64,000 nt of DNA from Eubacteriales bacterium (GCA_045541535.1 JAZQJG010000095.1:6701-70700); one strand, 5' to 3'; shown: positions 1 through 64,000, counted from the stretch's first letter. Made by a program: numbers and translations. Notes: generated by a model from the sequence alone, not told the origin.

Positions 1-473
1 GTATCGGTCTGGCGCCCTTGAGAAGCGTCATCAACTACTGCCGTCATTACCGTGATCGGTACGGTAAGATCGACATTGTGTACGGCTCCCGCAGTAAGGA
101 TGATCTGGTGGATTATAACGAGATCATTGAGGAATGGTGCAAGGATGAGGGCATCAACGTTCATCTGACCATCGACCGTGAGCAGGAGGGCTGGGACGGC
201 CACGTGGGCTTTGTTCCCAACTTTGTAAAAGAGCTGGGCTTTGATACCCAAAAGGTGGCCATCATCTGCGGACCGCCCATTATGATCAAGTTTACCCTGG
301 CGGGCTTGCAGGAGCTGGGCTTTGACAAGACCCAGGTGTATACCACCATGGAGCTGAGAATGAAATGTGCCGTCGGCAAATGCGGCAGATGCAACATCGG
401 TCACAAATACGTCTGCAAGGACGGTCCGGTGTTCCGCTGTGACGAGCTGGACGAGTTGCCCGACGAGTATTAA
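1..473 (+). CDS. FAD/NAD(P)-binding oxidoreductase with C-terminal [2Fe-2S] motif (AsrB/FlxA/hydrogenase gamma-like), 5' truncated by the window edge
   Basis: Frame opens at the edge with (G)IGLAPLRS. It contains ICGPPIM and ELRMKCAVGKCGRCNIG...VCKDGPVF, typical of the PyrK/AsrB family. Confidence 0.85.
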   Translation, partial: IGLAPLRSVINYCRHYRDRYGKIDIVYGSRSKDDLVDYNEIIEEWCKDEGINVHLTIDREQEGWDGHVGFVPNFVKELGFDTQKVAIICGPPIMIKFTLAGLQELGFDKTQVYTTMELRMKCAVGKCGRCNIGHKYVCKDGPVFRCDELDELPDEY

Positions 474-487
474 GGAGGAGAATACCA

Positions 488-1162
488 ATGGATAAAATGG
501 TTAATATTTACCTGTTTGGTAAAAAATACGAGGTTCCCGATAGTCTCACGATTATGAATGCCATGGAATATGCCGGCTATCAGCTGGTGCGCGGCGTGGG
601 ATGCCGTTGCGGATTCTGTGGCGCCTGCGCTACCATCTACCGCATCAAAGGGGAGCAGGAGCTCAAGACCTGTCTGGCCTGTCAGACCAAGGTAGAGGAC
701 AATATGTATATTGCCACCCTGCCGTTCTTCCCCCTGGTGAAAAAGCCCTATGAGTTGGAAAACGTAAAGCCCACCGAGCAGATCATGATGCAGCTTTATC
801 CCGAGATCTACGCCTGTATCGGTTGTAACGCTTGTACCAAGGCCTGCACTCAGGAACTGAACGTTATGCAATATATTGCTTACGCTCAGCGGGGAGAGTA
901 TGAAAAGTGCGCCGAGGAGAGCTTTGACTGCGTTATGTGCGGAGTTTGCTCCTCCCGTTGTCCTGCCGGTATTACCCATCCCCAGGTAGGCTTGCTGGCC
1001 AGACGTTTGACCGGCAAGTATCTCGCTCCCGAAACCCAGCATCTGTTGGACCGTGTGGCGGAGATCGAAGAGGGCGGCTGTGAAGCAGATCTTCAGGACA
1101 TTATGAAGAAAACTGCAGAAGAGCTCAAAGAAATGTACAACAATCGTGATTTTGAGAAATAA
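488..1162 (+). CDS. Iron-sulfur subunit (2Fe-2S plus 2x4Fe-4S), succinate dehydrogenase/fumarate reductase B-like
   Basis: GCRCGFCGAC...C N-terminal cluster, then CIGCNACTKAC and CVMCGVCSSRCP. AGGAGG RBS. Confidence 0.85.
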   Translation: MDKMVNIYLFGKKYEVPDSLTIMNAMEYAGYQLVRGVGCRCGFCGACATIYRIKGEQELKTCLACQTKVEDNMYIATLPFFPLVKKPYELENVKPTEQIMMQLYPEIYACIGCNACTKACTQELNVMQYIAYAQRGEYEKCAEESFDCVMCGVCSSRCPAGITHPQVGLLARRLTGKYLAPETQHLLDRVAEIEEGGCEADLQDIMKKTAEELKEMYNNRDFEK

Positions 1163-1176
1163 GGAGGTGCAAAACA

Positions 1177-2796
1177 ATGTATACCAAAGAACAGTTGGAG
1201 TCTATTAAAAAAGTAGAAGCAACACGTGCCCAGCGTCTGGAACAGATTCTGGCCGGCAATCATCCCAGACGGATGACTGCCGATGAAAAGGATCAGGTTT
1301 TGCGCGAAAACCATCCTGACTATATCACCTCCCAGTTTGCAGAGCTGCAGATCGGTCCCAACAAGGGGGAAAAGGTGCCCCTGGAGTTGGCCGAGACTCT
1401 GCAGGCCAATCCCCGCATCAACCCCGAGGACGTTGATCTGTCCAAAATCGATTATGACGTGGACGTTTTGGTTATCGGTGGCGGCGGCGCCGGCTCTGCG
1501 GCGGCGATCATGGCCCACGAAAACGGCGCCAACGTAATGATCGTTACCAAGTTGCGCCACGGCGATGCCAACACCATGATGGCCGAGGGCGGTATTCAGG
1601 CGGCTGACAAGCCCAATGACAGCCCTGCCCAGCATTATCTTGACGTTATGGGCGGCGGTCACTTTAAAAACGTGCCCGAGCTGGTTTACAAGCTGGTAAA
1701 CGATGCTCCCGTTTGTATCAAGTGGCTCAACGACTTGGGCGTTATGTTTGACAAAGAGGCCGACGGTACCATGGTGACCACCCACGGCGGCGGTACCTCC
1801 AGAAAGCGTATGCACGCCTGTAAGGACTATTCCGGCGCCGAGATCATGCGTGTTTTGCGTGACGAGGTGCAAAACCGTGAGATTCCCGTGGTGGATTTCA
1901 CCTCTGCCATTGAAATCATCAAGGACGAAAACGGCAAGGCTGCCGGCGCCGTTTTGATGAATATGGAAACCAAAGAGCTTTTGGTGGCCCGTGCCAAAAC
2001 CGTGATCATCGCCACCGGTGGTGCAGGTCGTATGCACTATCAGGGATTCCCCACTTCCAACCACTATGGTGCAACCGCTGACGGTCTGGTAATGGCCTAC
2101 CGTGCCGGCGCGCCCTTGCTGTACGCTTATACTTTGCAGTATCATCCCACCGGCGCCGCTTATCCTTCCCAGATCTTTGGCGCGCTGGTTACCGAAAAGG
2201 TTCGTTCCGTCGGCGCTCAGCTCATTAACGCCGACGGTGAGGCCTTTATGTATCCCCTGGAGACCCGTGACGTTTGCGCCTCTACGGTTATCAGAGAGTG
2301 CCGCAAGGGTAAGGGCGTGGACACCTTTAACGGCGGTCAGGGCATCTGGCTGGACTCCCCGATGATCGAAATGCTTCACGGTGAGGGCACCATCGAAAAG
2401 AGAATTCCCCCTATGATGCGTATGTATCTGAAATACGGTATTGATATGCGTAAGCAGCCCATTTTGATCTATCCCACCCTGCACTATCAAAACGGTGGTA
2501 TCAAGATTGGCGAAAACGGTATGTCCGACGTTGAAAATCTTTTCGTTGCCGGTGAGGCCGTTGGTGGCATCCACGGCGAAAACCGCCTGATGGGTAACTC
2601 TTTGCTGGATATTATCGTATTCGGCAGAAATGCAGGTGTCAACGCCGCCGCCATTGCAAAGAACACCGAGGCCAGCGACAAGCTGACGCTCGCTCACGTT
2701 GACAGCTTTAAGAAGGAAATGGCAGAGGCCGGTATCAAGACCGACAAGGTATCTCCCAAGCTGATTCCCAATTATACCAAACAAAAAGATTTTTAA
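1177..2796 (+). CDS. Flavoprotein subunit, succinate dehydrogenase/fumarate reductase/L-aspartate oxidase family
   Basis: VIGGGGAG FAD motif, MMAEGGI, IIATGG, QYHPT, HYQNGG and HGENRLMGNSL. Confidence 0.9.
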   Translation: MYTKEQLESIKKVEATRAQRLEQILAGNHPRRMTADEKDQVLRENHPDYITSQFAELQIGPNKGEKVPLELAETLQANPRINPEDVDLSKIDYDVDVLVIGGGGAGSAAAIMAHENGANVMIVTKLRHGDANTMMAEGGIQAADKPNDSPAQHYLDVMGGGHFKNVPELVYKLVNDAPVCIKWLNDLGVMFDKEADGTMVTTHGGGTSRKRMHACKDYSGAEIMRVLRDEVQNREIPVVDFTSAIEIIKDENGKAAGAVLMNMETKELLVARAKTVIIATGGAGRMHYQGFPTSNHYGATADGLVMAYRAGAPLLYAYTLQYHPTGAAYPSQIFGALVTEKVRSVGAQLINADGEAFMYPLETRDVCASTVIRECRKGKGVDTFNGGQGIWLDSPMIEMLHGEGTIEKRIPPMMRMYLKYGIDMRKQPILIYPTLHYQNGGIKIGENGMSDVENLFVAGEAVGGIHGENRLMGNSLLDIIVFGRNAGVNAAAIAKNTEASDKLTLAHVDSFKKEMAEAGIKTDKVSPKLIPNYTKQKDF

Positions 2797-2856
2797 GGTA
2801 AGGTAAACGGGGCGGAAGCATTTCCGCCCCCTCACTATGAAAGAAGGTTAATAACA

Positions 2857-4119
2857 ATGACTTTATTCGGTGGGGTAATTCCCGTTACGGGAATCTCCTT
2901 TTTGCTGATGTGCATTTTTGCCATTCTGTTTGTTGGATATGCGCTGGGTCGTATCACCATCAAGGGTGTTTCTTTGGGAGATGCCGGTGTGTTTATCATT
3001 GCTTTGTTGTTCGGCGCCTTGTTCTTTGAGCCGCTGAATGCTCAACTGGTGGTCAAAAGCGGGGAGACCAGCGTACATTATATGGATCAGGCGTTGTCCA
3101 TTGTGGAAAGCCTGGGTCTGATTTTGTTCGTGACCTCCGTTGGCTTTATTGCCGGCCCTAAGTTTTTCGGCAACTTTAAAAAGAATTTTAAATCCTACGT
3201 GCTGCTGGGTCTGGTGATCATTATCGCCGGCGGTCTTGGCGCCGCGGCCTGTATCGGTTTGGGCGAGGTGTTCGGTTACGGTGCTTCCATCACCGAGCAG
3301 GACGGTTTCGTGGCCATGATCGTGGGTCTGTTGTCCGGCTCGCTGACCTCCACCCCTGCCTTTGCGGCGGCCAAGGATACCGTTGCGGCAGAGTTTGTGG
3401 ATCTGGTGAGCGTGGGTCACGGCATTGCCTATATCTTCGGCGTGATCGGTGTGGTGCTCTTCGTACAGTTGGTGCCCAAAATGATGAAGGCGGATATGGA
3501 TGCCGAGCGTGAAAAACTGGTCATCAAGGGCGAAGAAAACAAGGTGAAAAAGGTCGTTAAGCTGTTGCATCTGGACCATATGGGTATTGCCGCTTTTTCG
3601 TTGGCGGCCATCCTCGGTACCGTGGTGGGCAAGATCAAGATCCCGCTGAGCGCAGAGGGTCTGGACGGTACCTGCTTTTCCCTGACCACCACCGGCGGTT
3701 GTTTGCTGGTGGCGCTGATCATCGGTCATTTTGGCCGCTTCGGCAGAGTGAATATGATGCCTGAGCAGTCCACCCTCAAGCTCTTCCGTGAGTTGGGTCT
3801 GGTGCTCTTTCTGGTGGGCGCCGGTATCCCCGGTGGCGCAGAGTTTGTGGCAAACTTTGACCCGATGTACTTTGTGTACGGTATCATTATGACCATCGTT
3901 CCCATGATCATTGGTTTCATCTTTGCAAAATACGTGCTCAAGCTGAGTTTGCTCAACAATCTGGGTTCCATCACCGGCGGTATGACTTCCACCCCGGCGT
4001 TGGGTACTTTGATCAACGTGGCCAAAACCGAGGACGTGGCGGCGGCCTATGCCTCCACTTATCCCGTGGCGCTGATCGTCGTGGTACTGGTTTCCCAGTT
4101 TTTAATTATGATTTTCTAA
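2857..4119 (+). CDS. AspT/YidE/YbjL family transporter (dicarboxylate/amino-acid antiporter-like)
   Basis: Multi-TM protein with duplicated halves: GLILFVTSVG/GSLTSTPAF and GLVLFLVGAG/GGMTSTPALG, plus YASTYP. Confidence 0.85.
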   Translation: MTLFGGVIPVTGISFLLMCIFAILFVGYALGRITIKGVSLGDAGVFIIALLFGALFFEPLNAQLVVKSGETSVHYMDQALSIVESLGLILFVTSVGFIAGPKFFGNFKKNFKSYVLLGLVIIIAGGLGAAACIGLGEVFGYGASITEQDGFVAMIVGLLSGSLTSTPAFAAAKDTVAAEFVDLVSVGHGIAYIFGVIGVVLFVQLVPKMMKADMDAEREKLVIKGEENKVKKVVKLLHLDHMGIAAFSLAAILGTVVGKIKIPLSAEGLDGTCFSLTTTGGCLLVALIIGHFGRFGRVNMMPEQSTLKLFRELGLVLFLVGAGIPGGAEFVANFDPMYFVYGIIMTIVPMIIGFIFAKYVLKLSLLNNLGSITGGMTSTPALGTLINVAKTEDVAAAYASTYPVALIVVVLVSQFLIMIF

Positions 4120-4132
4120 GCTGAATATTTTG

Positions 4133-4168
4133 AAATCGCCGTGCAAGGCTTTGCACGGCGATTTTTTT
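4133..4168 (+). terminator. Rho-independent terminator after the transporter
   Basis: AAATCGCCGTGCAA-ggct-TTGCACGGCGATTT followed by a T run. Confidence 0.85.
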
Positions 4169-4186
4169 GTGCAAAAAAGGGGAATG

Positions 4187-4220
4187 AAATACCGAATTCA
4201 GAATTCTGAATTCGGTATTT
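4187..4220. repeat. Perfect 34-bp palindrome
   Basis: AAATACCGAATTCAGAATTCTGAATTCGGTATTT equals its own reverse complement and contains three GAATTC at 7-bp period. Confidence 0.9.
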
Positions 4221-4301
4221 TTTGGTTTTTGGCGCGATTGCGGTGGCGTCCACCCGGGTTGTTTGTGCTGTGTTGGGCGCCTTTGAGAGCTGACGGGAGT
4301 T

Positions 4302-4473
4302 GCAAAAGCGCCGAGTATGCCTGCCGGTGCTACCGGTGGGGGAAAGTGGTGAAAAAGGAGCGTTTTGTGGCGGAAATTTCCTGAAAACTGGGTAAAAGGG
4401 CGGGAGAATGGAGAAGAAGGGCGGTGGAATGGGGAGGCGCAAAAGCGCCGGGTATGCCTGCTGGTGCTACCGG
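4302..4473 (+). repeat. Pair of 35-bp direct repeats (4302-4336 and 4439-4473)
   Basis: GCAAAAGCGCCG(A/G)GTATGCCTGC(C/T)GGTGCTACCGG, 2 mismatches, 102 bp apart. Confidence 0.9.
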
Positions 4474-4478
4474 CAAAC

Positions 4479-4521
4479 GTCCCGAAAGTGTCCCACATTG
4501 GGGGAAGAGGTGTGGTAAAAT
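4479..4521 (+). promoter_or_regulatory. Putative activator-dependent promoter of the phage-like operon
   Basis: Extended -10 TGgTAAAAT (4513-4521) with no consensus -35. GTCCC is repeated at 4479 and 4490 (11-bp period) at or just upstream of the -35 position. Confidence 0.5.
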
Positions 4522-4565
4522 AGAATCACGATACGAAACGACTTGCGTATTTTGGAGGTGAGCAA

Positions 4566-4796
4566 ATGGCGAAAAAGCTGAAGACGTTGTTTCGGCAGAC
4601 CTTGGAGGAAGAGGTGAGTGTGGCGGAGGGGCAGAGAATGACCCGACGGGATGCCATCGTGCTGGCGGTGATTGAGAAAGCGATGAAGGGAGATCTGCCG
4701 TCGGTAAACTTTATTCAGGCGTTGACGGAAAAGAAGGAAGACAAGCGGCAAAAGGTGGGTGAAGAAGTAATTCACGTGCGAGTGATAAAGGAGTGA
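4566..4796 (+). CDS. Putative terminase small subunit (short, 76 aa)
   Basis: Directly upstream of TerL with a GGAGGTG RBS. The helical segment AIVLAVIEKAMKGD...FI and terminal beta strand (VIHVRVI) resemble the TerS oligomerisation region. Confidence 0.55.
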   Translation: MAKKLKTLFRQTLEEEVSVAEGQRMTRRDAIVLAVIEKAMKGDLPSVNFIQALTEKKEDKRQKVGEEVIHVRVIKE

Positions 4797-4802
4797 GGTC
4801 CG

Positions 4803-6164
4803 ATGGAGCTGGAGCTGACGCCCCGTCAGTGGGCGTTTGTAAACGCAAAGGCGGATGAGGTGCTGTTCGGCGGGGCGGCAGGCGGGGGCAAAAGCTATGG
4901 TCAGTTGGCCGATGCGTTGCTTTTTGCGCTGCAATATCCCGGCAGCAGGCAGTTGTTGCTCCGCAGGACCTATCCCGAACTGGAAAAAAGCCTGGTCAGG
5001 GGGATGCTGGAGTTGTACCCGAGAAATTTGTTCAGTTATAAGAAAAGCGAGCATACGGGGAAATTTTGCAACGGCAGTATCATCGACCTGGGATATTGCG
5101 ACCACGAAAACGACGTGTACAAGTATCAATCGGCGGAATACGACGTGATCCGCTTTGACGAGCTGACCCACTTTACCGAGCAGATGTACGTGTATCTGAT
5201 CTCCCGTTTGCGCGGGGCCAACGGTTATCCCAAGCAGGTAAAATCCTCCACCAATCCCGGTGGCTTGGGTCACGGATGGGTCAAGGCACGGTTTGTGGAC
5301 ATCGGCGAGCCTGACAAGGAATACGCCTTTACGGCCGGAAGCCGCATTTTTTTGCCTGCGGGCGTGCGGGATAACCGATTTTTGATGACCAAGGATCCCG
5401 ATTACGTGCGACGGTTGGAAAATTTGTCCGAGCAGGACAAGCGGGCGTTGTTGTACGGGGATTGGGATTTGTTTGAGGGGCAGTTTTTTGATCTCTGGCG
5501 GCGGGAGCAACACGTGATCAGCCCCTTTCCCGTGGAGGAAAGCTGGCGGAAATATTTCGTGATGGACTATGGGCTGGATATGCTGGCGGCTTATCTGGTG
5601 GCGGTGGATGAGAGGGGCGATGCCTACGTTTATAAAGAGTTGTACGAGGGCAAGGACAACGGTGGCGCCGGACATATCGTGTCCTCGGCGGCAGAGAGGA
5701 TCAAGGAATTTACCCGTGGTGAGCGGATCCATTGTTATCTGGCGCCGCCTGATCTGTGGAGCCGACAGAAGGACAGCGGGAAGAGCATGGCGACCCTGTT
5801 TGGAGAGGCGGGGGTGCGGCTGACCAAGGCGCCCAACGCCAGAGTGCCCGGCTGGATGCAACTGAAGGAATGGTTGCGGCCGGTATTGCGGGAGGAGGGG
5901 CAGGTGCGGCCGCGGCTCAGGATCTTTTCCACCTGTGTAAATCTGATCCGCACCCTGCCTGCGCTGTTGTGCGATCCCAAGGATCCGGGAGATTGTATGC
6001 GGGTGCCCCACGAATTGACCCACGGACCGGATGCCCTGCGGTATTTTGCGGCCAGTTCTCCCAAGCGCCCGGCGGGAGAGCGGCGGGCGCCTGTCTATAA
6101 TTTTGCCTGTGAGCGGCCCAAAAGCGGTGGCGTGGGGCCGGGAGAGCGGGTACGGGTGATATAA
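4803..6164 (+). CDS. Phage terminase large subunit
   Basis: Walker A FGGAAGGGKS, Walker B IRFDELTHF, coupling motif STNPG, nuclease motifs VMDYG and HGPDALRY. Confidence 0.93.
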   Translation: MELELTPRQWAFVNAKADEVLFGGAAGGGKSYGQLADALLFALQYPGSRQLLLRRTYPELEKSLVRGMLELYPRNLFSYKKSEHTGKFCNGSIIDLGYCDHENDVYKYQSAEYDVIRFDELTHFTEQMYVYLISRLRGANGYPKQVKSSTNPGGLGHGWVKARFVDIGEPDKEYAFTAGSRIFLPAGVRDNRFLMTKDPDYVRRLENLSEQDKRALLYGDWDLFEGQFFDLWRREQHVISPFPVEESWRKYFVMDYGLDMLAAYLVAVDERGDAYVYKELYEGKDNGGAGHIVSSAAERIKEFTRGERIHCYLAPPDLWSRQKDSGKSMATLFGEAGVRLTKAPNARVPGWMQLKEWLRPVLREEGQVRPRLRIFSTCVNLIRTLPALLCDPKDPGDCMRVPHELTHGPDALRYFAASSPKRPAGERRAPVYNFACERPKSGGVGPGERVRVI

Positions 6165-6185
6165 AAATAAGAAAGGAGAAAAGGA

Positions 6186-6386
6186 ATGAACGTTTTATGT
6201 CTGATATCCGGCGTGGTGCTGGGTGTGGTGATCTACCGTCTGGGACGGTGGGAGGGGGAGAAGGGAAAAGTCCTGTTTCCCCTTCGTCACCCTAAGAGAA
6301 GAGAAACGGCGGATACGGGGCTGTTGCGACAGATCGAACGCTATGACGGAAAAGGTGAGAAAGGAAGAGAAGGATGGACAAGGTGA
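6186..6386 (+). CDS. Small hypothetical membrane-anchored protein
   Basis: N-terminal hydrophobic helix and AAGGAG RBS. Lies between TerL and portal. Confidence 0.6.
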   Translation: MNVLCLISGVVLGVVIYRLGRWEGEKGKVLFPLRHPKRRETADTGLLRQIERYDGKGEKGREGWTR

Positions 6387-7870
6387 CGAAGATCTGGGCC
6401 CGATACGAGGGGGCGTTGCGTCGGCAGGAACAGTTGGGTCTGCGGGCGGATACCGATAGAGCCTGGCATTTTTACGAGGGGGACCAATGGTATGGATTGG
6501 AATCGGCAGAGCAGTTACCGGTGTACAATTTTATTGCCCCCACGGTGAAATATAAAGTGGCCAACATTGCCATGAATCATATGCAGATCTATTTTTCTCC
6601 CTTACATACCGGTGCCAGAGAAAAACAGTTGGCCGCAAGGCTGAATGCGCTGGCCGCAAGTTGGTGGGAGCAACAGGGGATGGACGGCATTTGCTGGCAG
6701 ATGCTACGGGAAAGCGCCGTGGCGGGAGAAAGCTATCTTTACGTTTACAACGAAAAGGGCGATTGTCAGGTGCTGGACAACGTGAACGTTTTTCTGGGAG
6801 ATGACACCCAGAGAGATCTGCAAAAGCAACCGTATATTATTTTATACGAGCGGCGTCCGGTGGAGCAGGTGCGCAGTCTGGCGCAGGCTGTGGGCGTGGA
6901 TGCGGAATCGGTGGCCAAAATCGTAAGCGATGCCGAGGAGCGGCAACCGGTGGGAACGGTGACGGGTGATATGACGGACGACGGCAAATGCAGTTGTCTG
7001 CTGTTTATGAAAAAGGAAAAAGAGGGCATCCGATTCGTGCGGTGCACCAAGTACGTGCAGTTGGGCGAGGAGCAGATGATCACGGGGCTGGAGCGGTATC
7101 CCTTGATTCAGCTGGTGACGGCGCCCCGCAAGGGCTCGGCTCACGGTAGGGGTGAGGTATTACCCCTGATCCAGAATCAGATTGAGGTCAACCGCAATCT
7201 GGCCAGACGGATCATTAACGCCAAGATGACCGCCTATTCCCGCCTGGTGTATGCCACCGACAAGATCGACAATCCCGAAGCTCTGGGAGAGGTGGGCAGT
7301 GCCATTGCCGTCAACGACAGCAGTATTGCCGACGTACAGGATGCGGTGGGATACGTGACACCTTCGCCCATGTCGGGGGATGCGAAAATTATCTGTGATG
7401 AAATGATTGCCACCACCCGTGAGCTGGCCGGCGCCGGCAACGCTCTGACCGGCAACATTGATCCCAACATGGCCAGTGGTGCCGCCATTATTGCGGTGCG
7501 GGATCAGGCCCAGTTGCCTCTCAATGAGAATCTGGCGGCATACCGGGTGTTTGTGGAAGAGGTGGCACGGGTGTGGCTGGCGCTGTGGATCTGTTATTTT
7601 CCCATAGTTTTCTGTGTAAACGAAGATAACTTTACAGCGTTGGAGCTCAAGGCTTTGCGGCCTTATATTCGGGTGGATGCCACCTCCGGCACCCCCTTTT
7701 CCAAATATGCCAGAGAGCAGAGCTTGGAAAAGCTGTTGGAGGCGGGGCACATCACGCTGGAGGAGTTTACAACGGCGCTGGATGACGATTCCACCATCCC
7801 CAAGGCCCAACTGTTGGCCTTGCTCAGGCAACGAAAGGAGAAGATGAATGAAACCATTGAACAAAACTGA
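6374..7870 (+). CDS. Phage portal protein (P22/podovirus-like)
   Basis: 498 aa after TerL, with FYEGDQW, YNFIAPTV, Q..VNR and SGAAI motifs characteristic of P22-type portals. Confidence 0.8.
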   Translation: MDKVTKIWARYEGALRRQEQLGLRADTDRAWHFYEGDQWYGLESAEQLPVYNFIAPTVKYKVANIAMNHMQIYFSPLHTGAREKQLAARLNALAASWWEQQGMDGICWQMLRESAVAGESYLYVYNEKGDCQVLDNVNVFLGDDTQRDLQKQPYIILYERRPVEQVRSLAQAVGVDAESVAKIVSDAEERQPVGTVTGDMTDDGKCSCLLFMKKEKEGIRFVRCTKYVQLGEEQMITGLERYPLIQLVTAPRKGSAHGRGEVLPLIQNQIEVNRNLARRIINAKMTAYSRLVYATDKIDNPEALGEVGSAIAVNDSSIADVQDAVGYVTPSPMSGDAKIICDEMIATTRELAGAGNALTGNIDPNMASGAAIIAVRDQAQLPLNENLAAYRVFVEEVARVWLALWICYFPIVFCVNEDNFTALELKALRPYIRVDATSGTPFSKYAREQSLEKLLEAGHITLEEFTTALDDDSTIPKAQLLALLRQRKEKMNETIEQN

Positions 7871-8330
7871 TTTTTCCTGGCACGCCGATCAGCCGGACGT
7901 GCCGAATATGAGTGCGGCGGGAATGAAGGCGTTTTTGGATGCACCCATTGAAAGGCTGATGGAAAAGGTCAACGAGATCATCGGCGGGGAGGATGAGCAA
8001 AGTCTGGCCCGTTTGTCTGCCGCTTTAACGGAGGCGAAAACGGCGCTGGCAAATTTGGAAACGGTACTCCGAGAGGATCTTGCCTCTAAAGCCAATGTAA
8101 GCGACGTAAACGACGGACTGATGTATCTGGAATACAGGCTGCAGGAAGAAAACCTTCTGCCGCTGACGGCATCGGTGGACGAGCTTCGTTTGGCACGGGA
8201 GGATCATGCCCGTGAAATCAGCGAGCTTTCTGCCAATAAACAAAATCGCTTGACCGCCGGCGAGGGGATCGCCATTGAAAACGGCGTGATTTCTCTGAGC
8301 GTGGCAAGTGCGGAAGGGGGTAGCTATTGA
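7848..8330 (+). CDS. Coiled-coil virion/fibre-associated protein
   Basis: Heptad-rich. The C-terminal KQNRLTAGEGIAIENGVIS motif is of the kind seen in phage fibre proteins. Confidence 0.5.
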   Translation: MKPLNKTDFSWHADQPDVPNMSAAGMKAFLDAPIERLMEKVNEIIGGEDEQSLARLSAALTEAKTALANLETVLREDLASKANVSDVNDGLMYLEYRLQEENLLPLTASVDELRLAREDHAREISELSANKQNRLTAGEGIAIENGVISLSVASAEGGSY

Positions 8331-9085
8331 TGGGCAAGGTATTGACCGATACCGCCTCCCTGACGGCGGTGGCAGATGCCATCCGTGAAAAGAGCGGCGG
8401 GGAGGAAGCGCTGGTATTTCCCGAGGGCTTTGTGGCGGCAGTGGCCGGAATTGTCGGTGACGATTATGAGGTGGGATATACAAACGGGTATGCCGAATGC
8501 AATGCCATATTTAATCAGATAGCAAATTTTAGTGATGTGTTTTATGGGGCAACATTCCCCGAAGGTGCGGAATTAGAACTTGATATATCAAGATTGAAAA
8601 GTGGGTCTTTTGGAAACACATTTAGAGATAGCACGGGGCTGAAAAGTGTCAAACTGTATGGTAATAATACCGTGGCGTTATCTTTCGGTTGTACCTTTTG
8701 GGCGTGTAATAAGCTGGAGTTGGTTGATCTGTCCGAATGCAATTTGGTGTTGGGCTCACAGCAGTACAACGCTTTTTATGGGTGTAATGCTTTGAGGGAA
8801 ATCAAAGGTGTTTTGGATTTTACCGACGTCATCAGCACCAATAGTCCTTTTCCGGCTTGTTATGCTTTGGAAACGGTGACGTTTGCGCCGAACAGCATTT
8901 ATATTTCTTTGAATATGAATACATGTTATTCGTTGAGTGATGCGTCTATTCAATCCATCATTGACGGCTTGGCAGATCTTACCGATGGAACGGCACAGGT
9001 GCTGAGTCTGCATACCGACGTGAAGGCGAAATTGACGGAAGCACAGCTTGGGGCAATTACCGCAAAGAATTGGAGCGTGGCGTGA
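8327..9085 (+). CDS. Putative fibre/receptor-binding protein with LRR/BspA-like repeats
   Basis: N-terminal LTAVADAIREK...L.FP.GF anchor-like motif, repeats TFRDSTGL/TFWACNKL/AFYGCNAL, and C-terminal ITAKNWSVA. Confidence 0.55.
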   Translation: MMGKVLTDTASLTAVADAIREKSGGEEALVFPEGFVAAVAGIVGDDYEVGYTNGYAECNAIFNQIANFSDVFYGATFPEGAELELDISRLKSGSFGNTFRDSTGLKSVKLYGNNTVALSFGCTFWACNKLELVDLSECNLVLGSQQYNAFYGCNALREIKGVLDFTDVISTNSPFPACYALETVTFAPNSIYISLNMNTCYSLSDASIQSIIDGLADLTDGTAQVLSLHTDVKAKLTEAQLGAITAKNWSVA

Positions 9086-9258
9086 TGAGAAAGATCGTGG
9101 CAAAGGACGGTTGTTTTTGGACCAACGGGGTACAGATCAGCAGTGATAACGTGGTGTATCTCGGGGTAAAAGACAGCCCGGAGAACTGGCGGGAGATCAC
9201 CGCCGAGGAAAAGGCAGAGCGGGAGGAGCAGTATGAATTATCTGGTATATCCCTGTAA
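9085..9258 (+). CDS. Small hypothetical protein (possible fibre chaperone)
   Basis: ATG overlaps the upstream TGA. Contains VYLGVKDSPENWREIT. Confidence 0.5.
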   Translation: MRKIVAKDGCFWTNGVQISSDNVVYLGVKDSPENWREITAEEKAEREEQYELSGISL

Positions 9259-9940
9259 GAAAATGAAACTGACCCAGAATCACACCGACGGCAATCACAG
9301 GGCCCATTCGGCGGGAATCTCCGCCGATTATCCTGTGGATGAATGCTGTGGGGACACCGGCAGGGGCTGGTTTTACTGCCCTTGTGATGAAATGAAGGTG
9401 GTGAAGAAATACACCGCCGGGGTCAATACGGTGTGGCTGGAGAGCACGTCGCCGGTGGTGATGCCCGTGGGCAGCGCCTACGTCACCGTTATGGTGGAGC
9501 ATCTGAATGACGACGATATGGAAAAGCTGGCGGTGGGGCAGACCTTCCGAAGGGGAGAGAAAATGTTCCGTGAGGGCAAGGACGGCGCCACCGGCAATCA
9601 CTTCCATATGGCGGTGGGTACCGGTCACAAAAACGGTGGCGGCTGGAGTAAAAATTCCAAAGGCGCCTGGGTGCTGACCGTTACCGGCCGGCCCCTTACG
9701 GCCGACGAGGCCTTTTATCTGGAGGACACCGAGGTGATCAACGCCAAGGGGTATTCCTTTAAAACCAAACCGAAGGAGGAAAAAATGGATAACATTCCCG
9801 ATAAATACGCCGCCGCGGCGGTGGCGTGGGCGCTTCAGCAGAAGGTGCTGGTGGGCGATGAAAAAGGAGATCAGGGCTTGCATCAGCCCATTACCCGTCA
9901 GGATGCGGTGGTTATGATCTACCGTGCCATCGGTAAATAG
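9233..9940 (+). CDS. Endolysin-like M23-family peptidase with C-terminal SLH-like domain
   Basis: ATGNHFHM (HxH) motif and C-terminal YAAAAVAWA...G...PITRQDAVVMIYR. Adjacent to a holin. Confidence 0.7.
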   Translation: MNYLVYPCKKMKLTQNHTDGNHRAHSAGISADYPVDECCGDTGRGWFYCPCDEMKVVKKYTAGVNTVWLESTSPVVMPVGSAYVTVMVEHLNDDDMEKLAVGQTFRRGEKMFREGKDGATGNHFHMAVGTGHKNGGGWSKNSKGAWVLTVTGRPLTADEAFYLEDTEVINAKGYSFKTKPKEEKMDNIPDKYAAAAVAWALQQKVLVGDEKGDQGLHQPITRQDAVVMIYRAIGK

Positions 9941-9950
9941 GAGGATGAGC

Positions 9951-10385
9951 GTGGTGGAAAAAATCAAGATCGCAGGCGCCGTAATTTTTGGTCTGTTGAT
10001 CACCTATTGTCAGAAGTATTGGTTGCTGTACAGTCTGGTGGCGGTGGCGGTACTGATGGATCTTATCAGCGGTATGGCCGCCGCGGTGGTCAGCGGCGAG
10101 GGGCTGTCCAGTTCCTTGGCCCGCAAGGGGTTTGTGAAAAAACTGATGTTGTTGCTGGCGGTGGGCTGGGGCACCTTTTTGGACGTGCTGTTGCCCTACG
10201 CCGTCAGTGCTCTGGGGCTGGAGATACAGACGGGCTTGCTGTTTTCGGCGGTGATCTGCGTGTATATCTGCATCGGCGAAAGTATTTCCATTATGGAAAA
10301 CATCTGTCGGGCCACCGACCGTCAGCCGCCGGCCATCATTCGCAAACTGCTGGAGCAGGCGAGAGAAAAAATGGATGAAGAATAA
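9951..10385 (+). CDS. Phage holin (toxin secretion/phage lysis holin family)
   Basis: MDLISG...SS..ARKGFVKK...ESISIMEN motif and three hydrophobic segments. Start uncertain (9945, 9951 or 9954). Confidence 0.85.
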   Translation: MVEKIKIAGAVIFGLLITYCQKYWLLYSLVAVAVLMDLISGMAAAVVSGEGLSSSLARKGFVKKLMLLLAVGWGTFLDVLLPYAVSALGLEIQTGLLFSAVICVYICIGESISIMENICRATDRQPPAIIRKLLEQAREKMDEE

Positions 10386-10409
10386 TAGTTTGATGAGGAG
10401 ATTGGAATT

Positions 10410-10919
10410 ATGTTTGATGAAAATACGGTAAACGACGTACAGATGTCTGTCGTGGAGACATCAGAACCCACTTTGGAAAACAGTGGCTCGGAGGAGCAGA
10501 CGGCGGAGGTCACGGCCCGCCCCCAAAGCAGGGAGGAAAATGCTCATTTTCGTCGGATGCGTTTGGAAAACGAGCGCTTGCGAGCGGAAAATGAGGAGTA
10601 TGCGGCGGCAGCCATTCAGCGACAGATGGAGGAGGATCTGGCGGCCATCCGTCAGATGGCGCCCGAGGTCGTATCGTTGGAGGAATTGGGGGAGGAATTT
10701 GCCACCCTGATCGCCGCAGGTGTGAGCGCACCGGTGGCCTATGCCGCTCTGCAACAGGCCAAGCAGGGCAGTGTACCGCCCACCATGGGCGCCGTGAACG
10801 GTGAGAGCAGGGGAGAAAAGGCCTTTTATTCCCCCGCGGAGGTGGATGCGTTGAGTCCGGCACAATTGGCAGATCCCGGGGTCTGGGCCAGAGTGCGGGA
10901 ATCAATGACGAAATGGTAA
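10410..10919 (+). CDS. Putative capsid scaffolding protein
   Basis: Acidic, coiled-coil protein immediately upstream of the major capsid gene. Confidence 0.65.
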   Translation: MFDENTVNDVQMSVVETSEPTLENSGSEEQTAEVTARPQSREENAHFRRMRLENERLRAENEEYAAAAIQRQMEEDLAAIRQMAPEVVSLEELGEEFATLIAAGVSAPVAYAALQQAKQGSVPPTMGAVNGESRGEKAFYSPAEVDALSPAQLADPGVWARVRESMTKW

Positions 10920-10937
10920 AAACGAAAAGGAGAAAAA

Positions 10938-11756
10938 ATGAGCTATAACAATTTTAAACCCAGTGTTTGGAGTCAGTTTATTCAGAGAGAACTGGAGAAA
11001 AAGTGCCGCTTGGTAGAGGACTGCTGGAAGCAGTTTGAGGGCGAGGCCAAGCACGGCAAGCAGGTGAAAATTTTGGGTGTGGGCTCTCCCACCATCGGGA
11101 CCTACACCGGTCAGTCCATCGGCGCGCCCCAGGTGATGGACGACACCGTGATCAATCTGGATATTGATCAGGCCAAATACTTTAACTTTATGGTGGATGA
11201 CGTGGACCGTGCCCAGAGTGTGCCCGGTCTGATGGAGACTCTCATTAAGGAGGCCACCGCCAAGATGGCGCAGACCCGTGACAGCTACGTAGCCTCTCTG
11301 GCCGCCGAAAGCGAGCAGATGAGCGCCGCCACCGAGATCGGTACCCCCGAGGAGGCCAAGAAGGCCTTGGACGAGGCGCTGTTGAAGCTGCGTGAGAACG
11401 ACGTGGATCTGGAGGACGAGGTGGTCATTGAGGTGGCTCCCTTCTTCTATCAGTTGCTCAGAGACAATCTGGCGGCGGTGAAGACTGACAACGACGAGCT
11501 GATCGCTCACGGTGTGGTGGGAATGTACGACAACTGCCGTGTCAAGCTGTCCAACAATCTGTACAGTGACGGCACCGATACCTATATGATGGTTCGTACT
11601 AAGCGCGCTATTGCCTTCGCCGGCGCCATCGATCAGATCGAGGCCTACCGTCCCGAGACCCTGTTCAGCGATGCAATGAAGGGGCTCAACGTATACGGCG
11701 CCAAGATCGTGCGTCCCAAAGAGTTGTACGTAATCAAGGCCCACAAGGCTGCTTAA
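10938..11756 (+). CDS. Major capsid protein (HK97 fold, P22-coat-like family)
   Basis: FKPSVWS, VKILGVG, LDIDQAKYFNFMVDDVD and DAMKGLNVYGAKIVRP. Strong RBS. Confidence 0.85.
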   Translation: MSYNNFKPSVWSQFIQRELEKKCRLVEDCWKQFEGEAKHGKQVKILGVGSPTIGTYTGQSIGAPQVMDDTVINLDIDQAKYFNFMVDDVDRAQSVPGLMETLIKEATAKMAQTRDSYVASLAAESEQMSAATEIGTPEEAKKALDEALLKLRENDVDLEDEVVIEVAPFFYQLLRDNLAAVKTDNDELIAHGVVGMYDNCRVKLSNNLYSDGTDTYMMVRTKRAIAFAGAIDQIEAYRPETLFSDAMKGLNVYGAKIVRPKELYVIKAHKAA

Positions 11757-11758
11757 AC

Positions 11759-11785
11759 GGAGGGCGGGGGCAACCCCGCCTTCCC
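11759..11785 (+). terminator. GC hairpin after the capsid gene (partial terminator or stabiliser)
   Basis: GGAGGGCGGGG-gcaa-CCCCGCCTTCC with no long U tract. Confidence 0.55.
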
Positions 11786-11804
11786 TACGGGGAGGTGACT
11801 TTGA

Positions 11805-12332
11805 ATGACATTGGCGCAAGCCAAACGGATCGTCCGCTTTTTGTTGGATGCGGAGGTCTATTTTCAATATGAACATAAGCTGAACGCCTTTTTTGATCTG
11901 GGACAGAAGCGAATCGCCTGCACCACCGATTTTTTACAGGCGGAAAAAACGGTGGAAGCAGAGCGGGAAAGCGAAATTGATCTGGTGGCGCTGGACGACC
12001 GTTTTTACCGCCTGAAAAAGGTGGAGGGCGGCTCGTTTGAAAAACTGTCGCCCACCCGTATTCGTGTGGCGGCGGGTAATTATCGGTTGATCTACGAGCG
12101 GTATCCCGAGACCGTTGACGAGGAGACGACGGAGGAATACACCTTTGAGATCAGCGAGTTTGCCCAGACGGCGCTACCCTATTTTGTGGCCTCGCAAATC
12201 ACGGCGATGGAGCATGATCTGCGCTATCATCAGTTGTATGCCGATGAATTTGCCGCCATTTTGGAAAACGTGGCGGTGGCTCGCAAGGAAGGCAATCTGC
12301 ACGTGATCAGCACGGCGGGGTGGAGCAAATGA
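11805..12332 (+). CDS. Putative head-tail adaptor protein
   Basis: Position after the capsid gene. MTLAQAK N-terminal helix and ALPYFVASQ helical C-terminus, as in podovirus adaptors. Confidence 0.5.
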   Translation: MTLAQAKRIVRFLLDAEVYFQYEHKLNAFFDLGQKRIACTTDFLQAEKTVEAERESEIDLVALDDRFYRLKKVEGGSFEKLSPTRIRVAAGNYRLIYERYPETVDEETTEEYTFEISEFAQTALPYFVASQITAMEHDLRYHQLYADEFAAILENVAVARKEGNLHVISTAGWSK

Positions 12333-14371
12333 GATATTATGCAAGACGCAGAAATTATAATGCTCCTTCCGTCTATCTGCTGGGCGGCGGGGAACTGCAG
12401 GGAATGGATACCGGCAGTACCGTCTTACCGCCGGAGCGGGCGGCGCTGGCAGAAAATCTGTGGCGGGAGGCGGACGGCTGTGTTTGCAAGCGGCCCGGCT
12501 TTCGTTTGCAGGAGGATCTGCAGGTGGACGGGAAGATCCGCTGTGTCAGGGAATTCGGCGGGTATCGGTTTATCTACTACGAGAAAGAGCGAGGCGTGGC
12601 CTATTTACGACGGGAGCAGGGGAGTATACGGTTGGAACGACGGGTGAAGTCGCCGCTGACCATGCTCCCGTTCGGGGATCGGCTGTTGATTCTGACTCCC
12701 GGTGAATGGATCGTCGTGGACAGCGAAGGAAACATAAAGGCCCTGCGCAAGAATGGTGTTGCGTCGCTGAACTGGGACTGGGATGCACAACTTAATTTCA
12801 ACTGGAATCTGCGGCAGAGTGATCTGCGGGTGCCGCTGATCCGCAGTGGCTCCTCTCCCACGGGCAAGGGGTTGAATCTGCAACCGCCCAACGATCTGGT
12901 GCCGTTGGTACAGGAAAGCTTTGTTTACACCAAGAGTCATCAGGAGGCCAAGCGTAATCGGTTTTGTCTGCAAAAGCGGCCGGAGCTGATGGGCGCCTTA
13001 CCGGTGGACGAACAGGGAACGGCCCACGGTATCACCGAGGAGGAAAAGGCGATCCGTGTGGAAACGTTGGGGTTGAGCGCGCGGTTGGAGGTACGGTTGC
13101 TACGCACCGACGCCTATGGCAACACCACCGATTATTGGGCGGAGCGGCCGTGGGAGTATGCGGATAATATTTCCGCCACCGACGCCGCCTTCTGGATCCA
13201 CGGGATTCACGGAGCGGCGCTGGCTTACGACGGGGATGACAACGTGCGGATCACCTATTACGTGTCCCTTGCCGAGCAACGCAAAAAGGCGGAGAAGATC
13301 TTAAACGCCTTCTGTTATACGCTGTACGGCGTGGGCGGGCGGAAGGATCGGCTGTTTGCCGCCACCGACAATCAGATCTTTTACAGCGCCATGGACGATC
13401 CGCTTTATTTTTCCGAGCTGCAAAGGGTCACCTTGGGAGAGGGTGAGATTGGCATTCGGCTACTGGCAGGAGAGGATACGGTACTGACAGTATTGGCGGA
13501 TACGGGCGCCTGGCGGATCACCGGCAGTGCGGAAACGGAAGCCGGAGAATATGCGTTGGATGCCTATTTTTCCCTCTCTTTACGTCTGCCTTCCCCCAAG
13601 CCTGCCGGAAGGCAGTGTGTGGTAGCGGGCGGCGAGTTGTTGTTTTATTCCTACGAAGGATTGTGCGCGGTGACGCCCAGCGGTGTGTTGGACGAGCGAT
13701 GCGTGCAGATCCGTTCCCGTCGTCTGGAGGGATTACTGAAAAAAGAAAGTCCCGATGACATTCGTATGTATGCGTGGCAGAATTATCTGTTTCTGGCGGG
13801 GAAAAAGGGAATATATCTATTGGATTTACAACGTAAAGTCAAGGTCAGCGGCGACGCTTACAGCACCCACGGCTACGAGGGCTATTTCTGGCCGGGGATC
13901 GTGGCGGACAGCTTCGCTTCAGGCGATCGGCCGGCGATTTACAGCGAGGGATGCGCCTATATGCTGGCAAGCGGCAAGATATCAAGTGATTATCACGACG
14001 AGTGGTTGCTGGAGGGCAAATTACAGGAATTGCCCATTGCCGCCCGTTGGCAAAGCGGACGGATGATCGGTAATCCCGGTCGTTGTCAATGGTTTCGAGG
14101 GCTGATCTTGCATTGTGACGGGGCAACCGCTCTGCGCATCAAGGCGGAAGGGGAGCGGGGCGAGGTGACCCTGCACGATTACAGCGGGGCGCTGGGTGAA
14201 TTCCGCTATGGTTGGTTGTATTACGGACAACTGTATTACGGCTGTCAACCCAAAAGGGTGCGACGGTATCCCATCTCACTGTCCCACAGCCGATGGCTAC
14301 GGTTGACGCTGGAAAACGACGTGCCGGATCAGCCCTTCCGACTGCAGACCTACATCATTGAATATCAATAG
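12329..14371 (+). CDS. Putative tail nozzle/stabilisation protein (P22 gp10/T7 gp12-like beta-propeller)
   Basis: ~680 aa, beta-rich. AENLW...G.V.KRPGF N-terminal motif, RLF...IFYSAMDDPLYF, and position after the adaptor. Confidence 0.6.
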   Translation: MRYYARRRNYNAPSVYLLGGGELQGMDTGSTVLPPERAALAENLWREADGCVCKRPGFRLQEDLQVDGKIRCVREFGGYRFIYYEKERGVAYLRREQGSIRLERRVKSPLTMLPFGDRLLILTPGEWIVVDSEGNIKALRKNGVASLNWDWDAQLNFNWNLRQSDLRVPLIRSGSSPTGKGLNLQPPNDLVPLVQESFVYTKSHQEAKRNRFCLQKRPELMGALPVDEQGTAHGITEEEKAIRVETLGLSARLEVRLLRTDAYGNTTDYWAERPWEYADNISATDAAFWIHGIHGAALAYDGDDNVRITYYVSLAEQRKKAEKILNAFCYTLYGVGGRKDRLFAATDNQIFYSAMDDPLYFSELQRVTLGEGEIGIRLLAGEDTVLTVLADTGAWRITGSAETEAGEYALDAYFSLSLRLPSPKPAGRQCVVAGGELLFYSYEGLCAVTPSGVLDERCVQIRSRRLEGLLKKESPDDIRMYAWQNYLFLAGKKGIYLLDLQRKVKVSGDAYSTHGYEGYFWPGIVADSFASGDRPAIYSEGCAYMLASGKISSDYHDEWLLEGKLQELPIAARWQSGRMIGNPGRCQWFRGLILHCDGATALRIKAEGERGEVTLHDYSGALGEFRYGWLYYGQLYYGCQPKRVRRYPISLSHSRWLRLTLENDVPDQPFRLQTYIIEYQ

Positions 14372-14382
14372 GAGGGATACCT

Positions 14383-15045
14383 TTGACGATTATAGAAGCA
14401 TACGAGCGCTCGTATGCCCGAAGAAACCAGGGGGTGCGGCAAAAACTGGCCGCCAAAAAGAGCGCTTTACAAAAGAAAAAGCAACGGCTGTCGGTGGCGG
14501 GGGAGGAAGAAATGCGTTTGGCGTATGCCAAGCATATGCAGCTTTCTGCCCTGAAGGGACAGCAAAATCGGGCCAAGGGCCGTCACGGCGGCGCAGATGA
14601 AAATTCGGTGGCGGGATTGACCCAGAGTCACCGTCGTCAGCAGGAGCAACGCTTGCTCTCGGTGGAACAATCCAAGGCGGCGGTGGATAGTGAGATTCAA
14701 CAGGCTGAGGCTACGGCCCAGCGTTCCATTGCCAGCAACGAGCGGGAGCTGCAGCTTAAAAAGGATCAGCAGCAGATCAAGGAGGAGGCGGCCGCCGCCA
14801 AAGCGGCGACCAAAAGCTCCAAAAAGTCCGGAAGCAAGAGCAAGAGCAGTGTGGCCAAAACGGCATCCCAAAGCATCATTGAACAGATGCAGAAGGGAAA
14901 ATACAGCGAGGAATTTGCCGCTCAACTGGGCTGGACGGACGCCCAGGTACGGGCTTACGTTTATCAGGCTCGCAAAAATATTGCAGAGGCCAAGCGGGAG
15001 AAGGAAGGGCGGTTGCCCGGTACCTACAAGCCGGCCTTGCGCTGA
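14383..15045 (+). CDS. Basic coiled-coil protein, possible ejection/internal virion protein
   Basis: Q/K/A-rich helical protein with a GGAGGG RBS and TTG start. Last gene of the operon. Confidence 0.5.
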   Translation: MTIIEAYERSYARRNQGVRQKLAAKKSALQKKKQRLSVAGEEEMRLAYAKHMQLSALKGQQNRAKGRHGGADENSVAGLTQSHRRQQEQRLLSVEQSKAAVDSEIQQAEATAQRSIASNERELQLKKDQQQIKEEAAAAKAATKSSKKSGSKSKSSVAKTASQSIIEQMQKGKYSEEFAAQLGWTDAQVRAYVYQARKNIAEAKREKEGRLPGTYKPALR

Positions 15046-15095
15046 CAAACAAAAACACACTCTTGGAGCATGGCCCAAGAGTGTGTTTTTTGTTT
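15046..15095 (+). terminator. Terminator closing the phage-like operon
   Basis: AAAAACACACTCTTGG-loop-CCAAGAGTGTGTTTTTT. Confidence 0.85.
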
Positions 15096-15202
15096 ATATT
15101 ATACGAAAAAAATTCCAAAAGGTCTCACCTTGCAAAGAAGAATCTTAAATTTCTGTAAAAAGTATACAAAGGTCATAAAGAAATCTTGTAAAAGATGCCG
15201 TC

Positions 15203-15231
15203 TTGTCAAAACGCCTTTTATATTATAAAAT
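15203..15231 (+). promoter_or_regulatory. Sigma-A-like promoter for lipoprotein copy 1
   Basis: TTGTCA-17 bp-TAAAAT. Confidence 0.6.
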
Positions 15232-15281
15232 ATTTATAGCAAACGGAGTAGTCCGTAAAATGAAGAAAGGAAAGATGACCA

Positions 15282-16958
15282 ATGAAAAAAATGAGATCAT
15301 TGATCGTGCTGATGATCGTTCTGTGTATTGCGATGAGCATGATGGTCGCCTGCCGTCCCGCCGGTGAGGATGACGACGATATCATGTCCAACAACAATCC
15401 GACGGCAAACAACGGGGATAACCCCGGCGGTTCCGAAGGCGTGCTGGACGATGACGGTGACAACAACCCCTCCAACAGCACCAATACCAACACCCCTGGC
15501 AGCAACAACAGCAACACCCCCGGCAACAACAACAGCAACACTCCCGGCAACAACAATAACAACACCAACAATAATACGCCCGGCAACAATACCAGCGATA
15601 TTATCAGTAACCCCCTGATGAAGGAAGGCAAGAAGTACAACAACAACGCCGCCGTTTCCTTTGATCTGGATAAGACCGGTTTCTGTAAGAAGGGTACCCT
15701 TGCCGATCTGAAGGGCAAGACCCTGACCCTGTTTACCGGTGTAGACTACGGTATGTTCAGCTACTACAACAGCTCCAACAAGTACCTCAACGAGTGGGAT
15801 TGGTTTAAAGAGCTGAAGAGAACCTACGGCGTTACCATCAAGTACATCCGTTGTTCTCCCGGCGGCTCCAACGTTGTAAAGCCCTTCCAGGCAATGTCTG
15901 CCGGTAAGGACTGCGACTTGATCACCACCCACGTTGCTTCCTTCCCCTACATCTGCAACATTCTGGCTCCGCTGGATGATTATTGCAACTTCAGCAAGCT
16001 GGAGAATTCTCCCGGTCTGGATCCCCAGTCCACCCAGTTGACCCGTTGGAAGGGTAAAAACATCGTTCTGGGTCCCTGCCTGGATAACGGTTGCTTTAAC
16101 TACAACGCCACCTTCGTTAAGAATGCAGGTCTGGAGGATCCCTACGATCTGTGGAAGAAGGGCGAGTGGAACTGGACCAACTTCAAGAAGTATATGACCG
16201 GTTTGCCGGATACCACTGCGCAGGGTAAGGTCGTTTACGGCTGTGCTACCTGGTCTCAGTATTGGTACTGGGCAAATACTAACGGTGTTCCTTGCTTCGC
16301 CATCAACGGTGACGATCCCAACGGCGGTATCGTTAACAACTGGGATTCCGCAGAAGTTAAAGAGACTTACGTTTGGATGGAAGGCGTTATGGATGCCGGC
16401 GGTAACTACTACAGCGGTTCCGGCGGTGAGTTCTTCTGGAACACCCATAAGACCCATTATCTGGTTATGAATTACGGTACTTGCGGTGTTGACGTCGTAG
16501 GTATTCTGGAAGAGGAGAATAAGACCAACGATTACAGATGGTGTCCCTTCCCCAAAAACGAGAAGAATTCCAAAGCCGTTAACCACGTAGAGGTTTACGG
16601 TCGTTGTATCGGTATTCCCAGAAAGACCAATAAAGAGCAGAACAGAATCGCTGCCGTTAAATTCTGTGAGCTGTGGTGTAACCGTTATACCGAGGCCAGA
16701 TTTGACGCAATGATCACCCGCTCCAAGATGTCCTATGCCGAGGTTAAGGAGTTCTATGACTTCTCCAAGACCAACGGTAGAATGGGTATGGGCTCCGGTG
16801 TTGGTAAGCTGGCCTCCTTTGCAGGCTCCGGCACCAACGGTACCGACTTCAATATGTCCATTACCGACGCAGGTAAGTCTGTTGCAACCAGTATGGCAAA
16901 GCTTTCCAACTACGCTAAGCAAGAGGTTGCCAACGTTCTGAAATTCGGTATTCAGTAA
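15282..16958 (+). CDS. Lipoprotein, extracellular solute-binding-protein-like (copy 1, Asn-rich linker)
   Basis: Lipobox MMVA-C24, N/T/P/G linker, and YNATFVKNAGLEDPYDLWKKGEWNW motif of clostridial family-1 SBPs. Confidence 0.8.
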   Translation: MKKMRSLIVLMIVLCIAMSMMVACRPAGEDDDDIMSNNNPTANNGDNPGGSEGVLDDDGDNNPSNSTNTNTPGSNNSNTPGNNNSNTPGNNNNNTNNNTPGNNTSDIISNPLMKEGKKYNNNAAVSFDLDKTGFCKKGTLADLKGKTLTLFTGVDYGMFSYYNSSNKYLNEWDWFKELKRTYGVTIKYIRCSPGGSNVVKPFQAMSAGKDCDLITTHVASFPYICNILAPLDDYCNFSKLENSPGLDPQSTQLTRWKGKNIVLGPCLDNGCFNYNATFVKNAGLEDPYDLWKKGEWNWTNFKKYMTGLPDTTAQGKVVYGCATWSQYWYWANTNGVPCFAINGDDPNGGIVNNWDSAEVKETYVWMEGVMDAGGNYYSGSGGEFFWNTHKTHYLVMNYGTCGVDVVGILEEENKTNDYRWCPFPKNEKNSKAVNHVEVYGRCIGIPRKTNKEQNRIAAVKFCELWCNRYTEARFDAMITRSKMSYAEVKEFYDFSKTNGRMGMGSGVGKLASFAGSGTNGTDFNMSITDAGKSVATSMAKLSNYAKQEVANVLKFGIQ

Positions 16959-16964
16959 AATTTT

Positions 16965-16993
16965 AAAAGAGACGTCTTCGGACGTCTCTTTTT
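16965..16993 (+). terminator. Terminator
   Basis: AAAAGAGACGTC-ttcg-GACGTCTCTTTTT. Confidence 0.9.
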
Positions 16994-17113
16994 CTTGTGC
17001 ATATTAACTAATGTCAGTCATCCTTTTTTGTCAAAATTGCCAACTGTAATCCGGTAAAAATGTGTGTTATAATGAAACCGTATTTATAATATAGAAGAAA
17101 GGAAACAAAGCAT

Positions 17114-18841
17114 ATGAAAAAGTTTAGATCTTTGATTGTGCTGCTGATCGTTTTGTGTATTGCGATGAGCATGATGGTCGCCTGTCGTCCCGCTTCCGAG
17201 GACGATGACGATATCATTGCCAACAACAATCCTCAGACGAACGGCGAAAGTAATGATCCCGGCGCTTCTGAAGGTGACAACGGCACCGGCACCGGCGACA
17301 ATGGCACCGGCACCGGCGACAATGGTACCGGCACCGGCACCGGTAGCACCGGCTCCGGCAGTGGCTCCGGTAGCGGCAGTGGCTCCGGCTCCGGTAGCGG
17401 TAGCGGCTCCGGCAGTGGCTCCGGTAGCGGCAGTGGCTCCGGTAGTGGCAGTGGCTCCGGTGGCGGCAGTGGCTCCGGCGCTGTCAGCGACATCATCAGC
17501 AATCCTCTGATGAAGGAAGGCAAGAAGTACAATACCGGCGCTCCCGTATCTTTTGATATCGACAAGACCGGCTTCTGCAAGAAGGGTAGCCTTGCTGATC
17601 TGAAGGGCAAGACCTTGACCCTGTTTACCGGCGTTGACTACAGCATGTTCAGTTATTACAACGCTTCCAACAAGTATACCGGTGAGTGGGAGTGGTTTAA
17701 GGAACTGAAGAGAACCTACGGCGTTACCATCAAGTACATCCGTTGTTCTCCCGGTGGCTCCAACGTTGTAAAGCCCTTCCAGGCAATGTCTGCCGGTAAG
17801 GACTGCGACCTGATCACCACCCACGTTTCTTCCTTCCCCTACATCTGCAACGTTCTGGCTCCGCTGGATGATTATTGCAACTTCAGCAAGCTGGAGAATT
17901 CTCCCGGTCTGGATCCTCAGGCAACGCAGTTGACCCGTTGGAAGGGTAAGAACATCATCCTCGGCCCCTGTCTGGATAACGGTTGCTTTAACTACAATGC
18001 TACCTTTATTAAGAACGCAGGTCTGCCGGATCCCTATGATCTGTGGAAGAAGGGTGAATGGAACTGGACCAACTTTAAAAAGTATATGACCGGTCTGCCG
18101 GACACCAATGCTCAGGGCAAAACCGTTTTCGGTTGCTCCACCTGGAGCCAATGGTGGTATTGGTCCAACACCAACGGTATGCCTTGCTTCGCCATTGACG
18201 GTGAAGATCCCAACGGCGGTATCATCAACAACTGGGATAAGGCTGAAATCAAGGAAACTTACGTTTGGCTGGAAACCGTTATGGATGGCGGCGGCACCTA
18301 TTTTGACGGTGACGGCGGTCAGTTCTTCTGGAACACTCATAAGACTAACTATACCGTTATGAACTACGGCGCTTGTGGCTACGATATCGTAGGCATTCTG
18401 GAAGAGGAGAACAAGACCAACGATTACAGATGGTGTCCCTTCCCCAAGAATGAGAAGAACCCCAAGGCCATCAACCACGTAGAGGTTTACGGCCGTTGTA
18501 TCGGTATTCCCAGAAAGACCAACAAAGAGCAGAACAGAATCGCTGCCGTTAAATTCTGCGAGTTGTGGTGTAACCGTTACACCGAGGCCAGATTTGACTA
18601 TATGATCGCCCGTTCCAAGATGTCTTATGCCGAGGTTAAGGAATTCTATGATTTCGCTAAGACCAACGGTAGAATGGGTATGGGCTCCGGCGTTGGTAAG
18701 CTGGCGGGTCATGCCGGCGGCTCTACGGACTTTAACGCATCTATTCTGGATGCCGGTAAGTCTGTTGCTACCAGCATTGCCAAACTTTCTAACTTTGCCA
18801 AGCAAGAAATTGCCAACGTACAGAAGTTCGGTATTCAGTAA
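17114..18841 (+). CDS. Lipoprotein, solute-binding-protein-like (copy 2, Gly-Ser linker)
   Basis: Paralogue of copy 1 with the same lipobox and a (GS)n linker. Confidence 0.8.
   Translation: MKKFRSLIVLLIVLCIAMSMMVACRPASEDDDDIIANNNPQTNGESNDPGASEGDNGTGTGDNGTGTGDNGTGTGTGSTGSGSGSGSGSGSGSGSGSGSGSGSGSGSGSGSGSGSGGGSGSGAVSDIISNPLMKEGKKYNTGAPVSFDIDKTGFCKKGSLADLKGKTLTLFTGVDYSMFSYYNASNKYTGEWEWFKELKRTYGVTIKYIRCSPGGSNVVKPFQAMSAGKDCDLITTHVSSFPYICNVLAPLDDYCNFSKLENSPGLDPQATQLTRWKGKNIILGPCLDNGCFNYNATFIKNAGLPDPYDLWKKGEWNWTNFKKYMTGLPDTNAQGKTVFGCSTWSQWWYWSNTNGMPCFAIDGEDPNGGIINNWDKAEIKETYVWLETVMDGGGTYFDGDGGQFFWNTHKTNYTVMNYGACGYDIVGILEEENKTNDYRWCPFPKNEKNPKAINHVEVYGRCIGIPRKTNKEQNRIAAVKFCELWCNRYTEARFDYMIARSKMSYAEVKEFYDFAKTNGRMGMGSGVGKLAGHAGGSTDFNASILDAGKSVATSIAKLSNFAKQEIANVQKFGIQ
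17274..17479 (+). repeat. Coding tandem repeats (GDNGTGT)x3 and (GS)n
   Basis: GGCACC/GGCTCC/GGTAGC/GGCAGT hexamer array. Confidence 0.9.
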
Positions 18842-18852
18842 AATACATTTTG

Positions 18853-18880
18853 AAAGAGGCGCCTGCGGGCGCCTCTTTTT
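18853..18880 (+). terminator. Terminator
   Basis: AAAGAGGCGCC-tgcg-GGCGCCTCTTTTT. Confidence 0.9.
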
Positions 18881-18995
18881 CTTGTATAGAATGCCCAATA
18901 GCGGCCATTCTTTTTTGTCAAAAATGCCAACTGTTTAACGGTTGAAAAGTGTGCTATAATGAATCTGTAAATTCAAATGAGAAAGGAGTTTTACA

Positions 18996-20738
18996 ATGAG
19001 AAAATGTAAAGCTTTGATCGTACTGCTGATCATTTTGTGCATTGCGATGAGCATGATGGTAGCCTGTCGTCCCGCTGACGATGATGAAGGTGATATCATC
19101 AGCAATACCAATGGTGCAGTTGACAACGGTAATAATAATCCCGGCGCTTCTGAAGGTGACAACGGCACCGGCACCGGCGACAATGGCGCCGGCACCGGCG
19201 ACAATGGTACCGGCACCGGCACCGGTAGCGCCGGTAACGACTCCGGCACCGGCTCCGGTAGCGGCAGTGGCACCGGCTCCGGTAGCGGAAGCGGCTCCGG
19301 CAGTGGCTCCGGTAGCGGCAGTGGCTCCGGTAGTGGCAGTGGCTCCGGTGGCGGCAGTGGCTCCGGCGCTGTCAGCGACATCACCAGCAACCCTTTGATG
19401 AAGGAAGGCAAAAAGTATAACAACGGTGCGGCTTGCTCCTTTGACGTTGACAAGACCGGCTTTTGTAAAAAGGGTACCCTTGCCGATCTGAAGGGCAAGA
19501 CCATGACCCTGTACACTGCCGTTGATTACGGTCAGTTCAATTATTACAACGCATCTAACAAATACATCACCGAATGGGATTGGTTTAAGGAACTGAAAAG
19601 ACTGTACGGTCTTACCGTCAAATACGTGCGTTGCACACCCGGTGGTTCCAACGTTGTAAAGCCCTTCCAGGCAATGTCTGCCGGTAAGGACTGCGACCTG
19701 ATCTCCACCCACGTTTCTTCCTTCCCCTATATTTGTAACATTCTGGCCCCTCTGGATGATTATTGCAACTTTGACAAATTGCAAAATTCTCCCGGTCTGG
19801 ATCCTCAGGTAACTGAGTTGACCCGTTGGAAGGGCAAGAACATTGTTCTGGGTCCCAACCTGGTTAGCGGCGCCTGGAATTACAACTCCACCTTCGTTAA
19901 AAATGCGGGTCTTGACGATCCCTACGAATTGTGGAAGGCCGGTCAATGGAACTGGACCAACTATAAGAAATATATGGTCGGTTTGCCGGATACCACGGCA
20001 CAGGGTAAAGTCGTATATGGTTCCAACAGCTTGTCTCAGTACTGGTACTGGGCCAACACCAATGGCAAACCTTGCTTTTCGATCAATGGTGACGATCCCA
20101 ACGGCGGTATCATCAACAACTTCGACTCTGCCGAGGTCAAAGAGACCTACGTATGGTTGGAGGGCGTTATGGATGCCGGCGGCAACTATCTGAACACCAG
20201 CGTGGAAGGCTCCTTCTGGAACACCCACAAGACTACCTACGTTGTAATGAATTTCGGTAAGGTTGGCGTTGACGTAGTTGGTATTCAGGAAGAGGAGAAC
20301 AAGTCCAACGTTTACAAATGGTGTCCCTTCCCCAAGAATGAGAAAAACGCCAAGGCCATCAATCACGTAGAGGTTTACGGTTACGGTATCGGCATTCCCA
20401 GAAAGACCAATAAGGAACAAAACAGAATCGCCGCCGTCAAGTTCTGCGAGCTGTGGTGCAACCGCTATACCGAATCCAGATTTGACTATTTGACCGCACG
20501 TTCCAAGTGGACCTACGATCAGGTGGTTGAGTATTATGAATTTGGTAAGTCCAACGGCCGTATGGGTATGGGCTCCGGTGTTGGTAAGCTGGCCTCTCTG
20601 GCCGGTAACGGCGCCACCGCCACCAAGTTCAATCAGTCCATCACCGATGCCGGTTTGTCGGTATCCACTTGTATGGCAAAGCTTTCCAACTTCGCCAAAC
20701 AAGAGGTTGCCAACGTTCTGAAATTCGGTATTCAGTAA
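18996..20738 (+). CDS. Lipoprotein, solute-binding-protein-like (copy 3, Gly-Ser linker)
   Basis: Paralogue of copies 1 and 2. Confidence 0.8.
   Translation: MRKCKALIVLLIILCIAMSMMVACRPADDDEGDIISNTNGAVDNGNNNPGASEGDNGTGTGDNGAGTGDNGTGTGTGSAGNDSGTGSGSGSGTGSGSGSGSGSGSGSGSGSGSGSGSGGGSGSGAVSDITSNPLMKEGKKYNNGAACSFDVDKTGFCKKGTLADLKGKTMTLYTAVDYGQFNYYNASNKYITEWDWFKELKRLYGLTVKYVRCTPGGSNVVKPFQAMSAGKDCDLISTHVSSFPYICNILAPLDDYCNFDKLQNSPGLDPQVTELTRWKGKNIVLGPNLVSGAWNYNSTFVKNAGLDDPYELWKAGQWNWTNYKKYMVGLPDTTAQGKVVYGSNSLSQYWYWANTNGKPCFSINGDDPNGGIINNFDSAEVKETYVWLEGVMDAGGNYLNTSVEGSFWNTHKTTYVVMNFGKVGVDVVGIQEEENKSNVYKWCPFPKNEKNAKAINHVEVYGYGIGIPRKTNKEQNRIAAVKFCELWCNRYTESRFDYLTARSKWTYDQVVEYYEFGKSNGRMGMGSGVGKLASLAGNGATATKFNQSITDAGLSVSTCMAKLSNFAKQEVANVLKFGIQ
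19155..19367 (+). repeat. Coding tandem repeats (GDNG[TA]GT)x3 and (GS)n
   Basis: Near-identical to the copy 2 array. Confidence 0.9.
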
Positions 20739-20750
20739 AATTTGTTATTC

Positions 20751-20782
20751 AATAAGGAGTCGCTTTGGCGACTCCTTATTTT
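20751..20782 (+). terminator. Terminator
   Basis: AATAAGGAGTCGC-tttg-GCGACTCCTTATTTT. Confidence 0.9.
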
Positions 20783-20886
20783 CTTTATACAAAAATAAAT
20801 TCAAAAATTTGTTAGGTTTGACAACTTCATTTTTCGGGAGGGGGTATGGTATAATAGAATTATAAGAATAAAAGGAGGGGATCGGT

Positions 20887-22896
20887 ATGAGATCTACTGT
20901 AAGACGTGTGTTGTGTTTTCTTATGGCGCTTGGGTTGCTTTTGGGTGTTTTTGTAACTTCCGTGGCCGCCGGTACGTTGCCCTTTGCCGATGTCAACCGT
21001 GGACGTTGGTCTTACGATTCCATTCAAACGTTGTATATAAACGGGATCGTCAGTGGTAAAAGTACCACCACGTTTGCGCCTACCGATCCGGTGACCCGCG
21101 CCGAGTTTGTAAAAATGCTCAGCGCCATCGCGCAAATTAATGAAAATGATTACGAGGGGCTTTCTTTTGCTGACTTGAAGCCGATGGCTTGGTACGTCCC
21201 GGCGGTGAATTGGGCTGCCGAAGTGGGGATTACCTCCGGTGTTTCGGCCAAACGTTTCGCCCCCAACGCGCAAATCACCCGTCAGGATATGGCGGTCATG
21301 ATTTGTCGCTTTGCGGAAAAAACGGGTGTGTCGATGCCCATTGTGAAAGATAAGCTCAACTTTATGGATCAATGGAAAATCGCCTCTTACGCCGTTTCGT
21401 CGGTTACGAAGATGCAACGGGCCAACGTGATCTCCGGTATCAAAGGGAAGGGCGGTTATTATTTTGAACCCACTGCTTCCGCCACCAGGGAACAGGCCGC
21501 TCAAATGCTTTGCATTCTCTTTGAATTGGCGCAGGAACGTGGGGATCTGGATTCCTTGCTTTCCTTTGCCAAGCCCTATAACCGTTCTGCAAAGGTCGGC
21601 CTTGATCCGGACAAAACCGGATTTGTAATAAACGGTACCACGGCAGATTTAAAGGGCAAAACTCTGACGTTGTTCACCGCCGTTGACTACAGTATGTTCG
21701 GTTATTACAATGCTTCTAACAAATACGTTACGGAATGGGGTTGGTTTAAGGAAGTTAAAAGCGCATACGGTGTTACCATCAAATACGTGCGTTGTTCTCC
21801 CGGCGGCAATAATGTTATCAAACCCTATCAGGCCATGGCGGCGGGGAAGGAGATTGATCTGGTGACCACTGATCTTTCTTCTTTCCCCTATATCAACAAC
21901 ATTTTGGCGCCCTTGGAGGAGTATTACGATTTTGCTCGTTTGAAGCAAACTCCCGGCCTGGATCCTCAACTGACCAACCTCACCCGTTGGAAAAAACACA
22001 GAATTGTGATTGCTCCCGCCTTAACCGGCGGCGGATTTAACTATAATGCTTCCTTTATAAAAGAAGCCGGTTTGCCGGATCCTTACGAACAATGGAAAAA
22101 CGACAAGTGGAATTGGACGACTTTTAAAAAATATATGTGCGACTTGCCCGACAAAACTATCGAGGGAAAAACCGTTTACGGGTGCGGTACCTGGAGTCAG
22201 TTCTGGCTATGGGCAAACACCAACGGTAAGCCCTGCTTTGAGATTGACGGCGACTCCCTTACCGAAGGCATCATCAACAATTTCGACTCCGCGGAAGCAA
22301 GGGAAACATTCGTTTGGTTGGAGAGCGTGTGCGATGCCGGCGGCAAGTATTGGAATGGCGGCGGCGGAGATTTGTTCTATAACCGTGATGCCACGCAATA
22401 CCTGGTCATGAATTATGGCGCTGCCGGTGTGGACCGCCGTGCGCTATCTGAGGAAAATGCCGCCAACGACTACCGTTGGGTACCGTTCCCCAAAAATGAA
22501 AAGAACAGCAAAGCGGTCAACAGTGTTTCGATTTCCGGCCGTGGCATTGCCCTGCCGAAGAAAACGGCTGACCGCGACAATCGTAAGGCGGCGGCCGTTT
22601 TTGCTCAACTGTGGTGTATGCGCTTTGCCGAGGCCCGTTATGACCAACTGATACAAGATTGTGGGTGGACCTACCGACAGGTAAAAGAATATTACGATCT
22701 ATCCAAAACCAACGGTCGCCTGGGACTGGGAAGCGGTTTGGGACAATTGGCTGTGGCCGCCGGCAGCGGCCCTGAAAAAACGGATTTCAACGAATCAATC
22801 ACCGCAGGCGGAATCTCCACTGCCACCTGTATGAACAAACTTTCCAAGCGAGTGCCCGTGGAAATCAAACGAGTCCACAATTTGGTTTTAGTATAA
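20887..22896 (+). CDS. SLH-anchored paralogue of the solute-binding-like lipoproteins (copy 4)
   Basis: Sec signal, three SLH repeats (FADV...TRAEF, FADL...TRQDM, FMD...TREQA), then the same domain starting DKTGF...LKGKTLTLFT. Confidence 0.85.
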   Translation: MRSTVRRVLCFLMALGLLLGVFVTSVAAGTLPFADVNRGRWSYDSIQTLYINGIVSGKSTTTFAPTDPVTRAEFVKMLSAIAQINENDYEGLSFADLKPMAWYVPAVNWAAEVGITSGVSAKRFAPNAQITRQDMAVMICRFAEKTGVSMPIVKDKLNFMDQWKIASYAVSSVTKMQRANVISGIKGKGGYYFEPTASATREQAAQMLCILFELAQERGDLDSLLSFAKPYNRSAKVGLDPDKTGFVINGTTADLKGKTLTLFTAVDYSMFGYYNASNKYVTEWGWFKEVKSAYGVTIKYVRCSPGGNNVIKPYQAMAAGKEIDLVTTDLSSFPYINNILAPLEEYYDFARLKQTPGLDPQLTNLTRWKKHRIVIAPALTGGGFNYNASFIKEAGLPDPYEQWKNDKWNWTTFKKYMCDLPDKTIEGKTVYGCGTWSQFWLWANTNGKPCFEIDGDSLTEGIINNFDSAEARETFVWLESVCDAGGKYWNGGGGDLFYNRDATQYLVMNYGAAGVDRRALSEENAANDYRWVPFPKNEKNSKAVNSVSISGRGIALPKKTADRDNRKAAAVFAQLWCMRFAEARYDQLIQDCGWTYRQVKEYYDLSKTNGRLGLGSGLGQLAVAAGSGPEKTDFNESITAGGISTATCMNKLSKRVPVEIKRVHNLVLV

Positions 22897-22900
22897 TATG

Positions 22901-22931
22901 AAAAAGCCGAGGCGATTGCCTCGGCTTTTTT
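22901..22931 (+). terminator. Terminator
   Basis: AAAAGCCGAGGC-gatt-GCCTCGGCTTTTTT. Confidence 0.9.
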
Positions 22932-22960
22932 GCACCACTTTGCCCTCGTTACATATAATA
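22932..22960 (+). promoter_or_regulatory. Putative sigma-K promoter of dpaAB
   Basis: GCACC-15 bp-CATATAATA fits the sigma-K consensus. spoVF is sigma-K dependent in B. subtilis. Confidence 0.55.
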
Positions 22961-22988
22961 AACTGTAAATGATTTCGGAGGTGTTTGG

Positions 22989-23795
22989 ATGCAGGTGGGA
23001 CTGGTTGCCGCCGATGCAAGACAAAAGGCGGTGGGGGAGGCCTTTGCCCGTAAAGGGCTGGAGGTCCGATGGCTGACGTTGCAGGACGCTTTGCCGGAGC
23101 TGGTGGTGTTACCTATGCCTGTCAGTGAGGATGGTGTACATCTGTACGGCGGTGGCGATCTGCTGGAAGATTGGCTGATCCGTCTGCGAGGCAAAACAAT
23201 ATACGGCGGCAGAGTGACCCCTGTCATTCATCGGCAGGCCGCCGCCTTTGACGTGGAGATTCGGGATCACTTTGAGCGGGAGGAAGAAGTGATTCTGAAT
23301 GTGATTCCCACAGTGGAGGGGGCGTTGGAATTGGCGATGAGGAACACCGCCTTTACCCTGCACGGCTGTCGTGCGTTGGTGTGTGGCTTTGGCCGCATTG
23401 GTAAGCTGTTGGCCCATCATCTGCAGGCTTTGGGGGTCAGGGTGTGCGTCGCCGCTCGTAAGGAAAAAGATTTTGCCTGGTGCAAAGCGCTGGGTTATGA
23501 GTATTGTCACAGCGGGGCGTTGGGAGAGGTGTTAGAGGCGCAACAACTGATTTTTAACACCGTGCCCCATTTGCTCTTTGACGGGCCGACGCTGGAACAC
23601 ATTGACGACGAGGCCCTGCTCATTGATCTGGCAAGCAAGCCGGGCGGCGTGGATTATCCCTATGCCGCCGCCTGCGGCAAGCGAGTGTTGCAGGCGTTGG
23701 GATTGCCGGGAAAGGTGGCGCCCCGCACCGCCGGAGAGATCATTTGCGAAACCATACTCGGAATGTATAAGGAGGAAAACACCCTTGGCAGATAA
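22989..23795 (+). CDS. dpaA: Dipicolinate synthase subunit A
   Basis: N..PTVEGAL, GFGRIGK, FNTVP, IDLASKPGGVD and LGLPGKVAP.TAG. Confidence 0.92.
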   Translation: MQVGLVAADARQKAVGEAFARKGLEVRWLTLQDALPELVVLPMPVSEDGVHLYGGGDLLEDWLIRLRGKTIYGGRVTPVIHRQAAAFDVEIRDHFEREEEVILNVIPTVEGALELAMRNTAFTLHGCRALVCGFGRIGKLLAHHLQALGVRVCVAARKEKDFAWCKALGYEYCHSGALGEVLEAQQLIFNTVPHLLFDGPTLEHIDDEALLIDLASKPGGVDYPYAAACGKRVLQALGLPGKVAPRTAGEIICETILGMYKEENTLGR

Positions 23796-24360
23796 GCTGC
23801 GGGTAGGCGTGGCCCTGTGCGGTTCCTTCTGCACCTTTTCCACGGTGTTGCCTCAAATCAGGGAAATGTGTAAACAGTTTGACGTGGTGCCCATTATGAG
23901 CGAAACAGCCTATCAAACGGATACTCGGTTTGGCGCAGCATCGGATTTTGTGCATGAACTGGAAGAAGTGTGCGGTAAAAAGGTATTGCACACGGTCACT
24001 CAAACAGAGCCTATCGGACCGAAAAAACTATTGGACGTACTGGTGGTGGCACCGGCTACGGGGAATACCTTGGCAAAACTTGCCACGGGAATTGCCGACA
24101 GTGCGGTGACACTGGCCGTAAAGGCCCACTTGCGCAACGAGCGGCCGGTGGTACTGGCGGTGTCCACCAACGATGCTCTGGGAACGGCCGCCAAAAACAT
24201 CGGGACGCTCCTTGGAGCCAAGCATATGTATTTCGTGCCCCTGCGGCAGGACGATCCCTTTGGCAAGCCGCGCTCGGTGGTGGCGGATATGAGCCGCATT
24301 GCCGACACGGTGCATCTGGCGGCCGACGGAAAACAAATTCAACCGATTATAACTGCATAA
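23785..24360 (+). CDS. dpaB: Dipicolinate synthase subunit B
   Basis: GSFCT, EPIGPKKLLD, APATGNTLAKLA, KAHLRNERP and QIQP. TTG start after AGGAGG. Confidence 0.93.
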   Translation: MADKLRVGVALCGSFCTFSTVLPQIREMCKQFDVVPIMSETAYQTDTRFGAASDFVHELEEVCGKKVLHTVTQTEPIGPKKLLDVLVVAPATGNTLAKLATGIADSAVTLAVKAHLRNERPVVLAVSTNDALGTAAKNIGTLLGAKHMYFVPLRQDDPFGKPRSVVADMSRIADTVHLAADGKQIQPIITA

Positions 24361-24395
24361 AAAAAGCGTTTGCTCCTATGAGCAAACGCTTTTTT
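24359..24395. terminator. Bidirectional terminator
   Basis: AAAAAAGCGTTTGCTC-ctat-GAGCAAACGCTTTTTT between convergent genes. Confidence 0.9.
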
Positions 24396-24397
24396 GC

Positions 24398-25216
24398 TTA
24401 TTCTTTTTCCAGCAGATCGGCCAGGGGCTCCATATAGTCACCCTCAAACAATTCGATCAAACCGCTGTCGGCCTGGGAGGCGATGTAGGGATCAATGGGC
24501 AGGGAGGCCAGCACCGGCAGATGATGTTCCTCTGCGATTTCGGCAATATGGCTCTCACCGAAAATTTTCACCTTTTCGCCGCAGTTTTTACACTGATAGT
24601 AGCTGTAGTTCTCCACGATGCCCACAATGGGAATATTCATCATTTCGGCCATACGGACCGCTTTATTTACGATGGTGGAGACCAACTGCTGGGGAGAAGT
24701 GACGATGATGATGCCGTCCACCGGTAGGCTCTGAAATACCGTCAGCGGTACGTCACCGGTGCCGGGAGGCATATCCACGAACATATAGTCGATATCCTTC
24801 CAGATGGTGTCGGTCCAGAATTGGCTGACAGCGCCGCTGATGACGGGACCGCGCCATACCACGGGATCATCCTCATTGGGCAGGAGCAAATTGATGCTCA
24901 TCATATCAATGCCCATTTTGCTGGTGGCGGGGATCAGCTTTTCATCAATGGCCTCGGCCTTGTCGTGAATGCCGAACATTTTGGGAATGGAGGGGCCGGT
25001 GATATCGGCATCCAGAATGGCGGTCTTGTGACCGTGACGATTCATGGTAACAGCCATCATGGCGGTGACGGTGCTCTTACCAACGCCGCCCTTGCCGCTG
25101 ACAACGGCATATACTTTTTTGACGCTACTGAGTTCATTTAAGGGTTTGAGCAGGCTTTCCGGCTGTTGAGAGGAACAAGCGGAGGAGCAACTGCTGCAAT
25201 CGTGTGTACATCCCAT
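24398..25216 (-). CDS. Mrp/NBP35 Fe-S cluster carrier ATPase
   Basis: SGKGGVGKST, DADITGPSIP, VVWRGP, DMPPGTGD and CKNC. Confidence 0.93.
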   Translation of the reverse strand: MGCTHDCSSCSSACSSQQPESLLKPLNELSSVKKVYAVVSGKGGVGKSTVTAMMAVTMNRHGHKTAILDADITGPSIPKMFGIHDKAEAIDEKLIPATSKMGIDMMSINLLLPNEDDPVVWRGPVISGAVSQFWTDTIWKDIDYMFVDMPPGTGDVPLTVFQSLPVDGIIIVTSPQQLVSTIVNKAVRMAEMMNIPIVGIVENYSYYQCKNCGEKVKIFGESHIAEIAEEHHLPVLASLPIDPYIASQADSGLIELFEGDYMEPLADLLEKE

Positions 25217-25351
25217 TTTGATTTCTCCTTCAGATAATTTGTTTTGCTATCCTATTGTACCCCTTTTTATCCGAAAAGTCAACGAATGGAACTTGATTTA
25301 TAGGGTGGATTGTGGTAAAATGCAAGAAAGAGTGAAAGAGAGGTCATCACA

Positions 25352-26164
25352 ATGGACAACCGTATTGAAGTTCTTAAAAAAGTAAAGTGTTTTATTCTGG
25401 ATATGGACGGCACCATCTATCTGGGTGGTAAGCTGATCCCCGGCGCCGACGAATTTATCCGCTGTTTGGAGCCCTTTGGTCTGGATCATTATTTCTATAC
25501 CAACAACTCCTCTAAAAACGTTCCCTTCTACGAGGAAAAACTGCGCAAGATGCAGGTACCCGGCGGGGACGGTAAGGTGATGATTTCCAATCACGTCATC
25601 CTGAATTATCTGAATAAAAATATGCCCGACGCCCGTGTCTTTTTGCTGGGCACTCCCTATCTGCGGGAGGATTTTGAAAAAGCGGGGGTAAATCTGGTGG
25701 AGGAGGATCCCACGCTGGTAGTGGTGGGCTTTGATACCACCTTGGCCTACGACCGTCTGGCCCAGGCCTGCACCTATATCCGTAACGGCGTTCCGGTATT
25801 CGGGGTCAATCCCGACCTCAATTGTCCCACCGAGGACGGCTTTATTCCCGATTGCGGCTCCATCTTTGCCCTGATTACCTGTTCCACCGGTGTGGAGCCC
25901 AAGGAATACTTTGGTAAGCCCTCCCGCCGTACGCTGGAATACGTGCTGGACAAAACGGGTTATAAAGAAGAAGAGGTCGCCTTCGTCGGCGACCGTCTGT
26001 ACACCGATATGGCCGTCACCCAGGGTACCAAGGCTCAAAGCCTGCTGGTTCTCAGCGGCGAGAGCACGGTGGAGGACATTGAAAAGTATAACATTCACCC
26101 CACCGCCATCTTTTCCTCCGTGGACGAGATCAGAGCTATGCTTTGCGAGATCTACGGTAAATAA
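25352..26164 (+). CDS. HAD-IIA family hydrolase (NagD-like)
   Basis: DMDGT, TNNSS, NPD, GKP and VGDRLYTD. Confidence 0.92.
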   Translation: MDNRIEVLKKVKCFILDMDGTIYLGGKLIPGADEFIRCLEPFGLDHYFYTNNSSKNVPFYEEKLRKMQVPGGDGKVMISNHVILNYLNKNMPDARVFLLGTPYLREDFEKAGVNLVEEDPTLVVVGFDTTLAYDRLAQACTYIRNGVPVFGVNPDLNCPTEDGFIPDCGSIFALITCSTGVEPKEYFGKPSRRTLEYVLDKTGYKEEEVAFVGDRLYTDMAVTQGTKAQSLLVLSGESTVEDIEKYNIHPTAIFSSVDEIRAMLCEIYGK

Positions 26165-26171
26165 ATCTTAT

Positions 26172-26220
26172 AAAACAAAATGCCAAGATGCAAACATAGC
26201 ATCTTGGCATTTTTGTTTAT
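26172..26220. terminator. Bidirectional terminator
   Basis: AAAATGCCAAGATGC-loop-GCATCTTGGCATTTT. Confidence 0.85.
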
Positions 26221-26945
26221 TTTCCGGCCAGCTTTTGCGCCAGAGCCAGTCGTTTTGCAATGGCGGTGGCATCGGGACGGTAGGCCAGTTCTTTGTTGGC
26301 ATAATCGTAGTTTTGCAGCACGGTAAGCATTTCATCAAAGTGCGCCTGCCGTTTGCTTTCGTCCACGGGATTTTCCTTGTGGTATTCGTCATAGGCCTCG
26401 GCAAAGGCATCGGGGGAGAGGGCAGGATGGAAGTCGGGCAGGGCGGCGGATTTGCGCACCAGCACCATATCCTCGTGAATCCGCAGATAGGTGGATTCCA
26501 AGGGATTGAGCAGATAGATCTCGCCGCTTTCGTGCACCCAAGGCTCCAGCCGCAGGATATATTGATTGCCCGCCTTCAGCACCTCCCGATTGGGAAAGTT
26601 TTCGGCGCCGCCCAACAAATAAACGGTGATCTCGCCGGAGATCCTTTGGGTATAATCCCGATCCACCTTGGCGGTGATCTTGGTGTACCAAGTGTCGGTG
26701 ACCTCGTATTTTTCAATCAATTCCGTCACTTCTTCCACCGAGGTAACGGTGACGGCGGTCAACAGATGGCCGCGGGTGTCGGTCAGGCGAAAGAGATTGG
26801 TAAAATCATCGTCTGCCTTTTGGGTGGAGAGCTGCAGGGATTCGGGCTCCTCTACATCCTTTGCTACCCAAAAATGATGCCCTAACAACAGTCCTGCGCC
26901 CAACAGGATCAGCAGTATAACGGGGAGAATATAGCGTTTGATCAT
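26217..26945 (-). CDS. Hypothetical membrane-anchored extracellular protein
   Basis: N-terminal TM helix. Start overlaps the upstream stop. Confidence 0.7.
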   Translation of the reverse strand: MIKRYILPVILLILLGAGLLLGHHFWVAKDVEEPESLQLSTQKADDDFTNLFRLTDTRGHLLTAVTVTSVEEVTELIEKYEVTDTWYTKITAKVDRDYTQRISGEITVYLLGGAENFPNREVLKAGNQYILRLEPWVHESGEIYLLNPLESTYLRIHEDMVLVRKSAALPDFHPALSPDAFAEAYDEYHKENPVDESKRQAHFDEMLTVLQNYDYANKELAYRPDATAIAKRLALAQKLAGK

Positions 26946-28447
26946 TTGGTCTCCTCCTGTTTGTCGGGGGCGTACAGCTTGTCCATCTGCTCAAAAAAGC
27001 GGATCTGGCGGCTGTAAAAGCTCTGCTTTTCAAAATACATTTGATAGGCGGGTGTGCTGAATTTGTGATGGTAGTTTTCTTCAATCTTGCCGGCTTCCAC
27101 GGTGGGGATGGCGTTTTGGGCGCCCAGATCAAAGGAAACGGGGCTGTCCAGAAAACCGTGATAGAAGATGGCGGTGTCGTATTGCGTTTCCAAGGCCTGA
27201 TCGGTGATACGTCCGATCTCCAGTTCCTGCTCGTAGTCCATGGTGAGGTACAGGCGGATAAAGCGGGGCGCCCAGCTATCCGACAGATCCTGCAGGGTAA
27301 CGCTTACGTCGCAGATGTCAAACACACACATTCCCTCGGGCAGTTCCATACGGAAGGTGGAGGCCGAGGACATTTCAAAGTCGTCCTTGCCGGGGGTGTC
27401 CAGCAAATATTCCTTGGTATATCCGCCGTCCTTGAGCACACCGTTGAAGGTGAGGGTGACGGACAGTACGCCGTTGTAGTTCAGATCTTCCTCTTCGGGT
27501 AGGGCGCTGTTTTCTCCCAGCGCCGCCTTCATCTGGGCGTTTCTCTCCGCCGAAACCGTTTCCACGTCCATATACAATGCGCCGGCGTTGGACATACCCA
27601 GCGTTTCCAGGGTGTCCTGCTTGAGCGTACCGTTGGCAAAATCCTCCAGCCCGTGCTCCGCCAGACGAAGGAGCTTGGCAAAGAGCAGACTCATTTGGTT
27701 GTAGGTGGTGTTGTTCAAGCGGGCGTCCTTCAGATCGGCGGCACGAACGGCTTCACCACCACTGCCAAAGCGCTTGGGCTCGGTCCAGTTGCTCTGGGCG
27801 ATCAAAATCCGCTCGCCGCCCAGCATAAAGGATACGGTGGCGCGGGGACACAGCCAATCGTCATAACTGCCGTCGGCCCCGGGGGTCAACACCAGAGAGG
27901 TGGCGGTGATATCAAAGGGGGTATAGCCGAAGGGTAGGGTGATGAAAAAGTTGCTTTCACTGCCGGCGGCAAAGCAATTGCGCCGCCAGTTGCGCTGGAG
28001 CGGCATTTCCACACTGCTGCCGTCGGTGAAGGACAATTTCAGATTGATGCCTCCGTCCTCCAGTGCGACGGTGGGATCCTTCAAATTGTCCACGGCGGCG
28101 GTGCTCACCGTGACGCAAAGGTGGTTGGAGGAGCCGATGGCGTGCAGGGTGCGGAAATAGGGAACGGAGGTGTCATAATCCTCGCCGTAGGTCAGGCGCT
28201 CCAGGATCATTCCCTCGGTATTCTTGTGCAGGGTCAGAAAATATCCGCCCAACAGACAACCGATGCACACCACGCCGACAATCAGGGCGATATAGGTGTT
28301 TTTGGCGTATTGGCCCATCACGGCCTGACGGAAGGAGGGACTGCGGAAAAACCGACGGACCTTGCGTAGTGTCAGCCGATAATTGACCCGCAACCATTGG
28401 CCGAAACGGCCGTGACGAATATTCTTTTTGAGTTTTTTAAATGCCAT
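26942..28447 (-). CDS. Membrane-anchored protein with two PLAT/LH2-like beta domains
   Basis: Basic N-terminus and a TM helix. Repeats NCFAAGSESNF...DDW and DTPGKDDFEMSSASTF...DSW. Confidence 0.55.
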   Translation of the reverse strand: MAFKKLKKNIRHGRFGQWLRVNYRLTLRKVRRFFRSPSFRQAVMGQYAKNTYIALIVGVVCIGCLLGGYFLTLHKNTEGMILERLTYGEDYDTSVPYFRTLHAIGSSNHLCVTVSTAAVDNLKDPTVALEDGGINLKLSFTDGSSVEMPLQRNWRRNCFAAGSESNFFITLPFGYTPFDITATSLVLTPGADGSYDDWLCPRATVSFMLGGERILIAQSNWTEPKRFGSGGEAVRAADLKDARLNNTTYNQMSLLFAKLLRLAEHGLEDFANGTLKQDTLETLGMSNAGALYMDVETVSAERNAQMKAALGENSALPEEEDLNYNGVLSVTLTFNGVLKDGGYTKEYLLDTPGKDDFEMSSASTFRMELPEGMCVFDICDVSVTLQDLSDSWAPRFIRLYLTMDYEQELEIGRITDQALETQYDTAIFYHGFLDSPVSFDLGAQNAIPTVEAGKIEENYHHKFSTPAYQMYFEKQSFYSRQIRFFEQMDKLYAPDKQEETK

Positions 28448-28526
28448 AACGGTTTACTCCTAAAGAAAAACCCACGCCACTTTGGGTAAGCGGGCGTGGG
28501 TTATGTTTATATATATGGAAGGGACT

Positions 28527-30017
28527 TTATTGAGCGGTGGAAGTGTTGGCGGAGGCGTCACTGGCGGGAACCTCTTCCTGCTTGACTTCCTCTTTGTAGG
28601 TGGCATACTTCTCAACAACGGTGTTGATACCGGTCTGGAATTCCGTATCCTGACGGTACAGGTCAACCAGAGAGTTTACGTAGTAGCCATAGCTGAGTTC
28701 CACGGAATCATCCGCATAAGCGGCCAACTTCTGACGGTAGTAGTTGATCATCAGCTCGGGGTACTCCAGATACTTGTCAGCACTGGTGCGTACGCCACCG
28801 TTGTCGGTGAACTGCAGGGAGCTCTTGTTACCGTAGAGAGAATCCAGCTTACGGGTGTAGTAGATAACCTCTTTCTTTACGTCCTCCTTCAGGGCGCTTG
28901 CCATGGTGACGTAGGTGGAGGAGTTACGCTTCGCCAGCTTGCTGCCGGTGGAAACGTAGGCGTTGAAGTAAGCGGAATACTGCACATAGGGGTTGTCACT
29001 GTAACGGGTGCAAACCAGATAGGCGATCATATCGGCCTGCCCGTCGTTCTGGAAACCTCTCTGCCTGGCAATACCCTTGGCAACCAGCATGGGAATGCTG
29101 ACCTCGGGGAAGTAGGGGTTGATCAAAACTTCACCGGTCATGGGGGAGTACATACTACCCACGTTCATAGAATTGAAGATGGGGCCGGCCAGCATTTCTT
29201 TGGCGCTGATCTTGGCACCCTTCAAAGCGGGAATGTCCTGCGCAGCCAATTGGAAGGCGTCGCTAACGGCCTCGGCCAGGATGAGGTTGGCGTTACCCTT
29301 GACGTTGTACTGAGAAGCACCGGTCTTGGCAGAGTAGGCGATGATCTGATTGGTTTCGTCCAACTGTGCATTGTAAACGGTGGTGTTCAGCTTGTCAATG
29401 AGATAACCCAGCGTCTCGCTCAACTCGGTCTCTTTAACGAGAGCGTTGGTGTACAACTGGGTACCGTCGTCATAGGCGCTTGCCTTATGGAACGAGGTGC
29501 GGCTACTCACGATGCCGTAGCCGAAGCTGAACAGCATGGTGATGAACAAAACCAGCGCCAGCGTGGAATAACCGAATTGGATCCACATACGGCCGCCCAA
29601 CAGCTTACCGGTTTTATGTACCTGAATGAATCTGACCAATACGAAGATCAGATATCCCAACCAGCCCACGGCGATCAGGATGAGCAACAGTTCAAATACA
29701 GAGAAGGGGAAGATGTTGTTGATGGCTGCCAGCACACTCGTATAGCCTTGATAAAAACCGTTGAGTGCGTTGGGGGCCAGCATACCCACCAGCCACAAAA
29801 TGGCACCGATCAGGCCCAGACCGATCAGGCTGAACTTGATAATGGTGTTGACCAGAGGAGTCAGCAGTAAAAACTTTGCTTTCTCTTTACCGGTCAGTGT
29901 ACCTTCCTCGTACTCACGGATCTCCTGATCCGTAAATTCCATCAATGCAATGTCCTCAGCACTCTGGGGAGCGGCAGTTTCCATTACATTGGAAGTATCT
30001 TTCATCTCTTCGCTCAT
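28527..30017 (-). CDS. DUF3810-like membrane protein (zincin-like, degenerate HExxH)
   Basis: Three TMs, FPFSVFE, YSPMTGEVLIN, and AKGIARQRGF...ADMIAYLVC...YSAY. Confidence 0.75.
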   Translation of the reverse strand: MSEEMKDTSNVMETAAPQSAEDIALMEFTDQEIREYEEGTLTGKEKAKFLLLTPLVNTIIKFSLIGLGLIGAILWLVGMLAPNALNGFYQGYTSVLAAINNIFPFSVFELLLILIAVGWLGYLIFVLVRFIQVHKTGKLLGGRMWIQFGYSTLALVLFITMLFSFGYGIVSSRTSFHKASAYDDGTQLYTNALVKETELSETLGYLIDKLNTTVYNAQLDETNQIIAYSAKTGASQYNVKGNANLILAEAVSDAFQLAAQDIPALKGAKISAKEMLAGPIFNSMNVGSMYSPMTGEVLINPYFPEVSIPMLVAKGIARQRGFQNDGQADMIAYLVCTRYSDNPYVQYSAYFNAYVSTGSKLAKRNSSTYVTMASALKEDVKKEVIYYTRKLDSLYGNKSSLQFTDNGGVRTSADKYLEYPELMINYYRQKLAAYADDSVELSYGYYVNSLVDLYRQDTEFQTGINTVVEKYATYKEEVKQEEVPASDASANTSTAQ

Positions 30018-30115
30018 GTGAAAGTCCTCCTTATAACCCTTAATAACAATATTCTATACTATTTTGGGCAAAAGTGCAAGTATAATTTATTATTTTATAT
30101 AAAAAATATATTAAA

Positions 30116-30961
30116 TTATTCTTCAACCTCATAAAGAACGCCCAAAGTGCCGGGTCCGCAGTGAGAATTGATGGTGCAACCGGCCTCGGTTTCATATACG
30201 TTTTCAAAAATACCCAGCGCCTTGACTTTCTCCAGCACGGCGTCGATGACCTCCCGGTCACATTTGGTATGGGTGACGAAAACGTTGCGGGGATGGATGC
30301 AGGGTACCGACAGCTTGTCGTCGGCGTAGTCCTTGATCACCTTGGACATCTTGCCACGGTATTTGGCGCCCACACCCATTTTGCCGTCCTTGACCTCAAT
30401 GCAGGGGTGGAGCTTGAGCATATTGGCGCCCAGCGCCGCCAAGGCAGAGCATCTGCCGCCCATACGCAGATAGTCCAGAGTATCCACTACAAAGCTGGCG
30501 CGGACCAAGGGAATGCGGCGGTTGATCTCAGCCACGATCTCCTCGACGGTCTTGCCGGCTTCACGCAACTCGTGAGCGTCCAGAATCAGCAGACCGATGC
30601 CGGTGGACAGATTGCGGGAATCAATCACGTGGATATGCTCACCCACCTCGCCGGCGGCGATGACGGCATTTTGCAGGGAAGAGGACATATCCGAGCTGAT
30701 GACGAAGTGGATCACTTCGCCCTCCTGACCCAGCTTTGTAAAGAATTCGGTATAATCGGCGATGGAGCGGGCAGCGGTCTTGGGCAGTTTTTTCTGCTCG
30801 GCCACGAAGCGGTAAATATCCTCGGGCACGATGTCCACACCGTCCTGAAAATAATCGTCACCCAAGCCCACCAGCAGGGGCATAATGGACAGATCCATCT
30901 TTTCAATAAGATCCTTGGACAGATCACAAACGCTGTCGGCGGAAATGATGATTTTACTCAT
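30116..30961 (-). CDS. DegV family fatty-acid-binding protein
   Basis: ADSVCDL, PKTAA, ISSDMSSS, IDSRNLS, LDYLRMGGR and SHCGPGTLG. Confidence 0.93.
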   Translation of the reverse strand: MSKIIISADSVCDLSKDLIEKMDLSIMPLLVGLGDDYFQDGVDIVPEDIYRFVAEQKKLPKTAARSIADYTEFFTKLGQEGEVIHFVISSDMSSSLQNAVIAAGEVGEHIHVIDSRNLSTGIGLLILDAHELREAGKTVEEIVAEINRRIPLVRASFVVDTLDYLRMGGRCSALAALGANMLKLHPCIEVKDGKMGVGAKYRGKMSKVIKDYADDKLSVPCIHPRNVFVTHTKCDREVIDAVLEKVKALGIFENVYETEAGCTINSHCGPGTLGVLYEVEE

Positions 30962-31113
30962 AACGGAAAACTCCTTTTTAAAGTTAGATTAAAAACACAT
31001 TAAATATATCATACCCATTTTTGCAGAAAATGTCAATAAAAATTCGGCGGGCAGGGCGGGATATGACATTTTTTTGCCGTCCTTTGGCGTAAGATTGTTA
31101 GGGAGGCGAGAAA

Positions 31114-31989
31114 ATGACGGTCTACGTAGATTTGTTATTTGCGGTCAATCTGATGATCAATACCCTGCTGCTGGCGGCCACGGCGGCGTTGGCGGGGGAA
31201 CGGCTGCGACGATTGCGGCTATTGTCGGCGGCGGCGCTGGGGGCACTGTATTGTGTGCTGATGTTCTTTCCGCAGGCCGATTGGGCCTTTGCACTGGGAA
31301 TGCGGTTGGCCACCGGGGCGGTGATGGTATGGGTCGGCGTGCCCACCCACGGGCTGTGGCGCTATTTACGGGCGTTGCTGTTTTTTTACGTGAGTCTGGT
31401 AACCTTCGGAGGCGGGATGTATTTGTTTTACACCTTCACCGCCGCCGGCGCCCGTATGGTGTATTCCAACGGCATCTATTACATAGATCTGCCTTTGTGG
31501 CTGTTGCTGGCATTGAGTTTTCTCTTTTATGGGATGATCCGTTTGGCCGCCTTCCTGCGGCAAAAACAGCATCCGGTGGAGGGGCTGGTGGAGGTGGAGA
31601 TTGCATTGGACGGCGCCTTTCGCAACGTCCGCGCCCTCATTGATACCGGCAATTCTCTGCAGGACCCCCTCACCTTGGCTCCGGTGATGATCGTGGAGGC
31701 GGCGGCCCTGGAGGGCTGTCTGCCGGAGGAACTTTTGCAGGCGGTAAAGCGGGAGGACAGCGGAGCGCTGGAAGCCTTGAGCCGTCGGCATCGGGAGCTA
31801 AAATGCCGTCTGTTGCCCTATCACGGCATTCAAGGGGGCGGCCGGTTGCTCTTTGCCCTGCGTCCCGATTGGATTCGGCGCCTGCCTGACGGTAAACCGG
31901 TGGAACAGGTGCTCTTGGGCCTGACCGCCGCGCGGCTGGACGGAATGGGGGAATATCGGGCGTTGTTGCCCAATCATATTATTAAATGA
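31114..31989 (+). CDS. spoIIGA: Pro-sigma-E processing aspartic peptidase
   Basis: [10 protein letters not shown], five TMs and [12 protein letters not shown]. Upstream of sigE. Confidence 0.93.
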
Positions 31990-32005
31990 TTTCAGGAGGA
32001 ACAAT

Positions 32006-32695
32006 ATGCTTTTATGGTTGCGACGGTTGCTGGCACGGCTGGTAGGTCAGCTCTATTACGTTAACGGATATATCACTCTGCCGCCACCCTTGGGGGCAGA
32101 GGAGGAAGAGGAATACATACGGCGACTGGCGGCAGGGGAGAGCGAAGCGGGACAAAAGCTCATCGAGCACAATCTGCGGCTGGTGGTCTATATTGCCCGC
32201 CGCTTTGATAACACCGGTCTGCTCACCGAGGATCTGGTCAGCATCGGCAGTATCGGGCTGATCAAGGCCATCCGTACCTTTAAGGCCGATAAGAATATCA
32301 AACTGGCCACCTACGCCTCCCGTTGTATTGAAAACGAGATTTTGATGTATCTGCGCAAGATCAGCAATATTCGTGGGGAGGTGTCCATTGACGAGCCCCT
32401 GAACGTGGATTGGGACGGCAACGAGTTGTTGCTCAGCGACGTGCTGGGCACCGATGCCGACAGCATTTGCCGAGATATTGAAAACGACGAGGAATGTAAG
32501 ATGCTCCGTCGGGCGTTGCAGGCGTTGGAGCCGCGGGAACGGGAAATTATGGAGATGCGCTTCGGTCTGTCCGGCCGACGGGAAATGACCCAAAAGGAGG
32601 TGGCAGACGTATTGGGCATCTCTCAATCCTATATCTCCCGTCTGGAAAAGAAGATCATCGGACGCCTGCGTCGGGAATTGGAGCGAATTTCCTGA
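32006..32695 (+). CDS. sigE: RNA polymerase sporulation sigma-E
   Basis: [55 protein letters not shown] and [11 protein letters not shown]. Confidence 0.96.
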
Positions 32696-32699
32696 TGGA

Positions 32700-32746
32700 G
32701 TATGATACCGCCCCTTTTTGCCGATACTATGGGTGAAAGGGGCGGT
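32700..32746 (+). promoter_or_regulatory. Sigma-F/G-like promoter overlapping an RBS-occluding hairpin upstream of sigG
   Basis: GTATG...GATACTA. ACCGCCCCTTT (32707-32717) pairs with AAAGGGGCGGT (32736-32746), which contains the RBS. Confidence 0.6.
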
Positions 32747-32751
32747 TTTTT

Positions 32752-33522
32752 ATGCGAAAAGTGGAAATCAGCGGCATCAACACTGCGGAGCTTCCGGTGC
32801 TGACCGATGAAGAAAAGGAGGCGCTGTTGCATCGCATCAAAGCGGGGGACAAGCGGGCGGAGGAAATTTTTATCCGTGGCAACCTGCGATTGGTGCTCAG
32901 CGTTTTGCAACGGTTTTGGAATCGGGGGGACAACCCCGACGATCTCTTTCAGGTGGGTTGTGTGGGGCTGATCAAGAGCATCCGTAATTTTGATCTGTCT
33001 CTGGGACTGAAGTTTTCAACCTATGCGGTGCCCATGATCCTGGGAGAAATTCGTCGCTATCTGCGGGACAACAATATGGTTCGTGTTTCCCGTTCGGTGC
33101 GGGACGTGGCCTATAAGGCGCTGGCGGTCAAAGAGAGGCTGACCACCGAATTTTCCAGAGAACCCACGGTGGAGGAGATCGCCGCGCGGCTTGGAATTGC
33201 CAGAGAGGAGGTGGCGGCGGCGCTGGATGCCATTGTGGATCCGGTCAGCCTGTTTGATCCGGTCTATTCCGAGGGCTCGGACACTATTTACGTGATGGAT
33301 CAGGTAAAGGATACCAAAAACTGTGACGATAACTGGATGGAAGAAATCCTCATCAAAGAAGCCATCGCCCACCTGCCTGCCAGAGAAAAACAGATCATTG
33401 CCCTGCGCTTTCTGGAGGGGAAAACCCAGATGGAGGTAGCGGGGGAGATCGGCATTTCTCAAGCTCAGGTGTCCCGTCTGGAAAAAGGGGCGCTCCAGCG
33501 GATCAAGAACAATCTGCAATAG
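32752..33522 (+). CDS. sigG: RNA polymerase sporulation sigma-G
   Basis: KVEISGINT, NLRLVLSV, FSTYAVPMI.GEIRRYLRDN and GKTQMEVA.EIGISQAQVSRLEK. Confidence 0.96.
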   Translation: MRKVEISGINTAELPVLTDEEKEALLHRIKAGDKRAEEIFIRGNLRLVLSVLQRFWNRGDNPDDLFQVGCVGLIKSIRNFDLSLGLKFSTYAVPMILGEIRRYLRDNNMVRVSRSVRDVAYKALAVKERLTTEFSREPTVEEIAARLGIAREEVAAALDAIVDPVSLFDPVYSEGSDTIYVMDQVKDTKNCDDNWMEEILIKEAIAHLPAREKQIIALRFLEGKTQMEVAGEIGISQAQVSRLEKGALQRIKNNLQ

Positions 33523-33544
33523 CGCAAAGCCTTGGGGCGCAATA

Positions 33545-33585
33545 AAAAAACGAGTGTAAAACAGTTTTGCTTTACACTCGTTTTT
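33545..33585. terminator. Bidirectional terminator
   Basis: AAAAAACGAGTGTAAA-loop-TTTACACTCGTTTTT. Confidence 0.85.
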
Positions 33586-33605
33586 GCATATATTTAAGCG
33601 AAAGA

Positions 33606-34448
33606 TCAGTTGTCTTTGCGATCTACGGCAATCTTGTAGATTTCGTTTTTCGGTACGCCCCGATCCTTGGCCACCGCTTTGACGGCATCCATATTACTTT
33701 TGCCCATGGCCTTGTAGTGCTCCAGATGTTCTTCCACCGTCCAGCCGTCCCAGAAATTGGCGGTGACCACTTGGGTGGCGCCGTGGAGAATGACCACGTA
33801 TTCGCCCCTCGGAGCCTCGGTTTCATAGTGGGCGATGAGCTCGTCCAGGGTGCCTCGCAGGACCTGCTCGTGGAGCTTGGAGAGTTCCCGGGTCAGGGCG
33901 GCTTGGCGGTCGCCTCCAAAGAATTTCTTAAAATCCGCCAAGGTATTTTTTAACTTTTGCGGAGACTCGTAAAAGATCATGGTACGGGTCTCATTTTGCA
34001 GACTTTCCAGATGTTCGTTGCGGCTTTTCTTGGCGGTGGACAAAAAGCCCTCAAAGCAAAATCTGCCGGTGGGCAAGCCGGAAAGCACCAGCCCGCTGAC
34101 AAAGGCGCAGGGCCCCGCCACCGCCGTGACGGTATAGCCCTCTTCATACAGTAATGCCACCAGATCTTCTCCGGGGTCGGAGATGGCGGGCATTCCCGCA
34201 TCGGTGACCAGCGCCCCGATCTGGCCGGCCCTGATCTTTTGCAAAATTTCCTCGCCGCGCTGGCGTTTGTTGTGCTCAAAGTAACTGATCATCGGCTTTT
34301 TCAGCCCCAGATGATTCAGCAACTTCAGGGTGTTGCGGGTATCCTCGGCGGCAATAAAATCCACCTTTTCCAGGGTCTCTTTTACCCGTGGCGAGATGTC
34401 CGACAGATTGCCGATGGGCGTTCCCACCAGATACAAAACAGGTTCCAT
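33606..34448 (-). CDS. rsmI: 16S rRNA (cytidine1402-2'-O)-methyltransferase
   Basis: LYLVGTPIGNL, AAEDTR, DAGMPAISDPG, FYESP and RELSKLHE. Confidence 0.95.
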   Translation of the reverse strand: MEPVLYLVGTPIGNLSDISPRVKETLEKVDFIAAEDTRNTLKLLNHLGLKKPMISYFEHNKRQRGEEILQKIRAGQIGALVTDAGMPAISDPGEDLVALLYEEGYTVTAVAGPCAFVSGLVLSGLPTGRFCFEGFLSTAKKSRNEHLESLQNETRTMIFYESPQKLKNTLADFKKFFGGDRQAALTRELSKLHEQVLRGTLDELIAHYETEAPRGEYVVILHGATQVVTANFWDGWTVEEHLEHYKAMGKSNMDAVKAVAKDRGVPKNEIYKIAVDRKDN

Positions 34449-34451
34449 TTT

Positions 34452-35165
34452 TTATACCTCGTAAATCTTTTTATATTCTTCGGAAAGACCGCCGTCGGCC
34501 GTTCCAACTGTAAAGTCAATATACTTGCATCCATCGTCTTGGCCGCCCTTTTGCGCTTCCAGTAAAAAGAGCTGACTTTCCTTTCCCGGACGGGAAAATA
34601 TGCGGTGGATGCAGGTGACGTGCAAATCAAATTTCTTAATTTTTTCCAATATTTCTTCTTTGCGGTCGGTGCGGTGCACCATATAAAATTTTCCACCCTG
34701 CCGCAACAGATAAGCGGCGGCAGCCAACACGTCCTCCACCTCGCAGGCCAGCTCGTGCCGGCTGAGGGCCACGCTCTGTTCAGGCGGCAACAAGCCACTG
34801 CCCTTTTTAAAATACGGTGGATTGGCGCATACCGTATCCTGACTTTGGGGCGGCAGATATTCTTCTATATGACAAAGATCGCCGCAGATTACCTGCAACC
34901 GTTGGGCGGCGCCGTTGAGAGCTGCGCTTTTCTCCGCCAGGGCACAGCCCTCCGACTGGATCTCCAGTGCCGTAACCTTTTGCGCCTTGCCGCCGGCCAG
35001 CGCCATCAAGGCCACGGCGCCGTTGCCGCTGCACAGGTCCACCGTATCGCCGCAGGGGCGGGGAAGTATATGATATAAAAGCACCGCATCGGTGCCGAAA
35101 CGGAAGAGTCCGTCTTTTTGCAGTATCTTCCACCCGCCCAACAGCAGCTCGTGGGTCTGTTCCAT
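34452..35165 (-). CDS. tRNA1(Val) A37 N6-methyltransferase-like (YabB/TrmN6 family)
   Basis: FRFGTDAVLL, DLCSGNG, NPPYF and RHE. Upstream of rsmI. Confidence 0.88.
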   Translation of the reverse strand: MEQTHELLLGGWKILQKDGLFRFGTDAVLLYHILPRPCGDTVDLCSGNGAVALMALAGGKAQKVTALEIQSEGCALAEKSAALNGAAQRLQVICGDLCHIEEYLPPQSQDTVCANPPYFKKGSGLLPPEQSVALSRHELACEVEDVLAAAAYLLRQGGKFYMVHRTDRKEEILEKIKKFDLHVTCIHRIFSRPGKESQLFLLEAQKGGQDDGCKYIDFTVGTADGGLSEEYKKIYEV

Positions 35166-35383
35166 CCTCTTCCCGCCCTTCTTCGGTTTCTTTGCAATCT
35201 ATTGTAGCAGAAAAGAAGTGCTTTGTCAAAAAAAGCAATTGGCAAACTGTACAAATTTTCTAAAATTATTTTGGTTATATCTCACAGTAATTCAGTTTTT
35301 TATAAAACGGGGCAATTTTTTGGTTGACGAATTCCCATATTAGTATTATAATAAGTGTATCTGTATACAAGGAGGACTATCAG

Positions 35384-37462
35384 ATGAAACTTTGGAGAAG
35401 TTTATTAGCAACTGTACTGACAGTAATGCTGATTCTTTCCATGTCGGTTTCTGCATTTGCTTACACCGACGTACCGGAGAGTGACGGCTATTACGAGTTC
35501 ATACACGTTGTGGACAGTCTGGGACTGATCCCTGCCAACAACGTCGGGGATTTCAGCCCCAAGAACTACTACACTCGCGGTGACGCGTTGATCACGGCTT
35601 ACCGTATGATCAACGGCAGTGACGAGGGCTTGGAGGATTACGCCTCCGATATGGGCCTGTTCGAGGACGTGGATGAGAACCATCCTGTGCTTCCTTATCT
35701 GAACTGGGCGTATGACAACAGTCTGATCACCAACGAGCTGGAAGAAAGATTGTTCAAGCCTGCCGATCCCATCAGCGGCGCCGAATTCCTGACCCTGTTC
35801 GTCAAGGTCGGTAACATTGATCCCACTGCCGCTGCCGGCGGTGAGGGCGGTGAAGGTGGCGAAGGTATGGAAAGCACCGAGGCTACCGAAGGTACCGAAA
35901 GCACCGAGGGCGACGGATTTGAGTCCGAGGCCACCGAGGGCGAGGAAGGGACCGAGGCCGGCGGCGACGGTGAAGGCACCACCACCGGTGAGATCGTTTA
36001 TCCCGATTCCTATGTGGATGCCGCCTACGACTTTGCCGGCGACATTTACGGTGATGAGGAGACCATCACCCGTGATATGGCCGCTATGGCCATTGCCCAG
36101 CTGCTCTGGTATCAGGACAGCGACACCGCTATTGACCTGTCCACTCTGGAGGACGATCAGGGCAACCGTCTGGATTGCTTCGCCACCAACGTTTACGGTT
36201 TGAGCAAGGTTACCTTACATATCCGTGGCACCGCCAACCGTGATATGGGTTATGACTTTGACGGCGACGTGCTGCTCAGCAACGGTAACGTGATGGAAAC
36301 TGATGAGGATCTGTCCAAGTATATTGGCCATCCCGTTGTTGTCACCTATCGCGATATGGACCGCTCCGGCACCCTGACCGAGGATGAAGAGATCATCAGC
36401 TATACCCTTAACTCCATGATGATCCTCAATCCCACCCTGCCCGAGATCGCCCTGTCCGACTACACCAAGTTCGTTGTAAGCAACATTGGTCTTTCCTTTA
36501 ATATTACGAGTGCGACCCGCTTCTATTATAATGATCGCATCTGGGACGAGAATCCCCTTAACAACCTGATCACCATCGCCGGCGGTGTTGGCGCTTCTTC
36601 CATCATTTCCAACCGTCCCAACATGGTATTCACCGTCGTTCCCTCCGAAATTTTCGATGCAGACAGTGGTGAAAACTTGGTGCTGGAGGTCTTCGTTGAG
36701 GAGCACCATCCCGCCAAGATCGTTGATTCCTCTGACGGTACGCTGACGCTGTACGACTATTATGCCAGAGGCACCGACGCCGAATATGTACAATTTAATA
36801 TGAGCAACATTGAGTTTAAAACGGCCAGCAGTGCAGTGGGTGACTACGTTAACTTCTACACCGCCGGTGATACCTGCTACATTCTGGACGGCAGTGCTAT
36901 CAAGACTACCATTACCTCTGTTGGCGCAGGCAATACCCTGAATCTGGAGGACGGTACCGTTCTGACTCCCCATCAGCTCTACAAGCGTTCCAACACCATC
37001 CCGCAGGCCGGTGAAGAGATGATCATCATCACCGAGGACGTAGCCAAGACCCACTACCTGAGCTGGGAGTATCCCACCGCTCTGGAGAAGACCCCCGCTA
37101 TGATCATCAGCCTGACCGAGAATATGGACAGCGTTTCCTACGTGCTCTACGATTGTGCTTCTGCTTCTCAGATCACCATCGAGGTGCCCATGGATAACAT
37201 CTTCGCCACCTCCAGAATTGAGGCCGGTGAGTTCATCTACTACAGTATGGATGCCGCCGAGCAGTATTCCGTTGTTCGCGCCAATATCTCTGATAAGGTC
37301 AAACTGGGCGTTGAGACCGAGGATTACTTCGTTGAGTCCTCCACCGGTAAGATCTACAACAAGAGCAAATATTACTACGGCAACCTGTACACCGATACCT
37401 TCAAGGAAGATTACTACAAGATGATCCTGGATGTATCCGGTAACGTACTGGCACTGATGTAA
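35384..37462 (+). CDS. Acidic S-layer homology domain surface protein
   Basis: Signal peptide, SLH-like YTDV...TRGD, FEDV...F.P..PISGAE and ITRDMAA, and a Glu/Gly-rich insert. ATG after AGGAGG. Confidence 0.8.
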   Translation: MKLWRSLLATVLTVMLILSMSVSAFAYTDVPESDGYYEFIHVVDSLGLIPANNVGDFSPKNYYTRGDALITAYRMINGSDEGLEDYASDMGLFEDVDENHPVLPYLNWAYDNSLITNELEERLFKPADPISGAEFLTLFVKVGNIDPTAAAGGEGGEGGEGMESTEATEGTESTEGDGFESEATEGEEGTEAGGDGEGTTTGEIVYPDSYVDAAYDFAGDIYGDEETITRDMAAMAIAQLLWYQDSDTAIDLSTLEDDQGNRLDCFATNVYGLSKVTLHIRGTANRDMGYDFDGDVLLSNGNVMETDEDLSKYIGHPVVVTYRDMDRSGTLTEDEEIISYTLNSMMILNPTLPEIALSDYTKFVVSNIGLSFNITSATRFYYNDRIWDENPLNNLITIAGGVGASSIISNRPNMVFTVVPSEIFDADSGENLVLEVFVEEHHPAKIVDSSDGTLTLYDYYARGTDAEYVQFNMSNIEFKTASSAVGDYVNFYTAGDTCYILDGSAIKTTITSVGAGNTLNLEDGTVLTPHQLYKRSNTIPQAGEEMIIITEDVAKTHYLSWEYPTALEKTPAMIISLTENMDSVSYVLYDCASASQITIEVPMDNIFATSRIEAGEFIYYSMDAAEQYSVVRANISDKVKLGVETEDYFVESSTGKIYNKSKYYYGNLYTDTFKEDYYKMILDVSGNVLALM

Positions 37463-37494
37463 ACTTCTCCAACATCTGTACCTATTATAAATAT

Positions 37495-37532
37495 AACACC
37501 GCAAACAGCCATTCGCTGTTTGCGGTGTTTTT
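37495..37532 (+). terminator. Terminator
   Basis: AACACCGCAAACAGC-cattc-GCTGTTTGCGGTGTTTTTT. Confidence 0.9.
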
Positions 37533-37576
37533 TCATTCATAAGACGGTTGTGTTTATGAACTTTTTGACACGCTGG

Positions 37577-37808
37577 CAGACTGCCAAAAAGGGCGTTGCA
37601 TTTCGCTGATGCGATCTCGTCGGCGTACATGGGTACGGTAGAGAGCGTAGCGGCGGAAAACAGTGAATCCCTTGCAACGCAAGGGAAAGAAGGAATTGCT
37701 TTGATGACTTTCCATTATTAAAACGACTTGTGTTTATTATGACTCCACAAACCATTTTTTCTTTTGATTCTCTTTTTACTGTGATGAAACGACTTTTTTG
37801 ACAGTCTG
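37577..37808. mobile_element. MITE-like non-autonomous element
   Basis: Terminal inverted repeats CAGACTGCCAAAAAGG and CTTTTTTGACAGTCTG (14/16). No transposase. Sits between two terminators. Confidence 0.55.
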
Positions 37809-37841
37809 AAAAAAGCTGTGTAGAAATCTACACAGCTTTTT
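37809..37841 (-). terminator. clpB terminator
   Basis: AAAAAAGCTGTGTAG-aaat-CTACACAGCTTTTT. Confidence 0.85.
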
Positions 37842-40439
37842 CTATTTTACGATCAGACGGCCGTTTACGGCGTCCACTGTAAGAGTCGTGCCGGGTAACA
37901 GCTCCTCTGCCAGCATTTTGCGGGCCAGGGCGGTCTCTACGTTGGATTGCAAAAATCGCTTGAGGGGTCGGGCGCCGTACAGGGGATCATAACCGTTTTC
38001 GGTAATAAAATCCTTGGCGGCGGGGGTGAGCACGCAGTGCAGTTGCTTATCTGCCAGCCGCAGATTGATATCCTTTAACAGCAATTCCAGAATGGCGCCG
38101 ATGTTTTCTTTGGTCAGGGGCTTATAATACACGATCTCGTCCAATCGGTTTAAAAATTCGGGACGGAAGGATCGCTTGAGCAGGGCACTCACCTGTTCTT
38201 CGGCGGCAGGGGAGAGAACGCCGTTTTCGTCGGTGCCCTCCAGCAGAAATTCCGATCCCAGATTGGAGGTCATAATGAGTATGGTGTTTTTAAAGTCCAC
38301 GGTGCGGCCTTGGGAATCGGTGATCCGTCCGTCGTCCAGTACCTGCAGCAATACGTTGAATACGTCGGGATGGGCCTTTTCGATCTCGTCAAAGAGCACC
38401 ACCGAATAGGGGTGACGGCGCACCGCTTCGCTGAGCTGGCCGCCCTCTTCATAACCCACGTATCCGGGCGGAGCGCCGATGAGTCGGGAAACGGAAAACT
38501 TTTCCATATACTCGCTCATATCAATGCGCACCATATTGTGCTCGTCGTCAAAGAGCGCCTCTGCCAGTGCCTTGGCCAGCTCGGTTTTACCCACGCCCGT
38601 GGGACCGAGGAACAGAAAGGAGCCGATGGGACGGCGAGGGTCTGCAATGCCGGCTCTGGAGCGGAGAATGGCTTCACTGACACGGGTGACCGCCGTGTCC
38701 TGACCCACCACTCTCTTGTGTAAAATGTCCTCCAGATGCAACAGCTTTTCCCGTTCACCCTCCATCAATTTGGCCACGGGAATCCCCGTCCAGCGTTCAA
38801 TGATGCGGGCAATTTCTCCCTCGGTGATCTTGTCCCGCAACAGGGAATTTTCGGTTTTGGCCTCCTCCGCCTGCTTTTCCAGCGCCTCCAGTTCTTGCTT
38901 CAGTCCCGGAAGCTTGCCGTACTTCAGCTCAGCGGCGCGGTTGAGGTCGTAATTTTGCTCTGCCCGCTCAATTTCCAGCCCCACCTGCTCAATTTCCGCA
39001 CGCAGGCTCTGGATCTTTGTCAGGGCATTTTTTTCGTTTTCCCAGGTGGCCTTCTTGGCACTGAAATCCTCTCTCAGCTCGGCCAGTTCTTTTTGGATGC
39101 CCTGCAGGCGCTCCACGGTGATGGGATCTTTGTCCTTTTTCAGGGCCGCTTCCTCAATTTCCAGCTGAATGATCTTGCGTCGGATCACGTCCAGTTCGGT
39201 GGGCATGGAGTCCAGATCGGTACGGATCATAGCGCAGGCCTCGTCAATGAGGTCAATGGCCTTGTCGGGGAGAAAACGGTCAGTGATATAGCGATGGGAG
39301 AGGGTGGCGGCGGCAATGATGGCGCTGTCCTGAATCTTTACACCGTGATATACCTCATAACGTTCCTTGAGACCCCTGAGGATGGCCACGGTGTCCTCCA
39401 CCGTAGGCTCTTCTACCAGTACCGGTTGAAAACGGCGCTCCAGAGCCGCATCTTTTTCAATATATTGGCGGTATTCGTCCAAGGTGGTGGCGCCGATACA
39501 GTGGAGCTCCCCTCTGGCCAGCATAGGCTTGAGCAGATTGCCTGCATCCATTGCCCCGTCGGTCTTGCCCGCACCCACGATGGTGTGTAGCTCGTCAATA
39601 AACAGAATAATCTGTCCCTCGGATTTTTTTACCTCGTTGAGGACGGCCTTCAGCCGCTCCTCAAATTCACCCCGGTATTTTGCGCCGGCGATCAGGGAGC
39701 CCATATCCAGTGAGAACACCGTTTTTTCCTTCAGGGAGGCGGGTACGTCGCCACGGACGATGCGCTGAGCCAGTCCTTCTGCAATGGCGGTTTTGCCCAC
39801 GCCGGGCTCACCGATGAGCACGGGGTTGTTTTTGGTCTTGCGGGAGAGGATGCGGATCACGTTACGGATCTCGTTATCTCTGCCGATCACGGGGTCTACG
39901 GTCTTGCCCTTGGCCTTTTCCACCAGATCCACGCCGTATTTTTTCAAGGCGTCATAGGTGGCCTCGGGGTTGTCGCCCGTCACCCGCTGGGCGCCGCGTA
40001 CCTGACGGAGCGCCGTCAAAACCTTTTGGGTAGTGATTTGGAAGGTGGAGAAGAGCTGTTTGATATTTTTGTTGGCCTGTTCCAGCAGACATAAAAACAA
40101 ATGCTCCACCGAAACGTATTCGTCCTTCATATTTTCTGCCAGACGTTCGGCGGCGTTTAAGGTGCGGTCCACGTCGGCGGAAACGTACACCTGATCGGCG
40201 TTTCTGCTGTTGCCGCCCACCTTGGGAAGCTGTTCCATCAGTCGCTTGGCGCCGGTTGCAAATTGATCGGTCTGCTCGGTGAGCTTTTGCAAGAGCTGGG
40301 GGATCAGCCCGTTTTCCTGTTGGGTCAGGGCGTAGAGCAGATGCTCCTGCTCAATGGCAGGGGAGGCGTATTCCGTTGCCAGGGATTGGGCGGCGGTAAT
40401 GGCCTCAATGGATTTTTGAGTAAATTTCTGTGCATTCAT
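37842..40439 (-). CDS. clpB: ATP-dependent chaperone ClpB
   Basis: Two AAA+ modules ([16 protein letters not shown]), a long coiled-coil M domain, [11 protein letters not shown] and YGARPL. Start at MNAQKFT. Confidence 0.96.
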
Positions 40440-40539
40440 CTCTATCACTCCTTTTGAATGCGAATTGGGTCCTTCTGTCTGTATTCTACACGATGATCCT
40501 GCAAAAAGTGTGAACAAACTATGAACAAACTGTTAAATA

Positions 40540-40566
40540 TTAGCACTCTCGCACCTTGAGTGCTAA
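40540..40566. promoter_or_regulatory. CIRCE element (HrcA operator)
   Basis: Perfect TTAGCACTC-N9-GAGTGCTAA upstream of clpB. Confidence 0.95.
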
Positions 40567-40575
40567 ATTTTGGGC

Positions 40576-40630
40576 AAAAAAAGAGTTGTTACGCGTTGTG
40601 TCCTTACGGATACAACGCGTAACAGCTCTT
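40576..40630 (-). terminator. malQ terminator
   Basis: Long hairpin AAGAGTTGTTACGCGTTGT...ACAACGCGTAACAGCTCTT preceded by an A run. Confidence 0.75.
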
Positions 40631-40635
40631 CTGTT

Positions 40636-42138
40636 CTAAATTCGTTTGTACAGTTCGTTCAGCCGTCGCAGATAGGCCCGATCAATGGAGGCCATGGCCT
40701 GGGGGGTCATACGGAACAACCAGTTACCTTTGTTGGTGCCGGGACGGTTCATGGTGGTGTCCCCGCCAAAGCCGCACAGATCCTGAATGGGAGCGACTAC
40801 CAGCTTTGCGTGGGTCTGCCACAGGGTGGAGATCAAGGCGCGGATGGCAGGGTTGTGACTGCCGCCGCTCTTCCAGTCCTTGCCGATAAAGCCGCAGTAT
40901 TCCAGACAATAGTCCCGCTGGGGTGGGGTCAACTCCCACAGATAGGCAAGCAGCGGCTTGTTGTCGTGGGTGCCGGTATAGGCCACCATATTGTAGGGAT
41001 AATTGTGGGGCAGGTGCATATCGTCTTCTTCTCCCAAAAAGCCGAATTGCATCACCCGCATTCCGGGCAGACCGCTGTCCTTGAGTAGGGCGGTCAGTTG
41101 ATCGTCCTGCACGCCCAGATCTTCTGCAATAATGCATTCGGGATCCACGGTTTTATAGATTTCGTTTAAAAAGTTCATGCCCTCGCCGTCGATCCATTTG
41201 CCGCCCATGGCGTCCTCGTCCTCTGCGGGCACCGACCAATAGGCCGAAAAGGCGCGGAAGTGATCAATGCGCACCTTATCCACCAGTTGCAGGGTATGGT
41301 GCAGACGGTCCTTCCACCAGGCGTATTGATCCTTTCTCATTTGGGCCCAGTTGTACAGAGGGTTGCCCCATTTTTGCCCCGTGGGGCTGAAATAATCGGG
41401 GGGAACACCCGCTACGTTTTGGGGATATCCCTTTTCATCCAGATCAAACAGTTCCCGCTTGCTCCACACGTCACAGCTCTCAAAGCTGACGTAGATGGGC
41501 ATATCGCCGATGATATACACGCCGTTTTCGTTGGCATAGGCCTTTACCTTTTGCCACTGGGTCAAGAAAATATATTGGGCAAAATAGTAGTATTCCATTT
41601 CGCTTTTGTATTGTTCGGCCGCGGCGGCCACTGCTTCGGGCTGATGCTCCCGCAGGGCGGCATCCTCCCAGTCCATCCAATCCTTGCCGGTGGCTTCTTT
41701 CACGGCCATATACAGGGCGTATTCCCGCAACCATTCCTTGTCTGCGGCAAAGGCGCGGATCTTTTCCATCAGTCCCTCGTCACAACGGGCAAAGGCCGTT
41801 TGCAGTACCGTCTTGCGGCTCTCTTCCAAAAAGTCGTAGCTTACCGTCCAATCGGGCTTGCCCTTCTGGCCGTTCAATTCCTCTTTGGTCAACAGCCCCA
41901 TTTCGCGCAACCCCTCCAGATCAATAAAATAGAGATTGCCGGCAAAGGCTGAATCACTTTTATAGGGAGAATTACATTCATCGGTGCGGGTAAAGGGGAG
42001 CACCTGCCAATAGTGAAAGCCGCATTCCTTTAACAGATCGATAAAATCATAGGCCCCTTGACCGAAATCACCACAGCCGTAGGCACCGGGAAGGGAAAAG
42101 ATGGGCAACAGCACGCCACTGCTTCGTTTATTGTTCAT
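40636..42138 (-). CDS. malQ: 4-alpha-glucanotransferase (GH77)
   Basis: RSSGVLLPIFSLP, WQVLP, GVPPDYFS.TGQ.WGNP, RIDHFR, IAEDLG and YTGTHDN. Confidence 0.95.
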   Translation of the reverse strand: MNNKRSSGVLLPIFSLPGAYGCGDFGQGAYDFIDLLKECGFHYWQVLPFTRTDECNSPYKSDSAFAGNLYFIDLEGLREMGLLTKEELNGQKGKPDWTVSYDFLEESRKTVLQTAFARCDEGLMEKIRAFAADKEWLREYALYMAVKEATGKDWMDWEDAALREHQPEAVAAAAEQYKSEMEYYYFAQYIFLTQWQKVKAYANENGVYIIGDMPIYVSFESCDVWSKRELFDLDEKGYPQNVAGVPPDYFSPTGQKWGNPLYNWAQMRKDQYAWWKDRLHHTLQLVDKVRIDHFRAFSAYWSVPAEDEDAMGGKWIDGEGMNFLNEIYKTVDPECIIAEDLGVQDDQLTALLKDSGLPGMRVMQFGFLGEEDDMHLPHNYPYNMVAYTGTHDNKPLLAYLWELTPPQRDYCLEYCGFIGKDWKSGGSHNPAIRALISTLWQTHAKLVVAPIQDLCGFGGDTTMNRPGTNKGNWLFRMTPQAMASIDRAYLRRLNELYKRI

Positions 42139-42547
42139 TCTCGGATTCCTGCTTTCTCAAAAATTTGGGACGTTTTAAAACGTATACCAGTCCACCCAGT
42201 GCAATACAGCACAGTGGCGGCACCGGTGAGGGGGGATCGCCCGCATGGACCGAAAAGGGCGGCAGGGTGTAATAATATCCCGCCTCCTGTCCACCTACGC
42301 TGGGGGCCCAGCTCTTGGGATAGACCTCGGTGTATTGCCCTGATTTGGTTTCCTGCCCTCGGGGATAGGTAAACTCAATGGCAAAGGTGTCGGTGATCTC
42401 GTCCTCACTGACCGTGGTAAAGTCGCTGATGGTCAGTACGGTCTTTTGTACGAACAGGGTGGGCAACAACCACAAAATTCCAAGGGCGCACAGCACCAGC
42501 GCAACTATAGTTTTGATCTTTTTGTTGTTTTTAATCATTCCAATCAT
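42128..42547 (-). CDS. Hypothetical membrane protein
   Basis: Two hydrophobic segments. 3' end overlaps the malQ start. Confidence 0.55.
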   Translation of the reverse strand: MIGMIKNNKKIKTIVALVLCALGILWLLPTLFVQKTVLTISDFTTVSEDEITDTFAIEFTYPRGQETKSGQYTEVYPKSWAPSVGGQEAGYYYTLPPFSVHAGDPPSPVPPLCCIALGGLVYVLKRPKFLRKQESENEQ

Positions 42548-42676
42548 CCTTTATCATAAGAATAGGCGTTACTATTATACGATTTTCAGGCTCTTTCTGT
42601 CAAGGGCGACTCCTTTGTTGACAATATTCTGCAAATATTTTATAATTAAAATATTAATACGAAAGAGCGGGAAATC

Positions 42677-45600
42677 ATGGAATATATAAACGATTTTTTT
42701 ATTTCGCATAATAGTAAGGACAGCGCACCGGCCAAGGAACTGATGCAGCTTCTCGGCAGTATCAATCCCCAGTGGCGGATCTTTTTGGATTGCAGTGAGG
42801 AGCATCCTCTGGAAGCGCACGAGGAATGGCGCTCCCGTATGTTTAAGGAGGCGGAAAATTCCCGCTATTTAATTTTTATCGCCTCCTCACCCGAATATCT
42901 CAAAGAAGGAAACGGTTGGCTGTACGAGGAAGTTTCCCTCTTTAAAAGTCTCAAGAGCACCCGTTTTAACCGTAAGGTCACCGATAAAAATATCGCCTAT
43001 TTCGGCATTTTTCTCTGTGCTCCCGATTTTGAAAAGGATCTTTATAATGACCCCGTTCTCGGTAGCGATTACCGCAAGCTGTACGACCGTCCCGAGCATT
43101 TGGTGTTGGGGAGTGACGGCATTGCCCAGGCCGCCGAGCGGATCAAGGCAAAGGTGTTGCATCTGGGGGAGGCCGCTTCGGAGGAACTGTCGGCAGAACT
43201 ATTGGATAAAACCATTCGCTTTGCCCGGGAAAAAGCGGTCCACGATCCTATGTTTTGCAGAGATGCCATTATCCCGGAACTGATGCCGCTGTTGCGGGAT
43301 GAGAATAAAAACCGATATCATTTTGCATCGCTACAGGAACTGTTGGTTACCACCCATCTTGCCGTATTGGGCAGTGAGGGCGGCAGTGGTAAGACCACTC
43401 TTTTGACAGCGCTCTTCTTTCAGGCGCTGGATGCCGCCGCGGCGGCGCCGGCAGAGGCGATGATCCCTCTGTACGTAGACTGCAAGAGCCTGTCTGCCAA
43501 GGAGGATATGTTGCTGCGTTATCTGGCTCAGTATCTTTACGGGGAGCATACGGCGATGAGTGATGCGTCCACCGGCGCCACCGTGGGTAAGTTGAGCCGT
43601 GAATTTTCTCTCCAGCGCACCAAGCCCCGCTATTTGCTGTTGTTGGACGGCTATAACGAGCTGTCGGTGGAGGCTCGGGTGGCCTTTGACCGTCAACTGG
43701 AATATTTTTCTCCCGAAAGCCGTTATCCCAACGTGCGTGTGGTTTTGGCAGGACGTACGGTGGGGGAGGCATTGCAGGAGGAACTGTTTTTGCGCCTTCA
43801 GCTCTGCGATCTGAAGGGAAGCGTTATTGCAGATTACCTCAAGGAACGGGGGCTTCAGTCTCGTTTTACCCCCTCTTTTTTCAAAATTCTTTCTATTCCG
43901 ATGTATCTGCGTCTGTACGTGGATACGGCCACCGATCATCGCTTGCGCACCAAGGGTGAACTGTTGGCGGAATTCGTTAAATGGCAACAGCAAAAGGAGA
44001 CCGTTGCCACCCTGCAGGAGGAACAGCGCAGTCTGTACCGTTTGTTTTTTGATCACGTGTTGCCCTTGATCGCCCATCGGATGCTCAGCGGCGCCACCGC
44101 CTCCACCTTCTTTATTACGCCCTCCGAGCTGGAGGAACTGCTGGCTCAGATCCCCGCCCTGATGGGTGAGATCAATTATAAGCGCTTTTACGGCTCCGAA
44201 TACCGTGACCGTTTGCGCACCTCCAAGCTGTTGGAGTACGACGAGCTGGATCTCTACGATCTGGTTACCGAATATCTGGCTCATAGCTGTAAGCTGTTGC
44301 GTCAAAATGCCGAGGATGCCTACGAATTCGTGCATCAGATCTACCGTGATTTCTTCTGCGCCTTGTTTGTCAGTGACGGCATTCGCCGCACCCTTTCGGA
44401 GCGGGGCGGCCCCTGCGGAGATCTGTCCGGCGCTATGCTGGAGCCGGATACGGCGGAATTCGTGGTGGAGCGGTTGCAGGAGCAAAAGCCGGAATTTGAT
44501 TGGGAGGCTGAGCGCTGGAGCTACGCCTGTAACGAAAGCTCTTATCTGATCCGTATGCTGGATTCGGTGCGGGCCAACGGCCAGCAGGGGGATACCGTGC
44601 TGATTGCCAATCTGGTGGCGCTGTTGCGGCAGGCCCGTAAGGACGATTTGTCAGCCTGCGATTTTTCCGATCTTGATCTGCGGGAGAGCGCTCTGCAAAC
44701 CTGCGTTTTTTCCAGATACGATACCGCCGGCGTGTATGCCGCTTGCTTTAAGAACGCCACCATTGACCGTCGCAACCTCTATCCCGGCAATCATTTTGCC
44801 CCCATTTGCGCCGCTTGCACGGGCAAGGAAATTATGGCGGCGGTGGACGAGTCGGGCGTGATTATGCTCCGCCCCATTGCCAACGTCAACGCCTATCCCT
44901 TCAAGGTGATCACCGGCGCCGATCCCTCCATTAAGGTACTGATCTTTGCGCCGGATGAGGGCAGTTTGTATGCTATGACCGCTCACCGTATTTTGCAGAT
45001 TCCCATTCCCGACGAGGCTTTCAGCACGGCTAGGATACGGGTGCTGTATGAAACCCGTGAGCAACTGCAGGACATCCGTATGGACGAGCAGGGGGAGATC
45101 TATTGCCAGACCGCCTTCAATTCCTTCAATCCCAAGCCGTTGTCTGATCCGGAGCAGGCCGACACCGTTGATTTCGCCGGCCTGAATACTGCGGCCGCCG
45201 TCCATCCCGACGGTAAACAATTGGCTTTCGGTAACGTGGCGGGCTATTACGGTCTCAAGCTCTACAATCTGGACGAGACCACGGGGGAGTGGCTGGAACA
45301 GTCCATTGGGTATTCCCGTTTGCTTGCCGAATACATTGCGGCGCTGGAGGCGGAACTGCGTTTCTTCCGTTTGTATTATATCTTCCCCGACGACGATCCC
45401 TCTCCCGTAAAGGCGGAGGATCACCGCCGTAGCTTTTTTGCCCATCTGCAGATGCAGTTTGAGGATCGGGAGCACGATTACGAGCAGATGCCGGATCTGG
45501 TCATCAAGCGTATTTTGCGGGAATTGCGCCGCAACGATATCACTCTGTTTAAAAATCAATTGATGCGGCTGTACGGTATCGTAAATACGTATCGGGACAA

Positions 45601-47458
45601 GATCGAACAGCTTGCCGAGCAAAACGTGGGCTTGCTTCTGCTGGCAGGTCGCAAGATCTGCAGTCTGTCCTATCGCAAGGACAGCCACGTGCTGTTGCTC
45701 AGCGCGGTGAAAAAGTTCAGAAAGCAAGAAATTAGCGACAGCCTGATTATGGAACTGGATACCCAAACCCTGGCCACCCGTCTGATCACCCGTTACACCG
45801 GCGAGCGCCATCTGGTGGCTCGTTACAGTGGGGAGCATATCGTGATCAACGGTATGTATCGGGTCAAGATCCACGACGCCCGCGGCCGCAAACTGGCCGA
45901 CGCCGGCACCCGTCCCAAAAACGTTTACGGGTTTTTACAGCCCGCCACCGAGGAAGGGTATTTTTATACCCTGGCCAATCATTTCATTTACCGCTTTGAT
46001 CGGGAGGGCCGTTGCACCAATACCTTGGATAACGGATTCTCTTCCTATAATCTGTGCTATTGTGTGGACGAGCGGGGCAGGGGATACCTGACCCGAAATA
46101 TCAAACTCAAGGAGACTCCCGTCGGTGAGCCCATTGAGGTGTTGGATACCACCAACGGCGTATTTTGTAAGATTCCCAACAACCTTACCCGTGTTGCTCG
46201 CATCCAGAGTGAAGTTTCTATGGGAGAGGTGGGCTTCAGGGTCAGTGTTTACAAATTGACCCGTTTTGAAAATGAGCGCAAAACTGCCGCTTTGGAGATC
46301 CCCTACAAGCTCTTTGTCTGCGGCTGTGATTTCACCGGCCTGAAGGGGGATCTGGCCACGCCTTACGAGCTGGGTCAGTTGGCGGGGATCGGCGCCCTTA
46401 CCGACGATTTGCCGCCTGTGGAGACCGAGGAGCGTGAACACACCGTGGATTTTGTGCCCGCCGGTGAGTCTTTTGTACCGCCCCAGGTTTGGGACGGCTC
46501 GCCCTTCCATGCCCATCCCGGGATTTCCCTGACCCTGCGGAATCTGTTCAGTGAGGCGGACGGCGGCAACAACCTCTCCGTTATTAAAACTTGGAATCGT
46601 ATCTATCGGGGCAGTTATATGCCCGAAGGCTTGGAAAGCGCCGACTATTCCATTCTGGAATGGATCAACCGTCTGGGCTTTGCCACAGCGGATATGATCT
46701 ACAATCTGGTGGAAGCGGGGCTGGTGGCCCGATCTCCCAACTACGGCAGTAGCTTTGAGAGCATTCGCAACCGTCTGGACGAGACTCTGCATCGCACCTA
46801 TCGCTTGTTGTTCCGTTACGTGGTCAACAATCAGGGGACCGAGGGGGAACTGCCCATCTACGTTATTTCCACCCCCTTCAGCACCGTTTTGATCCGCGAC
46901 TCCATTAACAGCGCCCCTTTCAAGCTCAAGGAGTACGGTCAGGTCACCGATGCCGAAAACTTCGGCCGTCTGATCCTCAACCGTTGGTTCTGCCAAACCC
47001 TGCGGCAGTATAAAGATCTGGTCAGCGACTATGCGCTGGAGACGATCTTCGACACCGATTGTCATATTTACGGTCGGGGGCGGGTCAAGGGTTATCTTTG
47101 TCTTAAAAACCAACCCATCTTTGCCCAAGCCATGCGCATCAACAATAATATTGCCGTCAAGGCCGACAAGGTCTACCGTCTTTGTCTTTTGGCGGAGAAT
47201 TATCAACAGCTCACCTGCGAGACGCTGTTGGCCGAGCCGCTGACCCGTCAGCCCGTGCTGGTGCTCATCGGTGAGAGCTTTGAGCAATGCGCCCGTCTGC
47301 AACAGGACATTGCGCAAATCGCGCCCCACGTGCGCAAGCTGTACACCTACGACCAGCTTCTGTATCCCGAGGAAAACGGCTTGCCGTCCAATCTCTACTT
47401 TGAGTTTGACGGCGACACCCCTCGTTTGGTGCGTCTGGAGGACGTTTTGGGGGAATAA
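42677..47458 (+). CDS. TIR-NACHT/STAND NTPase with beta-propeller-like repeats and a C-terminal winged-helix-like domain (NLR-like, putative defence protein)
   Basis: TIR: DFFISHNSKD, IFLD, W.YEEV. NACHT: GSEGGSGKTT, LLLLDGYNE, VVLAGR, IPMYL, YEFVHQIYRDF. Then pentapeptide-like DLSACDFSDLDL and WD-like IFAPDEGSL/VHPDGKQLA. Confidence 0.75.
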   Translation: MEYINDFFISHNSKDSAPAKELMQLLGSINPQWRIFLDCSEEHPLEAHEEWRSRMFKEAENSRYLIFIASSPEYLKEGNGWLYEEVSLFKSLKSTRFNRKVTDKNIAYFGIFLCAPDFEKDLYNDPVLGSDYRKLYDRPEHLVLGSDGIAQAAERIKAKVLHLGEAASEELSAELLDKTIRFAREKAVHDPMFCRDAIIPELMPLLRDENKNRYHFASLQELLVTTHLAVLGSEGGSGKTTLLTALFFQALDAAAAAPAEAMIPLYVDCKSLSAKEDMLLRYLAQYLYGEHTAMSDASTGATVGKLSREFSLQRTKPRYLLLLDGYNELSVEARVAFDRQLEYFSPESRYPNVRVVLAGRTVGEALQEELFLRLQLCDLKGSVIADYLKERGLQSRFTPSFFKILSIPMYLRLYVDTATDHRLRTKGELLAEFVKWQQQKETVATLQEEQRSLYRLFFDHVLPLIAHRMLSGATASTFFITPSELEELLAQIPALMGEINYKRFYGSEYRDRLRTSKLLEYDELDLYDLVTEYLAHSCKLLRQNAEDAYEFVHQIYRDFFCALFVSDGIRRTLSERGGPCGDLSGAMLEPDTAEFVVERLQEQKPEFDWEAERWSYACNESSYLIRMLDSVRANGQQGDTVLIANLVALLRQARKDDLSACDFSDLDLRESALQTCVFSRYDTAGVYAACFKNATIDRRNLYPGNHFAPICAACTGKEIMAAVDESGVIMLRPIANVNAYPFKVITGADPSIKVLIFAPDEGSLYAMTAHRILQIPIPDEAFSTARIRVLYETREQLQDIRMDEQGEIYCQTAFNSFNPKPLSDPEQADTVDFAGLNTAAAVHPDGKQLAFGNVAGYYGLKLYNLDETTGEWLEQSIGYSRLLAEYIAALEAELRFFRLYYIFPDDDPSPVKAEDHRRSFFAHLQMQFEDREHDYEQMPDLVIKRILRELRRNDITLFKNQLMRLYGIVNTYRDKIEQLAEQNVGLLLLAGRKICSLSYRKDSHVLLLSAVKKFRKQEISDSLIMELDTQTLATRLITRYTGERHLVARYSGEHIVINGMYRVKIHDARGRKLADAGTRPKNVYGFLQPATEEGYFYTLANHFIYRFDREGRCTNTLDNGFSSYNLCYCVDERGRGYLTRNIKLKETPVGEPIEVLDTTNGVFCKIPNNLTRVARIQSEVSMGEVGFRVSVYKLTRFENERKTAALEIPYKLFVCGCDFTGLKGDLATPYELGQLAGIGALTDDLPPVETEEREHTVDFVPAGESFVPPQVWDGSPFHAHPGISLTLRNLFSEADGGNNLSVIKTWNRIYRGSYMPEGLESADYSILEWINRLGFATADMIYNLVEAGLVARSPNYGSSFESIRNRLDETLHRTYRLLFRYVVNNQGTEGELPIYVISTPFSTVLIRDSINSAPFKLKEYGQVTDAENFGRLILNRWFCQTLRQYKDLVSDYALETIFDTDCHIYGRGRVKGYLCLKNQPIFAQAMRINNNIAVKADKVYRLCLLAENYQQLTCETLLAEPLTRQPVLVLIGESFEQCARLQQDIAQIAPHVRKLYTYDQLLYPEENGLPSNLYFEFDGDTPRLVRLEDVLGE

Positions 47459-47468
47459 AAGACCTGTT

Positions 47469-47497
47469 GAGGCACACTCCGTAAGGGAGTGTGCCTC
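47469..47497 (+). terminator. Hairpin after the NLR-like gene
   Basis: GAGGCACACTCC-gtaag-GGAGTGTGCCTC. Confidence 0.6.
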
Positions 47498-47540
47498 CGT
47501 TATATTCGCCTGACGGCGAAGATAATATCACTGAAACCGC

Positions 47541-47569
47541 TTGGTCGTCTTTTTTATTGGTGACCCAGC
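47541..47569 (-). repeat. Duplicated tRNA-Lys 3' end plus half terminator (att-like scar)
   Basis: TTGGTCGTC(T)nATTGGTGACCCAGC matches 47872-47901, with a slightly shorter T run. Confidence 0.85.
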
Positions 47570-47852
47570 AGTCGGCTGCAACCGATCAAACGGCGCCCTC
47601 GTGCATCCAAAGGAAAATGCACGTTCGGGCTTGTTTTCTCGGGCATCCGTTGCATGGCAACTTCTAAACTAAATTTGCAATTCGCATTTGCTCTTGCAAA
47701 TTTAAGAAGTTGCACAAGCGGAGAATCGAACTCCCGACCGTCCGCCTTGCGGCGACGGTCGCAGACCGGGATGTCCAAGCCGTCCCGCCCCTTGCGGGGC
47801 AACCGACGGCCATGGACAAATGGTGTCCGGAGTTCGGTTTCGTAGAATGAGC

Positions 47853-47889
47853 AATAAAAAAAGACGACCTGTTGGTCGTCTTTTTTTAT
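47853..47889 (-). terminator. tRNA terminator
   Basis: AATAAAAAAAGACGACC-tgtt-GGTCGTCTTTTTTTAT. Confidence 0.85.
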
Positions 47890-47965
47890 TGGTGACCCAG
47901 CGGAGAATCGAACTCCGGACACCATGATTAAAAGTCATGTGCTCTGCCAGCTGAGCTACTGGGTC
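47890..47965 (-). tRNA. tRNA-Lys(UUU)
   Basis: Reverse complement GACCCAGTAGCTCAGCTGGCAGAGCACATGACTTTTAATCATGGTGTCCGGAGTTCGATTCTCCGCTGGGTCACCA: 76 nt, anticodon TTT, encoded CCA. Confidence 0.96.
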
Positions 47966-48232
47966 GTTGGGGTTTTGAAATTCGTGCTTATATATTCTAT
48001 CAGCCGCGGGGTGTTTTGTCAAGCCAAAAAACGGAAAAAATGTAAAAATGTAAAAAAATAAAGGAATTTTGTTTTTTCCGTCGTATATGGTTTATGAGGA
48101 TATTTTTTGTGGTATTTTCCCAAATGTACGCTTTTTGTCCCACAAGATGTCGTATACTGTAAAAAATTTAAAGGAATTTTTGCAGAAAGGGAGTATTACA
48201 GAATGAGAGACTTTGAAAGGAGGGTCGGTAAG

Positions 48233-49222
48233 GTGATCTATCGTGAGATCAGAGAACAATGGGAGCGGGAGCATTTGAGCCCGTATGCCTTCCGTGCGGT
48301 AGATTCTGCAGGGCGGAGCGAGCCCTTGGAGCCCTGTCCCATGCGCACCTGCTTTTGCAGAGATCGGGACCGCATTATTCACAGCAAGGCCTTTCGCCGT
48401 ATGAAGCACAAGACCCAGGTGTTTCTGAGCCCTCAGGGGGATCATTACCGCACCCGCCTGATTCATACGCTGGAGGTCAGTCAGATCTCCCGTGATCTGG
48501 CCAGAGCCCTGCGGCTCAACGAGGATCTGACCGAGGCCATTGCCCTGGGCCACGATCTGGGCCACACCCCCTTCGGTCACGCAGGGGAGCGGGTGCTTAA
48601 CGAGCTGTGTCCTTTTCCCTTCAGCCATAACGAGCAAAGCGTGCGCACCTGTGAAAAGTTGGAAAAGCTCAACCTGACGGCGGAGGTGCTGGACGGTATT
48701 CGTTGTCACAGCGGGGACAAGCTGTCCCAAACCCTGGAGGGACGTATCGTTCGTATTGCCGACCGCATTGCCTATATCAATCACGACATTGACGACGCCA
48801 TCCGCGGCGGTATTATCCGTGCGGAGGATCTGCCGGCCTCCACGGCGGAAATTCTGGGAGACAATCCCAGTCAGCGTATTAACAGTATGATCATCGGTAT
48901 CCTTTCTCACTCTACGGGGAAAAATGATATTGTGATGGATCCTGTGGTGCTTGCGGCAATGAACGAGTTGCGGGCATATCTGTTTGAAAACGTATATTTC
49001 GGCTCCCGCGCCAAGGAAGAGGAGAACAAGGCGGAGCGTATGATCGCCGCCCTCTATCATTATTTTACCGAACATTCCGAAAAAATACCCGAGGAATATC
49101 ATTTTATTTTGCAAACCGAGGGCAAGGAAAGAGCCGTGTGCGACTATATTTCGGGAATGAGTGACGTGTACAGTGTCAATCTCTACCGTCAGCTCTTTAT
49201 CCCCAAGAGTTGGGAGGGTTGA
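48233..49222 (+). CDS. dgt: Deoxyguanosinetriphosphate triphosphohydrolase-like HD protein
   Basis: RDRDRIIHSKAFRR.KHKTQV, RTRLIHTLEV, HDLGHTPFGH and DYISGM. GTG after AAGGAGG (alternative ATG at 48203). Confidence 0.92.
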   Translation: MIYREIREQWEREHLSPYAFRAVDSAGRSEPLEPCPMRTCFCRDRDRIIHSKAFRRMKHKTQVFLSPQGDHYRTRLIHTLEVSQISRDLARALRLNEDLTEAIALGHDLGHTPFGHAGERVLNELCPFPFSHNEQSVRTCEKLEKLNLTAEVLDGIRCHSGDKLSQTLEGRIVRIADRIAYINHDIDDAIRGGIIRAEDLPASTAEILGDNPSQRINSMIIGILSHSTGKNDIVMDPVVLAAMNELRAYLFENVYFGSRAKEEENKAERMIAALYHYFTEHSEKIPEEYHFILQTEGKERAVCDYISGMSDVYSVNLYRQLFIPKSWEG

Positions 49223-50973
49223 TGATGCCGAGATTTGACGATCAGTTTATTTCTGAGCTCAAGGCCCGCACTGACGTGGTGGATCTGATTTCCCAGTTTG
49301 TCACCCTCAAGCGGGCGGGGAGCCGTCTGGTGGGATTGTGCCCCTTCCACAGTGAGAAAACCGGCTCCTTTACCGTCTTTGCCGACAACGGCTCCTACTA
49401 TTGTTTCGGTTGCGGCGCCGGCGGCGACGTGATCACTTTTACGATGAATATGGAGCATCTGGACTACGTGGATGCCGTAACATTGCTGGCTCAACGGGCC
49501 CATCTGCCCTTGCCGGAGGACGGGAGCGGGGATCGGTCGGTAAACAAGCGCAGTCGTCAGCTTGAAATGAACAAGCTGGCTGCCCGCCGCTTTTTTGCCA
49601 ATCTGAAAAATCCTGCCACGCCCCAGGGAATGCAGTATTTTCTCGGCCGTGGCCTGAGTCGGGAGACCATCACCCGTTTCGGTCTCGGCTTTGCCGCAGA
49701 CAGCTTTACCGATTTGCGGGATCACCTGCGGGCGGCAGGCTACAGCTATGAGGAAGCCTTTGAGGCAGGCCTGTTGATGCGTTCCGAGAAAAACGGTAAT
49801 TATTACGACAAATTCCGCAATCGGGTGATGTTTCCCGTCATTGACGTGCGGGGCAACGTGGTGGCTTTTTCCGGCCGTGTGCTGGATGACAGCAAGCCTA
49901 AATATATGAACTCCCCCGAAACGCTGGTGTACAAAAAGGGCCAGACGGTCTTCGGTCTCAATTTTGCCAAGCAGAATACCGACGGCCGCATCATTCTGGT
50001 GGAGGGCAATCTGGACGTGGCCTCCCTGCATCAGGCGGGCTTTAGCGGGGCGGTGGCACCTCTGGGTACCGCCTTTACCAAGGATCAGGCCCGTATGATC
50101 TCCAAATACGCTTCCACCGTGGTGGTCGCCTTTGATATGGACAAGGCGGGACTCAAGGCCACGGATAAGGCCATTGCCTATCTGGAGGAATTGGGGGTCA
50201 CGGTGCGAGTTTTGCAGATGATGGGCGCCAAGGACCCCGATGAATTTATTAAAAAATACGGTAAGGTACAGTTTGAACGGCTGATCAACGGCTCCAAAAA
50301 TCCGGTGCAGTACAGTCTGGACAAGCTGGCCGCCGGCCGTGATCTCAGCGACATTACCCAGCGCACCGAATACGTGCGTAAGGCGGTGGCGGTGGTGGCG
50401 CAGATTCCCTCGGAGATCGAGCGGGATATGTTCGCCAAAATTCTGGCCAAGCAGGCCGACGTCAGCGTGGACAGCGTCCGTTCCGAGATCAAGCGGGCCC
50501 GTACCCGCTATGTAAAACAGGTAAAGCAACAGCAATTGGATGCGGCATCTCCCGGCTTTGCGCCGGTGGATCGGGTCAACACCCAGCGCTCCTCCAATCT
50601 GCGTGCGGCCAAGGCGGAGGAGGGCATCATCGCCCTGCTGGCCAAATTTCCCGACCGCGCCCCTTGGTTGCGGGAACGGCTGAAATCGGAGGATTTTATC
50701 ACCGATTTTAATCGGCGGGTATATGATTTCTTTATGGAAAAAATTGCCCAGGGCGTCACCCCCGAAGCCCTGATCAGCGCTCATTTTGAGGGGGCAGAGG
50801 TGGCGCGGATCGTGCAGATGCTCAATACCGTGGTTTGCGCGGGGGATCCGATGGGTCAGTTTGAGGATTATCTGCGCGTCTTACGCGCCGAAGGAAACAA
50901 GAAAACCGAAGTGGGGAAACAGAGCCCCGAGCAGTTACAAAAAATGTTGGAACAAAAGAAAAGGAGAGATTAA
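49222..50973 (+). CDS. dnaG: DNA primase
   Basis: CPFHSEKT...CFGC zinc finger, FRNRVMFP, KYMNSPET, TOPRIM VEG..D and FDMDKAG. Confidence 0.96.
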   Translation: MMPRFDDQFISELKARTDVVDLISQFVTLKRAGSRLVGLCPFHSEKTGSFTVFADNGSYYCFGCGAGGDVITFTMNMEHLDYVDAVTLLAQRAHLPLPEDGSGDRSVNKRSRQLEMNKLAARRFFANLKNPATPQGMQYFLGRGLSRETITRFGLGFAADSFTDLRDHLRAAGYSYEEAFEAGLLMRSEKNGNYYDKFRNRVMFPVIDVRGNVVAFSGRVLDDSKPKYMNSPETLVYKKGQTVFGLNFAKQNTDGRIILVEGNLDVASLHQAGFSGAVAPLGTAFTKDQARMISKYASTVVVAFDMDKAGLKATDKAIAYLEELGVTVRVLQMMGAKDPDEFIKKYGKVQFERLINGSKNPVQYSLDKLAAGRDLSDITQRTEYVRKAVAVVAQIPSEIERDMFAKILAKQADVSVDSVRSEIKRARTRYVKQVKQQQLDAASPGFAPVDRVNTQRSSNLRAAKAEEGIIALLAKFPDRAPWLRERLKSEDFITDFNRRVYDFFMEKIAQGVTPEALISAHFEGAEVARIVQMLNTVVCAGDPMGQFEDYLRVLRAEGNKKTEVGKQSPEQLQKMLEQKKRRD

Positions 50974-50976
50974 AGT

Positions 50977-52167
50977 ATGGCTGCACACGTAGAAAAGAAA
51001 GCACTGAAGGATCTGTTGGAAACCGGTAAGCAAAAGGGATCGCTGTCCAACAGAGAAATTCTGTACGCCTTGGATGATATCGCCGTAGAGCCGGAGGAAA
51101 TGGATCGGTTTTACGAGGCTTTGGAAGAGGCGGGCGTTGAAGTCGTGGAGGATTCTCTGGAGGAGGAACTGGCCGACATCAACGTTGACGCCATCAACAA
51201 CACCGAAAACGGTATGACTACCGACGAAGATTCCGACAACGCCGTAGTGGCCGATTACGGCGTGGTGGACGACCCCGTAAAGGTTTATCTGAAGGAAATC
51301 GGTAAGGTGCAGTTGCTCTCCGCAGATGAGGAGATCGAACTGGCCAAAAAGATGATGGACGGTATGAAGGCGGAAGAGCTGATTGCCGATTGCGAGGACG
51401 AGGAAGAAAGAAAGTTTTTGCAAAAGCAGATCAACGCCGGTAAACGGGCCAAAAACCGTTTGTCCGAGGCCAACCTGCGTCTGGTCGTTTCCATTGCCAA
51501 GCGTTACGTGGGTCGCGGTATGCAATTTTTGGATCTGATTCAGGAGGGTAATCTGGGTCTGATCAAGGCCGTTGAAAAGTTTGATTACGAAAAGGGCTAC
51601 AAGTTCTCCACCTACGCCACTTGGTGGATCCGTCAGGCTATTACCCGTGCCATCGCCGATCAGGCCCGTACCATCCGTATTCCCGTGCATATGGTGGAAA
51701 CCATCAACCGTGTTATGCGTGTTTCCCGTCAGTTGGTACAGGAACTGGGCCGTGATCCCACCAGCGATGAGATCGCCAAGGAAATGGGCTACGGCGAGGA
51801 CAAGGTCAGAGAGATCATGAAGATCGCTATGGACCCCGTTTCTCTGGAAACCCCCATCGGTGAAGAAGAGGACAGCCATCTGGGCGACTTTATTCCCGAT
51901 GAGGATATCCCCGCACCCGTGGAGGCTACCGCTCACATTATGCTCAAGGAGCAGTTGACCGAGGTACTGGGCACCCTGCACGAAAGAGAGGCAAAGGTGC
52001 TGGAGCTGCGCTTTGGCTTGGTGGACGGCAGACAGCGCACGCTGGAGGAAGTCGGTAAGGAATTCAACGTTACCCGTGAGCGTATCCGTCAGATTGAGAG
52101 CAAGGCGCTGCGCAAACTGCGCCATCCTTCCCGCTCCAAAAAACTGCGTGATTTTATTGAAATGTAA
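50977..52167 (+). CDS. rpoD: RNA polymerase primary sigma factor
   Basis: [39 protein letters not shown] and [15 protein letters not shown]. Confidence 0.97.
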
Positions 52168-52179
52168 GAGGGACCGTTT

Positions 52180-53793
52180 ATGTCCGAACAAACCTTTTAT
52201 TTTTGGCGTGGCTGTCCGTTATGGCTGGAGAGTCGGGCCGAGGGAGCGACGTGGCAGTTGTTGCTCCGCAATACCGGTTGGCAGGAGATTGGCGGTCTGA
52301 CCCTGTGGGCAGACGGTACTTTGTACGAATACACCCAACCCCTTGCCGCCGGCGCGACCGAAACCTGGCAGGTGGGTTGCTCCGAGCCGGAGTCGTTTAT
52401 GCCCGTTTGTGTCCGTTTTACCGATGGGGTGGAATGGACCAACGACCAACCGGGTATGGTGATCGGGCCGCCGCAGGCACCCGACACAACCCAGGAATTT
52501 TTTGAAGAATTTGCCGAGGCGTGGAAGGATACTGCGCCTCTGTATCAGCCCGAACAGCATAAAGATTATTGGCGCTGTGGCTGTGGGCAGATCAATGATG
52601 CCGCCCACGTCTGTTGTAACCGATGCCTGAAGAGCCGTCAATGGGTGCAGGAGCATCTGGATGCACAGCGTACCCACGAAACGCTCTTGAAAAAGGCGGC
52701 CCTTGCGGCCGATATGGCCAAACAACAGGCAGAGCTGGAGGCCCGTCTTAAGCAAAAGAAGAAAAAGATCCGCCGTTGGTGTTCTCTGGGCGTGGCCTCT
52801 TTGGCTCTGGTGTTGGCTTTGGTGCTGGTGATCAATCTGTTGTTCATCCCCGGCCGCCATTATGCCAAGGCTTCCGCTTATCTGGCGCTGGATCGCTTTT
52901 ACGAGGCCTATACCGAGTTTGAACTGGCCGGTAATTATCGGGACAGCGAGGCTCAACTGGTGGAGATCTCCCGTCGGCTGAGTGGGGAAACCTCCATTTC
53001 CGCCGGTAAGCGCCACGTGGTCAAAAACAATCGGCAGGGAAAAACCGAGGGTGTGGGCTATGCGTTGGACACCCAACTGATGGTGGACAAGTGGAACGCT
53101 ATCCGCGCCGTTTCCTGCGGTAAGGATCACACCCTGGGCCTGCATTACAGCGGCACCGTAATGGCGGTGGGTAACAAAAAGACCGGAGCATTGAACGTAA
53201 AGAATTGGCTCAATATGATTGCCGTGGGCGCCGGCGACGGATTTTCCGTCGGCCTGCAAAAGGACGGCAAGGTGCTGGCTGTGGGTCAGAACGGAAAGGG
53301 TCAATGCAACGTGAAGGGGTGGACGGATATCACGGCCATCGCCGTGGGTGAGGACTTCACCTTAGGTCTCAAGGCCGACGGCACTGTGGTAGCCACCGGT
53401 AATAACGATGCCGGTCAATGTGACGTTTCCCAGTGGAAAGATATTATCTTTATAGCGGCGGGTAACTCCCACGCCTTAGGTCTCAAGGCTGACGGCACCG
53501 TGGTGGCCGCCGGTGAGAATAAACATAAGGAGATTGAGGTTTCCGGGTGGCAGGATATCATCGCCCTAGCCGGCGGTGACGGCTTTACTTTGGGACTGAA
53601 ATCCGACGGTACCGTGGTTGCCACGGGCAAAAACGATCGGGGCCAGACTGAGGTGGAGGGCCTGCGTGATATCATTGCCATTACCTGCGGTTGGGATTTT
53701 GCCGTCGTGGTTGACGGTAACGGTACCCCTGTATATCTGGGAACCGACGCCGACGGCGAGAGCAAATTTTCCAATTGGACGTTGCATATGTGA
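52180..53793 (+). CDS. Membrane protein with zinc ribbon and extracellular RCC1-like repeats
   Basis: WRCGCGQIN...CNRC, a coiled coil, one TM, and repeated LGLK.DGTVVA.G.N..GQ..V..W.DI. Confidence 0.8.
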
Positions 53794-54047
53794 TGGAAGA
53801 GAACAATTTTGCCTATATGCTCCGCTGTGCCGACGGCACCTTTTATTGCGGCTGGACCAACCGTTTGGAAGAACGGTTGGCCACCCACAACGCCGGCAAG
53901 GGCGGCAAATACACCCGCTCCCGTCTTCCGGTGGAGTTGGTCTATTTTGAGACCTTTGCTACCAAGGAGGAGGCTATGAGCCGTGAATGGCATCTCAAGC
54001 GCCTCTCCCGCACCGAAAAAGAAAACCTAATCTGTAAAAAGAAATAA
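53793..54047 (+). CDS. GIY-YIG nuclease family protein (YazA-like)
   Basis: [16 protein letters not shown]...[11 protein letters not shown]...A..RE..LK. Confidence 0.9.
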
Positions 54048-54082
54048 AAAGCACCGCAATGCGTTTGCATTGCGGTGCTTTT
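54047..54082. terminator. Bidirectional terminator
   Basis: AAAAGCACCGCAATGC-gttt-GCATTGCGGTGCTTTT. Confidence 0.9.
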
Positions 54083-54086
54083 GTAT

Positions 54087-54878
54087 TCATTTTATCTTTT
54101 CTTCGCTGGGCAGAATGGAAAAATGTTTTTTGTATACCTTGGCAAAATAGGGGGCGGAGGAATAGCCGCAGGCCTCCGCCGTTTCGGTCACCGAGGAACC
54201 ACTGCGCAGCATTTGCCGTGCGGTGTCACAGCGTACGTTTTGCCAGTACAGGGCAGGGGTGGTGCCGGTGACCTCTTTAAAGGTGTGACACAGGCGGTCA
54301 CGGCTGATCCCTACGGCAGCGGCAATGTCGTCAATGCAGATTTTTTCGCCGAAATGGTGCTGGATATAGCGGATGGCGGCCCGTACTGTCAGATTTACGG
54401 AGCGGGAGTCTTCTACCGTTTGCTCACTGCTCAGTGCCGCCAAGGCCGCATACATCTGCAACAGCAGTCCGAGCACCGTCTCCTCATAAAAGGGCGGCCG
54501 GGCTTGATAAACCTCCCAGGCCTTTTGATACAGCGCTATACATTCCTTGTTGTCGGTCATATAGGGGAGTGGGGAGTTGAAAAAACTTTGCTTGGGGAAA
54601 AGGTTTTCATCCAACAGCAGGCAATAGTACTTGGCCGGCCGATTCCCCACACGGAAGGCGTGTGAGTGGGTGGAGTGGATTATGTACATTTCCCCCGGCT
54701 TTGCCACAAAGGTTTTGTTGTTGTTCCGGATCTCTACCAGTCCCTCCAACATCAGCAATATTTCCACCGATTTATGCCAGTGGGAATAATAGATTTCCTG
54801 GGGCGGCCACTGGTCAATTTTGAATACGATGGGCAGTTTGTCCGTCTCATAACGGTCTCTCCAGTACTGATAACGCAT
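54087..54878 (-). CDS. AraC family transcriptional regulator (cupin plus HTH)
   Basis: HWHKSVE cupin and SVTETAEACGY...YF.KV.KK. Confidence 0.9.
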   Translation of the reverse strand: MRYQYWRDRYETDKLPIVFKIDQWPPQEIYYSHWHKSVEILLMLEGLVEIRNNNKTFVAKPGEMYIIHSTHSHAFRVGNRPAKYYCLLLDENLFPKQSFFNSPLPYMTDNKECIALYQKAWEVYQARPPFYEETVLGLLLQMYAALAALSSEQTVEDSRSVNLTVRAAIRYIQHHFGEKICIDDIAAAVGISRDRLCHTFKEVTGTTPALYWQNVRCDTARQMLRSGSSVTETAEACGYSSAPYFAKVYKKHFSILPSEEKIK

Positions 54879-55025
54879 CTTTCCCTCCCAATAGCAAGAT
54901 AGTGTTCATAATTGACAAGAAATTACCTTGAAAATTACCTTTTTTAATATTATACTGTTATTATACTACAAAAGCAAGTAATAAAAGTAATTTATGATAT
55001 TTCGGCGGTGAAAGGAGCGGTTTTG

Positions 55026-58000
55026 ATGAGAAAAATTCGGCGTATCGTATGCTTGTGGATGGTGGTGGCTTTGCTGCTTACGGGCTTGCCCGTGGTAGCA
55101 GGGGCTGCCGATCCGGTGGAAAACGTTAGTATTTCCCCCGTGGCCACCCAACAGCAAAGAATGTGGTGCGGCTCCAATTATAACACCACCGATTGGGTGT
55201 ACGAGCCTTGGGGCTATCTGGGCTACGGTAAGGTTTTCTATGCCCGTTTTTACAACAATACTTCTCTCAGTAACGACGACGTTGCACAATACGTTATCCG
55301 CTTTGATGCGCTGGCCAAGGAAAATGAAAAGACCTTGTATATGGCCGCCGTCGCTTTGAGTGATACCGACGCTGCGGTGGTGGAAACCGACGTGACCTCT
55401 GCCACCTCCACCCGTAAGGTCACCTCCACCGCCGCCGGTGATAAGCTGATGACCACCACGGCCGGCTATTATAAGGACGACGTTAAAAACAACGTCGTCG
55501 CCTATACCCGCGCCATTGCCTCCGATACGGCGGTCAGTGGCGGCGTTTCCTATGCCCACGGCACCTACGCCTATCCCGTCTCCTTTGAACTGGACGTCAC
55601 CGATTACGTTAAGACTCAGTTTGCCGCCGGTAAGAAAAACGTGCAGTTCGTTCTCATTTCTGCCCGTCAGGTGATGAACGGCAGTACCAACGTTGCCACT
55701 CTTGCTGATTTTTCTCACTACAAAAACGGTAAGGTGTACAACACCGCGGGGGAGGTGCTGCTGGAGAGTGCCACTCTGTCCCTGGATACCTCCATCACTG
55801 TTGCCGGTGCGCAGGATTATTACTCTGTCACCCCCGAAAACGATCTGTATTTCTCATGGATGGAAATCAAGCGAGACACCATTCGTCTGGATATAATTCA
55901 GGATCAGTATGCCGATCTCTTTGCCGCCTTTAAGGCCAAGGTGACCGACGCCGCCTCTCTCTCACAGCATCTTGACGACCTGCGGGTTTTGCTCAGTGAC
56001 GAGCTGTTGGCGCTGTATGACACCGTGGCCGCCAAAAATGCCGCTCTTGACCAGGCCGTTTACAGCAGTCTGCAAAGCTGCAATTCTTCTTCCGAATTCG
56101 TTACCGCCCTGTATCAAACGGTGATGGAGCACGCCTATGTCGGCTTGTCCACCGTGGCCACTCAACAACAAAGAATGTGGTGCGGTACCGATTATAACAC
56201 CACCGACTGGGTGTACGAGCCCTGGGGTTACCTGGGCTACGGCAAGGTGCTTTACGCCCGTTTTTACAACAATACCAATCAACAAGGCGTAAATCAGTAC
56301 GTCATTAAATTTGACGCCCTGACCAAGGAAAATGAAAAAAACGTCTATATGGCCGCCGTGGCCCTCAGCGATTCGGACGCCTCAGTGGTAGAAACCGACG
56401 TAACCTCCGCCACCTCCACCCGTAAGGTCACCTCCACCGCCGCCGGTGACAAGCTGATGACCTCCTCTGCGGGCTATTATAAGGATGCCGTAAAGAACAG
56501 TGTGATCGCCTACACCAAGGCCACCGCTTCCGGCGGAGCCGTCGGCAATCCCGTTTCCTACACTCACGGCACCTATGCCTATCCCGTTTCCTTTGAACTG
56601 GACGTTACCGATTACGTCAAAGAGCAGTTTGCCGCCGGCAAGAAAAACGTGCAGTTTGCGCTGATCTCCGCCCGTCGCATTATGGACGGCAATACCAACG
56701 TGGCAGAGCTTACCGACTTTTCTCACTATCAAAACGGTAAGGCGTACAACACCTACGGCGAGGTACTTCTGGAGAAGAATACGCTGTCGCTGGATACCTC
56801 CATTCCCGTGGCGGGAGCGGCGGATTATTATTCCGTCACCCCGCAAAACGACCCCTATTTCTCCTGGATGGAGATCAAGCGGGACACCATTGCTTTGGAT
56901 CAATGCGTGATTGACAAGGATACGCTGTTTGCCGCCTTTAAGGTGCAGGTAAGCACGCCTGCTGATCTTCCCGCCGCTGTAAGCGGTATCCGCTTTTTGT
57001 TCACCGATGAGATTTACAAGATCTATCAGAGCGCTTTGGTGGTGGGGGATGGAATCAATACCGAGCTCTACAACGTGTTGGCCGATTGCAATACCGCCAC
57101 AGCCTTTGCGGCGGCCTTTGCCGACACGGTGCTCAACAAGTGCTATGACGGTTATCCCTGCGCTATCACCCTGACGGACAGCTTTGCAGGCCGTCGTGGC
57201 AGTGTGAGCGTACAGGGGGATTATCCCGAGGCCTGCTATCTGTATATTGAAACCTACAATATAAACACCGCAAAGCTGCAGAGCTTTGCCTTCCCTGTAA
57301 AGGATGGCTTGGGTTATTACAACGTTTACGGTAAGGACAGCGGCGCCACTTCTCTTACGGCAACCCTGACGGCCGATAAGGCAGGCCAATATCCCTTAAG
57401 CGCCACCGAGACCGTCACCCTTTCCACCGCCGTGCTTCCCGGTGTGTTTATCACCGAGCTTTCCAATATGCACACCAATGCCTACGCTGCCGACTCTTCC
57501 TCTGCGGAAAACCAGGGAAGCTGGACCCAGTGCTATCAGTATATTGAACTGCACAACTATTCGGCAAGTGACGTGGATCTTTCCCAGATGAAATTCGTGT
57601 ATTACAACGGTAGTGAACGGAGCTTTGACTGGATTCTGGAGGATGGCGGCAGTCTGATCCTCAGGGCAGGACAGAGCTACGTGATTGGCGTGTATACCGG
57701 TTACAGCTATTATACCAACGGTCACACCTACGCCACCTCCGCTGCCCGTACCCAGTATTGGAACGATTTCCAAAAATATTACAATGTCACCATTCCCAAA
57801 ACCAACCGCGTGATGATCGCCTGCGTTAATTCCGGCACCTCCGCTTACAGCTCCACCGCCGTTCTGCAACGCAGTAAGGAGGCCGGTGTTACCTGCTATG
57901 CCGAGATTCGCAACGGCAATACCACCGTCACCAAGGTAATGTTGCCCGACAGCAAGCCCCACCGCGGTTATGCCTATCAGTTTGTGCCGGACGGTAGCGG

Positions 58001-60107
58001 CAACGTAACGGAAAAACTGCTCTTTGCCACGGGTTGCTTCCCGTATCGGATGTTGAGAGAACAGGATCTGAGCTACTGTGAGGAAGTTCCCTTTACCGTA
58101 CAGGATGACGTGAAGGTGCTCTGCTATAACATTCTGGCAGAGGAAACTTATTATACGGTAGGTTCCCGTATTCCCCGTCTGATGGACGTGTTGCAGACCT
58201 ATCAGCCTGACATCATCGGCTTCCAGGAGTTTAACTACAGTTGGGCCAACCAACTGCCCTCCAAAATGCCCAGAGAGTATTCGGTGATTGAGGGCATATC
58301 TACCTACAATCACACCTTCTCCACCGCTTCGGGCACTTGGGATCTGCTCAATCCCATCTATTTCCGTAACGATAAATATACAGTGCTGGAAAGCGGATCT
58401 GCATTTTTGACCCCCGATGGTAATATGAATACCCAGCAATGGGACAGCGTTAATATGAAGCGTACCATGACTTGGGTCGTACTTAAGGATAAGGTCACGG
58501 GCGAGATCTTCAACGTCGTTAACGCTCATCTGGTACTTTCCGGTAAAACCGCCCGTGTGGAACAGGTCAAGCTGGTCTACAATAAGGGCGCCGAACTGCA
58601 GAAAAAATACGGCGGCGGCATTATTGCTATGGGCGACCATAATATGCAAGAGGCCAGCGAGCCCTATCAGGCCTATATCAACAGCGGCATCGTAGTGGAT
58701 GCTAAATATGAAACCATAAATCATAACTCCAAGGATACTGCCCCCGCCGTGAACAAATACGACGGCGATTACGGTGTCCCCATCGATTTTGTGATGGTCA
58801 ATTCCGGTAAAATCGGCGTCAGAGAATATCACGTATTTGACGGCCTCTATTCCGACGGCCCCGTCAGCGATCATTCCGGCGTATTGGTTACTCTGTACAG
58901 CAAGGGGGATACCGACGACGAGGCACCCGTAATTTCCGGTGTGAAGGAAGGAGCCAATTATTGCGGCGGCGCCACCTTTACCGTTTCCGATGAAAATCTG
59001 GATCAGGTGTTCCTCAACGGTACCGCCATCACCGTCCCCGCCGGCGGCTACACCGTGACCAAATCCGGCGTCAACACCCTCAAGGCTGTGGACGTGTTGG
59101 GTCGTAAGACGGTGGTTACCTTTAATACCGGTACCCACGAATGGGAAACGGAGTATACCATAGACGTACAGCCCACCTGTAAGATTCCCGGCAGTCAAAG
59201 CTATCATTGCTCCGTTTGCGATGCGATCAACGAGGACAGCATCACCGAAGTCCCCGTAAACAACGACCACATCGAGGGCAGTACGATTTACGTGGATGTA
59301 GAGCCCACCGCTTTGACCGAGGGCTACGGTCATACCACCTGTACTGTTTGCGGCAGAACGGTCACTTCTAATATTTCCATTCCCGCATTGGGCGTTGCCA
59401 CCGTGGACGGCGTGGGCTATCCCACGCTGGAGGAAGCCTTGACGGCGGCTGTGGCAGGGGACACCGTTTCCCTGAATACGGCAACGGAAATTGAAAATCT
59501 GATTATTAAAACCGGCGTCACACTGGACCTCAGCGGCTATGCGTTGGAGGCAGAATACGTTGTGGGCTTTAACGGCTCGGCCCTGATCAACAGCGCCGAA
59601 AACGCCGAGGGTAAGCTGTTCGTTACGCAAAATCAGCTTTCCCTGTGTAAAGACAATCCCTATCTGCCCGTCTATGATGCGCAAAACGGTTGCTACCTGT
59701 TCACCCGGTTGAAAAATAATCGATATTCCTTGACTACCGATGCTACCACCGGTAAACCCTGTTATTCCACCTCTCCCATGTTCAAGTCCTACGTACATCC
59801 CTTGATGGACACCGTTGGTGAGGCCGCCGCTTCCGGCGTTAACGTCATCATCCGCCTGACCTGGACGGATTCCGGCGGTCAGTACGTGGGCGCGCAGGAA
59901 TACACCTATCTTGACAGTTCCCTGAGCGAGGTCATTGCTTCCTACGTTAACGAAAACGGCAGTGTCAATTACAACCGCCAGTTCTACGGTATTTTCGTGG
60001 GCAGTGAGATTGAGCAGGGTGTGGACGTATACGTTTCCACCGTTGTCCGTTCCTCCACGGGCGTTGAGATGGTCAGCAGCACCACCCGGTTGTTTGCGAC
60101 AGAATAG
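55026..60107 (+). CDS. Large secreted multidomain protein: two repeated unknown domains, lamin-tail-like domain, EEP phosphoesterase, Ig-like and Cys-rich repeats
   Basis: Signal peptide. LTD-like VFITEL...YIELHN. EEP motifs YNI, DIIGFQE, NAHL, MGDHN, IDF, SDH. PTC...G....C..C repeats. Confidence 0.8.
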   Translation: MRKIRRIVCLWMVVALLLTGLPVVAGAADPVENVSISPVATQQQRMWCGSNYNTTDWVYEPWGYLGYGKVFYARFYNNTSLSNDDVAQYVIRFDALAKENEKTLYMAAVALSDTDAAVVETDVTSATSTRKVTSTAAGDKLMTTTAGYYKDDVKNNVVAYTRAIASDTAVSGGVSYAHGTYAYPVSFELDVTDYVKTQFAAGKKNVQFVLISARQVMNGSTNVATLADFSHYKNGKVYNTAGEVLLESATLSLDTSITVAGAQDYYSVTPENDLYFSWMEIKRDTIRLDIIQDQYADLFAAFKAKVTDAASLSQHLDDLRVLLSDELLALYDTVAAKNAALDQAVYSSLQSCNSSSEFVTALYQTVMEHAYVGLSTVATQQQRMWCGTDYNTTDWVYEPWGYLGYGKVLYARFYNNTNQQGVNQYVIKFDALTKENEKNVYMAAVALSDSDASVVETDVTSATSTRKVTSTAAGDKLMTSSAGYYKDAVKNSVIAYTKATASGGAVGNPVSYTHGTYAYPVSFELDVTDYVKEQFAAGKKNVQFALISARRIMDGNTNVAELTDFSHYQNGKAYNTYGEVLLEKNTLSLDTSIPVAGAADYYSVTPQNDPYFSWMEIKRDTIALDQCVIDKDTLFAAFKVQVSTPADLPAAVSGIRFLFTDEIYKIYQSALVVGDGINTELYNVLADCNTATAFAAAFADTVLNKCYDGYPCAITLTDSFAGRRGSVSVQGDYPEACYLYIETYNINTAKLQSFAFPVKDGLGYYNVYGKDSGATSLTATLTADKAGQYPLSATETVTLSTAVLPGVFITELSNMHTNAYAADSSSAENQGSWTQCYQYIELHNYSASDVDLSQMKFVYYNGSERSFDWILEDGGSLILRAGQSYVIGVYTGYSYYTNGHTYATSAARTQYWNDFQKYYNVTIPKTNRVMIACVNSGTSAYSSTAVLQRSKEAGVTCYAEIRNGNTTVTKVMLPDSKPHRGYAYQFVPDGSGNVTEKLLFATGCFPYRMLREQDLSYCEEVPFTVQDDVKVLCYNILAEETYYTVGSRIPRLMDVLQTYQPDIIGFQEFNYSWANQLPSKMPREYSVIEGISTYNHTFSTASGTWDLLNPIYFRNDKYTVLESGSAFLTPDGNMNTQQWDSVNMKRTMTWVVLKDKVTGEIFNVVNAHLVLSGKTARVEQVKLVYNKGAELQKKYGGGIIAMGDHNMQEASEPYQAYINSGIVVDAKYETINHNSKDTAPAVNKYDGDYGVPIDFVMVNSGKIGVREYHVFDGLYSDGPVSDHSGVLVTLYSKGDTDDEAPVISGVKEGANYCGGATFTVSDENLDQVFLNGTAITVPAGGYTVTKSGVNTLKAVDVLGRKTVVTFNTGTHEWETEYTIDVQPTCKIPGSQSYHCSVCDAINEDSITEVPVNNDHIEGSTIYVDVEPTALTEGYGHTTCTVCGRTVTSNISIPALGVATVDGVGYPTLEEALTAAVAGDTVSLNTATEIENLIIKTGVTLDLSGYALEAEYVVGFNGSALINSAENAEGKLFVTQNQLSLCKDNPYLPVYDAQNGCYLFTRLKNNRYSLTTDATTGKPCYSTSPMFKSYVHPLMDTVGEAAASGVNVIIRLTWTDSGGQYVGAQEYTYLDSSLSEVIASYVNENGSVNYNRQFYGIFVGSEIEQGVDVYVSTVVRSSTGVEMVSSTTRLFATE
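55140..56891 (+). repeat. Internal duplication of a ~250-aa domain (~55140-55883 and ~56154-56891)
   Basis: VATQQQRMWCG...WMEIKRDTI occurs twice with long identical stretches. Confidence 0.9.
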
Positions 60108-60116
60108 GCGGCGCTT

Positions 60117-60227
60117 ATGAAGGAATATTTTGCACCCGATATCCAGGCGCTGGAAATCGTGACGGAGCCCCGTACAGAGATCGGCGTCGGCTCCAACACC
60201 CTGCCGCCGGAAAACGAAGATTGGTAA
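60117..60227 (+). CDS. Small 36-aa peptide MKEYFAPDIQALEIVTEPRTEIGVGSNTLPPENEDW
   Basis: Read manually, 9 nt after the large gene. Host-like codons and a YxxPxI leader-like motif. Confidence 0.5.
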   Translation: MKEYFAPDIQALEIVTEPRTEIGVGSNTLPPENEDW

Positions 60228-60265
60228 TAAAAAAATCCACCCGTACGAGGTGTACTCTAAAAAAC

Positions 60266-60305
60266 AATAAAACGTGAATGTGATGTATCACATTCACATT
60301 TTATT
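60266..60305. terminator. Bidirectional terminator at the left edge of the low-GC segment
   Basis: AATAAAAcGTGAATGTGAT-gt-ATCACATTCACaTTTTATT. Confidence 0.7.
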
Positions 60306-60349
60306 ATGTATATGAATATTTATTTCTAACGTTGCAACTAAACCTCTTA

Positions 60350-61162
60350 TTATTTTGTATATTTATTTGTTTTTCGATATTGAAGCGGTGATATTCCATA
60401 CTTATTTTTGAAAAGATGAATAAAATAGCTTGTATCATTAAACCCAACATTCAATGCAACTTCTGTAATAGGGATATCTGTTTTTAAAAGAAGTTTTTTT
60501 GCATCTTCCAATTTTAGTTTGTTGCAGTAGGCGCGAATGGTCATGCCATTTTCTTTCTTAAATAGATGGCTGATACTCGATTTACTTTTGTGAAAATGTT
60601 GCGTTAAATCAGAAAGGGTAATATTTGAGTGATATTCATATAATAATTGTAATATTTGATTATATTCATCACCATTATCTACCCAATATATCTGCAACGC
60701 ACATTCAAGCATAATGCAAAGTGGTGGAATAACTGAATTACATGTTTTTAAAGGAATTTCTGTGCCAAGGGCACTCTTCCATAAATTGTAATTTAAAATA
60801 TTACATTCAGTTGGATTATTTCTTCTGTATCCACTGACGGCAATAAACCCCACGGTATCATCATTTTTGCAAATTGGATATATGTATTCATGCACTTCTG
60901 CGTGGCAAATATGACAAAAAGATTCTCCTCTTTGGCATTTTGCCAAAATTTTTTTCTGATTAAGTAAACATTTATTGTGATTTGAGTTTTTTGCCATTAC
61001 ACAATATGCATTTGTGTGGCAGTTGTACGGCAAAATCATTGATGCCAAACTATCGTGTATATGGTTAAAAACATCGCTCCTGAAGTGTACGGAAACAATT
61101 AATTCGCAATCCTTGTTCAGATAATCAATGTACGAAACAATATTCTCAATAAGATTATTCAT
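60350..61162 (-). CDS. AraC family regulator with PocR-like sensor domain (low GC)
   Basis: HTNAYC...C...C N-terminus and ITEVALNVGFNDTSYF...G.SP.QYRK. Confidence 0.88.
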   Translation of the reverse strand: MNNLIENIVSYIDYLNKDCELIVSVHFRSDVFNHIHDSLASMILPYNCHTNAYCVMAKNSNHNKCLLNQKKILAKCQRGESFCHICHAEVHEYIYPICKNDDTVGFIAVSGYRRNNPTECNILNYNLWKSALGTEIPLKTCNSVIPPLCIMLECALQIYWVDNGDEYNQILQLLYEYHSNITLSDLTQHFHKSKSSISHLFKKENGMTIRAYCNKLKLEDAKKLLLKTDIPITEVALNVGFNDTSYFIHLFKNKYGISPLQYRKTNKYTK

Positions 61163-61275
61163 ATAATTGCACTTTCATTATATTTTTTGGCATTTTATTT
61201 ATAGAAAATTCATTAAAAATATAATATAATTATACCGAAAAAAACAATTTTGTCAATCAAAGGAGGCGCATTACT

Positions 61276-63060
61276 TTGTTGAAAAAGAAATTAATTGATT
61301 GTGATTTGTGTGTTGTAGGTGGTGGTATGTCAGGTATAGCTGCTGCAATCTCTGCTTCGAGAGAGGGTCTAAAGGTGGTACTTATGCACGAGCGCCCCGT
61401 TTTAGGAGGTAATGCTTCATCTGAGATACGAATGTGGATCTGTGGAGCACGCGGCAGAGATAATCGTGAAACGGGTATATTGGAAGAAATTGCTTTGGAA
61501 AATCTATACCGAAACCCAACCAAAAGCTATGCAATATGGGATACAGTATTGTATGATTTTGTTCGACGCGAAGAAAATATCACCTTGCTTTTAAATTGCA
61601 CCTGTATGGATGCGTCGGTTGAAAAAGGCAAATTTAAATATAATCGTGATACTAAAATAAATACGGTTATTGGATATCAGATGACAACACAATGTTTTTA
61701 TGAAGTTAAGGCTCGCTTTTTTTGTGATAGTTCAGGCGACAGTATTCTTGCCCCTCTTTGCGATGCCCGGTTTCGCATAGGGCGCGAGGCAGACAGTGAA
61801 TTTGGAGAAAGTACAGAAACAAAAATTGCCGATAATATGACAATGGGAATGTCCTGTTTGATTCAAGGGCGCGAAACTACTCAAGATATAGAATTTATTC
61901 CTCCTTTATGGAGTACATCTCTGACAGAGGATGACTTTAAAAACAGAACGCCGGATATATATGACGATACTGAAAACTTTTGGTATCTTGAGTTAGGAGG
62001 CAACAAAAACACCATTGATGATACAGAAAAATTGAGAGATGAGCTTGTTGCTCTTGCTACAGGAACATGGGATTACATAAAAAACTCAGGAAAATATAAT
62101 GCATCAAAATGGGATTTGGATTTTTTGGGATTTTTACCGGGTAAAAGAGAATCTCGCAGAATGTGCGGTGAATATATAATTACACAGAAGGACATCAGTA
62201 GCGGAAAAATTTTTACTGATGAAATTGCATTTGGCGGTTGGCCTCTTGATGATCATTTCCCCGGAGGGTTTTATCATAAGGGGATTCCTAATACAAATTA
62301 TTCAACACCTGCACCTTATTCAATACCTTATCGGGCTTTGTATTCAAAGAATGTTGAAAATCTGTTTTTTGCAGGAAGAAATATCAGTATGACACATACG
62401 GCAATGAGTAGTATCCGTGTTATGGCAACATGTGCTCTGTTGGGAGAAGCCGTAGGAAAAGCTGCATCTATTGCTGTTAAAAATTATTTTACTCCTCACG
62501 ATGTATATTGCAATAAAATTGATTTGTTACAGAATTTACTGATGAATGAAGATTGTTTTCTTCCTTCAAAAACAAGAGAAATCTCTTCATTATGTTTAAA
62601 TGCTAACCTTAACATTAATAGTGAAGTTATCAGGAATGGTCAGGATAGAGCACATCGTATTTATAATACCGAAGAGAATAATTGTTCATATATAGCAAAT
62701 GCCGGTGAGCAAATCTGTTACAGTTTCAGTGCAACAAACATAGCTTCTATACATATTGTATTTTGCAGTGATTTAAATCGTGATACTCTTCCCGGAACTA
62801 CTTGCGAACGCACACACTCAACCCGCGCCAACCATCGTTTGGACAGCCCACAAATGTGTATGCCAAAAACATTGTGCAAGGAATTCAAACTGGTAGGTGA
62901 ATTAAATGGTAGCCAATATGAGCTTTTGCATATTTTAAATAATCGAAAACGCTCTTATCATATAAATGTTAATCAAACATTTGATAAGCTTATTTTAATC
63001 CCTATTGATAACTGGGGTGATAATAAAATAATCCCTGTAATTTCATTTGATTTCAATTAA
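61276..63060 (+). CDS. FAD-dependent oxidoreductase (low GC)
   Basis: VVGGGMSGIAAA, LGGNASSE, DSSGD, KRESRR, YSIPYRALY, AGRNIS and RVMATC. Confidence 0.88.
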   Translation: MLKKKLIDCDLCVVGGGMSGIAAAISASREGLKVVLMHERPVLGGNASSEIRMWICGARGRDNRETGILEEIALENLYRNPTKSYAIWDTVLYDFVRREENITLLLNCTCMDASVEKGKFKYNRDTKINTVIGYQMTTQCFYEVKARFFCDSSGDSILAPLCDARFRIGREADSEFGESTETKIADNMTMGMSCLIQGRETTQDIEFIPPLWSTSLTEDDFKNRTPDIYDDTENFWYLELGGNKNTIDDTEKLRDELVALATGTWDYIKNSGKYNASKWDLDFLGFLPGKRESRRMCGEYIITQKDISSGKIFTDEIAFGGWPLDDHFPGGFYHKGIPNTNYSTPAPYSIPYRALYSKNVENLFFAGRNISMTHTAMSSIRVMATCALLGEAVGKAASIAVKNYFTPHDVYCNKIDLLQNLLMNEDCFLPSKTREISSLCLNANLNINSEVIRNGQDRAHRIYNTEENNCSYIANAGEQICYSFSATNIASIHIVFCSDLNRDTLPGTTCERTHSTRANHRLDSPQMCMPKTLCKEFKLVGELNGSQYELLHILNNRKRSYHINVNQTFDKLILIPIDNWGDNKIIPVISFDFN

Positions 63061-63176
63061 AAATATTATAAACCGGTTTAGTCCGGTACTGTAACAAGCG
63101 GGGAAAATGTATACCATTTTCCAAATATTTAGGATATCCTAAGACCTTATGAACAGCAAGAGCAAGCCCTTGCCCT

Positions 63177-63215
63177 AAAAAAGAGGCAGAAACGAAATCA
63201 ATCGTTTCTGCCTCT
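63177..63215. terminator. Bidirectional terminator
   Basis: AAAAAGAGGCAGAAACGA-loop-TCGTTTCTGCCTCT. Confidence 0.75.
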
Positions 63216-63266
63216 AAAATTACTGTCCTTTAGTATACGACCCATATGGGTGGATTTTTTGTGCTT

Positions 63267-63833
63267 TTACAGATCCCACGGGATCCGCTCGTCGTCTTTT
63301 ACAAGATAACTGGTGCCCTTTGCCAGACGGGCCATGGGGGTGTCGGAACGGGAATCGGAATAAAAGCTTTCAATCTGAGCTTCGGGCCAGGCGGCCTTAA
63401 AGCGGCGCACCTTTTCCTCGCCCCAGCAGTTCTCGCCTGCATATTTTCCCGTCTTTTTGTCTACTTGGGAGGCCAGAAAATAGGTGATGCCCAGCCGGTC
63501 AATGGCGGGACGGAGCAAAAATTCGGGGGAGGCGGAGATGATCACGTCATCCTCCTTTTTTTGTTCCAGATACCAGGGCTTGATGTTTTTAAAATGTCCC
63601 GCCCAAAAGTCGGCCACGTAGCCGTCAATGTCCTTCACGGCGGTAAAATAGCTGTACAGCTTCTCTTTAAACTGGGTTTTGGTTTTTACCTTAAACACCT
63701 TCCACAGCAGGGCGTTCCAGCCCCAGCGGGGGACGAAGCGAATCAGTCCCGGTTGCCGTTTTAAACAGTAAAAAATAAAATCTCTTGTAGAATCGCCGTA
63801 ATAAACGGTATCGTCAAAATCATAACCGATCAT
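63267..63833 (-). CDS. HAD-IB family hydrolase
   Basis: YDFDDT, ISASP, NCWGEEK and FYSDSRSD. Confidence 0.88.
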   Translation of the reverse strand: MIGYDFDDTVYYGDSTRDFIFYCLKRQPGLIRFVPRWGWNALLWKVFKVKTKTQFKEKLYSYFTAVKDIDGYVADFWAGHFKNIKPWYLEQKKEDDVIISASPEFLLRPAIDRLGITYFLASQVDKKTGKYAGENCWGEEKVRRFKAAWPEAQIESFYSDSRSDTPMARLAKGTSYLVKDDERIPWDL

Positions 63834-64000
63834 TGTTTTCTGATCCTTTCCGCCAGCTTGCCGTCCGGCTCCACCAGCAGGGTGTAATATTTGTCATAGA
63901 TCACCATACCCGGCTTGGCACCCGTGGGCTTTTTCACGTTCTGCACGGGACAATAGTCTACCTCCACCTTACTGCTCTCTTTTCCTTTGGAAAAGAAGGC
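63830..64000 (-). CDS. rqcH: C-terminus of RqcH/FbpA (NFACT) protein, truncated by the window edge
   Basis: Manual translation AFFSKGKESSKVEVDYCPVQNVKKPTGAKPGMVIYDKYYTLLVEP fits the NFACT-R C-terminus. Confidence 0.85.
   Translation of the reverse strand, partial: AFFSKGKESSKVEVDYCPVQNVKKPTGAKPGMVIYDKYYTLLVEPDGKLAERIRKQ

What the first reader, a model, noticed from the sequence alone, without database searches (positions are those of the whole stretch)
4566..15045. Candidate domesticated gene-transfer-agent-like podovirus operon in a clostridial chromosome
Seen: 14 apparently intact, co-oriented ORFs, many with overlapping stop/start codons. They cover DNA packaging (TerS-like, TerL with intact ATPase and nuclease motifs, portal), head (scaffold, capsid), a short-tail apparatus (adaptor, nozzle-like, ejection-like, fibre-like) and lysis (M23/SLH lysin, holin) in ~10.5 kb. 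The block is closed by terminators on both sides and sits directly between a metabolic operon and a lipoprotein array. I could recognise no integrase, repressor, replication gene, tape measure, att repeats or pseudogene debris. Established: GTAs such as RcGTA, VSH-1 and Dd1 are non-replicating host-owned structural clusters that package host DNA. Inference: this may be a podovirus-type GTA of Clostridia, a type I do not know to be characterised, rather than a decaying prophage.
Basis: partly seen in the sequence, partly recalled or inferred. Interest (0 to 1): 0.92.

Follow-up and report, generated by a model that had tools for sequence, protein, structure and literature searches.

The report
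Host-owned short-tailed phage-particle gene cluster
A compact set of phage head, short-tail and lysis genes without any means to replicate or integrate has been passed down and kept intact in nearly every species of an uncultured family of gut Clostridia, which makes it a likely gene transfer agent of the kind recently shown in Faecalibacterium.

Summary
The 14 co-oriented ORFs at 4566-15045 are real. They encode a DUF5681 protein, TerL, a P22-type portal, fibre-like proteins, endolysin, holin, scaffold, capsid, a podovirus adaptor and nozzle (fold matches) and one more conserved protein. Strong terminators and ordinary host genes flank them. No recombinase lies on the 80-kb contig.

The capsid gene was found in 48 of 49 species genomes of the host family (three genera). 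Capsid, TerL and portal trees give one clade per genus and repeat several within-genus RpoB groupings. All 46 usable dN/dS values are 0.005-0.43. In the cleanest pair, synonymous divergence equals that of rpoB. Extra, long-branch copies in some genomes are complete prophages with integrase, repressor and replication genes, which the cluster lacks.

This supports a domesticated, GTA-like, podovirus-derived element and not a decaying prophage. Particle production and DNA content are untested.

The type is no longer uncharacterised. FpGTA of Faecalibacterium (Nat Commun 2026) is a 10.5-kb podovirus-like GTA operon. I could not test homology to it.

- The lysis genes lie mid-cluster.
- The lysin has no M23 or SLH match.
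- The TerS role is unproven.

The parts
4186..4221 (+). terminator-like hairpin closing the upstream Asp-Al_Ex permease gene; left limit of the cluster region
   Evidence: 16-bp stem followed by a T run
4295..4473 (+). upstream non-coding region with two copies of a 42-nt direct repeat (4295-4336, 4432-4473; 90% alike, 137 nt apart); possible regulatory site, function unknown
   Evidence: Only these two copies occur in the genome, and none in 14 related loci at <=8 mismatches
4566..4796 (+). g01, 76 aa, DUF5681; candidate small terminase-like or packaging accessory protein by position before TerL
   Evidence: PF18932, E 2.2e-7. The family is conserved before TerL in all three genera. It is not related to the phrog_51 TerS of the sister prophages (hhalign probability 0.8%). 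No PDB match
4803..6164 (+). g02, large terminase, 453 aa
   Evidence: PF03237 and phrog_979, E 1.7e-48. Walker A and B read. Full-length ORF in 17 of 17 primary copies examined
6186..6386 (+). g03, 66 aa, small conserved ORF between TerL and portal
   Evidence: Found in G002 and G005. Small ORFs hold the same position in the other genera. No family hit
6374..7870 (+). g04, portal, P22 type, 498 aa
   Evidence: PF16510 and phrog_156. Full length in 17 of 17 primary copies
7848..8330 (+). g05, 160 aa, probable tail-fibre anchor (conserved N-terminus)
   Evidence: Weak hit to phrog_14469, tail fibre. 41% identity in G002 and G005, where the gene is longer (285 and 955 aa)
8327..9085 (+). g06, 252 aa, variable LRR-like protein; probable receptor-binding part
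   Evidence: Weak LRR_5 hit. No homologue in any relative. GC 0.467. Positions 8451-8946 are replaced by 475-485 other letters in contigs of two other samples
9070..9258 (+). g07, 62 aa, unknown
   Evidence: Positive coding score. No homologue and no family hit
9233..9940 (+). g08, endolysin, 235 aa
   Evidence: phrog_9066, E 1.8e-13. No M23 or SLH match
9924..10385 (+). g09, holin, 153 aa
   Evidence: PF05105, E 1.8e-18, and phrog_199
10410..10919 (+). g10, 169 aa, probable scaffolding protein
   Evidence: Lies directly before the capsid gene in 33 loci. No family hit. Role inferred from position
10938..11756 (+). g11, major capsid protein, 272 aa
   Evidence: phrog_267, E 1.5e-40. PDB 8e16 gp6, E 1.7e-29. 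Found in 48 of 49 family genomes. Codon score in the 99th percentile of host genes
11805..12332 (+). g12, 175 aa, tail adaptor (podovirus gp11 / tail tubular protein A type)
   Evidence: AF2 model pLDDT 92.3. Foldseek top hits are tail or adaptor chains of phages B2, N4, SU10, KHP30 and GP4, E 2e-5 to 1e-3, TM 0.6-0.7
12320..14371 (+). g13, 683 aa, tail nozzle (T7 gp12 / P22 gp10 type)
   Evidence: AF2 model pLDDT 81.6. Foldseek top 29 hits are podovirus tail complexes, E 8e-16 to 3.5e-8. Profile hit to tail tubular protein B 9k09_U, E 3.7e-8
14383..15045 (+). g14, 220 aa, basic coiled protein; conserved partner behind the nozzle (plug or ejection protein, inferred)
   Evidence: Homologous to the protein that follows the nozzle in the other genera and in the prophages (hhalign 97.6%, E 2.7e-12). 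No family hit
15051..15090 (+). terminator-like hairpin closing the cluster

Best explanation
This is a host-owned, podovirus-derived particle gene cluster, that is, a GTA-like element or viriform.

Shown here:
- It encodes a terminase, portal, capsid, adaptor, nozzle, holin and endolysin in one operon.
- It has no integration, regulation or replication genes.
- It is inherited with the chromosome, under purifying selection, in almost every species of the host family.
- Complete temperate phages with the same structural module coexist as separate lineages.

Inferred mechanism:
- Under a host signal, a fraction of cells transcribe the operon from the region upstream of g01.
- Capsids assemble on the portal with the g10 scaffold.
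- TerL fills them by headful packaging, with the small DUF5681 protein in place of a sequence-specific small terminase. The fragments are therefore mostly random chromosomal DNA.
- Adaptor, nozzle, g14 and the variable fibre (g05, g06) complete a short tail.
- Holin and endolysin lyse the producer cell.
- Whether the particles deliver DNA to kin (a true GTA) or act otherwise (as PBSX does) is open.
For: - Anatomy.
- No recombinase on the 80,437-bp contig. None lies within about 50 kb of the 17 primary copies cross-checked.
- Flanks are ordinary genes.
- No att-like repeats.
- The capsid gene is in 48 of 49 family genomes.
- The site is shared within genera.
- The RpoB tree compared with the capsid, TerL and portal trees: one clade per genus. 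(G007,G009), (G016,G010) and (G000,G002),G005 are recovered in the TerL and portal trees. The capsid tree recovers (G007,G009) but leaves the other two groupings unresolved.
- dN/dS is 0.005-0.43 in 46 of 46 usable gene pairs.
- For G007-G009, dS is 0.63 for rpoB, 0.59 for capsid, 0.60 for TerL and 0.65 for portal.
- Full-length ORFs: TerL 17/17, portal 17/17, scaffold 18/18, capsid 22/23, adaptor 13/13, nozzle 8/9.
- Codon use is host-like, and the capsid gene is in the 99th percentile.
- The sister copies G010b and G018b have integrase, repressor, replication initiator, a phrog_51 TerS and a 1800-2700-aa protein, all missing here.
- In two bulk metagenomes, contigs of the cluster and of its flanks have the same depth, about 10 and about 15.
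- Precedent: FpGTA, a 10.5-kb podovirus-like operon of Faecalibacterium. Its products dominate ~40-nm particles that hold ~9-kb DNA (PMC12946183, section 9).
Against: - No particle, packaging or transfer data exist for this organism. All genomes are metagenome-assembled.
- The chromosomal site differs between the three genera. Deep branching differs between the capsid, TerL and portal trees. Replacement by, or exchange with, the related phages is therefore possible.
- Between G000 and G002, cluster dS (0.9-1.9) exceeds rpoB dS (0.62) and the dS of the adjacent genes (0.16-0.48).
- The nozzle gene of G005 is split by a frame change.
- G001 has no capsid or TerL match, but its contig ends inside the neighbouring gene.
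- A distant relative is a 9,588-bp virome scaffold made up of just such a cluster. That could mean self-packaging in that lineage.
- The capsid family also builds larger capsids: PDB 8e16 has 9 chains. A small head is therefore not implied.
- The TerS role of g01 is unproven.
Confidence: 0.62

Rival explanations
1. It is a domesticated phage-derived particle that is kept for a purpose other than gene transfer. Examples are a PBSX-like killing particle, or a lysis or DNA-release device. DNA is packaged but not delivered productively.
For: The same evidence of conservation and selection applies. The authors of FpGTA leave this possibility open for their element (PMC12946183, section 10). The fibre part is variable between strains, as expected for a targeting device.
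Against: An intact terminase, portal, adaptor and nozzle are kept under purifying selection. This argues that DNA packaging and an exit channel matter. Nothing in the sequence tells delivery from killing.
Confidence: 0.2
2. It is a mobile satellite or mini-phage. It relies on a helper phage, or on a recombinase encoded elsewhere, for excision and replication. It packages itself and repeatedly enters the same sites.
For: Homologous clusters appear as 5-33-kb contigs in a viral collection and as a 9.6-kb virome scaffold. Cluster dS between G000 and G002 is higher than in the flanks. Related complete prophages exist in the same family.
Against: - There are no recombinase, att repeats or tRNA at the site.
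- Presence is near-universal, with one clade per genus.
- dS equals rpoB dS in G007-G009.
- Depth equals that of the flanks in bulk metagenomes, and no joint skipping the cluster was listed (8 joints were not shown).
- At least one viral-collection contig (L035) has the same gene content as a chromosomal region of a family genome.
Confidence: 0.1
3. It is a recently inactivated prophage remnant on its way to decay.
For: It lacks integrase, repressor and replication genes. One relative (G005) has a split nozzle gene.
Against: All 14 ORFs are intact. The cluster is conserved across genera whose RpoB is only 77-80% identical to this genome's. dN/dS is 0.005-0.43. Codon use is host-adapted.
Confidence: 0.04

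Closest known systems
FpGTA of Faecalibacterium prausnitzii (Borodovich et al., Nat Commun 2026, PMC12946183; preprint 10.1101/2024.11.15.623857)
   Same: - A ~10.5-kb operon in a gut member of Clostridia.
- It starts with a small TerS-like protein without an obvious DNA-binding domain, followed by TerL, portal, scaffold, capsid and homologues of short-tailed phage proteins.
- It has no replication genes.
- It is near-ubiquitous in the host clade.
- Lysis is by holin and endolysin.
(Paper sections 9, 10 and 26.)
   Different: - FpGTA has ten ORFs in operon I. Its fibre, baseplate and lysis genes lie in a second 5.5-kb operon about 125 kb away. Here the fibre-like and lysis genes sit between portal and scaffold in one locus of 14 ORFs.
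- The host family is different and uncultured.
- FpGTA has EM, proteomics and ~9-kb packaged DNA. Here there are no experiments.
- Sequence homology could not be tested. No Faecalibacterium sequence was reachable, and the paper's supplements are closed.
RcGTA-type GTAs of Alphaproteobacteria (recalled; review PMC9662315 seen only in the listing)
   Same: A host-maintained head-tail cluster without replication or integration genes. Inheritance is vertical, with purifying selection and host-like or optimised codon use. A TerS lacking sequence-specific DNA binding is recalled for RcGTA (not from a call) and is suspected here. Lysis releases the particles.
   Different: RcGTA is siphovirus-like, with tape measure and tail tube, and has accessory loci and CtrA/GafA control. 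Here the tail is podovirus-type (adaptor plus nozzle), everything seen is in one locus, and the regulation is unknown.
Temperate podovirus-like prophages of the same bacterial family (second copies G010b at L024/L134 and G018b at L025/L136)
   Same: The structural module is homologous and in the same order: TerL, portal, scaffold, capsid, adaptor, nozzle and the g14/c8 protein.
   Different: The prophages add a serine or tyrosine integrase, a repressor, a replication initiator, a phrog_51 TerS, a 1800-2700-aa protein and, in G010b, a diversity-generating retroelement. They form their own long-branch clade.
P22- and T7-type podovirus tail machines
   Same: P22-type portal. Adaptor and nozzle folds. 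The gene order capsid-adaptor-nozzle-small protein resembles P22 gp5-gp4-gp10-gp26 (that order is recalled, not from a call).
   Different: There is no recognisable tailspike, needle or set of ejection proteins. Sequence identity to solved chains is 9-16%.

Membership tests
Gene transfer agent (viriform) | Structural genes reside in the cellular genome and are inherited vertically across a clade | tested here: met
   48 of 49 family genomes. One clade per genus, with within-genus agreement with RpoB. dS equals rpoB dS in G007-G009. A single origin for the whole family is not proven.
Gene transfer agent (viriform) | No genes for own replication, integration or lysogeny control in the cluster | tested here: met
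   Note that 33 weak PF00589 matches were not listed.
Gene transfer agent (viriform) | Genes kept functional by purifying selection | tested here: met
   dN/dS 0.005-0.43 in 46 of 46 usable comparisons. ORF intactness counts are; the one split nozzle gene is in G005.
Gene transfer agent (viriform) | Particles are produced and carry random fragments of host DNA, too short to hold the whole cluster | not testable with these tools
   Only bulk metagenome contigs and one weak RNA run were available. Head size cannot be read from the capsid sequence.
Gene transfer agent (viriform) | Particles deliver DNA to recipient cells | not testable with these tools
   Needs culture work.
FpGTA (Faecalibacterium podovirus-like GTA) | Proteins homologous to FpGTA I products (capsid RCH50849.1, portal RCH50851.1) | not testable with these tools
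   No tool fetches these accessions. Three protein searches listed no Faecalibacterium-named hit among the 120 rows each shows.
FpGTA (Faecalibacterium podovirus-like GTA) | ~10.5-kb operon: TerS-like, TerL, portal, scaffold, capsid, short-tail proteins | tested here: met
   against section 9 of PMC12946183. This is architecture only.
FpGTA (Faecalibacterium podovirus-like GTA) | Fibre, baseplate and lysis genes in a separate second operon | tested here: not met
   The fibre-like genes, endolysin and holin lie inside the cluster at 7848-10385.
Podovirus tail (portal-adaptor-nozzle) | Adaptor and nozzle folds, and no tape measure, tube or sheath | tested here: met
   None of the 14 products matches a tape measure, tube or sheath family.
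Integrated prophage or satellite (PICI-like) | Recombinase and attachment repeats at the borders | tested here: not met

The most novel reading that the evidence does not exclude
The cluster is one branch of an order-wide radiation of single-locus, podovirus-derived gene transfer agents in gut Clostridia. Each branch has been fixed in whole genera or families for long periods. They arose from, and still exchange modules with, a living lineage of temperate podoviruses. In this reading, domestication involved swapping the sequence-specific small terminase for a DUF5681 protein and losing a giant virion protein. FpGTA would be only the first sampled member, or an independent parallel.
Probability: 0.35. 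Interest if true: 0.75.

Novelty: new member of a known kind. Interest (0 to 1): 0.6.

Why it matters
GTAs outside Alphaproteobacteria are few, and the first podovirus-like one (FpGTA) was only just reported. This locus shows the same kind of element fixed in 48 of 49 species of a different, uncultured gut family, with all modules in one operon.

Intact sister prophages live in the same genomes. That gives a direct before-and-after comparison of domestication. Lost: integrase, repressor, replication genes, the canonical TerS and a giant virion protein. Kept: packaging, head, short tail and lysis.

If the particles move host DNA, a large share of gut Clostridia may exchange genes this way. The published virome method (long reads of packaged DNA) could test it directly on this taxon.

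Tried and rejected
- **Homology to FpGTA.** I tried to reach a Faecalibacterium sequence by protein search with the window's capsid, with a profile of distant capsids and with the capsid of virome scaffold MT836592.1. No Faecalibacterium-named row appeared among the 120 rows each call shows. The question stays open. The atlas search only gave the capsid family name PF25209.
- **RNA evidence.** One metatranscriptome run (X12) has small contigs on TerL, portal and the nozzle at depths like the neighbours. DNA carry-over cannot be excluded, so it is not used as evidence of expression. Bins without cover in X12 say nothing.
- **Sequencing-run shares.** None reached half of the words, so no habitat claim is made from them.
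- **Rfam.** Only two sub-threshold hits were found (RsaE-like at 45 bits against a cut-off of 79, and mir-578-like). Both lie on the terminator hairpins and are taken as chance.
- **SLH neighbours.** SLH-protein hits near the clusters of other genera looked at first like shared synteny. They are only shared SLH domains.
- **G006.** The 11 kb between the permease gene and TerL was checked for phage genes. It is a host block that lies on another contig in this genome.
- **First gene caller.** The longest-ORF caller picked antisense shadow ORFs. I replaced it with a codon model. That model under-calls genes in low-GC loci (L016, L037, L043, L051), and those loci were not used for gene maps.
- **Rows left out.** One search counts only genes whose tblastn match covered at least 60% of the query, so most nozzle genes of genera g2 and g3 are not counted there. 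Gene maps show 628-689 aa for those that were called.
- Supplements of PMC12946183, which may list the FpGTA gene products, are closed.

Full report
**What is there.** Window 4566-15045 holds 14 co-oriented ORFs. A codon-usage gene caller trained on the window's own genome recovers exactly these 14, all with positive scores. Seven of the 13 junctions overlap (coordinates). Strong terminator-like hairpins stand at 4186-4221 and 15051-15090. Upstream lie ferredoxin-like, FAD-flavoprotein and Asp-Al_Ex permease genes. Downstream lie three paralogous lipoproteins with lipoboxes and a fourth paralogue with three SLH domains. No tRNA gene lies near the cluster; the one tRNA gene in the window is at 47890. 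No repeat pairs the two flanks. The 80,437-bp contig has no tyrosine or serine recombinase.

**Gene by gene.**
- g01 (76 aa) is DUF5681.
- g02 is TerL (PF03237, phrog_979). I read Walker A and Walker B in its translation; the motif definitions are recalled.
- g04 is a P22-type portal (PF16510).
- g05 and g06 give only weak tail-fibre and LRR hits.
- g08 is an endolysin by PHROGs (phrog_9066) and g09 a holin (PF05105). The lysin has no M23 or SLH match even at E<=10.
- g10 precedes the capsid gene in 33 loci and is taken as the scaffold, by position only.
- g11 is the capsid protein (phrog_267; PDB 8e16 gp6, E 1.7e-29).
- g12 was folded with 18 homologues (pLDDT 92.3). It matches podovirus tail adaptors of N4, SU10, GP4 and KHP30, with TM 0.6-0.7.
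- g13 was folded with 21 homologues (pLDDT 81.6). Its top 29 Foldseek hits are podovirus tail complexes, including T7 gp12, P22 gp10 and Sf6 (E 8e-16 to 3.5e-8). A sequence profile also hits tail tubular protein B.
- g14 has no family hit. It is homologous to the protein that follows the nozzle everywhere else (hhalign 97.6%).

The particle is therefore of the short-tailed type. The lysis genes sit mid-cluster, not at the end.

**Distribution.** The capsid gene was found in 29 of 41 relatives, including 23 of 24 other genomes of the same family. In a search of the whole family as held, it was in 48 of 49 species genomes across three genera. The one genome without it (G001, 94% complete) also lacks a TerL match. 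Its contig ends inside the permease gene that borders the cluster elsewhere, so absence is not shown. Record titles of close matches call these organisms uncultured Eubacteriales or Clostridia from gut samples. All are metagenome-assembled genomes.

**Synteny and flanks.** G002 and G003 have the cluster behind the same permease gene. G005 has the same lipoprotein paralogues behind it. In G006, an 11-kb host block lies between the permease gene and TerL. Four genomes of genus g3 share both flanks, and two of genus g2 share the downstream flank. The site differs between genera. Ten of ten flanking proteins tested in g2 and g3 are ordinary cellular proteins: ABC transporter, DUF711, aminotransferase, epimerase, kinase, NUDIX, SpoIID and SLH proteins.

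I cross-checked 17 primary copies against the family-wide recombinase searches. None has a listed tyrosine or serine recombinase within about 50 kb. The nearest are 65 kb away (G011) and 50 kb away (G007). In one search, 33 weaker matches were not listed.

**Sister prophages.** Some genomes hold extra, more divergent copies.
- G010b has a serine integrase about 10 kb upstream of TerL. It also has a replication initiator, a reverse transcriptase with Avd, and a phrog_51 small terminase.
- G018b has a tyrosine integrase about 15 kb upstream, a repressor-like regulator and a replication initiator.
- G018c has an integrase 6 kb from its capsid gene.
- G010b, G018b and two other extra copies (G014, G006b) carry a protein of 1800-2700 aa behind the nozzle module.

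The primary clusters lack all of these. In place of the phrog_51 TerS they carry the DUF5681 protein, which is unrelated to it (hhalign probability 0.8%).

**Phylogeny.** RpoB identities to this genome are 89-97% within the genus, 77-80% for the other two genera and 66-76% outside the family. Capsid identities fall in step: 81-92%, 67-74% and 62-65%. In the capsid, TerL and portal trees the primary copies form one clade per genus. The TerL and portal trees repeat the RpoB groupings (G007,G009), (G016,G010) and (G000,G002),G005. The capsid tree repeats (G007,G009) and leaves the other two unresolved. The prophage copies form their own long branches. The order of the deep branches differs between the three genes, and these are quick trees. 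A single domestication before the family split is therefore plausible but not shown. Exchange with the phage lineage is possible.

**Selection.**
- dN/dS is 0.005-0.43 in all 46 usable gene-pair comparisons of eight genome pairs. One comparison was saturated.
- In the least saturated pair, G007-G009, dS is 0.63 for rpoB, 0.59 for capsid, 0.60 for TerL and 0.65 for portal. This is what co-divergence predicts.
- In G000-G002 the cluster dS (0.9-1.9) is above rpoB (0.62) and the adjacent genes (0.16-0.48). Most other pairs are near saturation.
- Full-length ORFs: TerL 17/17, portal 17/17, scaffold 18/18, capsid 22/23 (one cut by a contig end), adaptor 13/13, nozzle 8/9 (G005 split).
- Codon use of the 14 genes lies within the host range, and the capsid gene is in the 99th percentile.

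**Other samples.** Contigs of two bulk gut metagenomes carry a 95-99% identical cluster. Its depth matches the flanks: about 10 in X1 and about 15 in X2. Contigs bridge the right border into the lipoprotein gene. No joint skipping the cluster was listed, though 8 joints were not shown. In those strains part of g06 is replaced by other sequence, and 218 letters are inserted between holin and scaffold.

**Relatives outside the family.** All phage-database matches are below 60% identity. The best is a 9,588-bp unverified virome scaffold from human faeces with ten ORFs in the same order. Its closest named capsid is in an Acidaminobacterium chupaoyuni chromosome (74%). Viral-collection hits are 5-33-kb contigs. 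Compact clusters with distant homologues occur in other families of the order, again without a tyrosine recombinase on the same contig. In the complete genome G033 the nearest is about 480 kb away. In G033's family, 5 of 10 genomes have it.

**Literature.** A search for 'gene transfer agent' with 'Clostridia' found 48 papers, of which 15 were listed. One of these, PMC12946183, I read in sections 9, 10 and 26 and in passages. It describes FpGTA of Faecalibacterium:
- a 10.5-kb operon of ten ORFs with a TerS lacking an obvious DNA-binding domain, TerL, portal, scaffold, capsid and homologues of short-tailed phage proteins;
- a second 5.5-kb operon with fibre, baseplate and lysis genes;
- ~40-nm particles holding ~9-kb DNA;
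- a claim to be the first podovirus-like GTA.

'FpGTA' occurs in that paper only. 'Gene transfer agent' with 'podovirus' gave 60 papers, 15 listed, and none of the listed titles is another such element. I could not test sequence homology to FpGTA, and the supplements are closed.

**Verdict.** The interpretation as a domesticated, GTA-like, podovirus-derived cluster is supported by every computational test available. Function remains inferred. It is best filed as a new member of the kind that FpGTA defines. It has a single-locus layout, a new host family and informative sister prophages.

Noticed in passing
window 4295-4336 and 4432-4473: Two copies of a 42-nt direct repeat (90% alike, 137 nt apart) lie in the non-coding stretch before g01. 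They are the only copies in the genome and are absent from 14 related loci. They may be a regulator binding site or a local duplication.
   Followed up: partly
window 8451-8946 (inside g06): In contigs of two other samples this stretch is replaced by 475-485 unrelated letters, at two to three times the depth of the neighbouring contigs. g06 has low GC (0.467) and no homologue in relatives. It looks like a swappable receptor-binding cassette.
   Followed up: partly
window 10385-10396: Contigs of three other samples carry 218 extra letters between the holin and scaffold genes.
   Followed up: no
window 15282-22896: An array of four paralogues (558-669 aa, 58-61% identical in the shared 440-aa C-terminal part). 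Three have lipoprotein signal peptides and low-complexity linkers; the fourth has three SLH domains. The shared domain has no Pfam or NCBIfam match. Paralogues follow the cluster in G005 too.
   Followed up: partly
window 488-2796 against L013: The ferredoxin-like and FAD-flavoprotein genes next to the cluster differ from those of G002 by dS 0.16-0.23 only, against 0.62 for rpoB. This suggests either strong codon constraint or a recent exchange of this stretch.
   Followed up: no
L134 2598-4207 (G010:C38): The complete sister prophage carries a diversity-generating retroelement (reverse transcriptase and Avd) between its integrase and its packaging genes.
   Followed up: no
L014 11373-13375 (G005): The nozzle gene is split by a frame change near 12630. 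The same is seen in the viral-collection copy L035. It is either a real pseudogene or an assembly error.
   Followed up: partly
L033 (MT836592.1, 9588 bp): A virome scaffold from human faeces consists of just ten ORFs of a homologous cluster (TerS, TerL, portal, scaffold, capsid, nozzle and others), with GC 0.594 and no terminal repeat. Its borders coincide with the cluster's borders. This would fit a self-packaged element, or a chance assembly break.
   Followed up: partly
L085 724-924 (G006:C28): In one same-genus genome a DUF5681-like ORF (37% identity to g01) sits between the endolysin and holin genes instead of before TerL.
   Followed up: no
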